Notes: generated by a model not told the origin, from the sequence alone. Shown: positions 1 through 64,000, counted from the stretch's first letter. The stretch is DNA of 64,000 bases from an uncultured cyanobacterium (GCA_963697335.1 CAVONQ010000007.1:32001-96000); one strand, 5' to 3'. Translations and numbers: made by a program.

Positions 1-1213
1 CGCCGCCCAGGTGAAGCAGGAATCCCTGATCGCCACCATGGCCGACGGCGCCGTGCTGCTCGATGCCGCAGGCGGCATCGTGCTGGCCAACCCCACGGCC
101 CGGCGCCTGTTCCGCTGGGAGGGACGCAACCTGGAGGGTCAGGAGCTGATCGGCGAGTTGCCGGAGCGCCTGGCCCTGGAGCTGCATACCGCCCTCGACA
201 ACATGATCATCGGCCAGCAGGACGCCGCCGACGTGCGCTGCAGTGTCGGCGATCCCGCCCGCACCCTGCGCATCGTGCTGCAGCCGGTGCGGGATGCCAG
301 CGGCGAATCGCTCAAGGGCATCGCCATGACCATCCAGGACCTCACCCGGGAGGTGGAGCTCAACGCCGCCCAGAGCCGCTTCATCAGCAATGTGTCCCAC
401 GAGTTGCGCACGCCGCTGTTCAACATCAAGAGCTATGTGGAAACCCTCTACGACCTGGGCGACCAGCTCTCAGACCAGGAGAAGCACGAATTCCTCGGCA
501 TCGCCAACGCCGAAACCGACCGGCTCACCAGGCTGGTCAACGACGTGCTTGATCTCTCGCGCCTGGAGTCGGAGCGATCCTGGAGCTTCGAGGCGCTGGA
601 TGTGGCCGAGGCGATCGAGCAGATCCTGCGCACCTACCGGCTGAATGCCGAAGAACGGGGCGTGAAGCTGCTGTTCGAGGCCGAAACGCTGCTGCCCAGG
701 GTGCTCGGCAACTGGGACCTGCTGCTGCAGGTGTTCGGCAACCTGGTGGGCAATGCTCTCAAGTTCACCCCGCCCGGTGGACAGATCGCGCTGAGGGCCT
801 ATCCCTGGCCGGATCTCTGCCTGCTCCACGACGACCAAGAACCCAGGGAAGACAACCCCCGCTGCGAGCTCACCTCACCGCTGCCACGCCTGCGCATCGA
901 AATCGGGGACAGCGGCTGCGGCATTTCGGAAGCCGACCAGGCGCGCATCTTCGAGCGTTTCTTCCGGGTCGAGAATGCCGTGCACATTGAGGCAGGCACG
1001 GGCCTGGGCCTCTCCATCGTGCGCGGCATCCTCGACAAGCACGGCACCCAGGTGAAGATGGCCAGCGAGCCTGGGATCGGCAGCGTGTTCTGGTTTGATC
1101 TGTCTCTTGAGGATTCCGACCAGGACGAGCTGCAGCTCAGCGCCGAGCGCAGGGCCCAGAGCCTGGAGATCGCTCCGCTCCCGGCCATGGCTGCGCAGCC
1201 AGTCAGCCTCTAG
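1..1213 (+). CDS. nblS: Sensor histidine kinase NblS/Hik33, C-terminal part (5'-truncated by the window)
   Basis: PAS-like segment, H-box VSHELRTPL, N-box NLVGNALKFT, G-boxes DSGCGI and GTGLGL; convergent with kaiC as in other picocyanobacteria. Confidence 0.9.
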   Translation, partial: AAQVKQESLIATMADGAVLLDAAGGIVLANPTARRLFRWEGRNLEGQELIGELPERLALELHTALDNMIIGQQDAADVRCSVGDPARTLRIVLQPVRDASGESLKGIAMTIQDLTREVELNAAQSRFISNVSHELRTPLFNIKSYVETLYDLGDQLSDQEKHEFLGIANAETDRLTRLVNDVLDLSRLESERSWSFEALDVAEAIEQILRTYRLNAEERGVKLLFEAETLLPRVLGNWDLLLQVFGNLVGNALKFTPPGGQIALRAYPWPDLCLLHDDQEPREDNPRCELTSPLPRLRIEIGDSGCGISEADQARIFERFFRVENAVHIEAGTGLGLSIVRGILDKHGTQVKMASEPGIGSVFWFDLSLEDSDQDELQLSAERRAQSLEIAPLPAMAAQPVSL

Positions 1214-1233
1214 GCCAGGCTCAGCGCTGGTGC

Positions 1234-2772
1234 TCAGCGCTCATCAGCCACGCCGCGCACAATCCGGGAGAGCTCACTGCGCTCATCGGTGGTCACCCGG
1301 TGGGGCACACCACTGATGATGCGCTCGAAGTTGGAGAAGGAGTCTTTGATCTCGGGGCCGTTGTCGGTGATCACAAATTCGCGGATTCCCTTGTCATGCC
1401 AGGAGCCACGCATCTTGAACACATTGAGAGCGCGGGCCATCTCACCGCGGATCTCCACATACTGGAGCAGGAGGATCGTATCAGTGATCGTGGAGATATG
1501 GGAGTCAGTGATGGAATGACTACCCATGAACTCTTCTGATGTGTTCGTGAAGAAACCTGCGATTTCCTCCTGCTTGGCATAGCCCGTCACCCCGATCACA
1601 AATTGGCGGAACGCATTGTGGCTGACGCCACGGGCCAGGGCACTGAGCGAGTCAATCGCCATTCGCGACGGTTTGAACTGAGAGATTTCAGTCTTGATGA
1701 TCTGCAGATGGTCCTCCAGGCCGGTGGATTCCGGATAGGCACAAATGATCTTGAGCAGGCCATCTTGCTCCATCTGCTCAAAGTCAATACCCCAGCTGGT
1801 GCCGTTGCGCAGCAGCTGGGCCCGGGATTCCTCGTAGGCGAACAGGATGGCGCGTTGCTTGCTGCGGCAGGCATCTTCGATGAACTTGGACACCAGCAGC
1901 GTCTTGCCCGTGCCGGTGGCACCCGTGGCCAGGATGATGGAGTCCTTGAAAAAGCCGCCACCGCACATTTTATCGAGCCTGGGAACTCCCGAACTCACCC
2001 GCACATTGGAGGAGCGCTGGGTGAGGCGCATCGCCCCCAGCGGGAACACGCTCATGCCATGGCTGCCCATGGTGAAGGGGAATTCGCCCTTCATGTGAGT
2101 GGTGCCCCGCAGCTTGAGAATCTCCACGGTGCGCCTGCGCCGCTCACCCTCCAGCACGTTGCGCAGAATCACCACATTATCGGACACAAATTCTTCAACG
2201 CCATAGCGGGCGATCGGCCCATACTCATCAATTCGCTCAGTGGTCATGACGGTGGTGACACCGATCTCCTTGAGCCGGGCGATCAGCCTGAAAATCTCCC
2301 GGCGCACCACCGAAACGGCGTCATACTGCTGGAAGACTGCCGTGATCGAATCAATGGCTACCCGCTTGGCCTTGTATTTACGAATCGCGTAGTTAATGCG
2401 CTCGATCAGACCGGAGAGATCAAAGTTGCCCGCCACGTCCTGGCCGTCAGGATCAGGTGAAGCATCCAGAACGAAAAGCTTGTCCTGCTCGATCATCTCT
2501 TGAAGGTCCCAACCGAAGCTGGCCGCATTGCGCAGGATATCCAGGGGCGATTCCTCAAAGGTTACAAAGATGCCAGCTTCTTTGTATTGGCGGATGCCGT
2601 TGTAGAGAAAGTTCAGCGACAGCACGGTCTTGCCCGTTCCCGAGGTGCCGCTGATCAGCGTGGAGCGGCCGATAGGCAGTCCACCATGACAGACGTCATC
2701 AAAGCCCTCGATGCCGGTGGGGAGCTTCTGGACCTGCATCAACTGGGCATCGATTGGACTGGGTTCCTGCAT
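1234..2772 (-). CDS. kaiC: Circadian clock protein KaiC
   Basis: Two RecA-like domains (GTSGTGKT, GATGTGKT) and the phosphosite region DSHISTITDT; start placed at ATG 2772 (ORF track extends to 2793). Confidence 0.98.
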   Translation of the reverse strand: MQEPSPIDAQLMQVQKLPTGIEGFDDVCHGGLPIGRSTLISGTSGTGKTVLSLNFLYNGIRQYKEAGIFVTFEESPLDILRNAASFGWDLQEMIEQDKLFVLDASPDPDGQDVAGNFDLSGLIERINYAIRKYKAKRVAIDSITAVFQQYDAVSVVRREIFRLIARLKEIGVTTVMTTERIDEYGPIARYGVEEFVSDNVVILRNVLEGERRRRTVEILKLRGTTHMKGEFPFTMGSHGMSVFPLGAMRLTQRSSNVRVSSGVPRLDKMCGGGFFKDSIILATGATGTGKTLLVSKFIEDACRSKQRAILFAYEESRAQLLRNGTSWGIDFEQMEQDGLLKIICAYPESTGLEDHLQIIKTEISQFKPSRMAIDSLSALARGVSHNAFRQFVIGVTGYAKQEEIAGFFTNTSEEFMGSHSITDSHISTITDTILLLQYVEIRGEMARALNVFKMRGSWHDKGIREFVITDNGPEIKDSFSNFERIISGVPHRVTTDERSELSRIVRGVADER

Positions 2773-2884
2773 GACCTGGGGAGACGTGAACAAGGGGATG
2801 GGAGCGGATCAATCCGCTGATCAAGCGCGGGGATTCAGACCATCATCTGGAAGCGGTGCTTCCTGGGCAAGATCGACCAGAGCA

Positions 2885-3250
2885 TCATCCTCCCCGGAGA
2901 GGCGCGAGGCAGCCAAGCCCTGGCTGGTGTGCAGATAGCTCATTGATTTCCCCATCCTCGGTGAGTTCGTCGTAGAGCAAGTCAAGGCCGATCAGCACTC
3001 GCTCGCGGTCGCTGAGATCACCGATGATGCGGCGCACCGGCGGCGGCAGGATCTTGGTGAGCGTAGGGGTGGCCAGGATCTTGTCCTCCTCGGCCAACTG
3101 TGGATTCACAAGCACGTCGATCACCTTGAGGGCGTAGACCCCCTTGAACTCGGTTTCAAGAATGTCGCGCAGCGTTTTCAGGGCGCGCATCGAGTTGGGG
3201 GTGTTACCGGCCACATACAACTTCAGAATGTAGGTTTTGCGAGGTGTCAT
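2885..3250 (-). CDS. kaiB: Circadian clock protein KaiB
   Basis: [17 protein letters not shown]...[20 protein letters not shown]-terminal tail may be frameshifted (see findings). Confidence 0.97.
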
Positions 3251-3286
3251 GACAAGAATGTCCAGGTGTGCGGATGTAGCTTCGCC

Positions 3287-4207
3287 TCAAGCATCAGAAG
3301 ACAATGGCATCAGCGGCACATCGGGAGGGATCGAGCGTCGGTACATCTCACAGAGATGGGCCATCACATCCAGCAGAGCCAGCCTGTAATCCTGAAGGAA
3401 ATCACTCTTGTGCCCCTCCAGCTGCAGGCGCTTGGAAAACAGATCGATCAGGTCCATGTGAATTTGAACGGTTGTCGTGATCGATAGATCACTGAAAAAG
3501 GCCGTGTTCACAAAGCTTTCCAAGGCCTGGTTGGCCGCAGAAGGGTTGCGGAAGTAATGGACCAGCAGATCCCGGTAGCTGCGCTCCAGCGAGCGCAGCA
3601 GGTCGTCCTGCTCCCCCTTGGGCAGGTTGCGCAGGAAGCGGGAGGGATCGCGCTTGTAGAACACCCCCAGTAGCCCCAGCCGCTCCTTGAGGCGGCCGTC
3701 CAGTCGCCAGGGCCGGGGCGCCTCGCTGGTCCCGACGGCGACTCCAGCCTGCTCGGCAGAGGCCTCGGCGGCCTGGCCCCCGCACAAAGACGGCTCGCTG
3801 CCGGCGGAGCCGGTTCCGGGGTTGTCGTCGGCTGGATTGCCCAGACCCTGTCGCAGAAAGCGCGACACCGCCGCATCCAGGCAGTAGCTCAGCTGCTCCA
3901 GCTGATCGGCCTGCAGCCTCACCTCCGCCCCGTGGAAGCTGACCTCGCCATTGACCTCACCGATCACCACCGCGGGCAGCACCAGGCCCCGCTCGGTGAG
4001 CCCGCTCAGCACCGAGCCATCCACGGCATCGGCCTCGATCAGCAGGGCGTCGAAGTCCTCCCGCAGGCGGTCGAGATCCGCCACAGGGTCGGCCAGCGGG
4101 TCCACGTTGACGAGGGTGTAGCGCCCGCCGGCCAACCAGCGGGATACCCCGGCCTGCACGGTGGGATCACGGACAAGGGAAGCAACGGTGAGGGCCGGCT
4201 TGGGCAT
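3287..4207 (-). CDS. kaiA: Circadian clock protein KaiA, full length
   Basis: N-terminal pseudo-receiver region, GVFYKRDP and C-terminal DYRLALLDVMAHLCEMYRRSIP. Confidence 0.96.
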   Translation of the reverse strand: MPKPALTVASLVRDPTVQAGVSRWLAGGRYTLVNVDPLADPVADLDRLREDFDALLIEADAVDGSVLSGLTERGLVLPAVVIGEVNGEVSFHGAEVRLQADQLEQLSYCLDAAVSRFLRQGLGNPADDNPGTGSAGSEPSLCGGQAAEASAEQAGVAVGTSEAPRPWRLDGRLKERLGLLGVFYKRDPSRFLRNLPKGEQDDLLRSLERSYRDLLVHYFRNPSAANQALESFVNTAFFSDLSITTTVQIHMDLIDLFSKRLQLEGHKSDFLQDYRLALLDVMAHLCEMYRRSIPPDVPLMPLSSDA

Positions 4208-4365
4208 AGGGGCGGTCCGCAGGCAGGGGAAATCTGGCGGACAGGTGCGTCAATGTTGACGAAAGGCCGCTTGAAATCGGAGGATTTGCCATTGTCTTCC
4301 GATTGTGCGTCAGGCCCAATCGGCCGGCGGTTCCCCGCCAGCCAGCCTGCCCACGCCCCATCCCC

Positions 4366-4725
4366 ATGACCCAAGACCCCGCCTCAGCCCCGGCGCCCTA
4401 CGCCATCGTGGAGGCCTCCGGCCAGCAATTCTGGCTCCAGGCCAACCGCTACTACGACCTCGACCGCCTGCCCGCCGCGGTCGATGAAACCGTCACCCTC
4501 GACAGCGTGCTGCTGGTGAACGACGGCCAGGCCGCGACCCTGGGCCAGCCCTACGTGAGCGGAGCCAGTGTGACCCTCAAGGTGATGGCCCATCGCCGAG
4601 GCCCCAAGCTGATCGTCTACAAGATGCGTCCCAAGAAGAAGACCCGTCGCAAGAACGGCCACCGCCAGGAGCTCACCCGTGTGATGGTGGAAGCCATCAG
4701 CGTGGGTGGCAAGGCCCTGGGCTGA
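4366..4725 (+). CDS. rplU: 50S ribosomal protein L21
   Basis: YAIVEASGQQFW...KMRPKKKTRRKNGHRQELT; ATG at 4366. Confidence 0.97.
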   Translation: MTQDPASAPAPYAIVEASGQQFWLQANRYYDLDRLPAAVDETVTLDSVLLVNDGQAATLGQPYVSGASVTLKVMAHRRGPKLIVYKMRPKKKTRRKNGHRQELTRVMVEAISVGGKALG

Positions 4726-4823
4726 GGCCCTCTGGCCTGACCAGCCCCAAAGGGCCACAAGCTGCCCAGATCCACACGATTGCTCCCGTCCATCCTCTCT
4801 GCGTTCTTCGCCCCTCCTGATCC

Positions 4824-5090
4824 ATGGCCCACAAGAAAGGCACAGGCTCCACCCGCAACGGCCGCGACTCCAACTCCAAGCGTCTGGGCGTCAAGACCTC
4901 CGGCGGCACCAGCGTGAGCGCCGGGTCCATCCTGATCCGCCAGCGCGGCACCTCCGTACTGCCCGGCCTCAATGTGGGGCGTGGCTCCGACGACACCCTG
5001 TTTGCCCTCAGCGATGGTGTTGTTGGTTTTGACACCATCAAGCGCGGCCTGCGCACCCGCAAGCGCATCAACGTCGCCCTGGCGGTCTGA
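4824..5090 (+). CDS. rpmA: 50S ribosomal protein L27
   Basis: [24 protein letters not shown]. Confidence 0.98.
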
Positions 5091-5108
5091 GAACCGCGCC
5101 GAGCCGTC

Positions 5109-5861
5109 TCAGCGCAGCCGGTAGGCCCGAGTGGTGATCAGGTAGGGGTGGAACACCTCCAGGAAGCGCTCCTGGAGGGTGTGGAAGAAACGGTCCACCA
5201 GGGCCGGATCATCCACGTGGAACGGGTATTCGCCGTCGAAGCCCTTGAAGAAATACCAGTTGAGCAGAGCGGTTCCGGAGGGCGCCAGGCGCTGGGCGAA
5301 CTGTTCGAGCTGGCCTGCTGGATCGGGCAGGTGTTCCAGAACGTCGAGGCACACCAGAGTGTCAAATCGACCTGGCAGCCTGGCATCGTCCAGGTCGCGA
5401 TGACAGGAGAGGCGACTCCCCAGCCCCAGGCTGTCTGCCCGCGCCTGCACGCAGGCCCGGTTGTGGGGGTTGAGGTCCACGAACCACACCCTCTCCACCT
5501 GCGGCAGGGCAGCGGCGGCCAGGGCATGGCTGCCGATGCCGCCGCCGAAGTCGAGCACCTGACCCTGGGCAAAGCGCTGCTGGAGCCTGAGGGTGTCGGC
5601 GATGTAGTCGGCGCTACCCAGGTGCCAGGCGGCCAACTCCAGCAGGTGGGCCGTTCCCACGGTGTCTTCATAGAAGCGGCCGGCCTGAGCGAAGTCGAAG
5701 GCGCCGGGGTGCAGGGCGGCCAGCTGCTCGGTGCTGCTGGGCAGCCGCTGCTCCAGCTCGCCCAACTCAAGCTGCAGGTAGTCGGCCAGATGCTGTTTGA
5801 GCGCGAAGCCATCGGCCAGGAAGCGCTCCACTCCCAGCCCCGTGCCCACTGCCGTCGTCAC
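5109..5861 (-). CDS. Class I SAM-dependent methyltransferase
   Basis: VLDFGGGIG motif I and FDTLVCLDVLEHLPDP. Confidence 0.85.
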   Translation of the reverse strand: MTTAVGTGLGVERFLADGFALKQHLADYLQLELGELEQRLPSSTEQLAALHPGAFDFAQAGRFYEDTVGTAHLLELAAWHLGSADYIADTLRLQQRFAQGQVLDFGGGIGSHALAAAALPQVERVWFVDLNPHNRACVQARADSLGLGSRLSCHRDLDDARLPGRFDTLVCLDVLEHLPDPAGQLEQFAQRLAPSGTALLNWYFFKGFDGEYPFHVDDPALVDRFFHTLQERFLEVFHPYLITTRAYRLR

Positions 5862-5903
5862 TGCTGCGCTGGTATCGGTGGCGCCAACTTAGAGGGCGGG
5901 GGC

Positions 5904-6605
5904 TCAGCCGATCTCCGCCCCTTCGCCGGGCACCTCGAGCCAGCGGCGCAGCCAGGCGGTGAGGGCGTAGAAGGGCAGGGTGTCGACCAGGGCGGCCAGG
6001 GCCTTGAACAGATAGCCGCTGGCGATGTAGCTGCCCAGCTGGGGCAGCACGGCCTCGTCGGGACGGATCGGCAACACGTGGCTGGCGTAGTGGCTCACCA
6101 GCACCACCGCCGTGGTGTCCACCAGCTGGCTACCCAGGGTGGAGCCGTTGTTGCGCAGCCACAGGGCACCGCCGCCGCTGAAGCGCTTCCAGAAATGGAA
6201 CAGCCGCACATCGGCGAACTGGGCGGCCAGGTAGGCCAGCATCGAGGCCCCAACGGCCCCGAAGGCCAGGTGCTGCACCTCAAAGAAGGTGGCCTCGGGC
6301 GCCCCCGCCAGGCCCGGCAGCACGCCCCCCAGCCAGAGGATCAGCACCACCCAGCCATTGAGGGCCAGCCCCACCCACACCAGCTGGGTCGCCTTCTGCT
6401 CCCCCCAGAGCTCGCTGACCAGGTCGGTGCAGAGGAAGGTCACCGGGTAGGGCAAGGCGCCCACGGCCACCACAATCGGCCAGGAGCCGATCGACCCCAG
6501 CTGCAGAAAGCGGGTGAGGCCCAGGATGTTCAGCATCGCCATGCTGCCCAGGAAGAGGCCGGCCAGCACCAGGAACGCCAGGTCGCGGCGCTGCTGCAGG
6601 GTCAT
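5904..6605 (-). CDS. Queuosine precursor transporter (YhhQ/VUT family)
   Basis: Polytopic membrane protein with YPVTFLCTDLVSELWG and LWLRNNGSTLGSQLVDT. Confidence 0.85.
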   Translation of the reverse strand: MTLQQRRDLAFLVLAGLFLGSMAMLNILGLTRFLQLGSIGSWPIVVAVGALPYPVTFLCTDLVSELWGEQKATQLVWVGLALNGWVVLILWLGGVLPGLAGAPEATFFEVQHLAFGAVGASMLAYLAAQFADVRLFHFWKRFSGGGALWLRNNGSTLGSQLVDTTAVVLVSHYASHVLPIRPDEAVLPQLGSYIASGYLFKALAALVDTLPFYALTAWLRRWLEVPGEGAEIG

Positions 6606-6649
6606 CGGGGAGGGTGGCGTGGGACTGTTCCAGGCTGATGGGTGCCGGC

Positions 6650-7537
6650 ATGGCTGACCAGCCCTGTGGATTTCTGGTGTTGGACAAGCCCGCCGGGCTC
6701 ACCTCCCACGACTGCGTGGCCAGGGTGAGGCGGGCCTACGGCCTGCGGCGGGTGGGGCATGGTGGCACCCTCGATCCGGCCGTGACCGGCGTGCTGCCCC
6801 TGGCCCTTGGACCGGCCACGCGGCTGCTGCCCTACCTGGTGGGCGACAAGGACTATGAGGGCACGATCCAGCTGGGGCTCCGCACCGACACGGACGATCT
6901 CAGCGGTGCCGTGCTGGAGCGCCACCCCCTGCCGCCGCTGCCGTACGACGCCCTGGAGCGGGCCGTGGCGTCCTTCCGCGGATCGATCCTGCAGGTGCCG
7001 CCCCAGGTTTCCGCCGTGCACGTGCAGGGCGAACGGGCCTACGCCCGCGCCCGCCGGGGCGAGGCCCTCAGCCTGCCCCCCCGGGCGGTGACCATCGCAC
7101 TGTTAGAGCTGCGCCACTGGGAGCCAACCACGGGCCGCCTGCAGCTGGAGGTGCGCTGCTCGGCGGGCACCTACATCCGCTCCCTGGCACGGGACCTCGG
7201 CGCGGCCCTCGGCTGCGGCGGCGCCCTGGCGCAACTGCGGCGCACCGGGGCCCTGGGCTTCGACCTGGCCCAGGCCGTGCCCCTCGAGGCCCTGCAGCAG
7301 CAGCCGCTGCCACCGCTGTTGAACCCGCTCGCAGCCCTGCGCCACCTGCCCCGCCGGCAGCTGGAGCCGGCCGAGCTGGAGGGCTGGCGCTGCGGCAGGA
7401 GCCTGGAGGGCCAGGCGGGCTGGGCAGCCGGGCAGCCGGTGGCGGTGCTCGGTCCGGATGGCAACCTGGTGGGGATGGCCCTGGCCAGCGCGGCTGATCG
7501 GTTGCAACCGAAGCTGGTCTTCGATGCGCTCGGCTGA
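6650..7537 (+). CDS. truB: tRNA pseudouridine(55) synthase
   Basis: DKPAGLTSHD, VGHGGTLDP, CSAGTYIRSLARDLG. Confidence 0.95.
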   Translation: MADQPCGFLVLDKPAGLTSHDCVARVRRAYGLRRVGHGGTLDPAVTGVLPLALGPATRLLPYLVGDKDYEGTIQLGLRTDTDDLSGAVLERHPLPPLPYDALERAVASFRGSILQVPPQVSAVHVQGERAYARARRGEALSLPPRAVTIALLELRHWEPTTGRLQLEVRCSAGTYIRSLARDLGAALGCGGALAQLRRTGALGFDLAQAVPLEALQQQPLPPLLNPLAALRHLPRRQLEPAELEGWRCGRSLEGQAGWAAGQPVAVLGPDGNLVGMALASAADRLQPKLVFDALG

Positions 7538-7576
7538 GCCGGCTCGCTCCCCCCGTTCGTCCACCTCCCAGCTCCG

Positions 7577-8374
7577 ATGGCCGGCCACAGTAAATGGGCC
7601 CAGATCAAGCGCACCAAGGCGGTGGTGGACGCCAAGCGGGGAGCCGTGTTCACGCGGCTGGGCCGGGAGATCAGCGTGGCCGCCCGCGGCGGCGCCGACC
7701 CGAGCGGCAACTTCCAGCTGCGCACCGCGATCGAGAAGGCCAAGGCCGCCGGCGTTCCCAACGCCAACATCGAGCGGGCGATCCTCAAGGGGTCAGGTGG
7801 GCTCAGCGGTGGCGGCGAGCAACTCGCCGAGGTGCGCTACGAGGGGTATGGGCCAGGCGGCGTGGCGGTGCTGATCGAGGCCTACACCGACAACCGCAAC
7901 CGCACGGCCGCCGATGTGCGCCTGGCCTTCAACAAGCACGGCGGCAACCTCGGGGAGACGGGCTGCGTTGGCTACCTGTTCGAGCAGCGGGGCGTGGTGA
8001 GCTTTGGTCAGGGCCTCCCGGCGGCTCGGCCCCAGGAGCCGCTGGACGTGGTCCTGCTGGAGGCACTGGAGGCCATTGAGGCCGCTGGGGGCCCCGAGAC
8101 CCTGGACTACGAGCTCCAGGCCAGGGGAATCGAGCTCCAGTGCCGCTTCAGTGCGCTGGAAGGCCTTCAGGAGGCCCTGCAGGGCGCCGGCTTCACGGTG
8201 GAGGGGTGGGAGCACCGCTGGATTCCCCAGACCAGCTGCCCCCTGCACGAGGCCGAGCAGCTGCGCCGCTGCCTGGGGCTGCTCGATGCCCTGGAGGAGC
8301 TCGATGACGTGCGCAGCGTGACCTCCAACCTCGAGGCCGAGGACTCCCTGCTGGAGGCCCTGATGGCGGAGTGA
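7577..8374 (+). CDS. yebC: YebC/PmpR family protein
   Basis: [29 protein letters not shown]. Confidence 0.95.
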
Positions 8375-8393
8375 ATCCTGGCCTGGCGCCGAG

Positions 8394-9155
8394 TCAGCCC
8401 CAGCTGAGGGCGGCCCGGTCGGCCAGCACCGTGACGGCCGGGTGGCCGCGAAGCCAACTCGCCGGCAGCAGGGCGCTGGGGGGCTCCTCCAGCAGCCGTC
8501 GCAGCACGGCCGCCTTGGCACGGCCCGTGACCACCAGCACAATCTCGCGGGCAGCGAGGATCTCGGCCAGCCCCAGGCTGATCGCCCGGGTCGGCACGGC
8601 CCCCAGGTCGCCGCCGAAGGCCGCGGCGTTCTGCTCACGCGTCATCGCGCTGAGGGCCACAAAGCGGCAGGGGGCATCGGCAGGGCAGGGAGGTTCGTTG
8701 AAGCCCACGTGGCCGTTGAGGCCGAGCCCGAGCACCTGCAGGCCGATCCCCCCCGCAGCCGCCACAGACGCCCCATAACGCCCGGCCTCAGCAGCGGGAT
8801 CGACGGCGAGGCCATCCGGCAGCCGCACCTGGCTGGGCTTCAGGCCCAGGGGACCGCCGAGCCGCTCCTGCATGAAAGCCGCAAAGGAGCGGCCATCTCC
8901 CGGGGCCAGCCCCACGTACTCATCCAGGTTGAAGCTGAGCCAGGAACGCCGCACGGAGCGGCGCACCGCTTCGGGGGCCCGGCGCGACTGCGCCACCAGG
9001 GCGGCGTAGAGAGGCTCCATGGTGCGTCCCGTGGCCAGCCCCAGGGGCTGCTGGGGAGTCGCCAGGCGCTGCTGCCAGAGGCGCGCGGCCAAATGGTCCG
9101 CCACGGCTGCGGCGTCCTCAAACCTGATCAGCTCCAGCTCCTCAGAGCAGGTCAA
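8394..9155 (-). CDS. nagB: Glucosamine-6-phosphate deaminase
   Basis: LGLATGRT, FNLDEYVGL, GLGLNGHVGFNEP; likely TTG start at 9155, just after the stop of the SpoIID-domain gene. Confidence 0.88.
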   Translation of the reverse strand: MTCSEELELIRFEDAAAVADHLAARLWQQRLATPQQPLGLATGRTMEPLYAALVAQSRRAPEAVRRSVRRSWLSFNLDEYVGLAPGDGRSFAAFMQERLGGPLGLKPSQVRLPDGLAVDPAAEAGRYGASVAAAGGIGLQVLGLGLNGHVGFNEPPCPADAPCRFVALSAMTREQNAAAFGGDLGAVPTRAISLGLAEILAAREIVLVVTGRAKAAVLRRLLEEPPSALLPASWLRGHPAVTVLADRAALSWG

Positions 9156-9156
9156 G

Positions 9157-10485
9157 CTAGGGGTAGCGGCGCAACTGGGTGCCCCTGAAGTAATGGCCCA
9201 GGATGCTCTCATGGCTGCTGCCCTGCTCCGCCATGGCCAGGGCGCCCCACTGGCTCATGCCCACCCCGTGGCCGAAACCTCGGCCAATGGCCAACAAAGA
9301 AGGGGCTTCGGTTGCGGAGCCAGCAGGCCGCAGCCGCGGAGCCTGGGCCCCGGTGGCCGAATCCACGCCAGGGAACGGCTGGGCCGAGGGGGTCCCGGCG
9401 GCCGTCACCAGGGGCGGCGGCGGCGTGGGCAGGCCCCGCGTAAGGGGGCGGTTGGGCTCCACCACCTCAAAACGCACCTTGGTGCTGCGCAGGCCGAGGC
9501 GGCTGCGCAGCTGGGGGCCGGTCACCACCAGGGTGCCGGCCGGGCCAATCACCCTGGCCTGCCGCACCCGGCCCGTGGCCGTGGTGGCCAGCACATCGAT
9601 GCGCTGCACCCCACCAGTTTCGGCGAAGGCCTGGCGCAGGGCCTCCTGGGACAGGGGCTTCTCCCACTGGTGCACCGGGCTGTTGTGGTCGAAATCGGGC
9701 ACGCTCACCAGGTAGGGCAGCTGTCGTGTCCAGAGATCGCCGCTGTTCTCGGTGCGGCCGCCGCTGCTGCTGTGGAACACGGTGGTGGCCAGGCTGCCCT
9801 GATACGTGAGCACCTGGCTGCGGGTACTGGCCACGGCGCTTCGGGTGGACTCGGTTTCGGCCTCCACGCCCTTGTACACCTGGCTGCTCACCGTGGCGGT
9901 GACGTCAAAGGCGGAGCCTGGCTTGCGTTGGCGCAGGGCGTAGGTGCGGGCCGCGACGGCCTGGGCCCGCAGGGCGGCCTGGGGCCAACTGGCCGGCATT
10001 TCGCTGCCCACCACACTTGGGAGATAGGTTTCGAGGCCGATGTGGTTGATGGCCTGGAGCACCTGGCCCTCACGGCGCAACTGCACCCGTCCGCGGTAGT
10101 GCCGTTTCTGCAGCTGGAACACGGCCTCCCGGACGCCCACGCCAGGCTCTTTGGCCTCCAGCCAGAGGCCCGTGGCGGCGGGTAGTTCCCTGGAGCCCGC
10201 CTCGGTCTGAAGCTGCAGACGCCCCGCCTGCAGCCGTAGCACCAGGGCACTGGCCGGGGCCAGTTCCAGCAGCACAGGCGACTGAGCCCCGCTGCGCAGC
10301 ACCAGAGGGTGCCGCAGGGAGCTGAGGCGGATCTCGTTGCCCTCAACCAACAGCACCCGGATCTCTGGCTCGCCCTGCTGGGCCTGGAGCTCACTGCCAC
10401 CCGGCACCAGGGCGACCACCGGCAGCACCATGGCCAGGGGCAGGACCACGGCGGAGCGGCGGGAAATCACGGAATGCAGCACCAC
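9157..10485 (-). CDS. SpoIID/LytB domain protein (lytic transglycosylase-like)
   Basis: YLPSVVGSEMPASW, AQAVAARTYA, SQVYKG, GHGVGMSQWGA; start uncertain. Confidence 0.9.
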   Translation of the reverse strand: MVLHSVISRRSAVVLPLAMVLPVVALVPGGSELQAQQGEPEIRVLLVEGNEIRLSSLRHPLVLRSGAQSPVLLELAPASALVLRLQAGRLQLQTEAGSRELPAATGLWLEAKEPGVGVREAVFQLQKRHYRGRVQLRREGQVLQAINHIGLETYLPSVVGSEMPASWPQAALRAQAVAARTYALRQRKPGSAFDVTATVSSQVYKGVEAETESTRSAVASTRSQVLTYQGSLATTVFHSSSGGRTENSGDLWTRQLPYLVSVPDFDHNSPVHQWEKPLSQEALRQAFAETGGVQRIDVLATTATGRVRQARVIGPAGTLVVTGPQLRSRLGLRSTKVRFEVVEPNRPLTRGLPTPPPPLVTAAGTPSAQPFPGVDSATGAQAPRLRPAGSATEAPSLLAIGRGFGHGVGMSQWGALAMAEQGSSHESILGHYFRGTQLRRYP

Positions 10486-10576
10486 GGGTGGGCCGGCAAC
10501 AGGCCCACCATTGTGGCGATGCTGGTGACGCCCCGCCAGCCCCGGCGTGGCAGCATGCCCAGGAGGCACAAGGCCC

Positions 10577-11620
10577 GTGCAGGTCACGTTTCTCGGCACC
10601 AGCTCCGGCGTTCCCACCCGCAGCCGCAATGTTTCCGCTGTGGCGCTGCGCCTGCCCCAGCGCAGCGAGCTCTGGCTGTTCGACTGCGGCGAGGGCACCC
10701 AGCACCAGTTTCTGCGCAGCTCCCTGCGGGTGAGCCAGCTGCGCCGGATCTTCGTCACCCACATGCATGGCGACCACGTCTTCGGCCTGCCGGGCCTGCT
10801 GGCCAGCCTTGGCATGGCCGGCAGCTGCGGCGGCATCGACCTCTACGGCCCCGATCGCCTGCGCGACTACCTGGAGGGGGTGCTGCACACCAGTTCCACT
10901 CGCATCGGCTACCCCCTGCGTCACCACCGGGTGGGCCAGGCGGCCCAGCAGGATCGCCTGGTGCTGGACGACGGGGATCTCACCGTGCGCTGCACCGCCC
11001 TCACCCACCGGGTACCGGCCTTCGGTTACCGCGTGGACCAGAAACCCAGGTCGGGGCGCTTTGACGTGGCCAGGGCCCAGGCTCTGGGCATCCCGCCCGG
11101 GCCCGTCTATGCGGAGCTGAAGCAGGGGCGGACCGTGACCCTGGAGGATGGCCGGATCATCCGCGGCAGTAGCCTCTGCGGCCCGCCCCAACCCGGCGCC
11201 AGCATGGTGTACTGCACGGACACGGTGTTCTGTGAGGCCGCCGTGGAGCTGGCCCGGGGCGCCGATCTGCTCATCCACGAGAGCACCTTCTCCCATGGGG
11301 AGGCGGAGCTCGCCTACCAGCGCCAGCACTCCACCAGCACCATGGCCGCCCAGACGGCGCTGGCCGCCGGGGTCAAGCAGCTGGCGCTGACCCATCTGAG
11401 CCCGCGCTACGTGGCCGGCAACGCGATCACCGCCGACGACCTCGTGGATGAAGCACGGGCCATCTTTGCCAACACGCTGCTGGCCAAGGACTTTCTCACC
11501 CTCGATGTGGTGCCCGGCCCCGCCGAGCCACTGGCCGAGGCCGGGACTGCCCCCAGCAGCGGCCCCGCTGCCCCCAGGGCCAGCCCAGGCCGCCGAGCAC
11601 CGGCGGGCCCACAGCCCTAG
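10577..11620 (+). CDS. rnz: Ribonuclease Z
   Basis: [45 protein letters not shown] upstream of GTG 10577. Confidence 0.95.
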
Positions 11621-11733
11621 CCCTGCAACAGTTCTCCCGACTGCGCCGCTACGGCCCCGTTGCCCGTGATACAAGGTCTCCGATGCGGTTTCCGTCGCCC
11701 CACCTCCCTCTGCCACACCGCCGGCTTCCCCCA

Positions 11734-12267
11734 ATGGCCTCAACCTTCTCCCCATCTGGCCTTCGCAGAGCGCTGCGGGCCGCCGCCCGTAGCCTGCTGG
11801 CGCTGCCCCTGGCCCTGCTGCTCTGCCTCGGCTTCGGCGGCCAGGCCCTTGCCGCCCAGTGGACCAGCGAGCAGCTCACCGTTCCCGCCAGCCCTGACGG
11901 CACCGCGGTGACCTTCAGCGAAGCGGAGATCAAGGGCGGTCGCAAGCTGTTCAACAACAGCTGCGGCGAGTGCCATGCCGGTGGCATCACCAAGACCAAC
12001 CAGAACGTGGGGCTCGACCCTGAGACCCTGGCCCTGGCCACCCCGGCCCGCGACAACGTCGAGGCCCTGGTGGACTACATGAAGGACCCCACCAGCTACG
12101 ACGGTGAATACAGCATCGCCGACCTGCATCCCAGCATGCGGAGCAGCGACGTGTTCGTGAAGATGCGCGATCTCGATGACGACGATCTGCGCCTGATGGC
12201 CGGCTACATCCTGGTGGCTCCCAAGGCCCAGGGCCTGCAGTGGGGCGGCGGCAAGATCTACTTCTGA
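11734..12267 (+). CDS. psbV: Photosystem II cytochrome c550
   Basis: Signal peptide, CGECH heme motif, GITKTNQNVGL, WGGGKIYF end. Confidence 0.96.
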   Translation: MASTFSPSGLRRALRAAARSLLALPLALLLCLGFGGQALAAQWTSEQLTVPASPDGTAVTFSEAEIKGGRKLFNNSCGECHAGGITKTNQNVGLDPETLALATPARDNVEALVDYMKDPTSYDGEYSIADLHPSMRSSDVFVKMRDLDDDDLRLMAGYILVAPKAQGLQWGGGKIYF

Positions 12268-12298
12268 GTCCGCTGTGCTCCAGCGGTCCTGCGAAGCC

Positions 12299-12793
12299 TC
12301 AGCCGGTGTCCCCGACACCGGCTTTTTGCTGGCTGGAGGGCCAGGGCGGGGCCGTTGGAGGCTGCTGGTTGGCGGGGTTGAGAGAACTGGGCAACTTGCT
12401 GTACCACCACTCCTGCAGGCCGCCTCCGAGGCGCACCGGAAACAGGGTGATCACCGTGGCGGTGGGGCGGGCGCCGGGCTGGAGCAGCTCCACGGCATAG
12501 GACGGGCAGCGACGGGCGGCCAGGTCGGCGACGAAGCGCCGGCCCACCCGCCGCCAGCTGGGCTCCTTGCTGCGCCAGGCCAGCCTGCAGCAGGGCCAGG
12601 GCAGGTCTTCCCGGTCGAACAGCCGGCAGCAGGCCCCCAGCACCCGATAGCTGTATTGGCCGCCTGGACTGGCGTGCACACTGCCCGGCTCCAGCAGCTC
12701 CTGATCGGGCCGGGGCAGCGGGTCGCTGGTGGAGGCACGACCAGGACCGAGCATCGAGCCAGGGGGCGGCTGGGAGGGCATGAAAAAAGCCAC
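12299..12793 (-). CDS. Hypothetical protein
   Basis: Fills the psbV-petF gap; YRVLGACCRLFDRE..WPCCRLAWRSKEPSW resembles a conserved picocyanobacterial hypothetical; true start probably at or downstream of the petF terminator. Confidence 0.6.
   Translation of the reverse strand: MAFFMPSQPPPGSMLGPGRASTSDPLPRPDQELLEPGSVHASPGGQYSYRVLGACCRLFDREDLPWPCCRLAWRSKEPSWRRVGRRFVADLAARRCPSYAVELLQPGARPTATVITLFPVRLGGGLQEWWYSKLPSSLNPANQQPPTAPPWPSSQQKAGVGDTG
12301..12327 (+). terminator. Intrinsic terminator after psbV
   Basis: AGCCGGTGTC-CCC-GACACCGGCT stem followed by TTTT. Confidence 0.8.
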
Positions 12794-12806
12794 CCATCAG
12801 GGTGGC
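12783..12806 (-). terminator. Intrinsic terminator after petF
   Basis: GCCACCC stem, 4-nt loop and T6 on the minus strand. Confidence 0.75.
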
Positions 12807-12863
12807 ATGGGCAGGACTGGAAGGCGAGAGGCCTGGTGGCCTCCCGTCAGACAGCCTGTGAAC

Positions 12864-13163
12864 TCAATAGAGCTCCTCTTCGGAGTGGGTCTTGATGGTG
12901 CAGTCGCTGGTGGGGTAGGCCACGCAGGTGAGCACGAAACCAGCTTCGATCTGGTCGTCGTCGAGGAAGCTCTGGTCAGACTGGTCAACGGTTCCGGCGG
13001 ACAGCTTGCCTGCGCAGGTGCTGCAGGCACCGGCGCGGCAGGAGTAGGGGAGGTCGATGCCCTGCTCTTCAGCGGCGTCGAGGATGTACTGATCGTCAGG
13101 AACCTCGATGGTCTTGTTGAGGCCTTCGCTCTCGTTGAGAAGGGTGACCTTATAGGAAGCCAT
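12864..13163 (-). CDS. petF: Ferredoxin I (2Fe-2S)
   Basis: [17 protein letters not shown]...[10 protein letters not shown]. Confidence 0.98.
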
Positions 13164-13295
13164 GGAAGGGATTGGGGCTCACAGGCACCCGGGCGACCGG
13201 GCCTGTAGGACCCGCCCTTCATACATCCGCCACAGGCCGTTCCTGCCGATTTCCAGGCCCGAGGGCTGGAAGGCCAATCAAAGGGCAAGCACAGA

Positions 13296-14252
13296 TCAGC
13301 GTGCCTTATGCGACATCCGGCCCCGGCCCCAGGCCCTGCGGATGCGCAACAGCGCCCAGCCGCTCTGCTGGCGCGCCAGGGTGCTGTCCCAGCCCTCGGC
13401 TGCAAGAACCCTCTGCAGACGCTCTGTCTGATCCACCAGCAGGCCACTGAGCACCCCCACCCCCCCAGGAGCCAGCAGGCTGCTGAAGGCGGGGCAGAGG
13501 GCTTCGATCACGGGCGCCAGGATGTTGCAGAGCAGCAAGTCGGCTTGCTGGCCGGCCTGCAGGGCCGCGAGTTCCGCCGCCGAGCCCTGCACCACCCGCA
13601 GCTGCTTGCCACAGCCGTTCATGACTGCGTTCTCGCGGGTGGCCCGCACGGCCAGGGCATCGGTGTCGGCGGCAGCCACCCGGGTGGCACCCTGCAGCAG
13701 GGCCGCCACGCCGAGGACGCCGCTGCCGCAGCCCAGGTCGGCCACGCTGAACTCCGCCGCAGGGCGTCCCCCCGCCGTCCCCTGCTCCGCCAGCAGAGCC
13801 TCGATCTCCTCCAGGCAGAGGCGCGTGGTGGGATGGCTGCCCGTGCCGAAGGCGCTGCCGGGGTCCATGCGAATCACGAGCCTGTCGGCGTGCTCCGCAG
13901 GCCGACTCAGCCAGGCAGGGAGGATCAGCAGCCGCTGGCCCACCGGATCGGGCTGCCAGTGCTGCTTCCAGCTGCTGCTCCAGTCTTCATCGGCCTGCTG
14001 CTGCCAGGACACGGGCGGGAAGGCCAGGTCGAAGGGCGCGGCCAGGCGGGCCAGGGCAGCCTCCAGCTGCCGTCGCTCGGTCTCAGGCCAGTCGATGGCC
14101 GGCAGCCAGGCCTGCAGCAGGCGCTGGTCAGGCCGCTCAGGCCGATGCCGGATCGCCACCCGGGGCAGGCCCATGTCCTGCAGCTTCCACAGCAGCGACT
14201 CCTCCAGTTCGGGCGGCACGGGGAGTTCGAGCCGCCACCAGCACAGGTCCAT
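13296..14252 (-). CDS. prmA: Ribosomal protein L11 methyltransferase
   Basis: DPGSAFGTGSHPTTRLCL, DLGCGSGVL, NILA. Confidence 0.95.
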   Translation of the reverse strand: MDLCWWRLELPVPPELEESLLWKLQDMGLPRVAIRHRPERPDQRLLQAWLPAIDWPETERRQLEAALARLAAPFDLAFPPVSWQQQADEDWSSSWKQHWQPDPVGQRLLILPAWLSRPAEHADRLVIRMDPGSAFGTGSHPTTRLCLEEIEALLAEQGTAGGRPAAEFSVADLGCGSGVLGVAALLQGATRVAAADTDALAVRATRENAVMNGCGKQLRVVQGSAAELAALQAGQQADLLLCNILAPVIEALCPAFSSLLAPGGVGVLSGLLVDQTERLQRVLAAEGWDSTLARQQSGWALLRIRRAWGRGRMSHKAR

Positions 14253-14281
14253 GGTTGATCGCGGCAGGGGAACGACCCCGG

Positions 14282-15868
14282 TCAGAGGGTCACCGGATGG
14301 GCCTCCTGGATGCCGGTGATCTCATTCACCCGGGCCAGCAGGCTGGCGGGGATCGGATCATCCAGGCTGAGCACCATCACGGCATCGCCCCGCACGATGC
14401 GGCGTCCCACCTGCATCGAGGCGATGTTGACGTTGTTCTCGCCCAGCACCGAGCCGATCTGGCCAATGATCCCGGGCATGTCGCGGTGGCGGGTGAACAG
14501 CATGTGGCGGCTCGGGTTCACGCTCACGGGGAATTCGTCGATGCAGGTGACCCGCAGCTCGCCATCGGCGAACACGGCTCCTGTAACGCTGTGGTTGCCG
14601 AGACTGCTGCGGGAGCTGAGCTGCAGCGAGCCGCCGGCGTAGTCGCGGGCGGCGTCATCCTTCACCTCGAGCACGTGGATGCCGCGCTCCTTGGCCTCCA
14701 GGCTGGCGTTCACGTAATTGATCGAATCGCCGAGGGCGGTGGAGAGCATGCCCTTGAGGGCGGCCACCACAAGGGGCTGGGCCGGGTGGCTGGCGAACTC
14801 GCCCTGGAGGCGCACCTCCAGCTCGCTGATGGCGCCGCCGGCCAGCTGGCTCACCAGCTGGCCCAGGGTCTCGGCCAGCTGCAGGTGAGGTTTGAGCTGC
14901 TCCATCACCTCGGCGTTGAGGCCGGGGATGTTCACGGCACTGCGGGCAGGCAGGCCCTGCAGCACGTCCCTGATCTGCTCGGCCACATCGATGGCCACGT
15001 TCTCCTGGGCCTCGGCGGTGCTCGCCCCGAGGTGGGGGGTGAGCAGCAGGCGCTCCTTCACACTCCGCAGTGGCGAGTCGGCGGCCAGGGGCTCCTTGGC
15101 GTACACGTCCAGGGCGGCGCCGGCGATCACGCCGGCCTCCACGGCCTCCGCCAGGGCCGCCTCATCGACAATGCCGCCCCGGGCGCAGTTCACCAGGCGG
15201 GCCGTGGGCTTCATGGTGCGCAGCAGCGCCGCATTCACCAGGTTCTCGGTGTCCGGCGTGCGGGGCAGGTGCAGGGTGACGTAGTCGGCCTGGGCGAACA
15301 GCTCGGCCAGGGGCAGCAGCTTCACCTGCATCGTCTGAGCCCGCTCGGGAGAGACGAAGGGGTCGTAGGCGAGCAACTCCATGCCCATGGCCTTGGCCAC
15401 CCGGGCCACGTGGGAGCCGATCTTGCCGAGGCCCACCACGCCGAGCTTCTTCTTGTAGAGCTCATTGCCCACGTAGGTCTTGCGGTCCCAGCCGCCGGCC
15501 AGGGTGCTGGCGTGGGCCTGGGGCACGTGCCGCGACAGCGACAGCATCAGGGCCAGGGCGTGCTCGGCGGCCGCGATCGTGTTGCCCTCAGGCGAATTCA
15601 CCACCAGCACACCGCGGCGGGTGGCGGCAGGCACGTCCACGTTGTCGACGCCGACGCCGGCCCGACCGATGATCTTGAGCTGGTCGGCGGCCTCGATCAC
15701 GTCGGCCGTCACCGTGGTGCCGGAGCGGATCATCAGGGCGTCGTAGCCACCGATGCAGGCCTGGAGCTCCGCGGCCGAGAGCCCGGGGCGGAGGTCCACC
15801 TGGGCCACCTCGGAGAGGATGTCGATCCCCGCCTGGTCGATGGGATCAGAGACGAGAACCTTTGTCAT
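14282..15868 (-). CDS. serA: D-3-phosphoglycerate dehydrogenase
   Basis: IGRAGVGVDN, GLGKIG, NCARGG, TPHLGAST and C-terminal ACT domain. Confidence 0.97.
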   Translation of the reverse strand: MTKVLVSDPIDQAGIDILSEVAQVDLRPGLSAAELQACIGGYDALMIRSGTTVTADVIEAADQLKIIGRAGVGVDNVDVPAATRRGVLVVNSPEGNTIAAAEHALALMLSLSRHVPQAHASTLAGGWDRKTYVGNELYKKKLGVVGLGKIGSHVARVAKAMGMELLAYDPFVSPERAQTMQVKLLPLAELFAQADYVTLHLPRTPDTENLVNAALLRTMKPTARLVNCARGGIVDEAALAEAVEAGVIAGAALDVYAKEPLAADSPLRSVKERLLLTPHLGASTAEAQENVAIDVAEQIRDVLQGLPARSAVNIPGLNAEVMEQLKPHLQLAETLGQLVSQLAGGAISELEVRLQGEFASHPAQPLVVAALKGMLSTALGDSINYVNASLEAKERGIHVLEVKDDAARDYAGGSLQLSSRSSLGNHSVTGAVFADGELRVTCIDEFPVSVNPSRHMLFTRHRDMPGIIGQIGSVLGENNVNIASMQVGRRIVRGDAVMVLSLDDPIPASLLARVNEITGIQEAHPVTL

Positions 15869-15954
15869 GCCCGGCGGGTGGGGTGGGGAAGCCGGAGGTG
15901 AAGTGTAGTGAGCAGCGAGAATCCCCTTGAAACCGATTTCTGAGGCACAGCGGC

Positions 15955-16458
15955 GTGGGCACGAGCGTGGTGGTGGTGTTCAACGACCGCAAGCGGCTGA
16001 AGCAGCTCCAGCAGAGCCTGGCCGAGCGCCAGCCTCCTCTGGTGGAGCTGGTGGCCATCGGGGCCCAGGAGAGCAGCCTCAACGACGTGCCCCGCCTCAA
16101 TCCGGCGGTGGCCCGCCGCAACCGGCAGCGCAGCATGGCCCGCTGGCTGCTGCCCTTCGGCTTCATTGCCGGGCTCACCTTCACCTACATCACCGATCTC
16201 GACACCTTTGCCTTCGCCGGGGCCTGGAGCCAGCACCTGATCGGCGCCCTGCTGGGTCTGGGGTCGGGCTGGATGGGCAGTTTCGCCGCCTCGGCCAGCG
16301 TGAGCTCCGAGGACGACGACAGGATCCGCGGCCTGCGCAACCGGCTGGAGGAGGGCAGCTGGCTGCTGCTGGCTGAGACCGCCAGCGGCGTGGACATGCC
16401 CTGGCGGCTGCTGCAGCAGCACCGGCCCCAGGCGGTGGTGCGCCTGGCGGACCGCTGA
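15955..16458 (+). CDS. Hypothetical membrane protein (about 2 TM)
   Basis: Hydrophobic hairpin; stop overlaps the next ATG (TGATG). Confidence 0.7.
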   Translation: MGTSVVVVFNDRKRLKQLQQSLAERQPPLVELVAIGAQESSLNDVPRLNPAVARRNRQRSMARWLLPFGFIAGLTFTYITDLDTFAFAGAWSQHLIGALLGLGSGWMGSFAASASVSSEDDDRIRGLRNRLEEGSWLLLAETASGVDMPWRLLQQHRPQAVVRLADR

Positions 16459-17240
16459 TGCTGCCGCGCCGCGACCTGCTGTCGGGCAGCCGCCATCCGG
16501 CCGAGCTGGAGGCCCTGATCGCCACCGCCGAACGGGTGCTGCACACCTGGCAGCCCCTCTGGAGCGGGTTTCTGGAGGGCTCGGTGCTGGAGGAGGCCCA
16601 GCAGCGCCTGGGCGATCTGGCCGAACTGCAGCTCCATGCCGAGGGGGGCTATGCCGGGGCGGAGCGCTGCCGGCTGCTGCTCAGCCGGCGGGACGGCGCC
16701 CAGGAGAGCGATGCCCCGCAGGCGGCCCTGGCCGGCCTCAGCCTGAATGGCAACTTTCTGTTCGATCCAGCCGAACCAGCCGAGTTCCGCGCCAGCCTCA
16801 GCGCGGCGGGGCTCCCCCCTGAAGCCCTGGGCGATCTCTGGCTGCGGGGCGACCGCGGTGCCCAGGCCGTGATGATCCCCAGCTGCGCCCTGCCCAAGGC
16901 GCTGGATCTGCAGGTGCGCAGCGTGCCGGTGACCCTGGAGCCCCTGCCCCTGGAGCAGCTTCAGCCCCCGGGGCGCCGCCTGGCACGCCGCATCGACACC
17001 GTGGAGGCCTCCCGGCGGCTGGACGCGGTCGCCTCCGCCGGCTTCGGCGTCTCGCGCAGTCGCATGGGCAGCTGGATCCGCGGCGGTCTGGTGCGGCTCA
17101 ACTGGGTCGAGGTGACCCGCCCGGGCCACGAGTTGGTGGCGGGCGACCGGGTGCAGCTGAGCGGCAAGGGGGAGCTGCAGGTGGAGGCGATCAGCCCCAC
17201 CAAGCGCGACCGCTTCCGCATCACCCTGCAGCGCCGCTGA
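16458..17240 (+). CDS. Photosystem II S4-domain / YlmH-like RNA-binding protein
   Basis: GGYAGAER and S4 motif RLDAVASAGFGVSRS...GDRVQLSGKG. Confidence 0.88.
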   Translation: MLPRRDLLSGSRHPAELEALIATAERVLHTWQPLWSGFLEGSVLEEAQQRLGDLAELQLHAEGGYAGAERCRLLLSRRDGAQESDAPQAALAGLSLNGNFLFDPAEPAEFRASLSAAGLPPEALGDLWLRGDRGAQAVMIPSCALPKALDLQVRSVPVTLEPLPLEQLQPPGRRLARRIDTVEASRRLDAVASAGFGVSRSRMGSWIRGGLVRLNWVEVTRPGHELVAGDRVQLSGKGELQVEAISPTKRDRFRITLQRR

Positions 17241-17472
17241 TGGCTGCTGGAGGCGAGAGCTCCGACTGCTAGGTTCCAAGCACCTTGTTACGGCAGGGCA
17301 CGGCATCGACCCGCTGCAGGACGGGGACCGTTGATGACTGATCCAGGCCCCAGGCCCGGTTGACTGTCACCAACAGCCTGTCTCGACCAGGGTTGACGTC
17401 GTTATCAAGATTCGGGCTTGAATTCAGAGTCAAGCACCGGGCTTCAACCTTCCACTCTCGAACCCGTTTTAC

Positions 17473-17544
17473 GGGCGATTAGCTCAGAGGTAGAGCACTA
17501 CCTTGACACGGTAGGAGTCACTGGTTCGATTCCAGTATCGCCCA
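17473..17544 (+). tRNA. trnV: tRNA-Val(GAC)
   Basis: GGGCGAT/ATCGCCC acceptor stem, TAGCTCAG D-arm, CTACC-TTGACAC-GGTAG anticodon arm, GGTTCGATTCC T-arm; CCA not encoded. Confidence 0.97.
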
Positions 17545-17579
17545 TTTGTCTGAACCGGCGCCCTGCAGCGCCGCCTCCG

Positions 17580-18998
<1,419 letters not shown>

Positions 18999-19060
18999 TC
19001 GTGCCTGCTGCTGTCACCCCCCGGCACTGCCTCTAGCATGGGTTTCTGGCTGGCGGTGCG

Positions 19061-19531
19061 ATGGCCTACTGGTTGATGAAGAGCGAGCCCGAGGTCTACG
19101 GCATCGACCACCTGCAGCGGGAGGTCACCACGCTGTGGGATGGAATCCGCAACTACCAGGCCCGCAACTTCATGCGCAGCATGGTGCCTGGAGATCTGGC
19201 CTTCTTCTATCACTCCAACACCAAGCCACCCGGCATCATCGGTCTGATGGAGGTGATCGAAACCCATCTGGTGGATCCCAGCCAGTTCGACCCCACCTCG
19301 AAGTATTTCGATGCCGCCGCCTCCCCGGAAAACCCCCGCTGGGACTGCGTCCGCCTGCGCTATCGCACCACCTACCCCCGGATGCTGACCCTCGATGCCC
19401 TTCGGGAGGGTTTTACCCCTGAGGAGCTGGGCGTGGTCAAGCGGGGCAACCGGCTGTCGATCCTGCCTGTGCCGGAGGCCACCGCCCGGCGATTGGAGAA
19501 GCTCCTCGCGGTCGTCCCCGGGGAGGCCTGA
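19061..19531 (+). CDS. EVE domain protein
   Basis: MAYWLMKSEP, WDGIRNYQARNF, FFYHS, RLSILPV. Confidence 0.93.
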   Translation: MAYWLMKSEPEVYGIDHLQREVTTLWDGIRNYQARNFMRSMVPGDLAFFYHSNTKPPGIIGLMEVIETHLVDPSQFDPTSKYFDAAASPENPRWDCVRLRYRTTYPRMLTLDALREGFTPEELGVVKRGNRLSILPVPEATARRLEKLLAVVPGEA

Positions 19532-20295
19532 TGGCTGATCCTGTGGCTGCGGCCACACCCGCCATCGCCATCCGACGGGCCGTGGAGGAGGGCTGGCAGG
19601 CCTTCATCAGAGCTCCGGTTCCCTTCGTGCTGTTCACCACAGTGCTGGGAAGTGTGAACCTGCTCTGCCAGCTGGCGATCCGCTTCCAGCAGGACCAGCT
19701 GCTGACGCCCTTCGGCCAGCCTGACGCCGGTGCCCAGCTCCTGCTGGTCATCGCCTGGTTCTGCTGGGGACTCAGCAACCTCTGGCTGGCCGTGGGGCTG
19801 CTGCACGGTGCCAGCACCGCCCTGGACCATGGCCGACCACGGCTGCGCCGGATGCTGCGGCCCGATGGCCAGGCCATGCTGCGGGGGGCCGGCACCCTGG
19901 GCCTGGTATTGCTGGTGCTGGGAGCCATTGCCCGGCTTGCCCAGGCCAGCGGCTGGCTGCTGGCCCTGATCCAGCCGGTGCTGTCCTGGCTGCCGCTGCT
20001 GGCCGGCTGGGCTGTGACCGTCTACCTGGCCACCGACCAGCTGCTCTGCCTGCCGATCAGCGTGCTCGGCCAGGCCACACCCCTGGGGGCCTTCCGAGAG
20101 GGGCGCCGGGCGATTGATCCCCACTGGCTCCAGGCCCTCGGGCTCACCCTGGTGTTGATTCTGGTGGTGTTGGCGGGGTTCCTGGGGCTGCTGCTGGGGC
20201 TTGTGGTGGCTCTGCCGGTGGCCACCTGCATCCAGACCGCGGCCTACCGCCAGCTCTTCGGCAGCCAGGCTCAGCGCCCCCTGAACTCCGACTGA
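19531..20295 (+). CDS. Hypothetical polytopic membrane protein
   Basis: Several hydrophobic helices; TGATG coupling to the EVE gene. Confidence 0.7.
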   Translation: MADPVAAATPAIAIRRAVEEGWQAFIRAPVPFVLFTTVLGSVNLLCQLAIRFQQDQLLTPFGQPDAGAQLLLVIAWFCWGLSNLWLAVGLLHGASTALDHGRPRLRRMLRPDGQAMLRGAGTLGLVLLVLGAIARLAQASGWLLALIQPVLSWLPLLAGWAVTVYLATDQLLCLPISVLGQATPLGAFREGRRAIDPHWLQALGLTLVLILVVLAGFLGLLLGLVVALPVATCIQTAAYRQLFGSQAQRPLNSD

Positions 20296-20537
20296 GTCGG
20301 GAACAAGGTGGCCAGGTAGGTGCGGGTGAGCTCGCGGCTCTGCTCTCCGTTCTGCACCAGAAATCCCGCCAGGGCCGCCTGCACCAGCCTGTATTGATCC
20401 CAGTGGGGGTGACGCTCGATGAACAGGCGCATGCTGCGCAGCAACCCCTCGGGAACGCAGGCCTGCAGGCTCACGGTGGGGGATGGCTCAGGGGCAGACA
20501 CGTCTGCCGCACCACCATGGCCATCGGCGTTGTCCAT
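20271..20537 (-). CDS. DUF2811-like small cyanobacterial protein
   Basis: VSLQACVPEGL...FIERHPHWDQYRLVQAALAGFLVQNG; ATG at 20537. Confidence 0.8.
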   Translation of the reverse strand: MDNADGHGGAADVSAPEPSPTVSLQACVPEGLLRSMRLFIERHPHWDQYRLVQAALAGFLVQNGEQSRELTRTYLATLFPTQSEFRGR

Positions 20538-20938
20538 AGCGGCCTGAGCTCTGCGATCGCCACCCAATAGCCCACAGGTCGGCGAGGGGGTCAAATTCCG
20601 CCGATCCGGGCAGAGGGGAGGGGTTCCCACCCTGAGATCCCCGGCTGCACCAGGGGTGCTCCCCCCACGGCGCTCCGCCGTCAAGGACCGCCACGCTCGA
20701 AACCGGTCTGTCAAGAAGGGCGAGGCGCCAAGCCCCTCGGTGTGCCCCCTCTCCCCAGGGCCGGGCAGGCGCCAGTCCGGGCCAACAAGGCCCCCGGGAA
20801 AACCTGGGGAAAAGGAGGGTCTGACCTGGGGGATCTCCAGCAGGGCTGGACCAATCAGCACTGCTGATCACCTCCAAACAGACCGATGCAGTCTCAGCCG
20901 GGATCAGCAGCACAAGCTGGAGGGCCCGGAGCCCGCCG

Positions 20939-21817
20939 ATGCCTTCTGCCCCCCCGATCGCCCTGCTCGGAACAGGACTGCTGGGAGCCGCCATCGCCGA
21001 ACGGCTGCTGCAGCAGGGCTACAGCGTTCAGGCCTGGAACCGCAGCCCCGCCCGGCTGCGGGCCCTGGAGGCCTGGGGTGCCCTGGCCTGCTCGAGCCCC
21101 GCCGCCGCGACGCAGGGTTGCGACTGGGTGATCACTGTGCTCGCCGACGCCAGCGCCTGCCGCCAGGTGCTGCTGGAGCAGCCAGCGCTGGAGCTGGTGG
21201 GCCTGCGGGTGGTGCAGATGGGCACCATCGGGCCATGGGAAAGCCAGGAGCTGGCGGAGGCGATCAGCGGCCGTGGCGGCCGCTACCTGGAGGCGCCGGT
21301 GCTGGGCAGCAGGCCAGAGGCCCTGGCAGGCAGCCTGCAGGTGATGGCGGCAGGGCCGGACGAGCTGTTCGCCGAGGCCCTGCCCCTGCTGCAAGACCTG
21401 GGTCCCCAGCCCATCCATCTGGGTCCGGTGGGCCGGGCCATGCACACCAAACTGGCCCTCAACCAGCTGATCGCCAGCCTCACCCATGCCTTCAGCCTCT
21501 CGCTGCAGCTGGTGCAGGCGGCCGGGGTGGAGAGGGAGAGCTTCCTGGCCCTGCTGCGGGGCAGCGCCCTGCATGCGCCCACCTTCGACAAGAAGCTCTC
21601 CAGGATGGTGGCTGGCGACTACGCCAATCCCAACTTCCCCACCGCCCACCTGCGCAAGGACCTGAACCTGTTCCTGCAGGCGGCCCAGCGCCAGGGCCTC
21701 CACACCGAAGGGCTCGCGGGCCTGGCGGCGCTGCTGGAGCGGGCCTCAGGCAGCCGCCTCGATGGCCTCGACTACAGCGCCCTGCACGAGCTCACGGGCC
21801 CCTACTGCGAGGCTTGA
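20939..21817 (+). CDS. NAD(P)-dependent oxidoreductase, beta-hydroxyacid dehydrogenase family
   Basis: IALLGTGLLG, WNRS, EAPVLGS, KLALNQL. Confidence 0.9.
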   Translation: MPSAPPIALLGTGLLGAAIAERLLQQGYSVQAWNRSPARLRALEAWGALACSSPAAATQGCDWVITVLADASACRQVLLEQPALELVGLRVVQMGTIGPWESQELAEAISGRGGRYLEAPVLGSRPEALAGSLQVMAAGPDELFAEALPLLQDLGPQPIHLGPVGRAMHTKLALNQLIASLTHAFSLSLQLVQAAGVERESFLALLRGSALHAPTFDKKLSRMVAGDYANPNFPTAHLRKDLNLFLQAAQRQGLHTEGLAGLAALLERASGSRLDGLDYSALHELTGPYCEA

Positions 21818-22203
21818 AGGTCCAAGCCTTGAAGGCCCTGCTCCAGGGCAGCGGCAATGGCAGCGCTGCCCTGGGAGCACCAGCGCCCCTCGAACCCTCG
21901 CCGCTCCGGGCCCGGGGCCAGCACGACCCGCAGGGTCCAGGCCGTGGGGTGGCCCTCGATCTCCAGCCAGAGGGAGCCTGCTCCACAGGGGCGCTCCAAC
22001 TCAAGGGTGATGGCCTCTTCCGCCATCAGCTGATCCGCCAGCGCATCCAGTTGGGCAGCGAGCTCCTGAACACCGCTCGCCAGCAGGCAGGCCTCCCCGG
22101 CACTCAGCTCGGCGGCCCAGTCCTCAGCCCCAACCAGCACGGGCCAGGGGGCACGGCAGGGGTCCACCACCAACCGCCATCCCTGCCCCTCGAAAACCTG
22201 CAC
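21802..22203 (-). CDS. DUF1818-like protein
   Basis: EGQGWRL..DP...LVGAEDWAAEL, DQLMAEEAITLELE, RGFEGRW. Confidence 0.75.
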   Translation of the reverse strand: MQVFEGQGWRLVVDPCRAPWPVLVGAEDWAAELSAGEACLLASGVQELAAQLDALADQLMAEEAITLELERPCGAGSLWLEIEGHPTAWTLRVVLAPGPERRGFEGRWCSQGSAAIAAALEQGLQGLDLQASQ

Positions 22204-22222
22204 AGCCGGGTGCCTGCGGCGG

Positions 22223-22468
22223 TCAGCCAGGCAACAGGGCGGGCTGGTCCTGCTCATCGCTGAGCTCGACGATCGCCCGCTGCACGGGTTTGATCATCGA
22301 CTCATCCAGCAGGCCGTCGAAGTCGTCAAAGCGACGCTGCTTGGCGCGGAAGGCAATCCGAACCGTGGTGAGGTAGCGGTTACTGGAGTGCCGGATCAGG
22401 CTCTCCGCCCGCTGGGCCAGTTCCTTGGGATTGACGTCCAGACCACGTTGCATCGGATGCCTTACCAC
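22223..22468 (-). CDS. rpoZ: RNA polymerase omega subunit
   Basis: [23 protein letters not shown]...[13 protein letters not shown]. Confidence 0.92.
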
Positions 22469-22537
22469 AGTTCTCTAAACCTAGGCCACCACCCTGGGAA
22501 CTCCCGTACCCCCACTCCGACCGTCTAGAAGGACGCC

Positions 22538-24130
22538 ATGGCTGGCACGCTCGCCATCGATCTCGGCAGCAGCACCACCGTGGTGGCCTACCAGGCTCCA
22601 GGGGGAGAGCCCATGTTGCTGGCCCTGCCCCCCTTCAGCCTGGAGGAGCCACCGGTCATCCCCTCGCTGCTGTGGCTGGCGACCGCCGACAGTCCGAGAC
22701 CGCTGGTGGGCCGCCAGGTGCTGGAGGCGGGCCTGGCCCAGTCCACCGGAGTGGAGCTGCAGCGGGATTTCAAACGCCGGATCGGAGCTGGCCCGGCCGC
22801 GGCTACTGCCGCCAGCGCTGACGCCAACGGCGCCGCCACCCCCCTGCCCCTGGCCCCGGAGGCCAGCGCTGCCCTGCTGCTGCGGCTGCTCTGGCAAGCC
22901 CTGCCGCCCGACCTGGAGCCCGGCCGGCTTGTGCTCACCGCCCCGATCGAGGGCTACCGGGGTTACCGGAACTGGCTGCTGCAGGCCTGCAGCGAGCTGG
23001 ATGTGGCCGAGGTGGCCCTGGTGGATGAGCCCACCGCCGCGGCCATCGGCGCCGGGCTGGCGGCCGGCAGCACCGTGCTGGTGGTGGACGTGGGGGGCGG
23101 CACCATCGACCTCTCCCTGGTGCGGCTGGAGGGGGGCGAAGGCCGGGCGATGCCGATCGCCCAGCTGCTCCGCTTTGCGGGCCGCGACCTCGGCAGCAGC
23201 CGCCAGGCCCTGCGCTGCGCCACGGTGATCGGCAAGGCCGGCGTGGCCCTGGGCGGCCGCGACATCGATCGCTGGATCGCGCAATATCTCAGTGCCGAAC
23301 TGGGCAGCAACGGCCAGGCTGAGCCAGCCCTGCTGGATGGGGCCGAACGGCTCAAGTGCCGTCTCAGCCAGGTGCCAGAGGCGCAGGTGCTGGTGAGTTC
23401 CCCCGGCAGGGCTCCGCTGGAGTGGCGGCTCAACCGCAGCGAACTCGACGCCCTGCTGGAGCAGCAGGGTCTGCTGGAGGAACTCGACGCCCTGCTGGAG
23501 CAGGTCCTGGCCGCCGGCCGCCGCGCCGGGATGGGCATGGGCGACATCGGCGCAGTGCTGCCGGTGGGGGGAGGCAGCCAGTTGGCAGCCGTGCGGGCCT
23601 GGCTGGCCAGACGCTGCCCAGGGGTGACCATCCGCGATCAGCGGCCGGTGGAGGCCGTCGCCCTCGGCGCCCTAGCCCTCACCCCGGGCGTCCGCGTCAA
23701 CGACGTGCTCAGCCATGGCGTGAGCCTGCGCTGCTGGGACCGGCGCAGCGCCTGCCACCACTGGCATGCCCTGTTCGTGGCGGGCCAGAGCTGGCCCACC
23801 GACCATCCCCTGGAACTGGTGCTGGCCTGCAGCCAGGACGGGCAGCGGGAGCTGGAGCTGATCTTCGGGGAGCCCGTGGACGAGCAACGGCGCGAAGTGG
23901 TGTTCGAAGACGGACTGCCCGTGCTGCGCCGACGCCAGGCCGGTGAGGCAGGCGTGCGGCGTTGGAGCCAGCCGCTGCTGGCCCTGCCCCTCGATCCGCC
24001 CGGCAGCCAGGGGGTGGATCGGCTGCGCCTGAGCTTCGGGATCAATGCCCAGGGCCAGCTGGTGCTGCGCGTCACAGACCTGCTCACAGAGGAGCAGGGC
24101 CCGGAGCGGTCCCTGGGGCCGGTCCGCTGA
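22538..24130 (+). CDS. Hsp70-family protein (atypical, no canonical lid)
   Basis: AIDLGSSTT, DEPTAAAIG, DVGGGTID, LGGRDID, VGGGSQL. Confidence 0.88.
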   Translation: MAGTLAIDLGSSTTVVAYQAPGGEPMLLALPPFSLEEPPVIPSLLWLATADSPRPLVGRQVLEAGLAQSTGVELQRDFKRRIGAGPAAATAASADANGAATPLPLAPEASAALLLRLLWQALPPDLEPGRLVLTAPIEGYRGYRNWLLQACSELDVAEVALVDEPTAAAIGAGLAAGSTVLVVDVGGGTIDLSLVRLEGGEGRAMPIAQLLRFAGRDLGSSRQALRCATVIGKAGVALGGRDIDRWIAQYLSAELGSNGQAEPALLDGAERLKCRLSQVPEAQVLVSSPGRAPLEWRLNRSELDALLEQQGLLEELDALLEQVLAAGRRAGMGMGDIGAVLPVGGGSQLAAVRAWLARRCPGVTIRDQRPVEAVALGALALTPGVRVNDVLSHGVSLRCWDRRSACHHWHALFVAGQSWPTDHPLELVLACSQDGQRELELIFGEPVDEQRREVVFEDGLPVLRRRQAGEAGVRRWSQPLLALPLDPPGSQGVDRLRLSFGINAQGQLVLRVTDLLTEEQGPERSLGPVR

Positions 24131-24250
24131 GACGGATCGGCGCGATCGGCGCTGCCTGACCCAGCCCCCCAGGCCCCCTGGCCTTGCCAAGGCCTACCAG
24201 GCGCTTCGGGGCGCTTACATGGAAGCTGCCTTCCCCGGTTCTGCCCCCTT

Positions 24251-25078
24251 TTGGCCCTGCGTCTACATCGGCGGCCTCGCGTCTGGATTGCTGTTGCTGT
24301 CGGGCTGGTGGCCGCGATGGCGGGGGCGGCCTGGTGGTGGGAGCGCCAGCTGCCTGGCCGCCTCGAGGCGGCCGGCGAGCGCGGCGACCTGGATGCCTGC
24401 CTGCGCTACGGCGCCCAGCTGCAGGCCCTGCGCTGGCTGGGCGGCGGCGCTGCTCAGGAGCAGGGCCAGTGCCGCCGTCGCAAAGCCGGCCAGTTGTGGG
24501 AGCAGGAGCAATGGGGCGAGGCCCTGGGGCTGCAGCTGCAGCTGGTCAATTCCGAAGCGGCCAGGCCGGAGGATCGCCAGCGCCTCGACGCCTGGCAGGT
24601 GGCCCTGCAGGATCGGGCCATGGCCCGCTTTGAAGCCGGCGATCTCGAGGGCAGCCTGGCCCTGCTGGAGCCCATGGGCGAGCACGAGCGCCCCGACCGC
24701 CGGTCCCTGGGCAACCGCCTCCAGGAGATCTGGATCCGCAACCAGCAGCAACTGGAGCGGGCCAAGCGCCTCAGCCAGGAGAAGCGTTGGTGGGAGGCCC
24801 TCGAGGCCCTCAACCGCATCGACCATCCTTGGTGGAAACAGCAGAGTGAGGCCGTCAGGGAGGAGGTCCAACAGGGCATCGGCAGCCTGCGGGGGCCAGA
24901 TCGCCAGCGGGATGGCCACGGCGCCCTGCCCCACTCGGTGCCCCTTGAGCAGCTGGACCGGCAAGTGCAGCAGCGCATCGCTGGCGGCATGGATGAATGG
25001 GCCGCCTTCGAGGCCGCCTGCCGGGCCCTGGGCGGCAAGGTGGTCGAGGCCGGGCCGGAGAGCGGTTGTCAGCGCTGA
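24251..25078 (+). CDS. Hypothetical membrane-anchored alpha-helical protein
   Basis: N-terminal TM helix followed by helical-repeat-like sequence; start uncertain. Confidence 0.65.
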   Translation: MALRLHRRPRVWIAVAVGLVAAMAGAAWWWERQLPGRLEAAGERGDLDACLRYGAQLQALRWLGGGAAQEQGQCRRRKAGQLWEQEQWGEALGLQLQLVNSEAARPEDRQRLDAWQVALQDRAMARFEAGDLEGSLALLEPMGEHERPDRRSLGNRLQEIWIRNQQQLERAKRLSQEKRWWEALEALNRIDHPWWKQQSEAVREEVQQGIGSLRGPDRQRDGHGALPHSVPLEQLDRQVQQRIAGGMDEWAAFEAACRALGGKVVEAGPESGCQR

Positions 25079-25131
25079 GGGAGGCTCAGGCATGCCATGA
25101 CAAGATTGGACACGTGAGTGTGGGGTCGTTC

Positions 25132-25350
25132 ATGCAGCCAGGGGATCAGGTCAGGGTCTGCCAGAGCGTGGTGGTGTATCACCATCCCGAACACCGCGGC
25201 GAGGCCTTTGATCTGAAGGGCCAGCAGGGTGAGGTGAAGACCGTGCTGGACGACTGGAAAGGACGGGTGATCAGCCCCACGCTGCCCGTGATCGTGGTCT
25301 TCGGAAAATTCCGGGCCCACTTCCGCCCCGACGAGCTCGAAGCCGCCTGA
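25132..25350 (+). CDS. ftrV: Ferredoxin-thioredoxin reductase, variable chain
   Basis: MQPGDQVRV..SVVVYHHPEHRGEAFDLKG...FRAHFRPDELE. Confidence 0.92.
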   Translation: MQPGDQVRVCQSVVVYHHPEHRGEAFDLKGQQGEVKTVLDDWKGRVISPTLPVIVVFGKFRAHFRPDELEAA

Positions 25351-25414
25351 ACCAGGCCACAACACAGTCCCTCCCCCTTGGTGGGCTGGGTCAGTCCGTT
25401 GAGGGGCAGCCTGC

Positions 25415-25951
25415 TCAGGTTGCTGAGCGAATCAGGAAGACACCCTCTTCCGGGTCGATGCCGCGCAGACACAGCTGGATCGACTCCTGGCGGCTGGTGG
25501 GGACGACGCGGCCGCAGAAGTCCGGCTGGATCGGCACTTCCCTGTGCCCCCGGTCCACCATCACCAGCAGGCTCACCCGTTTGGGACGCCCCCAGGCCTG
25601 CAGCGCCTCCAGGGCAGCCCGCACCGTGCGTCCCGTGAAGATCACGTCGTCCACCAGCAGCACATGGCGGCCCTCCAGGGCCACGGGCAGGGCCGTGGGC
25701 TGCACCAGACGGGTGCCCACCCGATCCAGGTCGTCCCGGTGAAAGGTGGGATCGAGGGCGCCCCGATCCACGGACTGCCCGCTGAGCTGCTCCAGCCTCG
25801 AGGCCAGCACCTCGGCCAGGGCCACGCCCCTGGTGGGGATCCCCAGCAACAGCAGCGCCTCGCCGTCCGGCTCGGCCTCCAGCACCTGGGTGGCGAGCCG
25901 ATCGAGGGTGCGGGCCAGCTCACCGCTGGAGAGAAGTTCCAGCCTGGCCAT
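25415..25951 (-). CDS. pyrR: PyrR attenuation regulator / uracil phosphoribosyltransferase
   Basis: GIPTRG, TFHRDD, LLVDDVIFTGRTVRAAL, DRGHREVPIQPDF. Confidence 0.95.
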   Translation of the reverse strand: MARLELLSSGELARTLDRLATQVLEAEPDGEALLLLGIPTRGVALAEVLASRLEQLSGQSVDRGALDPTFHRDDLDRVGTRLVQPTALPVALEGRHVLLVDDVIFTGRTVRAALEALQAWGRPKRVSLLVMVDRGHREVPIQPDFCGRVVPTSRQESIQLCLRGIDPEEGVFLIRSAT

Positions 25952-26147
25952 GCGCAGAGAAAGCTCCAGGGCGCTCAGGGGGAATCGTAGGCAGACCGGG
26001 CCGCCAGGCATCCACGGGATCAGTGAGTTGGTCAGGCGAGGCCCGATCCTGTGAGTGTGACCAAAACCTGACGCTGGATGGAAGCAACGGAGGACCGTTA
26101 CAAATGGGCTGTAAGTTGACACCCGAAGACACTTTCCAGCATGTGAG

Positions 26148-27836
26148 GTGAGCCGGGTGTCAGCAAATCCCTCCCAGCAGTCAGCCGTGGGTTCCAGAGA
26201 GGGTCTCTCGGCCGCCGCGCTGCAGGGGAGCACAGCTGGTCGGTCCGCCCCCATCGCCCCTGTGGTGCTTGCGATTCTCGACGGCTGGGGTCACCGCCAC
26301 GAGCAGGCCAATAACGCCATCCGCCTCGCTGAAACACCGGTGATGGATGCCCTTTGGCACGCCTATCCCCACACCCTGATCGAGGCCAGCGGCGCGGCCG
26401 TGGGCCTGCCGGACCATCAGATGGGCAATTCCGAGGTGGGCCATCTCACGATCGGCTCAGGTCGGGTCATCCGTCAGGAACTGGTGCGCATCTCCCAGGC
26501 CGTGCGCGACGGCTCCCTGGCTCGCAACGGCGCCCTCAATGCCCTGGCCGATTCCCTGCTCCAGAGCGGTGGCACGCTGCACCTGCTGGGCCTCTGCTCC
26601 GATGGCGGGGTGCACAGCCACATCAGCCACCTCGCGGGCCTGCTGCAGTGGGCCGCAGGGCGCGGCCTCAGCGATGTGTGTGTTCATCTGATCACCGATG
26701 GCCGCGACACGGCCCCCACCAGCGCCCTCACCTACGCGGCGATGGTCGAGGCCCAGATCGCGGCAGCGGGGGTCGGCCGGATCGCCACCGTCTGCGGTCG
26801 CTACTGGGCCATGGACCGGGACAGCCGCTGGGAGCGCACCGAACGGGCCTACCGGCTGTACACCGAGCCCGGAGATCCCACGGGTCAGTCAGCGGCGGAC
26901 GTGATCACCGCCGCCCATGGCGCCGATGTGGGGGATGAGTTCATTGAGCCGGTGCGCCTCACCGAGGGCCATCTGCAATCGGGCGACGGCCTGATCTGTT
27001 TCAACTTCCGCCCCGACCGGGTGCGGCAACTGGTCCGCGCTCTGGTGCTCAGCGACTTCGACGCCTTCCCGCGCGCCGATCCCCCCAGGCTGGAGGTGGT
27101 CACCTTCACCCAGTACGAGCGGGGCCTGCCCGTTGAGGTGGCCTTTCCACCGGAATCCCTCGATGGCCTGCTGGGTCAGGTGATCTCGGAGGCGGGCCTG
27201 CGCCAGTTCAGAACCGCAGAAACGGAGAAATATCCCCATGTCACTTACTTCATGAACGGCGGCATTGAGCAGGCCTTCCCCGGCGAAGACCGTCACCTCG
27301 TGCCTTCCCCCCGGGTCGCCACCTACGACCAGGCCCCGGCCATGTCAGCCGAACAGCTCACCGAGAGCTGCGTGGCGGCGATCCGCAAAGGGATCTATGC
27401 CCTGGTGGTGATCAACTACGCCAACCCCGACATGGTGGGGCACACCGGGCAGATCCAGGCCACCACCGAGGCGATCGCCACCGTGGACCACTGCGTTGGC
27501 CGGTTGATGGAAGCCACCAATCGCATGGGCGGCACGCTGCTGATCACCGCCGACCACGGCAATGCCGAGGTGATGGTGGGCGACGATGGCCGGCCCTGGA
27601 CGGCCCATACCACCAACCCGGTGCCGGTGATCCTGGTGGAGGGGGAGCAGCGCAAGCTGCCCGGCCACGGCAACGCCGTGACCCTGCGCGAACATGGCGG
27701 GCTGGCCGACATTGCCCCAACCCTGCTGGAGATCCTGGGGCTTCCCAAGCCCAGCCTGATGACCGGCACCTCTCTGGTGGAGCCGACCACGGTGACCGTC
27801 ACGGAGAACCGGGTGCCGCAGACCCTGAGCGTCTAG
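26148..27836 (+). CDS. gpmI: 2,3-bisphosphoglycerate-independent phosphoglycerate mutase
   Basis: [41 protein letters not shown]; start uncertain. Confidence 0.97.
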
Positions 27837-27860
27837 CCTGCGACAACCGCATCCGCAGCC

Positions 27861-28091
27861 ATGGTTGCTTCCGTGATGGCCTGGGTCTGGGCCGCCACCG
27901 GCATTCTCCTGATCCTCAGCGTTCTCCTGCACAGCCCCAAAGGCGACGGCATGGGAGGCCTGGCATCCAGCGGCGGCTCGATGTTCACCAGCGCCCGCAG
28001 CGCCGAACAGACCCTCAACCGCGTCACCTGGACCCTGCTGGTGCTGTTCCTGGCCCTGGCCGTGGTGCTGAGTGCCGGCTGGCTGGCCTGA
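27861..28091 (+). CDS. secG: Preprotein translocase subunit SecG
   Basis: VLLHSPKGDGMGG...SAEQTLNRVTW. Confidence 0.95.
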   Translation: MVASVMAWVWAATGILLILSVLLHSPKGDGMGGLASSGGSMFTSARSAEQTLNRVTWTLLVLFLALAVVLSAGWLA

Positions 28092-28119
28092 GCCCTGCCC
28101 CTTGCCCTCCCCTACTCTG

Positions 28120-28608
28120 ATGCCCATGTCCCGTCGCAACCTGTTCACCGGCCTGGCCACGGGCCTGGCGGGTCTGCTGGTGACGGGATGCCGAGCCGAC
28201 GCCTCCTCGGAGGCGAAGGACCCGAGTTGGCAACTGAGCGAAGCGGAATGGCGCAAGCGGCTGAGTCCCGAGGCCTTCAAGGTGCTGCGCCAGGAGGGCA
28301 CCGAGCGCCCCTTCTCCAGCCCGCTCAATGCCGAAAAGCGTCAGGGCACCTACAGCTGCGCCGGCTGCGAGTTGCCCCTGTTCAGCTCCAGCACCAAGTA
28401 CGACAGCGGCACCGGCTGGCCAAGCTTCTGGGAACCCCTGCCCATGGCCCTCGGCACCAAGAAGGATTTCAAGCTGATCGTGCCCCGCACCGAATACCAC
28501 TGCCGCCGCTGCGGCGGCCACCAGGGCCATGTCTTCGCTGACGGCCCCAGGCCCACGGGCAAGCGCTACTGCAACAACGGTGTCGCCCTGCGCTTCGAGC
28601 CCAGCTGA
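28120..28608 (+). CDS. msrB: Methionine-R-sulfoxide reductase with Tat-like signal
   Basis: GTERPF, CAGC, KYDSGTGWPSF, CRRCGGHQGHVF, RYCNNG; N-terminal SRRNLF. Confidence 0.93.
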   Translation: MPMSRRNLFTGLATGLAGLLVTGCRADASSEAKDPSWQLSEAEWRKRLSPEAFKVLRQEGTERPFSSPLNAEKRQGTYSCAGCELPLFSSSTKYDSGTGWPSFWEPLPMALGTKKDFKLIVPRTEYHCRRCGGHQGHVFADGPRPTGKRYCNNGVALRFEPS

Positions 28609-28628
28609 TTGCCTGTCAACCGTGCTGA

Positions 28629-29798
28629 TTGCCCGTGACTAGTCCCTACAGCGCCCTGCCGAGCAGGGCTTTCTGGCGAAAGGCGGTGGCAGAGGCCTCT
28701 CCATTCGATCAGAGCGACCTCTACAAACCCAAGTGGAGGATCACGCCAGACACCAAGATTGCCACCGCGGGCAGCTGCTTTGCTCAGCACATCACCAGCC
28801 ACTTGAGGGCGAACAGCTTCAACGTTCTGGATCTGGAGAAACCGCCCTACTCCTTGGCGGAAGAACATCACCAGCGGTTCGGATTCTCACTTTATTCCTG
28901 CCGTTACGGCAACATCTACACCGCCCAGCAACTGCTCCAGCTGGCCCAGGAAGCACGCGGCCGCTTTCAGCCCCAGGAACCAGCCTGGGAGCGGGACGGT
29001 CGCTGGTTTGACGCCCAGCGGCCGGGCGTCGAACCTGAAGGGCTGGGCAGTGCCGACGCCGTGAGGGAGCATCGCCGCTATCACCTCACCCGGGTGAGGC
29101 TGATGTTCAAACGCATGGATCTGTTCATCTTCACCCTCGGGCTCACGGAAGCCTGGGTGCGCCGCGGCGGGCTGCAGGACACGGTGTATCCCACCGCTCC
29201 CGGCACCATCGCCGGCCAGTTCGTGCCGGAACAGTACGCCTTCAGAAACTACGGCTGCGCCAGCGTGATCCAGGCACTGCAAAGCTTTCGGCGGGTGGTG
29301 ATGAGCATGCGGCGGGGCCGATCCTTCCAGATGCTGCTCACCGTGTCGCCGGTGCCGCTCACGGCCACCGCCAGTGGGGACCATGTGCTCGCCGCCACCA
29401 CCTACTCCAAGGCCGTGCTGCGGGCAGCAGCTGGCGATCTGGCGGCCGGCTCTGAGGCCATCGACTATTTCCCTTCCTACGAAATCATCACCAACCAGGC
29501 GGCCCGGGGTGTCTTCTACGAGGCCAATCTGCGCTCGGTGCGCAGCCAGGGTGTGAGCGTGGCCATGGACACCTTCCTGGAGGCCCACAGGCCCGAGGCC
29601 CAGAGCCGCCACACCCACAGGCTCAATGGCCAAGCAGCTGACGCCACCCCAGGGGCGCCGATGCCCGCCAGGATCCGGGGCAAAAGCGCCTCCCGGGTGC
29701 GGCGCCAGGGCCAGCGGGCCGAAAGGCAGACCAACCAGCGCCAGCGGGCTGGCGATCTGCAGTGCGAAGAGGCCCTGCTGGAGGCCTTCGGCCCATGA
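28629..29798 (+). CDS. GSCFA-domain protein (SGNH-like)
   Basis: TAGSCFAQH, RYGNIYT, FTLGLTEAW, LTVSPVPL, SKAVLRAA, YFPSYEII. Confidence 0.9.
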   Translation: MPVTSPYSALPSRAFWRKAVAEASPFDQSDLYKPKWRITPDTKIATAGSCFAQHITSHLRANSFNVLDLEKPPYSLAEEHHQRFGFSLYSCRYGNIYTAQQLLQLAQEARGRFQPQEPAWERDGRWFDAQRPGVEPEGLGSADAVREHRRYHLTRVRLMFKRMDLFIFTLGLTEAWVRRGGLQDTVYPTAPGTIAGQFVPEQYAFRNYGCASVIQALQSFRRVVMSMRRGRSFQMLLTVSPVPLTATASGDHVLAATTYSKAVLRAAAGDLAAGSEAIDYFPSYEIITNQAARGVFYEANLRSVRSQGVSVAMDTFLEAHRPEAQSRHTHRLNGQAADATPGAPMPARIRGKSASRVRRQGQRAERQTNQRQRAGDLQCEEALLEAFGP

Positions 29799-30553
29799 AG
29801 CGGGTCCTCTGGTGCGGAGGCTCCCACCTGGGAAATACCAAGAATTCAGCGATTCGCCGCCTGCACCAAGGGTTGCTGTGCGACTACAACGCCGACTTCT
29901 ACATCACCGCTGCCCCCGCCAACCGCAACTGGAGCGCCAGGGGGGGGCGTTACGGAGTGGAGGGCAGCACGGTATTTGGCAATCGCACCATGCCCAAGGA
30001 GCGGCGTGATCTGAGCCTCTATGCCGCCATTATCTTCGTTGGCCAGTGGATTCAACCCTGGTTCGCCTTTCGGGACGCTCTTCCCCTCTCAGATGCCCTG
30101 CTGCGCCTGAGCCTGGAGGGCTTGCCCCTGCATCCCTGGATCACCCGTCAAGGCCATCGGGTGCGCTGGTTCAATGAGCCCCTGACCTTGTTTCCCCAGC
30201 TCACCCAGGCCCCCGTGATCCTGATTCGCGACCCCGAGGCCCGCATGGAGCACTACCGACTCGTGCCGGCGGCGGTAAAGCGGAGCTTCCAGGCCCATCT
30301 GGAGGCATTCTGCCGGGAGGCCGGCATCGTGCTCTGTCCCCAGGCCTCGGACGCCCTGGATCGCGACCTGGTGACCCTGCCGCGCTATCTCCGCAACAGA
30401 GCTGGGGAGGATTGCGTGCACATGTCGGATGAGTACTGGCAGCGTCTGTTCGTCAATCAGCTGGAGCCGCTGTTGAGGGTCCAGCTGCAGCAGTGCAACG
30501 GGAGTGTGGGGTCGAGCAACCTGGCAACAGCTAGAGTAAATTCATCAGGTTAA
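29795..30553 (+). CDS. Hypothetical protein, possibly SGNH-hydrolase-like
   Basis: ATGA overlap with the GSCFA gene; N-terminal GGSH and C-terminal DCVH. Confidence 0.65.
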   Translation: MKRVLWCGGSHLGNTKNSAIRRLHQGLLCDYNADFYITAAPANRNWSARGGRYGVEGSTVFGNRTMPKERRDLSLYAAIIFVGQWIQPWFAFRDALPLSDALLRLSLEGLPLHPWITRQGHRVRWFNEPLTLFPQLTQAPVILIRDPEARMEHYRLVPAAVKRSFQAHLEAFCREAGIVLCPQASDALDRDLVTLPRYLRNRAGEDCVHMSDEYWQRLFVNQLEPLLRVQLQQCNGSVGSSNLATARVNSSG

Positions 30554-30562
30554 CCCTGAAAT

Positions 30563-30907
30563 ATGAGCAGGTTTCAAGCAACCATCTCCACATTTGCAGC
30601 GATCGGCACGATTGCCCTCACTGTTGTAACGGTCTACCGTTTCGTTGACAATCAGCGGCAGAGCGAGCTGCAGAATCAGAAGGAAATTCAAACTCTCAGA
30701 GAGCAGCTCAATCAGCGGTTGCTGGACAGGCCCCTCGAATCGGAGCCTGACGCTCCCACTCCCACACCGCGAGAGTCTTCAAGGCCGTCCGTGGGATCTG
30801 GTGGGCCATCAGAGCCAGCCCAGTCTGCGCCGCCGGTGTTCAAGCCCTCTGTGATCCAGCCCACGGATCCCCCTCCGGATCCGCCCCCAGTTGAATCCGG
30901 CCCCTGA
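30563..30907 (+). CDS. Hypothetical protein: TM helix, coiled coil, Pro-rich tail
   Basis: ATG-start ORF filling the gap; visibly more AT-rich 5' half. Confidence 0.55.
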   Translation: MSRFQATISTFAAIGTIALTVVTVYRFVDNQRQSELQNQKEIQTLREQLNQRLLDRPLESEPDAPTPTPRESSRPSVGSGGPSEPAQSAPPVFKPSVIQPTDPPPDPPPVESGP

Positions 30908-30947
30908 GGAAGCTGGCAGGGCCACAGCCCAACAGCCCGCAAGAACG

Positions 30948-30972
30948 AAAAAAGCGCCCCGGGAGGGGCGCT
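30948..30972 (-). terminator. Intrinsic terminator after groEL
   Basis: AGCGCCCC-TCCC-GGGGCGCT followed by a T-tract on the minus strand. Confidence 0.85.
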
Positions 30973-31020
30973 GCTGACAGGGGGATGACAAGACCCACCC
31001 TGGTTGGGGGATTAGATCGA

Positions 31021-34802
<3,782 letters not shown>

Positions 34803-34836
34803 TTGATCCCGCTCCTTCAACCCTGAGGTTTTCTTC

Positions 34837-35244
34837 ATGTCCCTGACTCTCCGAGTTCTGGCACCGGACCAGAGCGTTTTTGATGGCAGCGCCGAAGAGG
34901 TGATCCTGCCCAGCACCACCGGCCAGGTGGGCATCTTGCCCGGCCACGTCACCATGCTGGCGGCCCTGGACACTGGGGTGATGCGTCTACGGGCGGGAGG
35001 ATCCTGGAGCACGATCGCCCTGCTTGGTGGCTTTGCCGAGGTGGAAGCCGATGAGGTCACGGTGTTGGTGAACGGCGCCCAACTGGGCGCCAGCATCGAT
35101 GCGGCTGCGGCCCAGGCTGAGTTCGAAGCAGCCCAGACCATCGCCAGCAGCTTTGAGGGCAAGTCGCCGAGCACGGAAAAGCTCAAGGCACAGCAGGCCC
35201 TTGCCAAGGCCAGGGCCTGGATGCAGGCCACCCGGGGCACCTGA
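34837..35244 (+). CDS. atpC: ATP synthase F1 epsilon subunit
   Basis: LPSTTGQVGILPGH, GGFAEV; follows the beta gene. Confidence 0.96.
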   Translation: MSLTLRVLAPDQSVFDGSAEEVILPSTTGQVGILPGHVTMLAALDTGVMRLRAGGSWSTIALLGGFAEVEADEVTVLVNGAQLGASIDAAAAQAEFEAAQTIASSFEGKSPSTEKLKAQQALAKARAWMQATRGT

Positions 35245-35333
35245 AGCCAGGCTGCCCAGGTCATGCCCGGCCTGGGCATCGATAGATTCGCGCCGAAGGC
35301 GGCTGCCGCCATGACAGCACTTGCGGGAGGACG

Positions 35334-36470
35334 GTGGGAGGCAAGGGGCGTGAGCTCGGGCTGAAGCTCCGGGCCTGGCAGGAGAGCGGAACGCCGGGGC
35401 TGCTCAACGGCAAGACCATGGCGAACCGACTGGTGGATCTGCTCGGGGCCGATGAGATGTTGAAGGGTCCCGTGAGGGACCTGGCCGTGCAACCGCTTTT
35501 TCTGCGTGCCCTCGGCCCTTCCGGCGCCGCCCGCGACAGCTCCGTGGAGCAGCTGAGCCAGCAGCTCGCCGCCACCTATGCCCCGGCCGTGCTGGCCGAA
35601 CTGCTTGACCTGCTGGAGGCCGCCAGCGGGGTGGCCTTGCCGCGGCCGGAGAGCACGATGACCAGGCGCCACCCGCCGGCCCCAGGCGGTGGCCTGGCCG
35701 TGGACCGCGCCCTGCAAGCTCTGGGCCCCACGCTCCACGCCCTGGGCCCTGGCCTGGCCCTGGCCGCCAGCTTCGCCCTGGTGCTGCGCTGGTTCGGCGG
35801 CGAACTGGAGCGGGAGCTGTTCGAGCCCTGGGGCTGGCCCGCCGGCGTGGTACTGGCGTTGACACTGGGCCTGTTGCAGGCCCTGGCGATCGGCCCCCTG
35901 AAGGCCATCAGGCGCCAATGGCCGCTTGAGCAGGCCGATGCCTCCGATCCCCGCCAGGCCTGGCGCTGGATCACCGCCCCCTGGATCCACCACAGCCAGG
36001 CCGAGGCAGCCGTCAACGTGGTGGTGCTGCTGATCCTGCTGGGGCCCTCGCCCCTACCCCTGCCCGACCTGCTGCTGCGTTATGCCCTCACCAGCCTGGC
36101 CACCACGGCCCTGGCCCTGGTGCTGGCGAGGCGGGTCACCGACCAGCGGCGCTGGGATGGAGCCGCTGGGGCGATCAGCGCCCTGATCGGCCTGGGGGCC
36201 GCCTCCAGCCTGGTGCACTGGCGGGCCCTGGCCTACCCCCTGGGCAACAGCCTGGCCATCCCCTGCTGGGTGCTGCTGCTGATCTACGGCGCCCTGCAGC
36301 TGAGCTGGCAGCTGCCCCGCCAGAGCGACACTGACCTCAGCAGCCCCCTCGATCGCCTGCTGAGCTGCCAGTGGTGGTGGGGTCTGGCACTCGGGGTCGG
36401 CTGGGCCGTGGTCAGCCGGCTGGGGGGGCTGTTGCAACTCGCCCTGCGGGCCCGGGAAGCCGGCGGCTGA
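35334..36470 (+). CDS. Membrane protein: N-terminal helical domain plus degenerate rhomboid-like domain
   Basis: AWRWITAPWIH...N segment matches the rhomboid WR/H..N region; GAAGA occupies the GxSG position. Confidence 0.65.
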   Translation: MGGKGRELGLKLRAWQESGTPGLLNGKTMANRLVDLLGADEMLKGPVRDLAVQPLFLRALGPSGAARDSSVEQLSQQLAATYAPAVLAELLDLLEAASGVALPRPESTMTRRHPPAPGGGLAVDRALQALGPTLHALGPGLALAASFALVLRWFGGELERELFEPWGWPAGVVLALTLGLLQALAIGPLKAIRRQWPLEQADASDPRQAWRWITAPWIHHSQAEAAVNVVVLLILLGPSPLPLPDLLLRYALTSLATTALALVLARRVTDQRRWDGAAGAISALIGLGAASSLVHWRALAYPLGNSLAIPCWVLLLIYGALQLSWQLPRQSDTDLSSPLDRLLSCQWWWGLALGVGWAVVSRLGGLLQLALRAREAGG

Positions 36471-36476
36471 ACGGCC

Positions 36477-38819
36477 TCAACTGGGCTGGGCCGGGATGGC
36501 GCCCATGTAGCGGCCCCAGAGTTCGGCCACCAGGCCGCCGCTGGCCGCCTCGGCCGGCCGGTTGTCGTCGTTGCCCATCCAGATCGCCGTGAGGATCTGG
36601 CGGGAGGGGGAGTAGCCGATGAACAGCACATCGACGCCGTCGTTGGTGGTGCCGGTCTTGCCGCGGGCATCGGCCACCCCGGCGGCCGCCTTGCCGGTGC
36701 CGTCCCGCACCACCTGGGCCAGCAGGTCGTCCATCACCGCGGCATCAGCAGCCGTGAGCAGCTGGCGGGGCTGCTCACCGATCGGGGTGGTGACCCCCTG
36801 CTCCGGGCAGGTGTCGAGGCTGTAGATCGAGCGGCAGAGGCCCAGGTCGTAGATACGGCTGACTCCGTGCATCGGCACGCTGCTGCCGCCATTGGCCACC
36901 ACCGCGTAGGCGCGGGCCAGCTCGTAGAGCAGGGTTTCACGGCCACCCAGCATGGTGTTGAAGTCGGCGTCGAGGGGAGTGCTCAGGCCCAGCTGGCGGG
37001 CCTTGCGCACCACCTGGTTGAGGCCGGCCTTTTCGGCCAGCCGCAACGCCACCACATTCTCTGACTGGGCGAAGCCGCGGGCCAGCGTGATGCTGCCGCC
37101 CCCCTGGCGGCAGCCGGCCACGTAGCCCAGGGGGGCACAGGAGATCAGCTCGGTGGGGCGGGCGCCCGCCTCCAGTGCCGCCAGGTAGGGGAAGAGCTTG
37201 AAGGTGGAGCCAGGCTGGCGCAGGGCCTGAACCCGGTCGAAGCTGGAGCGGGAATAGTCGCCACCACCCACATAGGCGAGGATCTCACCGCTGCGGTAGT
37301 TGAGCGAGATCAGGGCGCCCTGGGTGAGGCCCACCCGAGCCGCCGGGCCCTCCAGGAAGCGCTGCAGTTGCAGCTGGGCCAGCTGCTGCAGCTTCGGGTC
37401 GATGGTGCTCACGACGTAGTAATTGCCGCCCGCCTCTTTCTCAGAGAGGTTGAGGCCGAAGCGGGTGCCTTCCAGTTCCCCGAGCACGTAGTCGCTGAAG
37501 AAGGGATAGCTGGAGAAGCTCGATTCACGGCAAGCGGAGGGATCGATGTTCAGCGGCCGCCGCTGGGCATCGATCAACTGCTGATCCCCCAGGTAGCCCT
37601 GCTCGTGCATGAGCTTGAGCACCAGGTCGCGGCGTTCCCGGCCAGCTGTGGGATCCTTGACATTGCAGGGGCTGTAGCCATTGGGGCTGGGCAGCAGCCC
37701 CACCAGGAAGGCCGCCTGGCCTACGTCGAGGTCGCTGACCGGCTTGCGGAAGTAGAGCCGGGAAGCCTGCTCGAAGCCGTCGGTGCCCAGGCCCAGGTGA
37801 GCCCGGTCCAGGTACATCTTGAGAATCTGGTTCTTGCTGTAGCCCACCTCCAGCTGCAGAGCCACCCAGAGCTCCCGCAGCTTGCGGCTCAGGCTGTAGT
37901 CAGTGCCCACCTCCGCGTAGTAGATGCGGGCGACCTGCTGGGTGAGGCCGCTGCCGCCGCCGCTGCCCAGCAGGGCCGAGCGCAGGGTGCCGAACAGATC
38001 CACGCCGCTGTTCCAGCCAAAGCGGGCCTCCTCGGAGGCCAGCAGGGCCTGGCGCAGATGGAGGGGGTAGGCCTGCAGGGAAGGCAGGGCCGTGGCCGAC
38101 CCCTCCTTGGCGTCGATCTGCTGGCCCGAGGCCGCCACGATCTTCACCGGGCCAGAGATCAGCCGGATGCGGGAGCCACCTCCGATCGAGGCCGCCGCCA
38201 GCAGCGCCCCCACCAGCAGGCCCGACCCCACCAGGCTGCCGAGGCCGAGCAGGTGCATGGCCTGCTCAAGGGCGCTGCGGGGGTGCAGGTAGCGGAGTCG
38301 GGGTGCCGCGCCCTTGAGCGGCGAGCCGAAGTGCACCCAGTCGCCATGGCGCAGGCGGATGGACCGGATGCGGCGATCGCGATGGAACAGGCCGTTGGCG
38401 GAATTGAAGTCCTCGAGAGCGAAATCACGCTCGCCGGGGCGCTGCTTCTCGAGAATGGCGTGCACCCGGCTGAGGCTATCGGCGGGCAGCGGCAACTCAC
38501 AGGCCGGGTCGCGGCCGATGCGGTAGCGGCCCTCCAGCAGCGCGGTGCGGCTCAGCCGCCGCTCCCCGAGCCACAGCTCCGCCACCGCCCTGTGCTCCCG
38601 CAGCGGCCCCCAGGCCGAGCGCACCGCGGCCGGACGGTCGGCCAGCCTCCCCCGGCCGCAGGCGGCCAGAAAGCGTTGCCAGGCCCGGCGGTGGCCTGGG
38701 CTGGCGGGGTCCGCGGCAGCCTCGGCCCCAGCACCGGCGGCGGACGCCCCGACCGACGGATCCAGCCGCCGGTCAGAGGCCGGATCGGTGGGCCGATCGG
38801 TGGTGGACGGGTCGGCCAT
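36477..38819 (-). CDS. FHA domain-class A penicillin-binding protein fusion
   Basis: FHA (IGR, SRVHA, SANG), TM helix, transglycosylase motifs (SEEARF, GGSGLTQQ, RKLRE), transpeptidase motifs (STFK, SEN, KTG). Confidence 0.92.
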   Translation of the reverse strand: MADPSTTDRPTDPASDRRLDPSVGASAAGAGAEAAADPASPGHRRAWQRFLAACGRGRLADRPAAVRSAWGPLREHRAVAELWLGERRLSRTALLEGRYRIGRDPACELPLPADSLSRVHAILEKQRPGERDFALEDFNSANGLFHRDRRIRSIRLRHGDWVHFGSPLKGAAPRLRYLHPRSALEQAMHLLGLGSLVGSGLLVGALLAAASIGGGSRIRLISGPVKIVAASGQQIDAKEGSATALPSLQAYPLHLRQALLASEEARFGWNSGVDLFGTLRSALLGSGGGSGLTQQVARIYYAEVGTDYSLSRKLRELWVALQLEVGYSKNQILKMYLDRAHLGLGTDGFEQASRLYFRKPVSDLDVGQAAFLVGLLPSPNGYSPCNVKDPTAGRERRDLVLKLMHEQGYLGDQQLIDAQRRPLNIDPSACRESSFSSYPFFSDYVLGELEGTRFGLNLSEKEAGGNYYVVSTIDPKLQQLAQLQLQRFLEGPAARVGLTQGALISLNYRSGEILAYVGGGDYSRSSFDRVQALRQPGSTFKLFPYLAALEAGARPTELISCAPLGYVAGCRQGGGSITLARGFAQSENVVALRLAEKAGLNQVVRKARQLGLSTPLDADFNTMLGGRETLLYELARAYAVVANGGSSVPMHGVSRIYDLGLCRSIYSLDTCPEQGVTTPIGEQPRQLLTAADAAVMDDLLAQVVRDGTGKAAAGVADARGKTGTTNDGVDVLFIGYSPSRQILTAIWMGNDDNRPAEAASGGLVAELWGRYMGAIPAQPS

Positions 38820-38823
38820 GGAG

Positions 38824-38852
38824 GCGTATCTCTGGCGCAGCCCGAGATACGC
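38824..38852. promoter_or_regulatory. Inverted repeat in the divergent intergenic gap
   Basis: GCGTATCTC-N11-GAGATACGC, perfect 9-bp arms; function inferred. Confidence 0.55.
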
Positions 38853-38876
38853 TAACCGCTCTGATCTCCCCGTCCC

Positions 38877-39152
38877 GTGCTGCGCCAGCGCGATCCTTGG
38901 GAGCCCTTCAGGCTCTGGCTGGCCCTCACGATCGGCCTCTACGCGATCCGTGCCAGCTTCGCCGCCACCTGGATGGGGGCGATCCCCGGCTGGGTGCTGC
39001 TGGCCATGGTGCTGGTCGCCTTGGCCCTGGCCAGCAAGGCCCTGGTCTTCCCCGGGCGTGTCACCCCCTACCGCGAAGGCGATGACGGCTGGTGGGCCGA
39101 CATTCAGGCCGACTGGCGCCTCTGGTGGCGCCGTCGCCGCGGGGGGGCATGA
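38877..39152 (+). CDS. Small membrane protein (about 2 TM)
   Basis: Two hydrophobic helices, Trp/Arg-rich tail, ATGA overlap with the next gene. Confidence 0.65.
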   Translation: MLRQRDPWEPFRLWLALTIGLYAIRASFAATWMGAIPGWVLLAMVLVALALASKALVFPGRVTPYREGDDGWWADIQADWRLWWRRRRGGA

Positions 39153-39898
39153 ATCCCCCACTCGCCCAGCTGCGGCTGCGGGATCAGGCCGGCAAGGTCG
39201 CCCGGCTGGATCCCCAGCAGCCACTCACCATCGGCCGGGCCACCAACAACAGGCTCTGCATGCCCGAGCAGTCGGGTCTCTCCCCCCACCACGCCGTGGT
39301 GCGCCACTCCAGCAGCCAGGGCGGCTGGGTGGTGTGCGACTGGCAGAGCACCGATGGCACCTACCTGCGGGGACAGCGCCTGCAGCACTGCCGACCCCTG
39401 GACGATGGCGACGAGATCCGGCTGGGCATCAACGGGCCGGTGTTGATTTTTTCACTGGCTCCGGCAACCCCGGCGACCAGCCCTCCAGCCCCAGAGCCCC
39501 CCCCCGCCCAGGTTCCGAGTGCGCCCCCCGCCGCTCACCGCGCCGCCTCTGCCGCCCCTGCCGCCCCACGCAGCATCGACATCGGCGGCGAGCAGATCGC
39601 CCTCGATCAGATTCGCTCGGCCACGGTGTTCAGCCTGCCGCGCCACCCCCACATCTTCAGCTGGTGGCTGCTGGTCAGCCTCGGCAGCCTGCTGCTGCTG
39701 CCCTTTCCGCTGCTGTTCTGGCCCCTGGAGGTGGCGGCCCTGGCCGGCTGGGTCCTGCTGGGGTCCCGCAAAGACCACAGCCTTGTGGTGGTGCTGCGCG
39801 ACGGTCGCGCCCAGCGGCGCAGCTTCTCCAACCGGCTCACGGCCCTCTCCCACCGCAACGGCATCCGCAAGGCCATCGGCCAGAGTCTGGGGGCCTGA
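39149..39898 (+). CDS. FHA domain membrane protein
   Basis: TIGRATNN, LSPHHA, STDGTY, LDDGDEIRLG; Pro/Ala linker; C-terminal TM hairpin. Confidence 0.88.
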   Translation: MNPPLAQLRLRDQAGKVARLDPQQPLTIGRATNNRLCMPEQSGLSPHHAVVRHSSSQGGWVVCDWQSTDGTYLRGQRLQHCRPLDDGDEIRLGINGPVLIFSLAPATPATSPPAPEPPPAQVPSAPPAAHRAASAAPAAPRSIDIGGEQIALDQIRSATVFSLPRHPHIFSWWLLVSLGSLLLLPFPLLFWPLEVAALAGWVLLGSRKDHSLVVVLRDGRAQRRSFSNRLTALSHRNGIRKAIGQSLGA

Positions 39899-39911
39899 CC
39901 AGCCACCCCCT

Positions 39912-41246
39912 GTGACCTGGATCCTGCCGGAAGGCGCCAGCCTCGACCTCGAGGGCATGGCCGGCCCGCTGCGGGTGCTGCGGGGCCTCGGCGGCGGCAC
40001 CCAGGGACAGGTGTACGCGGTGGAGACCGCCGGGGAACAGCTGGCGCTGAAGTGGTACCTGCCAGCCTGCATCGCCCGCGATCCGAATCTGGAGCGGCGG
40101 CTGGGGGAGAGCATCCGGGCCACAGCTCCCAGCGACGCCTTCCTCTGGCCCCTGGCCCTGGTCAAGGCCAGCCCAGGGGCCCTGGGGCTGATACGCACTC
40201 GAGAGCCGGGCTTCGGCTACCTGATGGAGCTGCGCCCTGCCGGCTTCCTCGGGGCCCATGAGCATGTGGGCGGCCACCTGGAGATCAGCCTGCGCAACGT
40301 GGTGCGGGCCTGCTTCTTTCTGGCGGAGGCCTTCCACGCCCTGCACCTCAAGGGCCTCTGTTACAAAGACATCTCCCTGGGCAACCTGTTCCTGGAGCCC
40401 TCCAGCGGCCGCATCCTGATCTGCGACAACGACAACGTCGACGTGGATGGCCGCGACCTGGGCAGCGTGCTGGGCACCCCCGGCTTCATGGCGCCGGAGA
40501 TCCTGATGGGCCGGGCCCGGCCGGGGGCCGCCAGCGATCTGTTCTCCCTGGCGGTGCTGATCTTCCGCCTGCTCACCCGTAGCGATCCGCTGCGGGGGGA
40601 GCGGGAACTGGCGATCCGCTGCCTCGACGAGCCCGCCCGGCGGCGGCTCTACGGCGAGGAGCCCCTGTTCATCTTCGATCCGCGCGATGCCCGCAACCGG
40701 CCCGACCCGATCGAGCACGCCGCCGCCCTGGTCACCTGGCCGATCTACCCCGAGCCGATCAAGCGGCTGTTCGAGCAGACTTTCTGCGACGGCCTGCAGG
40801 CTCCGCGGCGGCGGGCCCTCACCGGCCAGTGGATGGCCGCCCTGGCGGCGGCCCTGGACCAGCGCCAGCCCTGCCCCCACTGCGGCCAGGAGACCTTCCC
40901 GGATCCGGCGGCCCAGGCCCCCCTCTGCTGGAGCTGTGGCAACCCCCTGCCCGCGCCGCTGCGGCTGAGGCTCGCCCATGGCCTGGTGACGGCGGCGGCG
41001 GGCAACGAGCTCCATCCCCACCATGGCGACAGCCGGCTGCCCGTGGCCCTACACCAACCCGTGGCCAGGGTGGAGGCTCACCCCGGTGATCCCACCCTGC
41101 TGGGGCTGCGCAACCTGGGCAACCAGGCCTGGCTGGCCGAACTCACAAACGACAGGCGGGTCACGGTGGAACCGGGCCAAACCTGTAATCTCGCGCCACT
41201 GGTGCGGCTGATCACGCCGACCGGGGCCATTGCGCTGCAGTCCTGA
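39912..41246 (+). CDS. Ser/Thr protein kinase (TerY-associated type) with Zn ribbon
   Basis: LGGGTQGQV, ALK, YKDISLGN, CDNDN, GTPGFMAPE, SDLFSLA; CPHCG...CWSCG. Confidence 0.9.
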   Translation: MTWILPEGASLDLEGMAGPLRVLRGLGGGTQGQVYAVETAGEQLALKWYLPACIARDPNLERRLGESIRATAPSDAFLWPLALVKASPGALGLIRTREPGFGYLMELRPAGFLGAHEHVGGHLEISLRNVVRACFFLAEAFHALHLKGLCYKDISLGNLFLEPSSGRILICDNDNVDVDGRDLGSVLGTPGFMAPEILMGRARPGAASDLFSLAVLIFRLLTRSDPLRGERELAIRCLDEPARRRLYGEEPLFIFDPRDARNRPDPIEHAAALVTWPIYPEPIKRLFEQTFCDGLQAPRRRALTGQWMAALAAALDQRQPCPHCGQETFPDPAAQAPLCWSCGNPLPAPLRLRLAHGLVTAAAGNELHPHHGDSRLPVALHQPVARVEAHPGDPTLLGLRNLGNQAWLAELTNDRRVTVEPGQTCNLAPLVRLITPTGAIALQS

Positions 41247-41269
41247 GCGAGTCGTCGAGCCCGGAACCG

Positions 41270-42052
41270 ATGCCCTTCCCCAACGTCAGGCTCGCCAATC
41301 GCCCACTCCATTTCATCTACATCTGCGACTGCTCCGGTTCGATGGAGGCCCAGGGCAAGATGCGGGCCCTCAACCAGGCGATCCGCCAGTCCTTGCCGGG
41401 CATGGCCGAGGTGGCCCGCCAGAACCCGGAGGCGCGGGTGCTGGTGCGGGCCGTGAGCTTCGCCGACCGGGCCGGCTGGCACATCGCCGCGCCCACGCCG
41501 GTGCAGGAGCTGGAGTGGGTGGATCTGCAGGCCGGTGGCATCACTGCCATGGGGGAGGCCCTGGAGCTGGTGGCTGCGGTGTTGCAGTCGCCGCCGATGG
41601 AGGAGCGGGCCCTGCCGCCGGTGCTGGTGCTGATCTCGGACGGTCAGCCCACCGACGACTTTGACGCTGGCCTGGCCAACCTGATGCGGCGCCCCTGGGC
41701 CCAGAAGGCGGTGCGCCTGGCGATCGCCATGGGCCACGACGCCGACACCGAAGTGCTGCAGCAGTTCATCGGTCCTGACCCTGCCGGCCATCTGCCCGCG
41801 GGAGAAATTCCCGGGGCCAGCGGCCAGAGCCCCCTGCACTGCGTGGGCAGATCCCCCCGCCGGCCGCTCCAGGCCAGCAACGCCACCTCCCTGGCCCAGT
41901 ACATCCAGTGGGCCTCCACCGCCGTGGTGGGCGCGGCCTCCATGCCCACCAGCCGCCTGGCGGGAACGGGCCCTGCCGGCAACATCCCCCTGCCGGATCT
42001 GCCCCCCACCCAGCTGGACCCCACCGACGATGTGGGACCGGTGGTGTGGTGA
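41270..42052 (+). CDS. TerY/YegL-like vWA domain protein
   Basis: RPLHFIYICDCSGSM (MIDAS DxSxS), GGITAMGEAL, LISDGQPTDD. Confidence 0.92.
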   Translation: MPFPNVRLANRPLHFIYICDCSGSMEAQGKMRALNQAIRQSLPGMAEVARQNPEARVLVRAVSFADRAGWHIAAPTPVQELEWVDLQAGGITAMGEALELVAAVLQSPPMEERALPPVLVLISDGQPTDDFDAGLANLMRRPWAQKAVRLAIAMGHDADTEVLQQFIGPDPAGHLPAGEIPGASGQSPLHCVGRSPRRPLQASNATSLAQYIQWASTAVVGAASMPTSRLAGTGPAGNIPLPDLPPTQLDPTDDVGPVVW

Positions 42053-43362
42053 ACCGCTGGCACCCACCGCTCCAGGCACGCCGCAGCGGTGCGGCCCATC
42101 GGCGCCAGGGCCGCCCCTGCCAGGACGCGGTGGCCATCGGCGAGCTGCGCAGCCGCGACGGCCAGGCCGTGCAGGTGATGGCCGTGGCCGATGGCCATGG
42201 CGGTGAGCGCTACATCCACAGCGCCGAGGGCAGCCGCCTTGCCTGCAGCGTGGCCCTGGCGGCCGTGGACCAGGGGCTGCGGGCCGGCGACCTGCCTGCT
42301 GGCGAGGGGCCGGAGCTGCAGGCGTGGCTGCACTGGCTGGCGGTCGCCCTGCCCCGCCAGCTCCACAGCGACTGGCTCAACGCCGTGCAGGGACACTGGC
42401 AGGGCCTGACCGCCCTGGAGCAGGCCCAACCCGCCGAAGCCGACGTGCCCCTGCTCTACGGCACCACCCTGGGGCTGGTGCTGATGGCCCCCGGCTGGTG
42501 GGGCTTCACCGGTCTTGGCGACTGGGACCTGGTGCGGATCGACGCGGCGGGCCAGGGGGAGCTGCTGAGCGAGGAGCCGTTCATGGGCGGTGGTGAAGCC
42601 ACCGGCAGCCTCTGTCTGGAGCGGGCGGCCGAGGGATTCCGCAGTGGGCTGACACCGATCCGCGATCCCGATCGCGCCTTCGCCCTGGTGTTAAGCAGTG
42701 ACGGCATCCGCAAGTCGTGCGCTACCGATGCCGACTTTCTCGCCCTGGCCTGCCACCTGGCCAGCACCGCGGCTTTGGCAGCCGGCGACGATCTGGCCGC
42801 CTGCCTCGATCAGATCAGCTGCGAGGGCAGCGGCGACGACGTGACCGTGGCCATCGGCCACTGGGGCGGATCGGGTCCCATGACCGAGCCACAGCCGGCT
42901 GCAGAGCCACCTCCTCCACCGGCTCCACAGCGACGGAGCAGGACCATCGGGCTCGCAGCCCTGGCCCTGGTGGTGGTAGCCGGGATGGTCTGGGGCTGGC
43001 TGGGACAGCGGCAGCGGAACCAGGCCGGCCGCCCGGCCGCGCCCGTGGCGGCCGAGATCACCCGGCTCTGCCGCAGCCCCGCCGCCACCATCGGCGGTAC
43101 CCTGAGCGGCCGGCGCAGTCAGTTCAGCGGGCTCCGCCAGGGCACCCTGACCCCCGCCCAGCTGCTGGCCTCGGCCCAGCTCGACCCCCTTGGTGCCCTG
43201 ATCGCCAGCAGTTTCGATCCGGGCAGGGCTGGCATGGTCCAGGGGTCCGGCCTCCGGGACCTCGCCCTCTGTCCCGATCTGGCAGCCGCCCTGGGCCAGC
43301 AGTGGCAGGCGGGCAGTGCCGCCGCGGCACCCAAGCTCGATTCCCTCCCTTCCCCGCCATGA
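42049..43362 (+). CDS. PP2C-type phosphatase (YegK-like) with TM helix and C-terminal domain
   Basis: GAAH....PCQD, VADGHGG, YGTTL, GLGD, SDGI, GDDVT; TM IGLAALALVVVAGMVWGWLG; GTGA overlap with the vWA gene. Confidence 0.88.
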   Translation: MNRWHPPLQARRSGAAHRRQGRPCQDAVAIGELRSRDGQAVQVMAVADGHGGERYIHSAEGSRLACSVALAAVDQGLRAGDLPAGEGPELQAWLHWLAVALPRQLHSDWLNAVQGHWQGLTALEQAQPAEADVPLLYGTTLGLVLMAPGWWGFTGLGDWDLVRIDAAGQGELLSEEPFMGGGEATGSLCLERAAEGFRSGLTPIRDPDRAFALVLSSDGIRKSCATDADFLALACHLASTAALAAGDDLAACLDQISCEGSGDDVTVAIGHWGGSGPMTEPQPAAEPPPPPAPQRRSRTIGLAALALVVVAGMVWGWLGQRQRNQAGRPAAPVAAEITRLCRSPAATIGGTLSGRRSQFSGLRQGTLTPAQLLASAQLDPLGALIASSFDPGRAGMVQGSGLRDLALCPDLAAALGQQWQAGSAAAAPKLDSLPSPP

Positions 43363-44370
43363 CCGACCACCAGCTCGGCGCTGCCCTGAAGGCCCAGGTG
43401 CTCAACGACCGCCAGCGGGGTCTGGCCGCCGATGGCCGACGCCTCCAGGCGGTGGTGGGCGACCTCTGCGGGGGCGATCAGGCCGGGTTGCTGCCCGCCG
43501 TGCGCTACCTGGTGATGTCGGCGGCCTTCGCCAGTGCGGCCGGCCAGGCCGAGCCCCTCGCCGATCCCCGGCTCCGCCCCCGACTGATGCAGGAGTTGCA
43601 GCAGGTGTTCACACCCGCCATCTGCGGGCGCATGGAGGAGGTGCTTCGCGGGCTGCTCAGCCTGCCCTCCCAGGCCGGGGCCATCCCTGTCCCTCCCTAT
43701 CCCTGCACCTGGACCTGCACCTGCACCTGCGGCTACTGCCGTGCCCCTGCCGGCAGTTGCCGCAGCGGCGCCGCCCCCTCCTGAGGCCCCCCCCGGCCGC
43801 AGCGGTTCCAGCAACGGGGGCCTGCTGGCCGTTCTGTCCTTCCTCACGGGCGGCTTACTGATGGCCCTGATCGGCGCCGTGGTGCTGGTGCACCAGTCCC
43901 GCCTGCCGCCAGTCCAGGTCAGTGCCCCACCAACGGCCCTCCCAAGCCCGGAGCCGGAACCGGAACCGCCGCCCTCGGAACTGACTCCCCCCGCCGAACC
44001 GAGCCTGCCGGACGCAGCCCAGAGCGGAGCGGCGTGGGACCAGGCCATGGCGGATCAGGCCTTGGCCAGCCTCCAGGGCCTCTATGCCGCCCTGAGCAGC
44101 AAGAACTTCAGCGAAGCTCGCCAGTACTTCGGCGGAGCCGCCGCCGACCAGTTCGACCCTGCCTTCTTCGAGCAGTTCAAGCGGGTGAGCGTCGCTGACC
44201 TGCGTGAAACCAGCCGGGTGGGCTCCAACCTCAACTTCCAGGGCACCGTGACTTTCGTCTACCCCGACGGCAGCATTCAGATCGAGAACCGCAGTTTCAG
44301 CGTGGACACCAGCAGCAGCCCAGCCCTGATCACCGGCAGCGAGTTCGGTGGGGTGCTGAAATCCCGCTGA
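43359..44370 (+). pseudogene. Frameshifted membrane protein: helical N-terminal domain, Pro linker, TM helix, possible NTF2-like domain
   Basis: ATG 43359 overlaps the PP2C stop; the frame degenerates to CTWTCTCTC near 43700 while the +1 frame continues PAPGPAPAPA into ORF 43741-44370; may be a sequencing error. Confidence 0.7.
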
Positions 44371-44473
44371 GGCTGGAGTCCCCCTCGCCGGCCAGCCCCA
44401 GCACCAGGCACAGCCAACCAGGGAGCACCCTCACCAGAGCTGACAAGGCGGGATGCTCAGGCGGTCCCGATGC

Positions 44474-44974
<501 letters not shown>

Positions 44975-45012
44975 TCAAACAACTAACCTATCAGTCGAGC
45001 TGCATCAGCCCC

Positions 45013-45807
45013 CTGAGTCCCCGCGCTGTCCTGCTGTTCGACATCGACGGCGTGATCCGTGACGTGTCCGGCAGCTACCGCCGGGCCCTGGCCGAAACCG
45101 TGCGGCACTACGCCGGCTGGCGACCGGATGCAGCCACGATCGATGCCCTCAAGGGCGAGGGCCGCTGGAACAACGACTGGGATGCGTCCCTGGAGCTGTT
45201 GCGCCGCCATGGCCACACGCCCCTGCCCCAGCGGCAGGCCCTGGTGGAGGTGTTCAGCCGTCACTATTTCGGCGGCGACCCCAGTGGAGACCCGTCCCAG
45301 TGGCAAGGGTTCATCGGCCAGGAGCCGTTGCTGGTGGACGCCTCCCTGTTCGCCTGCCTCAACCGTGCCCAGGTGGCCTGGGGCTTCGTGAGCGGCGCCG
45401 AACCCGCCTCCGCCCGCTACGTGCTGGAGCAGCGGCTGGGCCTGGAGCACCCACCCCTGCTGGCAATGGGCGACGCTCCGGACAAACCCGATCCCACCGG
45501 CCTGCTGCACCTCGCCTCCCTGCTGGCGGCAACCCCCCTGGGCCTGGCCTCCAGCCCCCCCGTGCTCTACCTCGGCGACACGGTGGCGGACGTGCTCACC
45601 GTGGTGCAAGCCCGGCAGCAGCTGCCCGAGCAGCCCCTTCTCGCCCTGGGGGTGGCGCCTCCCCATCTGCGCAGTGATCCAGCCGCGCAGCGCCGCTACG
45701 AGGCGTCCCTGCTCCAGGCCGGTGCCGACGCCGTGATCCCCAGCACCCAGGCCCTGCTGGAGCACCTGGAGACCCTGCTGGCGTCGCTCAGCGCTCCATC
45801 GCGCTGA
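45013..45807 (+). CDS. HAD-superfamily hydrolase (TIGR01548-like)
   Basis: LLFDIDGVIRDVSGSYR, WNNDWD, KPDP, YLGDTVAD; motif I lies upstream of the track's GTG, so a CTG start at 45013 is inferred. Confidence 0.85.
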   Translation: MSPRAVLLFDIDGVIRDVSGSYRRALAETVRHYAGWRPDAATIDALKGEGRWNNDWDASLELLRRHGHTPLPQRQALVEVFSRHYFGGDPSGDPSQWQGFIGQEPLLVDASLFACLNRAQVAWGFVSGAEPASARYVLEQRLGLEHPPLLAMGDAPDKPDPTGLLHLASLLAATPLGLASSPPVLYLGDTVADVLTVVQARQQLPEQPLLALGVAPPHLRSDPAAQRRYEASLLQAGADAVIPSTQALLEHLETLLASLSAPSR

Positions 45808-47119
45808 GGCTCTTGAGGGCGGCAGCCGTGAGCACCTCATGGCCGCGGCCGGTCACGGCCACGTCGTCTTCGATGCGGATGCCGATCCCCTTCCAGCGCT
45901 CCTCGATGGCGGGCTGCCCCTCCGGCACGGCCAGCCGATCGCTCACGTACAGCCCCGGCTCCACCGTGAGCACCATGCCCGGCTCCAGCTGCACCGGGTG
46001 CTCGCCCAGTCGGTAGGCCCCCACGTCATGGACGTCCAGGCCGAGCCAGTGCCCAGTGCGGTGCATGTACAGGTGCCTGAAGGCGCCCTGCTCGATGACG
46101 CCGTCGACGCTGCCGCTGAGCAGGCCGAGCTCGATCAGGCCCTCCACCAGCACGCGCACGGCCGTCATGTGCACGGCCTCGGCGGTGTGACCCGGGGCCA
46201 CCGCCGCCACAGCCGCCTCCTGGGCCGCCAGCACCAGGGCATAGAGCTCGCGCTGTTCGGCACTGAAGCGACCGTTCACCGGGAAGGTGCGGGTGATGTC
46301 GCCGTTGTAGTAGTCGACCAGGCTGCAGCCGGCATCGATCAGCAGCAGGTCGCCGTCCCGCAGGGGGGCGCTGTTGGCGGTGTAATGCAGCACGCAGGCG
46401 TTGTCGCCGCCCGCCACGATCGAGCCGTAGGCCGGCCCCCGGGCCCCCCGCTCCAGGAAATGCTGCTCGATCACCGCCTGCACCTGGCGCTCGTTCAGGC
46501 CGGGGCGGGCCACCTGCCGGGCCAGTTCGTGGGCCTCCGCCGAGATGCGGGCGGCCTCCCGCAGACGCTCCAACTCATCGTCCCCCTTGCGCAGCCGCAG
46601 GGCGTGCAGCAGCGGGCAGGGAGCCACCAGCCCCAGGGCAGCGGCCCCCCGCCGCGGCGCCCGGTCCAGCTGCTGGCCCCACGCCTCCAGCACCAGCGGC
46701 TCCACCGCCGGATGGCGACCCACCCGGAAGGCAATGCCCTCGGCGCCCTCGAGGTAGTCGGCCAGCCGGGTCGGCAGCTCCGCAAGCGGATGGGAAACCG
46801 CCGCTCCGAACTGGTCCACGGCCCCCTGGGTGCCCCAGCGCACGCCGGTCCAGACCTCGGCGCTGGGCTGCTTGGGCTGCACGAACAGCACGAAGGGCGT
46901 GTCCTCGCGGTGGGGCAGGAACAGGGCCACCGCATCGGGTTCGTCGAAGCCGGTGAGGTACCAGAAATCGCTGTTCTGCCGAAAGGGGTACTCGCAGTCA
47001 GCGTGGTGGGTCACCAGGGGGGCAGCCGGGATCACCGCCGCGGCCCCGCCCAGCTGGTGCAGGAAGCGGGCGCGCCGCTCGGCATGAATCGACACATCCG
47101 GGAGAGCCGTTGCGGCCAT
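45788..47119 (-). CDS. pepP: Xaa-Pro aminopeptidase P
   Basis: FRQNSDFWYLTG, LIDAG, DITRTFP, GHWLGLDVHD, TVEPGLY, GIRIEDD. Confidence 0.95.
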   Translation of the reverse strand: MAATALPDVSIHAERRARFLHQLGGAAAVIPAAPLVTHHADCEYPFRQNSDFWYLTGFDEPDAVALFLPHREDTPFVLFVQPKQPSAEVWTGVRWGTQGAVDQFGAAVSHPLAELPTRLADYLEGAEGIAFRVGRHPAVEPLVLEAWGQQLDRAPRRGAAALGLVAPCPLLHALRLRKGDDELERLREAARISAEAHELARQVARPGLNERQVQAVIEQHFLERGARGPAYGSIVAGGDNACVLHYTANSAPLRDGDLLLIDAGCSLVDYYNGDITRTFPVNGRFSAEQRELYALVLAAQEAAVAAVAPGHTAEAVHMTAVRVLVEGLIELGLLSGSVDGVIEQGAFRHLYMHRTGHWLGLDVHDVGAYRLGEHPVQLEPGMVLTVEPGLYVSDRLAVPEGQPAIEERWKGIGIRIEDDVAVTGRGHEVLTAAALKSLSAMER

Positions 47120-47234
47120 GCTGACGAACCATGGGCAGGGGCCATGCTGACGGTCCGCGGGCGACAGCTGTGGCGCAGGCGGATTTAATGGAGCGATCCA
47201 CACCCTCGATGGCAACGGTCCTGCCCCCACCTGA

Positions 47235-48251
47235 ATGAACGACCTGGTGGCTCTGGCCCTGCTGGTGCTGGTGGTGCTTGCGGGCTCCGCCCTCTGCTCC
47301 GGGGTGGAGGCCGCCCTGCTCACGGTCAATCCCCTGCGGGTGCACGAGCTGCAGGCGCGCAGCCGGCCGGTGCGCGGCGCCCGACGCCTGGCCCAGCTGC
47401 GCCAGCGCCTCGGCCGCACCCTCTCGGTGCTGGTGATCGCCAACAACGGCTTCAACATCTTCGGCAGCCTGATGCTCGGCGGCTATGCCGCCCATGTGTT
47501 CTCCCAGTACGGCGTGGAGGGCGTGGCCCTGCCCCTGTTCTCGGTGGGCCTGACGCTGCTGGTGATGCTGCTGGGGGAGATCCTGCCCAAGGCCCTGGGC
47601 AGCCGTATGGCCCTGCCGGTGGCCCTGGCCAGCGCCCCCTCGCTCTACCTGCTGGGCCGCCTGATGCTCCCCCTGGTGCTGCTGCTCGAGCGGGTGCTGC
47701 CCGCCATCACGGCGGAGAGCGAGATCAGCACCGATGAAGAGGAGATCCGCCTTCTGGCCAGACTCGGATCCCAGAAGGGACAGATCGAGGCCGACGAGGC
47801 CGCGATGATCGCCAAGGTGTTTCAGCTCAACGACCTCACGGCCAGGGATCTGATGACCCCCCGGGTGGCGGCTCCCACCCTGAGCGGGACTGCCACCCTC
47901 ACGGAGGCGCGAGCAGAGCTGCTGGCCACCAACGCGGCCTGGTGGGTGGTGCTCGGCGAGGAGGTGGATGAGATTCTCGGCGTGGCAAGCCGGGAACAGC
48001 TGCTCACGGCCCTGTTGCAGGGCCATGGCGAGCAAACCCCCGCCGACCTCAGCGAGGCGGTGGAGTATGTGCCGGAGATGATTCGCGCCGACCGCCTGCT
48101 CACCGGCTTCCGCCGCAACAGTGGCGGTGTGCGCGTGGTGGTGGATGAGTTCGGTGGCTTCGTGGGGGTGATCGGCGCCGAGGCGGTGCTCGCTGTGCTG
48201 GCCGGCTGGTGGCGTCGCCCCCAGGGGATGGCTGAGGCTTCGGCGCCATGA
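47235..48251 (+). CDS. CNNM (DUF21)/CBS domain membrane protein
   Basis: CSGVEAAL, GEILPK, DLMTPR, VVVDEFGG. Confidence 0.9.
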   Translation: MNDLVALALLVLVVLAGSALCSGVEAALLTVNPLRVHELQARSRPVRGARRLAQLRQRLGRTLSVLVIANNGFNIFGSLMLGGYAAHVFSQYGVEGVALPLFSVGLTLLVMLLGEILPKALGSRMALPVALASAPSLYLLGRLMLPLVLLLERVLPAITAESEISTDEEEIRLLARLGSQKGQIEADEAAMIAKVFQLNDLTARDLMTPRVAAPTLSGTATLTEARAELLATNAAWWVVLGEEVDEILGVASREQLLTALLQGHGEQTPADLSEAVEYVPEMIRADRLLTGFRRNSGGVRVVVDEFGGFVGVIGAEAVLAVLAGWWRRPQGMAEASAP

Positions 48252-49609
48252 CCCCCACGCTGCCCGCCCAGCTGCAGCGGCCGCCGGCCTCGCCCGAGCG
48301 GGCGAGGCTGCTGCTGGACCAGTGGCGCCGATCGCTCAGCCTCAGTGGACGGGAAGCCAGTGGGCTGCAGGGCCAGCTGGCCGCCCTCGACCGTCAGTTG
48401 CAGCGGCTGCGCCGGCGGCAACCGCGGCTGGCCGTCTATGGCCGCGTCGGCGTTGGGAAGTCGAGCCTGTTGAACGCACTGCTGGGGCGCCAGGCCTTCG
48501 CCACCGACGTGGCCCACGGCTGCACCCGCCACCAGCAGGCGGCACTCTGGTCCCAGCCGCTGGCGGGCCTGACCGCCGCGGAACTGGTGGACACCCCTGG
48601 TCTCGATGAGATCGGAGCGCTGGCACGGGCGCGACTGGCCCGGCGAGTAGCCCTGGGCTGTGATCTGGTGCTGATGGTGCTGGACGCCGATCTCAGCGCC
48701 GTTGAACGCCAGGCCCTGGACGTGCTGCTGGCCGCAGGAAAACCCGTGCTGCTGGTGCTCAACCGCAGCGATTGCTGGCCGCTCGAGCAGCGCCAGAGCC
48801 TGCTGGAGAGCATCCGGCGGCGGCTGCCTCCGCAGGCGCGGCAACTGGAGCTGGTGGCCGTGGCCGCCGCGCCGCGGCGGGCGCAGCTGCTGGCCGATGG
48901 GAGGGTGCGCAGCGAACCCCTGGAGCCCTCCATCGCCCCCCTGGAGCGACTCCTGATCGCCCTGCTGGAGAGCCAGGGCGAGCTGCTGCTGGCCATCAAC
49001 GCTCTACGAGCCGCCGAGCGGTTCCACCAGGCCCTGCAGGCGGCACGGTTGGAGCACAGCCGCCGGGCGGCCCAGGGGCTGATCGGCAGGTTCGCAGCCC
49101 TGAAGGCGGCGGGGGTGGCGGCCAATCCTCTGGTGCTGCTCGATCTGGCCGGTGGCCTGGCCAGCGACACCGCCCTGGTGATGCAGCTCTGCCAGCTGTA
49201 CGGCCTGCCGATGGAAGGGGCCCGCGCCCGTCAGCTGCTGGCGCGGCTCAGTGGCCACAACGCCCTGCTGGGCGGTGCCCAGCTCGGCCTCCAGGCCCTG
49301 TTGGGAGGCCTGAAGCAGCTGTTGCTGGCGGCGGCGCCCCTCAGCGGCGGCCTGAGCCTCGCCCCCGCCGCGCCGGTGGCGGTGGCCCAGGCGGCCCTGG
49401 CCGTGCACACCACCCGCCGCACCGGCAGGCTGGCGGCCCTGGAGCTGGTCCGCGCCGCCAGGGGCGGGGGGCGACCCGGTGCCCTGCTGCGACGCCTGGC
49501 CGCCAGTGACCCGGAGGTGCGGCTGTGGCTGGGCAGCTGGCCGGAGCGGTCCCAGGCCGCCACGCCTGGGGAGTCCGGCCCGGCCCCCTGGCAGGGGCTG
49601 CTGCCATGA
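48248..49609 (+). CDS. Era-like GTPase with DUF697-like C-terminal domain
   Basis: GRVGVGKSSLLNAL, DTPG, NRSD, NPLVLLDL. Confidence 0.85.
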   Translation: MTPTLPAQLQRPPASPERARLLLDQWRRSLSLSGREASGLQGQLAALDRQLQRLRRRQPRLAVYGRVGVGKSSLLNALLGRQAFATDVAHGCTRHQQAALWSQPLAGLTAAELVDTPGLDEIGALARARLARRVALGCDLVLMVLDADLSAVERQALDVLLAAGKPVLLVLNRSDCWPLEQRQSLLESIRRRLPPQARQLELVAVAAAPRRAQLLADGRVRSEPLEPSIAPLERLLIALLESQGELLLAINALRAAERFHQALQAARLEHSRRAAQGLIGRFAALKAAGVAANPLVLLDLAGGLASDTALVMQLCQLYGLPMEGARARQLLARLSGHNALLGGAQLGLQALLGGLKQLLLAAAPLSGGLSLAPAAPVAVAQAALAVHTTRRTGRLAALELVRAARGGGRPGALLRRLAASDPEVRLWLGSWPERSQAATPGESGPAPWQGLLP

Positions 49610-50202
49610 GCCGGCCTGGCCAGGACGCTGGGGGCAGCGCCATCGCCCTGTTCGGCACCAGTGCCGACCCCCCCACCCGGGGCCACCAGGCCCTGCTGGA
49701 GGGGCTGCTGCAGCACTTCCCGCGGGTGGCCACCTGGGCCAGTGACAATCCCATGAAGCAGCACGGCGCCCCCCTGGCCCAGCGGGCCGCGCTGCTGGGG
49801 GCCCTGGTGCAAGGGCTGCATGAACCGCGGCTGGAGCAGCGCCAGGAGCTGAGCAGTCCCTGGACGATCACCACCCTGGAGCGCGCCGCCGCGACCTGGC
49901 CTGGGGCTCCACTGGTGTTTGTGGTGGGCAGCGATCTGGCCCCCCAGATCCCGCGCTGGAAGCAGGCCGGCGAGCTGCTGCAGCGCTGCCGGCTGGCGAT
50001 CGTGCCGCGGGTGGGCTGGCCCGTGGCCGAGGCCGATCTGCGCCCCCTGCACAGCCTCGGCGCCCAGATCGAGGTGCTGCCCATGGCGATTCCGGCCAGC
50101 GCCAGTTCGGCCCTGCGCCGCCAGCCCGATCGCGGCCAGGTGCCCGACAGCGTCTGGCCGGTGCTGCTGCAGCAGAATCTGTATGGCCTTCCCCAGCCTT
50201 GA
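49606..50202 (+). CDS. nadD: Nicotinate-nucleotide adenylyltransferase
   Basis: ALFGTSADPPTRGH, VVGSDL, SSSALR; adjacent to nadE. Confidence 0.9.
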   Translation: MSRPGQDAGGSAIALFGTSADPPTRGHQALLEGLLQHFPRVATWASDNPMKQHGAPLAQRAALLGALVQGLHEPRLEQRQELSSPWTITTLERAAATWPGAPLVFVVGSDLAPQIPRWKQAGELLQRCRLAIVPRVGWPVAEADLRPLHSLGAQIEVLPMAIPASASSALRRQPDRGQVPDSVWPVLLQQNLYGLPQP

Positions 50203-51893
50203 TGCAGCTCGCCCTCGCCCAGCTCAATCCCCTCGTGGGAGATCTGCTGGGCAATGGCGAGCGCATCCTGCGGGCCTGCCGCGAGGCCGCCAGCGGCGGG
50301 GCCGAGCTGGTGCTCACCCCCGAGCTCTCGCTCTGGGGCTATCCGCCACGGGACCTGCTTCTGCAACCATCGCGCCTGGCCGCCCAGGCCAGCGTGCTGG
50401 AGCAGCTGGCCACTGACCTGGCCGCCCACTGCCCCGGGCTGGCCGTGCTGGTGGGCATCGCCGAGCCGAGCGGCAGCTCCACCCTGCCCAGCCTGTTCAA
50501 TGCCCTGGCCCTGGTGCAGGCGGGGGGCTGGCGGGTGGTGGCGCGCAAACAGCTGCTGCCCACCTACGACGTGTTCGATGAACAGCGCTACTTCCGTCCG
50601 GGCTCGGAGCCGGCTGTGCTGCAGCTGAACGGCCGGGATGGCCCCCTGCGGCTTGGGCTCACCATCTGCGAGGACCTCTGGGTGGAGCAGGAGCTTCAGG
50701 GTCACCGCCTGGCGGGCCCCGATCCGGTGGCGGCCCTGGAGCACCAGGGACTGGACCTGCTGGTCAACCTCTCGGCTTCGCCCTTCACCCCGGGCAAAGC
50801 CGCCCTGCGCCATGCCCTCGGGGCCCGGGCGGCCCGGCGGCTGGGCTGTCCGGTGGTGTACGTGAACCAGGTGGGGGGGAACGACGAGCTGGTCTTCGAT
50901 GGGGCCAGCTTTGTGGTGGACCGCGCCGGGGCCGTGGTGTGTCAGCTGCCGAGCTGCCAGGAGGCCCTGGAGCCCTGGGACCCCCTGCTCAGCCACGGCT
51001 CCAGCGGGGCTCTGCCCGAGCCGATCGAGCAGCTGTTTCGCGCCCTGGTGCTGGGGGTGCACGACTATGCGGGCAAGTGCGGTTTTGGGCGGGTGCTGCT
51101 CGGGCTCAGCGGCGGCATCGATTCCGCCCTGGTGGCGGTCGTGGCGGTGGCGGCCCTGGGAGCCCCCCAGGTGCGGGCCCTGCTGATGCCCTCCCCCTGG
51201 AGCTCCGAGGGTTCGGTGGCCGATGCCCTGGCCCTGGCCAGCCGGCTGGGCCTGGGCACCGACACGGTGCCGATCGCCGAGCTGATGGACGGCTTCGATG
51301 CAGCTCTGGCCCCAGCCCTGGGGCAGGTGCCGGCCGGGCTGACGGCCGAGAACCTGCAGTCGCGCATCCGCGGCACCCTGCTGATGGCGGTGGCCAACCA
51401 GGACGGCCAGCTGCTGCTCTCCACGGGCAACAAATCCGAACTCGCCGTGGGCTACTGCACCCTCTACGGCGACATGAACGGGGGTCTGGCGGTGATCGGC
51501 GATCTCTACAAGAGCACGGTCTTTGCCCTGTGTGCCTGGCTCGACAGCCCGGAATCCTCCGCCTGCCGCGGGGCCCTGGGCTTGCCGGCTGAGGGGGAGC
51601 TGATCGGCGCAGCCATCCGCCAGAAGCCCCCCAGCGCTGAACTGCGCCCCGACCAGCGCGACAGCGACTCCCTCCCCGACTACGGCCAACTCGACCCCCT
51701 GCTCCAGGCCCTGGTGGAGGAGCACCGCAGCCCCGAGGAGCTGGTGGCCCAGGGCAGCGACCCCGCCCTGGCCGCCCGGGTACATGGCCTGCTGCAGCGG
51801 GCGGAGTTCAAGCGCCGCCAGGCGGCACCGGTGCTCAAAGTGAGCGGTCACGCCTTCGGCAGCGGCTGGCGGATGCCGATCGCCGCTGGTTGA
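50202..51893 (+). CDS. nadE: Glutamine-dependent NAD+ synthetase
   Basis: Nitrilase triad (PEL, KQLLP, ICED), SGGIDS, ENLQSRIRG, TGNKSE, PSAELRPDQ. Confidence 0.96.
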   Translation: MQLALAQLNPLVGDLLGNGERILRACREAASGGAELVLTPELSLWGYPPRDLLLQPSRLAAQASVLEQLATDLAAHCPGLAVLVGIAEPSGSSTLPSLFNALALVQAGGWRVVARKQLLPTYDVFDEQRYFRPGSEPAVLQLNGRDGPLRLGLTICEDLWVEQELQGHRLAGPDPVAALEHQGLDLLVNLSASPFTPGKAALRHALGARAARRLGCPVVYVNQVGGNDELVFDGASFVVDRAGAVVCQLPSCQEALEPWDPLLSHGSSGALPEPIEQLFRALVLGVHDYAGKCGFGRVLLGLSGGIDSALVAVVAVAALGAPQVRALLMPSPWSSEGSVADALALASRLGLGTDTVPIAELMDGFDAALAPALGQVPAGLTAENLQSRIRGTLLMAVANQDGQLLLSTGNKSELAVGYCTLYGDMNGGLAVIGDLYKSTVFALCAWLDSPESSACRGALGLPAEGELIGAAIRQKPPSAELRPDQRDSDSLPDYGQLDPLLQALVEEHRSPEELVAQGSDPALAARVHGLLQRAEFKRRQAAPVLKVSGHAFGSGWRMPIAAG

Positions 51894-51963
51894 GCCAGTC
51901 TGGGGACACGCCTACCGCGTCTGCATGGCTGCCCAGGCTTCGTCCCTTCCCCTCACTGCGCCG

Positions 51964-53076
51964 ATGGCGAGCATCGGTGTACCCACAGAAATCAAGCGCG
52001 ACGAGCGGCGCGTGGCCCTCACCCCCGATGGGGTGCGGGAGCTGGTGGGCCAGGGCATGGAGGTGCGGGTGCAGCAGGGCGCCGGCCTTGGCGCCGGCCT
52101 GGAGGATGCCGACTTCAGCGCCGCCGGTGCCCGACTGGTGAGCTGTGAGGAGGCCTGGGCCGCCCACCTGGTGGTGAAGGTGAAGGAACCCCAGCCCGAG
52201 GAGTTCGTTTACCTGCGCAGCGACCTGGTGCTGTTCACCTACCTGCACCTCGCCGCCTACCCGGCCGTGGGCCGGGCCCTGCTGGAGGCGGGCACCACCT
52301 CCGTGGCCTACGAGACGGTGCAGCTGGAAGACACCAGCCTGCCCCTGTTGGCGCCGATGAGCGAGATCGCCGGCCGGCTGGCGGCCCAGGTGGGCGCCCA
52401 CCTGCTGGAGAAGCCCCACGGCGGTCGCGGCATCCTGATGGGTGGCTGCACCGGCGTGCGGCCGGCCCGGGTGGTGGTGCTGGGGGCCGGCACCGTGGGC
52501 TGGAACGCCGCCCGCATCGCCGCCGCCATGGACGCCGAGGTGTTCCTGCTTGACCGTTCTCCCCAGCGCCTGCGCCAGCTGGAGGCCGACCGCCGCGGCC
52601 GGCTGGTGAATCTGGTCAGCAGCCGCAGCCTGGTGGAGCGCCTGGTACCGGGTGCCGACCTGGTGATCGGGGCCGTGCTCACGCCGGGGGGCCGGGCCCC
52701 CACCCTGGTGGACGAGGAGCTGGTGCAGCGGATGAAGCCGGGCTCGGTGATCGTGGATGTGGCCATCGACCAGGGGGGCTGCATCGCCACCAGTCGGGAG
52801 ACCACCCACACCGAACCCGTCCATACCGTGCACGGCGTGCAGCACTACGCCGTGGGCAACATGCCCGGGGCGGTGCCCTTCACCTCCACCGAGGCCCTGA
52901 TGAGTGTCACCCTCCCCTACATCCTGGTGATGGCGGGCCGCGGGCTGGCGGAGGCCGTCACCGACCGCCCGGAGCTGCTCTCCGGGCTGAACACGGTGGA
53001 TGGGGCGGTCTGCCATCCGGGCGTCGCGAAGGCCCTCGGCGTGTCGCCACGGCACCCGATGGCCTGCCTGCGCTGA
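51964..53076 (+). CDS. ald: Alanine dehydrogenase
   Basis: [44 protein letters not shown]. Confidence 0.96.
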
Positions 53077-53093
53077 GCGCCGAGCCCACAGGC

Positions 53094-53531
53094 ATGCTGA
53101 ATCCGAGCCGGATCCGGATCCTCGCGGTGGGCAAGCTGCGCCGGAGTTGGTTGCGCGAGGGGCTGGCGCTCTACGCCAAGCGGCTGCCCGGGCTCACGAT
53201 CGTGGAACTGAAGGACAGTGATCCCCTGCGCGAGGCCGAGGCGATCCGCGCCCAGCTGCGCCGTGATGAGCAGCTGATCGCCCTCACCGAAGAAGGCCAG
53301 GCCATGCCCTCGCGCCAACTGGCCGATCAGCTGCTGCAGCGGGGCTCCCTCCGGCTGGCCTTCGCGATCGGCGGTGCCGATGGTCTCCATGCCCAGCTCA
53401 AGGCCGAGGCCAGCTGGCAGCTCAGCCTCTCGGCCCTCACCTTCCCCCACGAGCTGGCCCGGCTGCTGCTGGTGGAGCAGCTCTACAGGGCCCAGACCAT
53501 CCTCCAGGGCGGGCCTTACCACCGGGAGTAG
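53094..53531 (+). CDS. rlmH: 23S rRNA m3-pseudouridine-1915 methyltransferase
   Basis: [33 protein letters not shown]. Confidence 0.94.
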
Positions 53532-53543
53532 GGCCCCGGTGGC

Positions 53544-54626
53544 TCAGCCCCAGGTGTCGAGGGGAGGCAGGGGCCGGCCCAAGGCGCTGGGGCAGATCCC
53601 CTCCCGCAGGGCCAGCACCAGGCCGGCGGCCTCGCTGTAGCTGCGCGCCGGCAGCACCTCCAGCCCCAGGGCCGCCCCATCCACCTGCAGCACGCAGGGG
53701 TTCTCCACGGCGATCAGGGGCACACCCCGCTCGGCGCAGGCCAGCACCGCCGCCCCCCCCAGAGCAGCCGCAGGGGCCACCACGGCTCCGATCTGCTCTG
53801 GAAGCAGCAGGGCTGGATCGGCCCAGGCCGGGCGGCCGTTGGTGAGCGGCACCAGGTCGGGCGCCCGACTGAGGCCCACCAGCACGCAGGGGAGGAAGGT
53901 GTGGCCGAGTTCTTCAGCGGCAGCCCTGGGGTCGAGGGCCGGATCCAGAGGCAGGGCAGGCAAGGCGGGAGCATGGGCGCAGGGCAAGCCCAGCTGATCG
54001 GTGAGCAAATGGCTGATCACCGCCTCGGCACCCGCCAGGGCGTCGACACCGGAGCCGCCCCGGTAGGCCGCCAGGGCCTCGCTGTCCCCAGCGTCCGGGA
54101 AGCGCACCACCACGGCAATGGCCGTGGCTCCCGCGGCCCGCAGCCGTTCCGCCCCCTGCAGCAGCAGATCCGGCCGAGCCAGTCCGCCCCAGCTGGCCCC
54201 ACTGGGGCCCCGCTCCAGGCGAACCTGCAACGGCCCGTCGGTGCCCAGCACCGGGCCGATCGTGAGGCCCAGGGTGGCCCGGCAAGCCTGCACCACCTGG
54301 AGATGGCGCTGCAGCAGCTGCTCTTCGATCCCCGCATCAAAGAGGACCCCAACCCGCTGGGCACGAACTGGACGCAGGGCCAGCTCGCCACCAGCGAAGC
54401 GGTCGAGGGCCGCCCCCTCCACATACAGGATGCGGGGGTCCCGCCAATAGAGCGCCGCCCCATTCATCACATTGGGATGGGTGATCAGGCAGCCGCTTGC
54501 CGCTGCCAGCAGTCGGGCGGCGGGCAGGGCATCGCCGGCATAGCCCCCCACCGCGCAGCCGATGCCGGTGGGCACCACGAGCAGGGTGGGCAGCGGCGGC
54601 GACAGCACCGCTTCAGGGGCGATCAC
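53544..54626 (-). CDS. DUF3326 family protein
   Basis: VPTGIGCAVGGYAGDA, THPNVMNGA, GVDALAGAEAVISH, AAAEELG. Confidence 0.85.
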   Translation of the reverse strand: MIAPEAVLSPPLPTLLVVPTGIGCAVGGYAGDALPAARLLAAASGCLITHPNVMNGAALYWRDPRILYVEGAALDRFAGGELALRPVRAQRVGVLFDAGIEEQLLQRHLQVVQACRATLGLTIGPVLGTDGPLQVRLERGPSGASWGGLARPDLLLQGAERLRAAGATAIAVVVRFPDAGDSEALAAYRGGSGVDALAGAEAVISHLLTDQLGLPCAHAPALPALPLDPALDPRAAAEELGHTFLPCVLVGLSRAPDLVPLTNGRPAWADPALLLPEQIGAVVAPAAALGGAAVLACAERGVPLIAVENPCVLQVDGAALGLEVLPARSYSEAAGLVLALREGICPSALGRPLPPLDTWG

Positions 54627-54838
54627 GGCTGGCGGGGCTGACCGATGACCACAGCTTCAAGGTCCAGGGCATCGCCGCACACCCCGGTGATGGCCCAGCG
54701 GAGCGGACGGCCGTGCATGGCCAGGGCGGCCAAGACCTGGGGGAGCAGGGGCCCGGGGCTGCGCTGCAACTGCAGCTCGACGGATCTGAGCTCAAGCGAG
54801 CTGGGGGAGACGGGCTCGGCGCTGGATGGGGCACTCAC
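54623..54838 (-). CDS. Small hypothetical protein
   Basis: HGRPLRWAIT...LEAVV; overlaps both neighbours by 4 nt. Confidence 0.65.
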   Translation of the reverse strand: MSAPSSAEPVSPSSLELRSVELQLQRSPGPLLPQVLAALAMHGRPLRWAITGVCGDALDLEAVVIGQPRQP

Positions 54839-55167
54839 TTCTGATACTGGCCGAACTGGAGGTCGTAGAGCGCGTCCTCCATGCCGGCGGTGAGGGTCAC
54901 GTCGCTGCTGGGAAAGGACACGCACAGCAGCGCATAGCCCTTCTCCTGCAGCTCCGGCTTCACTCCCATGGCGTCGGGCTGGCGCACCTGGCCCGTGGCG
55001 ATCAGGGCCGCGCAGGTGGTGCAGACCCCGGAGCAGCAGGAACTGGGCAGGGGCACGCCGGCCAGTTCGGCCGCCGCCAGCACCGTCTGGTCGGCTCGAC
55101 AGGGGAAGGTGTGGCTGGTGCCGTCGATCTGAGCAGTGATCGTGAAAGTCTGGGGCGCGTCAGTCAC
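54835..55167 (-). CDS. 2Fe-2S ferredoxin (minor)
   Basis: LPSSCCSGVCTTCAA, LLCVSFP, YDLQFG. Confidence 0.92.
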   Translation of the reverse strand: MTDAPQTFTITAQIDGTSHTFPCRADQTVLAAAELAGVPLPSSCCSGVCTTCAALIATGQVRQPDAMGVKPELQEKGYALLCVSFPSSDVTLTAGMEDALYDLQFGQYQK

Positions 55168-55927
55168 GGAGGCGTCCGGCGTCGGGCGGGGATGCCCCAT
55201 CCTCCCAGCCGAGCGGTCCTGAACCCAGATCCTGCCAGTGGCTCGGATGGGGAGCCAGATACTCCGGGGGGGCGGTTCCGGCCGGGGCACTCAGCACGAA
55301 GTCCAGGCTGAGGGAGCAGCGGATGGTGTCGGGGTCGCGGTTCGGCAGCACCGCATGGTCGAGGCTGGCGGGGAACAGCACCAGTAGCCCCGCGCGGGGA
55401 GCCACATCGACCCAGGGAAGGGTCCACGCCGAAGCCAGCAGGGGCCCGTCATGGCCCACGGCCATGCCAGGCACCAGCTCATTGCCGCTGGTCGGCGGAA
55501 ACAGGCGCAGGCAGCCCTGCTGGCCACTGCCATCACCGGTGAAGTAATACACCGCACTCAGATGGGCATTGGGATGGTGGTGGCGGCCCACCACCTGACC
55601 GGCCTCGCTGAGCACGGGCCAGCAGCGCTGCACATGCAGGGCCACCCGCTCCAGCGAGAAACCAAGTTGATTGAGAAAAGCGGCGGCATGGCCACAGAGC
55701 TGTTGCACCAAGGGCGCAAACGTGGCGTGGCGATGTAACTGCCACACCCCCTGCAGATCACCTGTCCAGGCGCAACCAGGATCAGGATTGCTGCAGGCGT
55801 CGCCGCGCAGGGCCAGGAGATCCTGAAGCTGGATAGCCAGATCAAGGGGATCTGGCCGTAGCTGCACCTCACCGAGGGCCACAGGGAAGAGCGGCTTGAG
55901 ATGGAGCTCGGCGCCGGAACGATCCAA
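55160..55927 (-). CDS. Putative 2OG-Fe(II) oxygenase (TIGR02466-like)
   Basis: LFPVAL start, HHHPNAHLSAVYY, LVLFPASLDHAVLPN, RCSLSLDF. Confidence 0.75.
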   Translation of the reverse strand: MDRSGAELHLKPLFPVALGEVQLRPDPLDLAIQLQDLLALRGDACSNPDPGCAWTGDLQGVWQLHRHATFAPLVQQLCGHAAAFLNQLGFSLERVALHVQRCWPVLSEAGQVVGRHHHPNAHLSAVYYFTGDGSGQQGCLRLFPPTSGNELVPGMAVGHDGPLLASAWTLPWVDVAPRAGLLVLFPASLDHAVLPNRDPDTIRCSLSLDFVLSAPAGTAPPEYLAPHPSHWQDLGSGPLGWEDGASPPDAGRLRD

Positions 55928-55962
55928 GGGAGCCTGCTGAGAGGGAGACGTGGAAGGTCCCC

Positions 55963-56916
55963 TCAGGCCATGGCGGCCGAGCCACCCACCACTTCGAGAA
56001 TCTCCTGGGTGATGGCGGCCTGGCGAGCTTTGTTGTAGTCCAGCGTCAGGGTCTTGGCGAGAGCCTTGGCATTGTCGCTGGCGTTGTTCATGGCCGTCAT
56101 CCGGCTCGCCAGTTCCGAGGCGGCGGCCTCCTGCAGGGAGCGCAGCAACTGATTCTGCATGTACAGCGGCAGCAGAGCGTTCAGCAACTGCTCGGGGCTC
56201 TGGTCAAAGACGATGTCCGAGGGCAGGGAAGGGGCGACGTTGCTGGCGCTACCCGCTTCCACCACCAGGCGACCCTCACGGGTGGTGAGCCTGAACATCT
56301 CATCCTCTGGGGTGGCAATCCCCTGGGAATCGAGGGGCAGCAGCGTCTGAATAACAGGCCTGGAGCTCACCAGGTTGATGAACTTGGTGAAGATAATTTC
56401 CACCCGGTCGGTAGAGGCGGAGAGGAATTCCGCCAGGATTTCGTTTGAAATCGCCATGGCCTCATCGGCACTAGGCACCTGCTCAAGGCCAGTAAACGTG
56501 GCCCGAATGGTGTAGAGGCTGGCGCGATTCTGGAAGTAGGTGATGGCCTTGCGGCCGATCAGAACCAGATCCACCTTGAAGCCCTGGCCCACCAGCTCAG
56601 CGTGGCGCAGTTCCGTGCGCTTGATGATGTTGGCGTTGTAGCCACCGCAGAGCCCACGATCACCTGTGACGGCCAGCAGGGTGATCTGATCCACGGGGCG
56701 GGACTCCAGCAGGGGAGCATCCACATCTTCGAAGCGCATGCGCGACTGGAGATTTTCCAGGACGCGGGCCAGGCGATCGGCAAAGGGGCGACTGCGCAGG
56801 ACCTGGTCCTGGGCGCGACGCACCTTGGCAGCAGCCACGAGACGCATGGCCTCGGTGATCTTGCGGGTGTTCTTGACAGAACTGATGCGGTCGCGGATTT
56901 CCTTGAGGTTGGCCAT
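55963..56916 (-). CDS. atpG: ATP synthase F1 gamma subunit
   Basis: [34 protein letters not shown]. Confidence 0.98.
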
Positions 56917-56934
56917 GGTTTTGTTTCCTCCTGC

Positions 56935-58452
56935 TCAGATCGAGGCCAACATGGTGGATTTCACTTCAGTGATGGCGTCCTTGAGCATGGCTTCCGCCTC
57001 TTCGCTGAGCACCTTCTCGGTTAGCACCTTGGAGATGTAGTCGGGCTTGTTGGACTTGAGGTACTCACGCAGTTCGCGACAGAACTGGACAACCCCATCC
57101 ACTGGAACCTCATCAATCAGGCCCTTCACACCGGCGTAAACGACAGCCACCTGCTCCGCAAGGTTCAGCGGGCTGAACTGCGGCTGCTTGAGGATTTCGC
57201 GCAGCCGCTTGCCCCGGCCCAGCTGCGCCTGGGTAGCAGCATCCAGGTCAGATGCGAACTGAGAAAAAGCTGCCAGTTCATCGAACTGAGCCAACTCGAG
57301 CTTGAGGGTGCCGGCAATTTTCTTGATGGCCTTGGTCTGGGCAGCACCCCCCACTCGACTCACCGAGATGCCCACGTTGATGGCAGGGCGGAGGCCGGAG
57401 TTGAACAAGTCGGAGCTGAGGAACACCTGGCCATCGGTGATCGAGATCACATTGGTGGGGATATACGCCGATACGTCGCCAGCCTGGGTCTCAATGATCG
57501 GCAGCGCAGTCATCGAGCCCTTGCCCATGGCATCAGAGAGCTTGGCGGCGCGCTCAAGCAGGCGGCTGTGGCAGTAGAAAACATCGCCGGGGTAGGCCTC
57601 GCGGCCGGGAGGCCGGCGGAGCAGGAGGGACATCTGGCGATAGGCCTGGGCCTGCTTGGTGAGGTCGTCATAGATCACCAGGGTGGCCTTGCCCTTGTAC
57701 ATGAAGTATTCGGCCAGAGCTGCACCGGTGTAGGGAGCCAGGTATTGCATCGCGGCCGCCTCAGAGGCACTGGCACAAACCACGATCGTGTAGTCGAGGG
57801 CGCCTTTTTCACGAAGGACATCGACCACATTGGCCACAGAGGCATTCTTCTGGCCAATCGCCACATAAACGCAGACCACATCTTGGCCCTTCTGGTTGAT
57901 GATCGTGTCGATCGCGATGGCGGTCTTGCCAGTCTGACGGTCACCGATGATCAGCTCGCGCTGGCCGCGACCAATGGGGATCATCGCGTCAATCGCGGTA
58001 ATGCCGGTCTGCAAGGGCTCATGCACCGACTTGCGCTCGATGATGCCAGGCGCCATCGACTCGATCAGGCGGGATTCGGTGCTAGCAATGTCCCCTTTGC
58101 CATCGATCGGCTGACCAAGGGAGTTGACCACCCGGCCGAGCATGGCGTCACCCACCGGCACGGAGGCGATCTTGCCGGTGGCCTTAACGGTGCTGCCCTC
58201 CTGGATGCCACGGCCCTCGCCCATCAGCACAACGCCGACGTTGTCATCCTCAAGGTTGAGAGCAATCCCCTCGGTGCCATCCTCAAACTCAACCAGTTCG
58301 CCGGCCATGGCCTGCTGCAGGCCGTAGACGCGGGCGATGCCGTCGCCGATCTGCAGCACGGAGCCGACGTTGTTGACGGCCACCGACTTGTCGTAGTCCT
58401 CAATCTGCTGCTTGAGGATGGCGCTGATCTCGTCAGGACGGATGGAAACCAT
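56935..58452 (-). CDS. atpA: ATP synthase F1 alpha subunit
   Basis: [23 protein letters not shown]. Confidence 0.99.
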
Positions 58453-58541
58453 GGGAGAAATCCCCGCAGGGGGAATGGAGGGAACTGGGGGGAGAGTGAT
58501 GGGGAGGGAGCGGCGACTCCCGAGGAAGAGCGGGCTGGGTC

Positions 58542-59090
58542 CTAGCCGACCTTGGCCAGGGCAAGACCGAGGCGCCGGACCTGGCCGGAAAGGCTGGCGT
58601 CGACCACCTGGGAGCCCACACTGACGATGAAACCGCCGATCAGGGCGGGGTCGATCTGCAGATCAACCTCGACGGCCTCGGTGCCAGCCAGGGCCTGCAC
58701 CTTGGCGGTGAGCTGCTGCTGCTGCTCTTCGCTCAGCGGCGTAGCCGAGGTGACGGTGGCCTTGGCGATGTTGCGCAGCTCGCGGTAGAGCTCAAGGAAG
58801 CGCATCAGCACCGCATCGAGCACGGCGATGCGCTGACGATCAGCCAGCACTTTGAGCAGATTCTGGAGCGAGGCCTCGGTCTGGTCCTTGAACAGAGCGT
58901 CCAAGGCCGCCTTCTTGGCCTCAGGCTCAAGCACCGGTGAGGCCATGGCCTCCCGCAGCTGGGAGGAGGCCTTCCAGATGGCCAGGAGGTCACGGGCCTG
59001 TTCAGCCACCTTGTCGGTTTCTTCTCGAGCCTCGGTGACCTGCAGCAGGGCCTCGGCATAGGGGCTGGCCAGAGTATTGAGCAGAGGCAT
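58542..59090 (-). CDS. atpH: ATP synthase delta subunit
   Basis: PYAEAL, DPALIGG, VDASL; operon position. Confidence 0.95.
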
Positions 59091-59611
59091 CAGGCGTTCC
59101 CCAGTTTCTGGATGGACTGATCGATCAGACGGGCCTGGGCAGAGGCATCGAGCTTGCCGGGCAGGCAGGCGAGGGCCCTGTCGATCGCCTGCTGGGCGGC
59201 TTCCCGGCGCAGACCTTCGCTGACCCTGGAGGCCTCGGCATCCAGATCGGCCATGGCGCCCTGCTTGAGCCGGGCCATCTCATCAATGGTGCGGGCCTCA
59301 CTCTCAGCCCGAATGGCGACTGCCCGGGCCTTGCCATCCAAGCGAATCTGCTCGGCCTTCTGCTGAGCTGCGGCGAGGGCGCCTTGGGCCTCAGCCAGAC
59401 TGGCGTTGGCCTGGCTCAGGCGTTGCTCGGCATCGTCGAGGTCACTGAGGATGGCAGCCCTGCGGCGCTCCAGAATCCCGCCCAGGAAACTGGGAAGGAA
59501 CTTCCAGAGGGCGGCGATCACGATCACCAGGTTGATGATGTTGGTCTCGAACAGATCGAGGTTCAGACCAAAGCCGCCGTGGCTGGCGAAAAGAGGGAGC
59601 ATGGAGGTCAT
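59090..59611 (-). CDS. atpF: ATP synthase F0 subunit b
   Basis: [15 protein letters not shown] followed by a coiled coil. Confidence 0.94.
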
Positions 59612-60081
59612 GGCGCGGGGGCCAGCAGACGGGAGACGATCAGATCGGCCAGGCCGTCGGACTCGCCAGTCAGGCGGGCGAGTGCCTGATCCCGCTGGGC
59701 ATCGATCTCACGACGGGCCTCTTCTCGCTGGGCGTTGGCCTCGGCAGTCGCCGCAGCCAGGGCGGAGCGATAGAGCTGGTCCATCTCCTGCTCGGCTTCG
59801 ACGATCAGCTGCTGGGCCTGTTGACGGGCCTCCTTGAGCTGCTCGCGCAGGTCGCCCTCCAGCCGCTCAACCTGGGCAAGCTTCTGCTTGGCGTCGGCAC
59901 GACTGGTGCTGATGAAGCCTTCGCGCTCCTCAACGGCCCGGCCAACGGGACGGAAGAACAGCGAGTTGAGGATGAAGGTGAGGAGGACCACCTGCACAGC
60001 CATCAGCGGCAAGGTGGCGTCGAGGTCGAAGAGACCTCCCTCGGGTGTGCCTGCTTCGGCGAGCAGAAGCCAGCTGGTCAT
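59608..60081 (-). CDS. atpF2: ATP synthase F0 subunit b'
   Basis: [16 protein letters not shown] followed by a coiled coil. Confidence 0.94.
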
Positions 60082-60134
60082 GGGAATCGATGCGCTGGAG
60101 GGATCGGGATGGGAAAGGGGGCCGAGCTGCCAGG

Positions 60135-60159
60135 CGGTAGGGGAATGAAACCCCTACCG
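60135..60159. repeat. Stem-loop downstream of the subunit c gene
   Basis: CGGTAGGGG-AATGAAA-CCCCTACCG. Confidence 0.75.
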
Positions 60160-60179
60160 ACCGTCCACTCAGAGGCCGA

Positions 60180-60590
<411 letters not shown>

Positions 60591-61319
60591 CTAGTGGTGC
60601 TCCTCGTGGACCGCTTCACCGATGTAGTAAGCGGCAAGGGTGGCAAAGATCAGAGCCTGGATTGCGCTGGTGAACAGGCCCAGGAACATCGCCGGAAGCG
60701 GCACCAGCAGGGGAACCAGGAAAGCCAGCACGGCAACCACGAGTTCGTCGGCCAGGATATTACCGAAAAGTCGGAAAGAGAGCGAAAGTGGCTTAGTGAA
60801 ATCCTCGACAATCTTGAAGGGGAGCATGATCGGCGTGGGCTCCACGTAATACTCGAAGTAACGCAGCCCTTTGCGGCTCAGGCCCGCGTAGAAGTAAGCG
60901 AGCGACACCAGCAGTGCCAGCGCAATGGTGGTGTTGATGTCGGCGGTCGGGGCGCCAAGCTCGCCGCTGGGCAGGTGAATGAGCTTCCAGGGAACCAGCG
61001 CTCCTCCCCAGTTGCTCACGAAGATGAACAGGAACAGCGTGCCGATGAAGGGCATCCAGTCTCGGTAGGCCCGTTCACCGATCTGTTCCCGGGAGAGGTC
61101 GCGGATGTAATCCCACAGAAACTCCAGCAGGTTCTGGGTGCCGCGTGGGTCACGCTCGAGCTTGCGCGTTCCTGCGATCACGAGGGCCAAAAGGGCACCG
61201 ATCACGACCCACGAGCTCAGGAACACCTGACCATGGATCTTGAGGTTGCCCAGCTGCCAGTAGAGGTGTTGACCCACCTCAAGCTCGGCGAAAGGAAGAA
61301 CGGAAGGCAGCGCAAGCAT
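60591..61319 (-). CDS. atpB: ATP synthase F0 subunit a
   Basis: [31 protein letters not shown]. Confidence 0.98.
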
Positions 61320-61344
61320 CGGGGGGATCAGGGGGACGGAGAAT

Positions 61345-61827
61345 TCAGGTGTCGAGCACGGCCTGCAGGATCACTGCGGGCTTGTAGAGCAGAAACCCCA
61401 GGAAAGCAGGCAGCAGATCCAGCTGGGGCAGGCGGCAGGCTGCCAGCACGAGCAGAATGGGCACGAGCAGCTGGGCCTTGCCCATGCCGCGTCGCTCACC
61501 ACCCAGCCGGGTGACGCTGCGCCCGAGCAGGCGCAGATAGAGGAGGGCGGCCGTAGCCCCCACCAGCACAGCGAGGGCTGCGCTCCAGCTCACCAGCAGA
61601 CCGGTGGCCAGGACGGCCACAGCGCTGAGCAACAGGGTGAACTGCTGCAGCTTCACTTGGAGCCGGTAATACTCGGCCATGCCGTTGTCCGGCTCAGCAG
61701 CAAACGGCTGGGGCGATTGCCCGTCAGCAGCAGGGTCCACGTCCCCTGCCGGCTGGACGGGATCAACCGGTCCTGTCACCTGATCAGCCAAGGGCTGCCC
61801 AGGCAGGCAAGGTGGAGAAACCGACAA
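61345..61827 (-). CDS. atpI: ATP synthase protein I (Atp1)
   Basis: MAEYYRLQ...YLRLLGRSV...FLGFLLYK, first gene of the atp operon; true start may be further downstream. Confidence 0.85.
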
Positions 61828-61860
61828 CCGAGCCGACCCTAAGAAAGCGCGCGGAATCTA

Positions 61861-63111
61861 TCACGCAGCCCCAGAAGCCAGTGGTAGCAATACCCGGGCG
61901 GCCAACAGCTCCCGGGCGGCGCCCAGCCTGCGCTGCTCCAATGAAGCGATTGTGTCGTCCGTCGAACTGGCTGTCGAGCTGTCCACAGGCAAGGCACCGA
62001 TCGCCGTGCCCAGGGGGGCGGCCTCCAGGGCCTGCATCAGGGCCAGGGCCTCGCTGCTGAGGCTCAGGGGCATCAGATCCGGATCGAGCAGCTCCGTGGA
62101 GGGCCAGCCCCAGAGGCAGCGGTTGCGGATGCCGCCAGCCGCCAGCAGAGCTCCATCGTCATCCCAGCAGGGGGTGGGCAGCGCCCCCTGGGAGAGAAAG
62201 AACTCGAAGTGGCTGATCTCAGGGTCCAGATCCTCCACCAGGGCCCAACGCTCCAACTCCGGCAAGGCCTGGGCCCTCTCCAGAAGTTCGCCGCCCAGCA
62301 ACCGGGCCGGGTCCCAGACGGGCGGATTGGAGAAGCCGGCAAACGAGAGCTCCGCGCTCTGCACGAAGGCCATCAACCGCTCCAGGTTGTAGCTGGTCTC
62401 CTGGGGATGCAGGTACATGTCGGCGAAGTTGGCCTCGGCCGCGGTGTCGAGGGCCCAGCGCTGCTCATGGTGCCGCCGCAGCCGGTTGGTCTCGGGCAGG
62501 TCGGCGAAGAGCTGACGACCGAGCCGCAGCCCCGCGCTGCCGCTGCCCACCCCCAGACGGCCGAGGCTGCGCTGGATCCGGTGGATTTCCCAACGCCCGC
62601 CATCGGCATACAGGAACAGATGCAGGAGGCCGCCCGGCCTGAGCAGGCCCGCCAGGGCCTTCAGCCCGGCCTCCGGCTGGCGCAGGTGATGGAGCACACC
62701 CACCGAATTGATGTAGTCGAAGGGCCCCTCGCCGGCCAGGTCGAGCAGGCTGCGCTGCTCGATGCGCAGCTCCCTGACCTGCTGGGCGGCGCCGGAGCGG
62801 CGGGTGCGCTCCCGGGCCACGTCCAGGGCACCGGCACTGATGTCCACCGCCAGCACTGACGAGCCCGGGTTGAGATGGCACAGGTAGTCGGTGCTCACCC
62901 CAGTGCCGCAGCCGGCGTCCAGGATCCGCCAGGCCCGCCGGCCTGAGGGCCCAGGCGGCGGCAGGGCACCGGTGGCGGCCACCCAGGCGCTGTCGACACA
63001 CCAACGCCAGTTGTATCCAGGCGGAGGGCCGTCCTGGAGCGGATCGGCTGGGTAGGGGAAACGGTCGTAGAAGGCGCTCACCACAGGGGTGGCGGCATCA
63101 CTGGCGGACAC
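61861..63111 (-). CDS. Class I SAM-dependent methyltransferase
   Basis: FYDRFPYP, ILDAGCGTG, FDYINSVGVLHHL, FADMYLHPQE. Confidence 0.9.
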   Translation of the reverse strand: MSASDAATPVVSAFYDRFPYPADPLQDGPPPGYNWRWCVDSAWVAATGALPPPGPSGRRAWRILDAGCGTGVSTDYLCHLNPGSSVLAVDISAGALDVARERTRRSGAAQQVRELRIEQRSLLDLAGEGPFDYINSVGVLHHLRQPEAGLKALAGLLRPGGLLHLFLYADGGRWEIHRIQRSLGRLGVGSGSAGLRLGRQLFADLPETNRLRRHHEQRWALDTAAEANFADMYLHPQETSYNLERLMAFVQSAELSFAGFSNPPVWDPARLLGGELLERAQALPELERWALVEDLDPEISHFEFFLSQGALPTPCWDDDGALLAAGGIRNRCLWGWPSTELLDPDLMPLSLSSEALALMQALEAAPLGTAIGALPVDSSTASSTDDTIASLEQRRLGAARELLAARVLLPLASGAA

Positions 63112-63261
63112 GGCAGCAGGGCGATCTGGCGGCGAGCATTTCACGGCGGCCGCAGCGTCGGGCTCGTACCGGGGCTGCCGGGGCTGCAAACATTTGTTCA
63201 ACAGGTCCCGGTGCTCCTGGCACCGAGCCGTAGGTTGGCGCGGCCCGGTTCGCTCTCGTCA

Positions 63262-64000
63262 ATGACCGTGACCGCCAGCAGCGGCAGCACCAGGGTTGCT
63301 CCCCAGCGCTACGACACCCTGCCGCTGTCCAGCGTCCGTCAGGCGGAGCAGGAAGACCGCTTCCCGGATGGGGGGGAACTGAACAACCTGGTCACGTTCT
63401 TTCAGAGCGGCCAGAGGCGGGTGGAGGCAGCCCGTCGCATTTCGGACAATGCCGACTTCATCGTGGCCAAGGCGGCCAACAGGATCTTCTCGGGTGGCAC
63501 ACCGCTCTCCTACCTGGATGCGCCCCTCAGTCCTGCGGCCCGGTCGGGCAGCCAGACCGCTGTCCTGGCCAGTGATCAGGCCGCCTTCCGCCGTTCGGTC
63601 GAAACCTACGCAGGGGCCAGCGGCAGCAGCGGCCGCGGCAACCTGATCAGCCGCCTGCTGGAGGGAGCTGGCGGCGACGCCGACGTGCGCGTGGTGCTGC
63701 CGACCGGCTTCTCGCCGATTGCGGTGGGTCTTTACGGCACCGCCAGGATGCGGAAATCGATCCGCGACCTGGCCTGGTTCCTTCGCTACGTGGGCTACGC
63801 CCTGGTGGCCGGCGACCCCAGCATCCTGGCCGTCAACACCCGCGGCCTCCGCGATGTGCTGGAAAAGGCCTGCTCCTTGACAGCCACCAATGTGGCCCTG
63901 CAGGAAATGCGGGCGGCCTCGGCCGGCCTGTTCAAGGGCGAGCCTGACACCCGCCAGCTGGTGATCCAGTATTTCAATGTGCTCATCGCCGAGCTGGCGA
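63262..64000 (+). CDS. apcE: Phycobilisome core-membrane linker ApcE (3'-truncated; missing from the ORF track)
   Basis: Own translation from ATG 63262: MTVTASSGSTRVAPQRYDTLPLSSVRQAEQEDRF...KSIRDLAWFLRY...NTRGLRDVLEKACS, with the chromophore Cys codon at 63871. Confidence 0.96.
   Translation, partial: MTVTASSGSTRVAPQRYDTLPLSSVRQAEQEDRFPDGGELNNLVTFFQSGQRRVEAARRISDNADFIVAKAANRIFSGGTPLSYLDAPLSPAARSGSQTAVLASDQAAFRRSVETYAGASGSSGRGNLISRLLEGAGGDADVRVVLPTGFSPIAVGLYGTARMRKSIRDLAWFLRYVGYALVAGDPSILAVNTRGLRDVLEKACSLTATNVALQEMRAASAGLFKGEPDTRQLVIQYFNVLIAELA

Follow-up and report, generated by a model that had tools for sequence, protein, structure and literature searches.

A transferable picocyanobacterial gene cassette in which a putative TerY-P-type phospho-switch adjoins an FHA-class A penicillin-binding protein

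In actinobacteria, the conserved cluster fhaA-fhaB-pstP-rodA-pbpA-pknA-pknB brings together kinases of the membrane PASTA type, a TM-anchored PP2C phosphatase, FHA readers and, for peptidoglycan synthesis, a SEDS-bPBP pair. The Sulfolobus proteins ArnA (FHA) and ArnB (vWA) form a phosphorylation-dependent pair which, together with the kinases ArnC and ArnD, is connected with the archaellum and the DNA-damage response. A vWA domain is also contained in PpkA, the kinase of the T6SS threonine-phosphorylation pathway. That pathway (PpkA-PppA-Fha) is described as one in which a kinase, a PP2C and an FHA protein control the assembly of an envelope machine (PMC3953482). An envelope protein may also carry its own readers, as in Rv1747 of M. 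tuberculosis, reported to be an ABC transporter with two FHA domains that is regulated by a Ser/Thr kinase (PMC5549992). In D. radiodurans, the genes DRA0331-DRA0334 encode, in one operon, a vWA protein, an STPK, an FHA protein and a PP2C with a KI-FHA domain; the authors present this as a push-pull phospho-docking switch and link it to DNA-damage kinases (bioRxiv 10.64898/2026.01.23.701218). Finally, the hypothesis that TerY-P triads are metal-sensing phospho-switches with a link to tellurite resistance is given in PMC11090510, which cites Anantharaman 2012; the same source describes TerY-P-like modules that act against phage on their own or form part of CoCoNuT systems.

The cassette considered here is about 9 kb long, is found in freshwater picocyanobacteria, and was analysed in a window of 64,000 nucleotides, the whole stretch of DNA under study (GCA_963697335.1 CAVONQ010000007.1:32001-96000). 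Like the E. coli triad YegL-PphC/YegK-YegI, it has contiguous genes for a MIDAS vWA protein, a PP2C_2 phosphatase and a zinc-ribbon kinase, a type of trio more familiar from loci of phage defence. Unlike that triad, its operon adds an FHA-TM protein, a small TM protein and a protein made up of an X domain, a TM segment and an NTF2-like domain; the trio is divergent to a gene for an FHA-class A PBP, with a pseudo-rhomboid alongside; and the PP2C has a membrane anchor and a domain in the periplasm. Nuclease or helicase partners are absent. It can be likened, by description only, to the Deinococcus operon, where a vWA protein, a kinase, an FHA reader and a PP2C also stand together, although the available account of DRA0331-DRA0334 names no PBP or membrane partners. 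The actinobacterial cluster shares the logic of writer, eraser and reader around wall synthesis. However, the cassette encodes a soluble zinc-ribbon kinase and a vWA protein, and its synthase, a PBP of class A, bears an FHA domain of its own; no Pfam match to PASTA or FtsW/RodA (SEDS) families was obtained among the locus proteins. As described, Rv1747 is likewise an envelope effector with its own cytoplasmic FHA reader, but it is a transporter rather than a PBP, and its description names no vWA or PP2C_2 trio. With the T6SS pathway, as far as its description goes, the cassette has in common a kinase, a PP2C and an FHA protein, whereas its kinase is not a membrane protein; Pfam detected no T6SS genes in a scan of 11 proteins from the locus and its immediate surroundings. 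Sulfolobus ArnA/ArnB resembles it in pairing FHA and vWA proteins and differs in being archaeal and in having no known PBP. Operons of the vWA-STPK-FHA-PP2C kind are already known from Deinococcus; no description of the trio combined with a PBP was found in the literature searched.

Between atpC (ATP synthase epsilon; 34837-35244, plus strand, an ORF) on the left and ycf65 (PSRP-3; 44474-44965, minus strand; Pfam PSRP-3_Ycf65 4.5e-27) on the right, both outside the cassette, ORF and Pfam analysis places the eight genes, with their domains, that the initial annotation had proposed. The operon on the plus strand consists of genes for the small TM protein (38877-39152), the FHA-TM protein (39149-39898), the kinase (39912-41246), the vWA protein (41270-42052), the PP2C (42049-43362) and a last protein discussed below. 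Its spacing is also as first read: 4-nt overlaps join the small TM and FHA-TM genes (ATGA), the vWA and PP2C genes (GTGA) and the PP2C and last genes (ATGA), and gaps of 13 and 23 nt separate FHA-TM from kinase and kinase from vWA. The coordinates agree, too, with a PBP gene (36477-38819, minus strand) that is divergent to the operon, its start lying 57 nt from that of the small TM gene, and on which a rhomboid-like gene (35334-36470, plus strand) converges, the two stops being 6 nt apart. The 57-nt spacer (38820-38876) presumably serves as a control region shared by the PBP gene and the operon, since the divergent layout is retained in relatives; no sigma-70-like consensus was found in it. 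No RNA run was found to contain the locus.

The assignment of the trio was examined by profile comparison, in which each member is homologous over nearly its whole length to its E. coli counterpart among YegI, YegL and PphC(YegK) (hhalign 96.6-97.7%). The kinase is a Hanks-type Ser/Thr kinase of the YegI type (444 aa, Pfam Pkinase; hhalign to YegI 97.5%, E 8.4e-12, 320 columns) and one of two clear Hanks kinases in the genome. Its catalytic domain is followed by a zinc ribbon with four Cys and, at the C-terminus, by a beta-rich domain; the AF2 model has a pLDDT of 90.3 and a pTM of 0.92, and a fold search with residues 1-380 gives matches at Z ~21, for example PknB (1mru, Z 20.5). The G-loop, K47, D153, N158, D172/D174 and the APE motif are invariant in 28 sequences, as are the zinc-ribbon cysteines C321/C324/C339/C342 in 28 sequences of which one is CoCoNuT-linked; Zn_ribbon_3 matches are weak, occurring in 17 of 29 kinase members with a best E of 0.0075. 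The C-terminal beta domain is reminiscent of FHA motifs by eye only; Pfam FHA gives no match to it in the 29 members, and a PDB sequence search yields nothing beyond the zinc ribbon. Neither the kinase nor the vWA protein has a TM segment by hydrophobicity prediction; the kinase is predicted to be soluble. The vWA protein (260 aa, YegL/TerY type; Pfam VWA 28.7 bits; hhalign to YegL 97.7%, E 2e-12, 170 columns) has a complete MIDAS, with D20, S22, S24, T92 and D124 invariant in 30 sequences, and a conserved C-terminal tail. The phosphatase (437 aa, PphC type; Pfam PP2C_2 1.8e-24) aligns with PphC over all 253 residues (hhalign 96.6%, E 6.4e-10, 244 columns), and its metal-site residues D26, DGHG 48-51, DG 218-219 and GDD 262-264 are invariant in 20 sequences; one TM segment (300-318) is followed by a periplasmic domain of about 110 aa whose fold is not assigned to any family. 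The three genes are consecutive, contiguity being part of the TerY-P definition. The profile matches, the MIDAS, the metal-site Asp residues and the zinc ribbon together support a TerY-P architecture, as defined in PMC11090510 and as proposed at the outset. The PADLOC models, to which the initial annotation had looked for a check, do not call the locus TerY-P: in a scan of the locus proteins with the HMMs alone, the vWA protein matched TerY at only E 0.0015 (16.1 bits), the kinase matched generic kinase models only (PD-T4-6, mad6) and the PP2C had no match. As to disrupted copies elsewhere, the kinase of genome G013 and the PP2C of G155 each matched as two pieces, and a stop lies within the PP2C match of locus L035.

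From its N-terminus, the PBP (780 aa) is predicted to have an FHA domain in the cytoplasm, a single TM segment (190-208) and, in the periplasm, glycosyltransferase and transpeptidase domains (Pfam FHA 3.2e-14, Transgly 1.8e-40, Transpeptidase 2e-23). The FHA residues (GR, SRVH, NG) are conserved in 30 module PBPs, as are the glycosyltransferase (GT51) motifs and the SxxK/SxN/KTG set that mark the class A type. The His of the first glycosyltransferase motif is Asn in all 30, the NCBIfam model PBP_1a_fam scores 378.9 bits, below its cut-off of 508.75, and the N-terminal 40-50 residues show no conservation among module PBPs. A core FHA-PBP encoded in the same genome is 41% identical to the cassette protein over 705 aa; by sequence, the latter is a paralogue of the core enzyme, and the FHA-PBP architecture is not unique to the cassette. 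There are three FHA domains in the whole genome, two of them in the cassette. The second of these belongs to the FHA-TM protein (249 aa; Pfam FHA 2.4e-14), which has conserved GR and H residues in its FHA domain, a linker rich in Pro and, in its C-terminal part, a membrane anchor (TM 172-190). The small TM protein (91 aa) has a hydrophobic segment at 40-58 and motifs conserved in 29 sequences, and no match in Pfam, NCBIfam or PADLOC.

The rhomboid-like protein scores 33.5 bits with Pfam Rhomboid (PF01694; cut-off 22.6), and conservation in relatives of the GKGRELG sequence just downstream of the GTG at 35334 supports that codon as its start. A cytoplasmic N-terminal domain of about 100 aa, here called the X domain, precedes six predicted TM segments. 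In the alignment, the protein of the window and five others have Ala at the position of the GxSG serine (TM4), one of 14 has Thr and seven of 14 keep Ser, and none of the 14 orthologues shows a conserved His in TM6 or elsewhere in the last TM segments; the core rhomboid of the genome has both the catalytic Ser and His. The cassette protein thus appears to lack the Ser-His dyad and is probably a pseudoprotease. The last gene of the operon was first read as encoding a TM protein; the TM segment is present, but a frameshift splits the ORF in this assembly. A first frame (43359-43784, plus strand) holds an X domain and the start of a Pro/Ala linker and a second (43741-44370, plus strand) holds linker, one TM segment and periplasmic NTF2-like domain, the frame being lost near 43680-43700; in 15 of 15 relatives examined the gene is a single ORF of 304-358 aa. 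The X domains of the two proteins are homologous (hhalign 83.7%, E 8e-6, with bridging proteins). An X-domain HMM run over the whole 2.58-Mb genome gave two matches, the rhomboid-like ORF and the last gene, both in the cassette; 27 of 30 loci within the family have the domain, as against 0 of 24 outside it. In the AF2 model of the closest intact orthologue (L024), the C-domain (residues 220-328) reaches a pLDDT of ~96. VIA-align matches over residues 215-328, with all 50 listed covering 209-328, indicate an NTF2-like fold (Z 10.2-12.8, rmsd 2.1-3.9, 94-119 residues aligned) and include NTF2 domains of the wall enzymes and sensors Csd6 and RsgI9. Foldseek gives 2jq5 as its best match (E 4.7e-4); Bd1075 and the E. 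faecium PBP5 N-terminal domain are among its further matches. On the model, the periplasmic end of the last protein is an NTF2-like alpha+beta cone fold.

The block of PBP gene and divergent small TM, FHA-TM, kinase, vWA and PP2C genes recurs in 10/10 same-genus and 19/20 other-genus loci fetched, an arrangement far beyond chance. Counting species-level named loci with enough flank for the gene concerned, the divergent FHA-PBP gene lies beside the trio in 45/47 in-family loci, the two exceptions being L091 and L095, and a rhomboid-like gene accompanies the trio in 34/44; the refuting observation named at the start, that these two genes never co-occur with the triad in other genomes, is not borne out by the neighbourhood search. 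FHA-TM is present in 50/52, the small TM protein in 49/51, vWA in 50/50 and PP2C in 45/45. The adjacency of PBP and trio spans 54-87% protein identity and at least three genomic contexts. atpC is found at 31/43 in-family loci and ycf65 at 29/40, and the block stays intact where it has moved away from them (L015, L018-L022, L032 and L043). The cassette is near-universal in some genera (16/17, 4/4). Within the genus of the present genome it occurs in 12 of 24 genomes, about half doing without it: kinase and module-type PBP are both present in 11 and both absent in 11, and the two discordant genomes are 77-78% complete. In all five kinase-negative genomes of the genus that were checked, atpC directly adjoins ycf65, 146-300 nt apart. 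Trees show that this genome acquired its cassette from a different genus, at the same site (AU p = 2.6e-23). The cassette is a transferable unit that has moved between genera.

Outside the family, the module PBP is absent from all 24 loci, of which 20 have the same contiguous trio; the other four have less than 2 kb of contig upstream. PBP-free variants carry another FHA-tagged effector instead. The FHA-tagged envelope effectors beside related trios are an FHA-FHA-ABC transporter, found near the trio variant of Prochlorococcus MIT 0707, an FHA-PrsW with an L,D-transpeptidase, and an FHA-FHA-trypsin. One CoCoNuT-like locus has a kinase 26-35% identical, in which the four Cys and the C-terminal motifs recur. 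In the first draw, the nearest out-of-family homologue has Abi_2, a UPF1-like helicase and a protein with an AAA_5 (McrB-like) ATPase domain as neighbours, and trios of 39-44% identity across many phyla adjoin BrxL, PIN and WD40/LRR/TPR-trypsin proteins. Nine IMG/VR contigs have kinases 31-36% identical, with vWA on seven and PP2C also on five of those.

From linkage, topology and conserved catalytic motifs we infer phospho-gated peptidoglycan synthesis as the function, and these features suggest a transferable on/off switch for cell-wall building. We consider it somewhat probable that the locus works as a complete and transferable module of the envelope, in which a TerY-P-type phospho-switch has, in this cyanobacterial family, become hard-wired to an auxiliary class A PBP. 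The presumed kinase-substrate pairs, signal and effect on the PBP would then be as follows. The kinase would write phosphothreonine on cassette proteins, with itself or the conserved tail at the C-terminus of the vWA protein as candidates, and the PBP and the FHA-TM protein would read the marks through their FHA domains in the cytoplasm. Reading would assemble or release a membrane complex, turning polymerisation and cross-linking by the PBP on or off, or relocating the PBP, and the membrane-anchored PP2C would erase the marks. The periplasmic domain of the PP2C and the NTF2-like domain of the last protein might make the switch responsive to conditions in the wall or periplasm. The last protein and the inactive rhomboid-like protein, which have the X domain in common, may be membrane scaffolds or adaptors. 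This reading is also favoured by the NTF2-like matches to wall enzymes and sensors, the confinement of the X domain to the cassette, the small number of FHA domains and Hanks kinases in the genome, and the FHA-tagged envelope effectors beside related trios. Counting against it are the poor conservation at the N-terminus of the PBP, the roughly half of same-genus genomes that do without the cassette, the disruptions in some copies, among them the last gene of the window, and the failure of PADLOC to recognise the kinase or PP2C as TerY-P parts.

The role could instead be defence rather than wall homeostasis, because the family of the trio includes relatives and genomic settings of the defence type. 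An anti-phage or conflict system, in which the trio senses infection and the phospho-signal drives an envelope arm of PBP, pseudo-rhomboid and NTF2-like protein, blocking adsorption, injection or lysis or aborting infection by deranging wall synthesis, is in our view unlikely. It accords with the stand-alone antiphage and CoCoNuT modules described in PMC11090510, with the Abi_2, helicase and AAA_5 neighbours of the nearest homologue in the first draw, with the BrxL, PIN and trypsin-protein neighbours of trios in many phyla, with the kinases on nine IMG/VR contigs, seven with vWA, and with the patchiness (12/24) in one genus and transfer between genera. PADLOC, however, gives a generic kinase, a weak TerY and no PP2C match, Pfam detects no nuclease, helicase or other classical effector in the locus, and the single conserved housekeeping site in many genera, with near-universality in some, is unlike the turnover of defence islands. 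A Ter-type sensor of metals or oxidative stress, whose vWA MIDAS would sense divalent metal or tellurite-like stress so that the wall is adjusted, seems improbable: the MIDAS residues are invariant in 30 sequences, TerY-P has been hypothesised as metal-sensing and tellurite-linked (PMC11090510, citing Anantharaman 2012), and P-type metal ATPases are encoded a few kb away from the relocated copies in L015 and L018, but Pfam finds no ter genes (terZABCDE) in the locus and the ATPases are neighbours, not adjacent ones, at only two of the relocated sites examined.

That trio and PBP are mere co-inherited island neighbours with no functional coupling we regard as very improbable. The 24 of 24 out-of-family loci lacking the module PBP, the in-family trios of L091 and L095 without it and the independent existence of the core FHA-PBP would fit such an arrangement; the divergent adjacency in 45/47 loci over 54-87% identity and at least three contexts, the concentration in the cassette of two of the three FHA readers of the genome, and the replacement of the PBP by another FHA-tagged effector in PBP-free variants all argue against it.

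A more speculative extension, which we think doubtful, is that the cassette is an inducible envelope immunity, or 'armour', of picocyanobacteria, in which a defence-type TerY-P switch has a peptidoglycan synthase as its effector. If this were so, attack by phage, lytic enzymes or grazers would be sensed via the periplasmic NTF2-like and PP2C-linked domains, and the response would be the switching on of the auxiliary FHA-tagged PBP. The 9-kb unit would spread between genera by homologous recombination at atpC/ycf65, and the FHA-tagged PBP, ABC exporter, PrsW and trypsin-like protease would be interchangeable outputs of one signalling cassette.

Eight genes, about 9 kb in all, make up the cassette between atpC (34837-35244, plus strand) and ycf65 (44474-44965, minus strand). 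By ORF listing and inspection of start codons, the gene for the rhomboid-like protein lies at 35334-36470 on the plus strand and converges with that for the FHA-class A penicillin-binding protein (PBP; 36477-38819, minus strand). A divergent spacer of 57 nt separates the PBP gene from a plus-strand operon that begins with a small membrane protein (38877-39152), followed by the FHA-TM protein (39149-39898, sharing an ATGA overlap with its predecessor), the kinase (39912-41246, after a gap of 13 nt), the vWA protein (41270-42052, after a gap of 23 nt), the PP2C-TM protein (42049-43362, GTGA overlap) and the last gene, which starts at 43359 with a further ATGA overlap. The initial annotation had described this gene set, with its overlaps, gaps and spacer, and is borne out in these respects; every domain that it named was also recovered by Pfam. 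The eight-gene layout requires amendment for the last gene, which is divided in the window assembly between two frames (43359-43784 and 43741-44370). Neither the small protein nor the last gene matches a Pfam, NCBIfam or PADLOC family. A simple hydropathy scan places no transmembrane segment in the kinase or the vWA protein, one in each of the PBP, the PP2C protein and the last gene product, at least one in each of the small protein and the FHA-TM protein, and six in the rhomboid-like protein. A promoter scan of the locus returned no sites (0.3 expected), and the two terminator-like sites (2.2 expected) both lie within genes and amount to no signal. No RNA run was listed as covering the locus. 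The GC content of the locus is 0.69-0.74, against 0.61-0.65 for groEL/atp; composition was considered as evidence of transfer and set aside as not diagnostic, as the downstream DNA is also at ~0.72 and the contigs average 0.66-0.70.

The frame change in the last gene, apparently of 1 nt, falls near 43680-43705 in a C-rich linker or repeat coding for proline and alanine. The gene is a single ORF of 304-358 aa in all 15 relatives with a match. Contigs from a 99.6%-identical strain (run X1) stop at 43697 and 43702, on either side of this spot, and none of the contigs from four DNA runs spans 43698-43701. With the X1 contigs ending here and nothing bridging them, the shift may be either a product of assembly or genuine, perhaps at a variable site.

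Judged by its sequences, the kinase-vWA-PP2C trio is of the TerY-P/YegIKL kind. Pairwise BLASTP gives weak matches to the E. coli proteins (YegL, E 8e-6; PphC, E 3e-6; YegI, E 9e-8). Profile-profile comparison (hhalign) aligns the vWA orthologues with YegL at 97.7% (E 2e-12, 170 columns), the PP2C orthologues with PphC at 96.6% (E 6.4e-10, all 253 residues) and the kinase orthologues with YegI at 97.5% (E 8.4e-12, 320 columns). Among 28 kinase sequences, the glycine loop, K47, D153, N158, D172/D174 and the APE motif are invariant, as are C321, C324, C339 and C342, which form a zinc ribbon, and G398, N401 and W407 in the beta-rich domain that follows it. The MIDAS residues of the vWA protein (30 sequences) and the metal-binding aspartates of the PP2C protein (20 sequences) are likewise invariant. 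All four structural features examined are present, and the trio fits the definition of TerY-P quoted in PMC11090510, namely a TerY-like vWA protein, a PP2C and a kinase with a fused C-terminal zinc ribbon. The PADLOC HMMs fail to pick out the locus as TerY-P: the vWA protein matches TerY only at E 0.0015, the kinase goes to generic kinase models and the PP2C matches nothing. The AlphaFold2 model of the kinase is confident (pLDDT 90.3, pTM 0.92) and resembles Hanks kinases over residues 1-380, the part compared (Z ~21). Searched against PDB sequences, the C-terminal profile found only zinc-ribbon ribosomal proteins at E > 0.1, and the C-terminal beta domain has no FHA or OB match in Pfam; in the ESM Atlas, both the kinase C-terminus and the N-terminal domain common to the rhomboid-like protein and the last gene product (the X domain) fall only in unnamed clusters (0.88-0.90). 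The window genome has two clear Ser/Thr kinases, that of the cassette and another Hanks kinase, with a transmembrane segment, on its contig C3 (about 56296-56979).

The link between the FHA-PBP and the trio is real and specific to the family Cyanobiaceae. The kinase orthologue and the module-type PBP N-terminus each occur in 12 of 24 same-genus genomes; 11 genomes have both and 11 neither, and the two discordant ones are 77-78% complete. In a family-wide draw the kinase was found in 66 of 301 genomes and 12 of 64 genera, reaching 16/17 and 4/4 in two of these carrier genera. Linkage was counted at 56 named species-representative loci of the family (Synechococcus, Cyanobium, Vulcanococcus, Aphanothece and two Prochlorococcus), using only those with enough flank. 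The vWA (50/50) and PP2C (45/45) genes were always present, and the FHA-TM protein (50/52) and the small protein (49/51) nearly so. The expected co-occurrence of the FHA-PBP and rhomboid-like genes with the trio was found for the former at 45/47 loci and for the latter at 34/44, compared with 23/45 and 24/43 for the N- and C-terminal parts of the last gene, 31/43 for atpC and 29/40 for ycf65. When all window proteins were compared with the fetched loci by tblastn, the block running from the divergent PBP through the small protein, FHA-TM protein, kinase and vWA protein to the PP2C was intact in 10/10 same-genus and 19/20 other-genus loci. Relocated copies keep it together (L015, L018-L022, L032 and L043), and the rhomboid-like gene is also retained in the relocated copy L042. 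Conversely, in the five kinase-negative same-genus genomes examined, atpC and ycf65 lie 146-300 nt apart and the entire 9 kb, including the rhomboid-like gene, is absent. Cultured carriers include Vulcanococcus limneticus LL, Synechococcus sp. BO 8801 and Cyanobium sp. BSA11S. At three loci, genes of the cassette may be decaying: in L022 (genome G013) the match to the kinase is broken into residues 1-377 and 380-440, in L025 (G155) the PP2C match consists of two overlapping pieces, and in L035 (G246) a stop codon lies within the PP2C match.

The cassette PBP has a paralogue in the core genome. Of only three FHA domains found in the window genome, the cassette accounts for two; the remaining one is part of another FHA-class A PBP, of 718 aa, on contig C6 (about 50645-52801; minus strand, 1146-3302 of fetched locus L147). 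This core protein shares 41% identity with the cassette PBP over 705 residues and is present in 24/24 same-genus genomes; of 151 genomes drawn from the family, 73, mainly larger ones, have it with an FHA-containing N-terminus (E <= 1.2e-54). The architecture is therefore not unique to the cassette, which carries an extra copy. Across 30 cassette PBPs the phosphothreonine-binding residues of the FHA domain, the glycosyltransferase motifs and SxxK/SxN/KTG are conserved, and the first 40-50 residues are not. A word-index search with the N-terminus of the cassette PBP found 264 proteins at E <= 0.001; the best 120 of these all have FHA and Transgly domains, and 119 also Transpeptidase, the exception being a 432-aa entry. 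Where names were given among these 120, they were 'transglycosylase domain-containing protein' or similar only.

Judging from its orthologues, the rhomboid-like protein probably has no protease activity. Among 14 of them the serine of the GxSG motif is Ser in seven, Thr in one and Ala in the window and five others, and none has a conserved histidine in the last membrane segments; the other rhomboid of the window genome has both residues. The X domain is recognised as homologous between the N-terminal 100 residues of the rhomboid-like protein and the N-terminal domain of the last gene product (hhalign 83.7%, E 8e-6, 96 columns). A third type of X protein, matched by the HMMs of both versions, lies downstream of the PBP in relocated loci, and in L019 consists of an X domain, a linker, a transmembrane segment and a coiled-coil region. 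The 2.58-Mb window genome has two copies of the domain, both within the cassette, and 27 of 30 in-family loci have it, all but one short contig, L034 and L043. A weak X-domain match (E 1.2e-6) was observed at 5216-5962 of L031, from Prochlorococcus sp. MIT 0707. For the last gene, AlphaFold2 modelling of its nearest intact orthologue predicts a six-helix X domain (pLDDT ~96), one transmembrane helix and a C-terminal domain (pLDDT ~96) that is NTF2-like over residues 215-328 (Z 10.2-12.8 on structure comparison). It resembles, among others, the NTF2 domains of RsgI9 and Csd6, and further Foldseek hits are Bd1075 and the E. faecium PBP5 N-terminal domain. In the same-genus locus L015 (11788-13572) a 594-aa ORF joins the PP2C-TM protein to a C-terminal NTF2-like domain, and there is no separate X-TM-NTF2 gene.

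The history of the cassette differs from that of its surroundings. In a tree of concatenated PBP, kinase and vWA proteins (30 rows, the window and 29 loci; L031, which is without the PBP, was omitted), the window copy groups with three copies from another genus, g73 (SH-aLRT 100), and the ten remaining same-genus copies form a separate clade. Constraining the eleven same-genus copies together, a group defined by genus code after identity values had been seen, costs 301.6 log-likelihood units (AU p = 2.6e-23). A flank tree of atpB, atpC, ycf65, HAD and pepP (19 rows: the full-flank loci at the atpC/ycf65 site and five empty sites) puts the window beside the cassette-free genome G012 (SH-aLRT 100, 96% identity), within a clade of four genomes whose other three members are without the cassette. 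As the cassette points to g73 and the flanks to cassette-free relatives, the simplest reading is that the window lineage acquired the cassette from a g73-like donor at the same atpC/ycf65 site, probably by recombination within the conserved flanks. A further sign of transfer comes from genome G146 (~49% GC), where the GC3 of the cassette (L032) is ~0.54-0.65 and that of most ORFs around it 0.35-0.45 (range 0.32-0.50), the signature of a recent import. The flanks of this copy encode trypsin-like and TPR proteins.

Related trios occur well beyond the PBP-coupled form. A scan of the genome collection reported some 590 stretches bearing the kinase. Among its results are 24 loci outside the family, whose kinases show 39-44% identity along almost the whole sequence; they belong to Anaerolineae and other Chloroflexota, Planctomycetota, Nostoc, Pegethrix, Stenomitos, Prochloron, Methylococcales/Crenothrix, Clostridiales, Pyrinomonadaceae and Actinomycetota. 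The vWA (43-54% identical) and PP2C (24-32%) proteins accompany the kinase in 20 of the 24 loci, and the other four have less than 2 kb of contig upstream. None of the 24 has the cassette PBP, the small protein or, by HMM search, the X domain. Neighbours include FHA-PrsW proteases (Nostoc and Pegethrix), an FHA-FHA-trypsin-like protein (Actinomycetota), WD40, LRR or TPR proteins, extra vWA proteins, PIN and BrxL. The trio locus L117 (2213-11323), from a Pegethrix bostrychoides MAG, has genes for MORN, L,D-transpeptidase (YkuD), FHA, FHA-PrsW intramembrane protease and RDD proteins between those for the PP2C and the kinase, which independently connects the trio with the cross-linking of peptidoglycan and with an intramembrane protease bearing an FHA domain. 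Other proteins near the trios of L113, L116, L120 and L124, among them vWA proteins of ~600 aa and, at its C-terminus, an FHA-PrsW protein, have a segment that resembles the C-terminal zinc-ribbon/beta domain of the kinase (tblastn 30-36%, kinase residues ~318-433), which on this similarity seems to be a module common to these systems.

Within the family, the trio of Prochlorococcus sp. MIT 0707 (L031, L054 and L091) has no PBP and its PP2C no membrane anchor; nearby are an FHA-FHA-ABC transporter (785 aa), a Zn-peptidase, two trypsin-TPR proteins, DUF2939 and a phage-type integrase. The PBP is also missing from another in-family locus, L095. Outside the family, the CoCoNuT-like locus L023 (genome G029, 7990-18260) encodes Abi_2, a vWA protein (33% identical to that of the cassette), a kinase with a zinc ribbon (26-35%), a helicase of the UPF1-like type and an ATPase domain protein (AAA_5, McrB-like), and no PP2C was found between or beside the vWA and kinase genes. 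A scan of IMG/VR found no close copy of the cassette on viral contigs, only trios at 31-36% kinase identity: of nine contigs with such kinases, seven also have the vWA protein and five of those seven the PP2C. On these findings the trio behaves as a mobile signalling cassette, often alongside FHA-tagged effectors, of which the PBP-coupled form is the picocyanobacterial version.

How might the cassette work? By their conserved residues, a kinase, a phosphatase, a MIDAS protein and two phosphothreonine readers are intact, one reader sits on a class A PBP with intact catalytic motifs, three of the proteins have predicted periplasmic domains, and the parts are strictly co-inherited. The soluble kinase would phosphorylate a cassette protein, perhaps the vWA protein on its conserved C-terminal tail, by analogy with the FHA/vWA pairs of Sulfolobus. 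The FHA domains of the PBP and of the FHA-TM protein would bind this mark, and so assemble or release a complex in the membrane that controls the extra PBP, and the switch would be reset by the membrane PP2C. The state of the wall may be fed in through the periplasmic NTF2-like domain and the domain linked to the PP2C, with the X-domain proteins, the dead rhomboid included, as putative scaffolds. The system is real and strongly conserved and the mechanism plausible; we rate the phospho-gated extra PBP, taken as a whole, at somewhat better than even.

The main rival would keep the same mechanism and give it a different role, the whole module serving as a phage or conflict defence system with an envelope effector arm. 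The trio family does have defence relatives and the cassette is mobile, but its fixed housekeeping location, its occurrence in nearly all genomes of some genera and the failure of PADLOC to recognise it argue the other way, and we consider a defence role unlikely. Metal sensing of the Ter type is an improbable role for the module. That trio and PBP are merely co-inherited seems more improbable still.

In actinobacteria, a logic of kinase, PP2C, FHA protein and wall synthase is known. Membership of the locus in an actinobacterial-type division cluster, and likewise in a T6SS-type pathway, was considered and rejected: the locus proteins gave no PASTA or FtsW/RodA family match, and no T6SS structural component was present among the 11 proteins scanned in and beside the locus. 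Operons of vWA, kinase, FHA and PP2C genes have already been described in Deinococcus, according to a preprint (bioRxiv 10.64898/2026.01.23.701218). In the literature searched, which leaves most subscription journals outside, we found no published description of a TerY-P trio coupled to an FHA-class A PBP, a pseudo-rhomboid and X/NTF2 proteins, nor any account of the FHA-PBP of picocyanobacteria.

A signalling trio known mainly from defence loci is now tied to cell-wall synthesis, which suggests a general design rule, testable across phyla, of one trio with exchangeable FHA-tagged effectors. The picocyanobacteria Synechococcus, Cyanobium and Vulcanococcus are major primary producers and, to our knowledge, have very few Ser/Thr kinases. 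In them the cassette is a compact set of one writer, one eraser and two readers, and nearly identical genomes with and without it provide a natural knock-in and knock-out, so that it is well suited to the study of phosphothreonine gating of a class A PBP.
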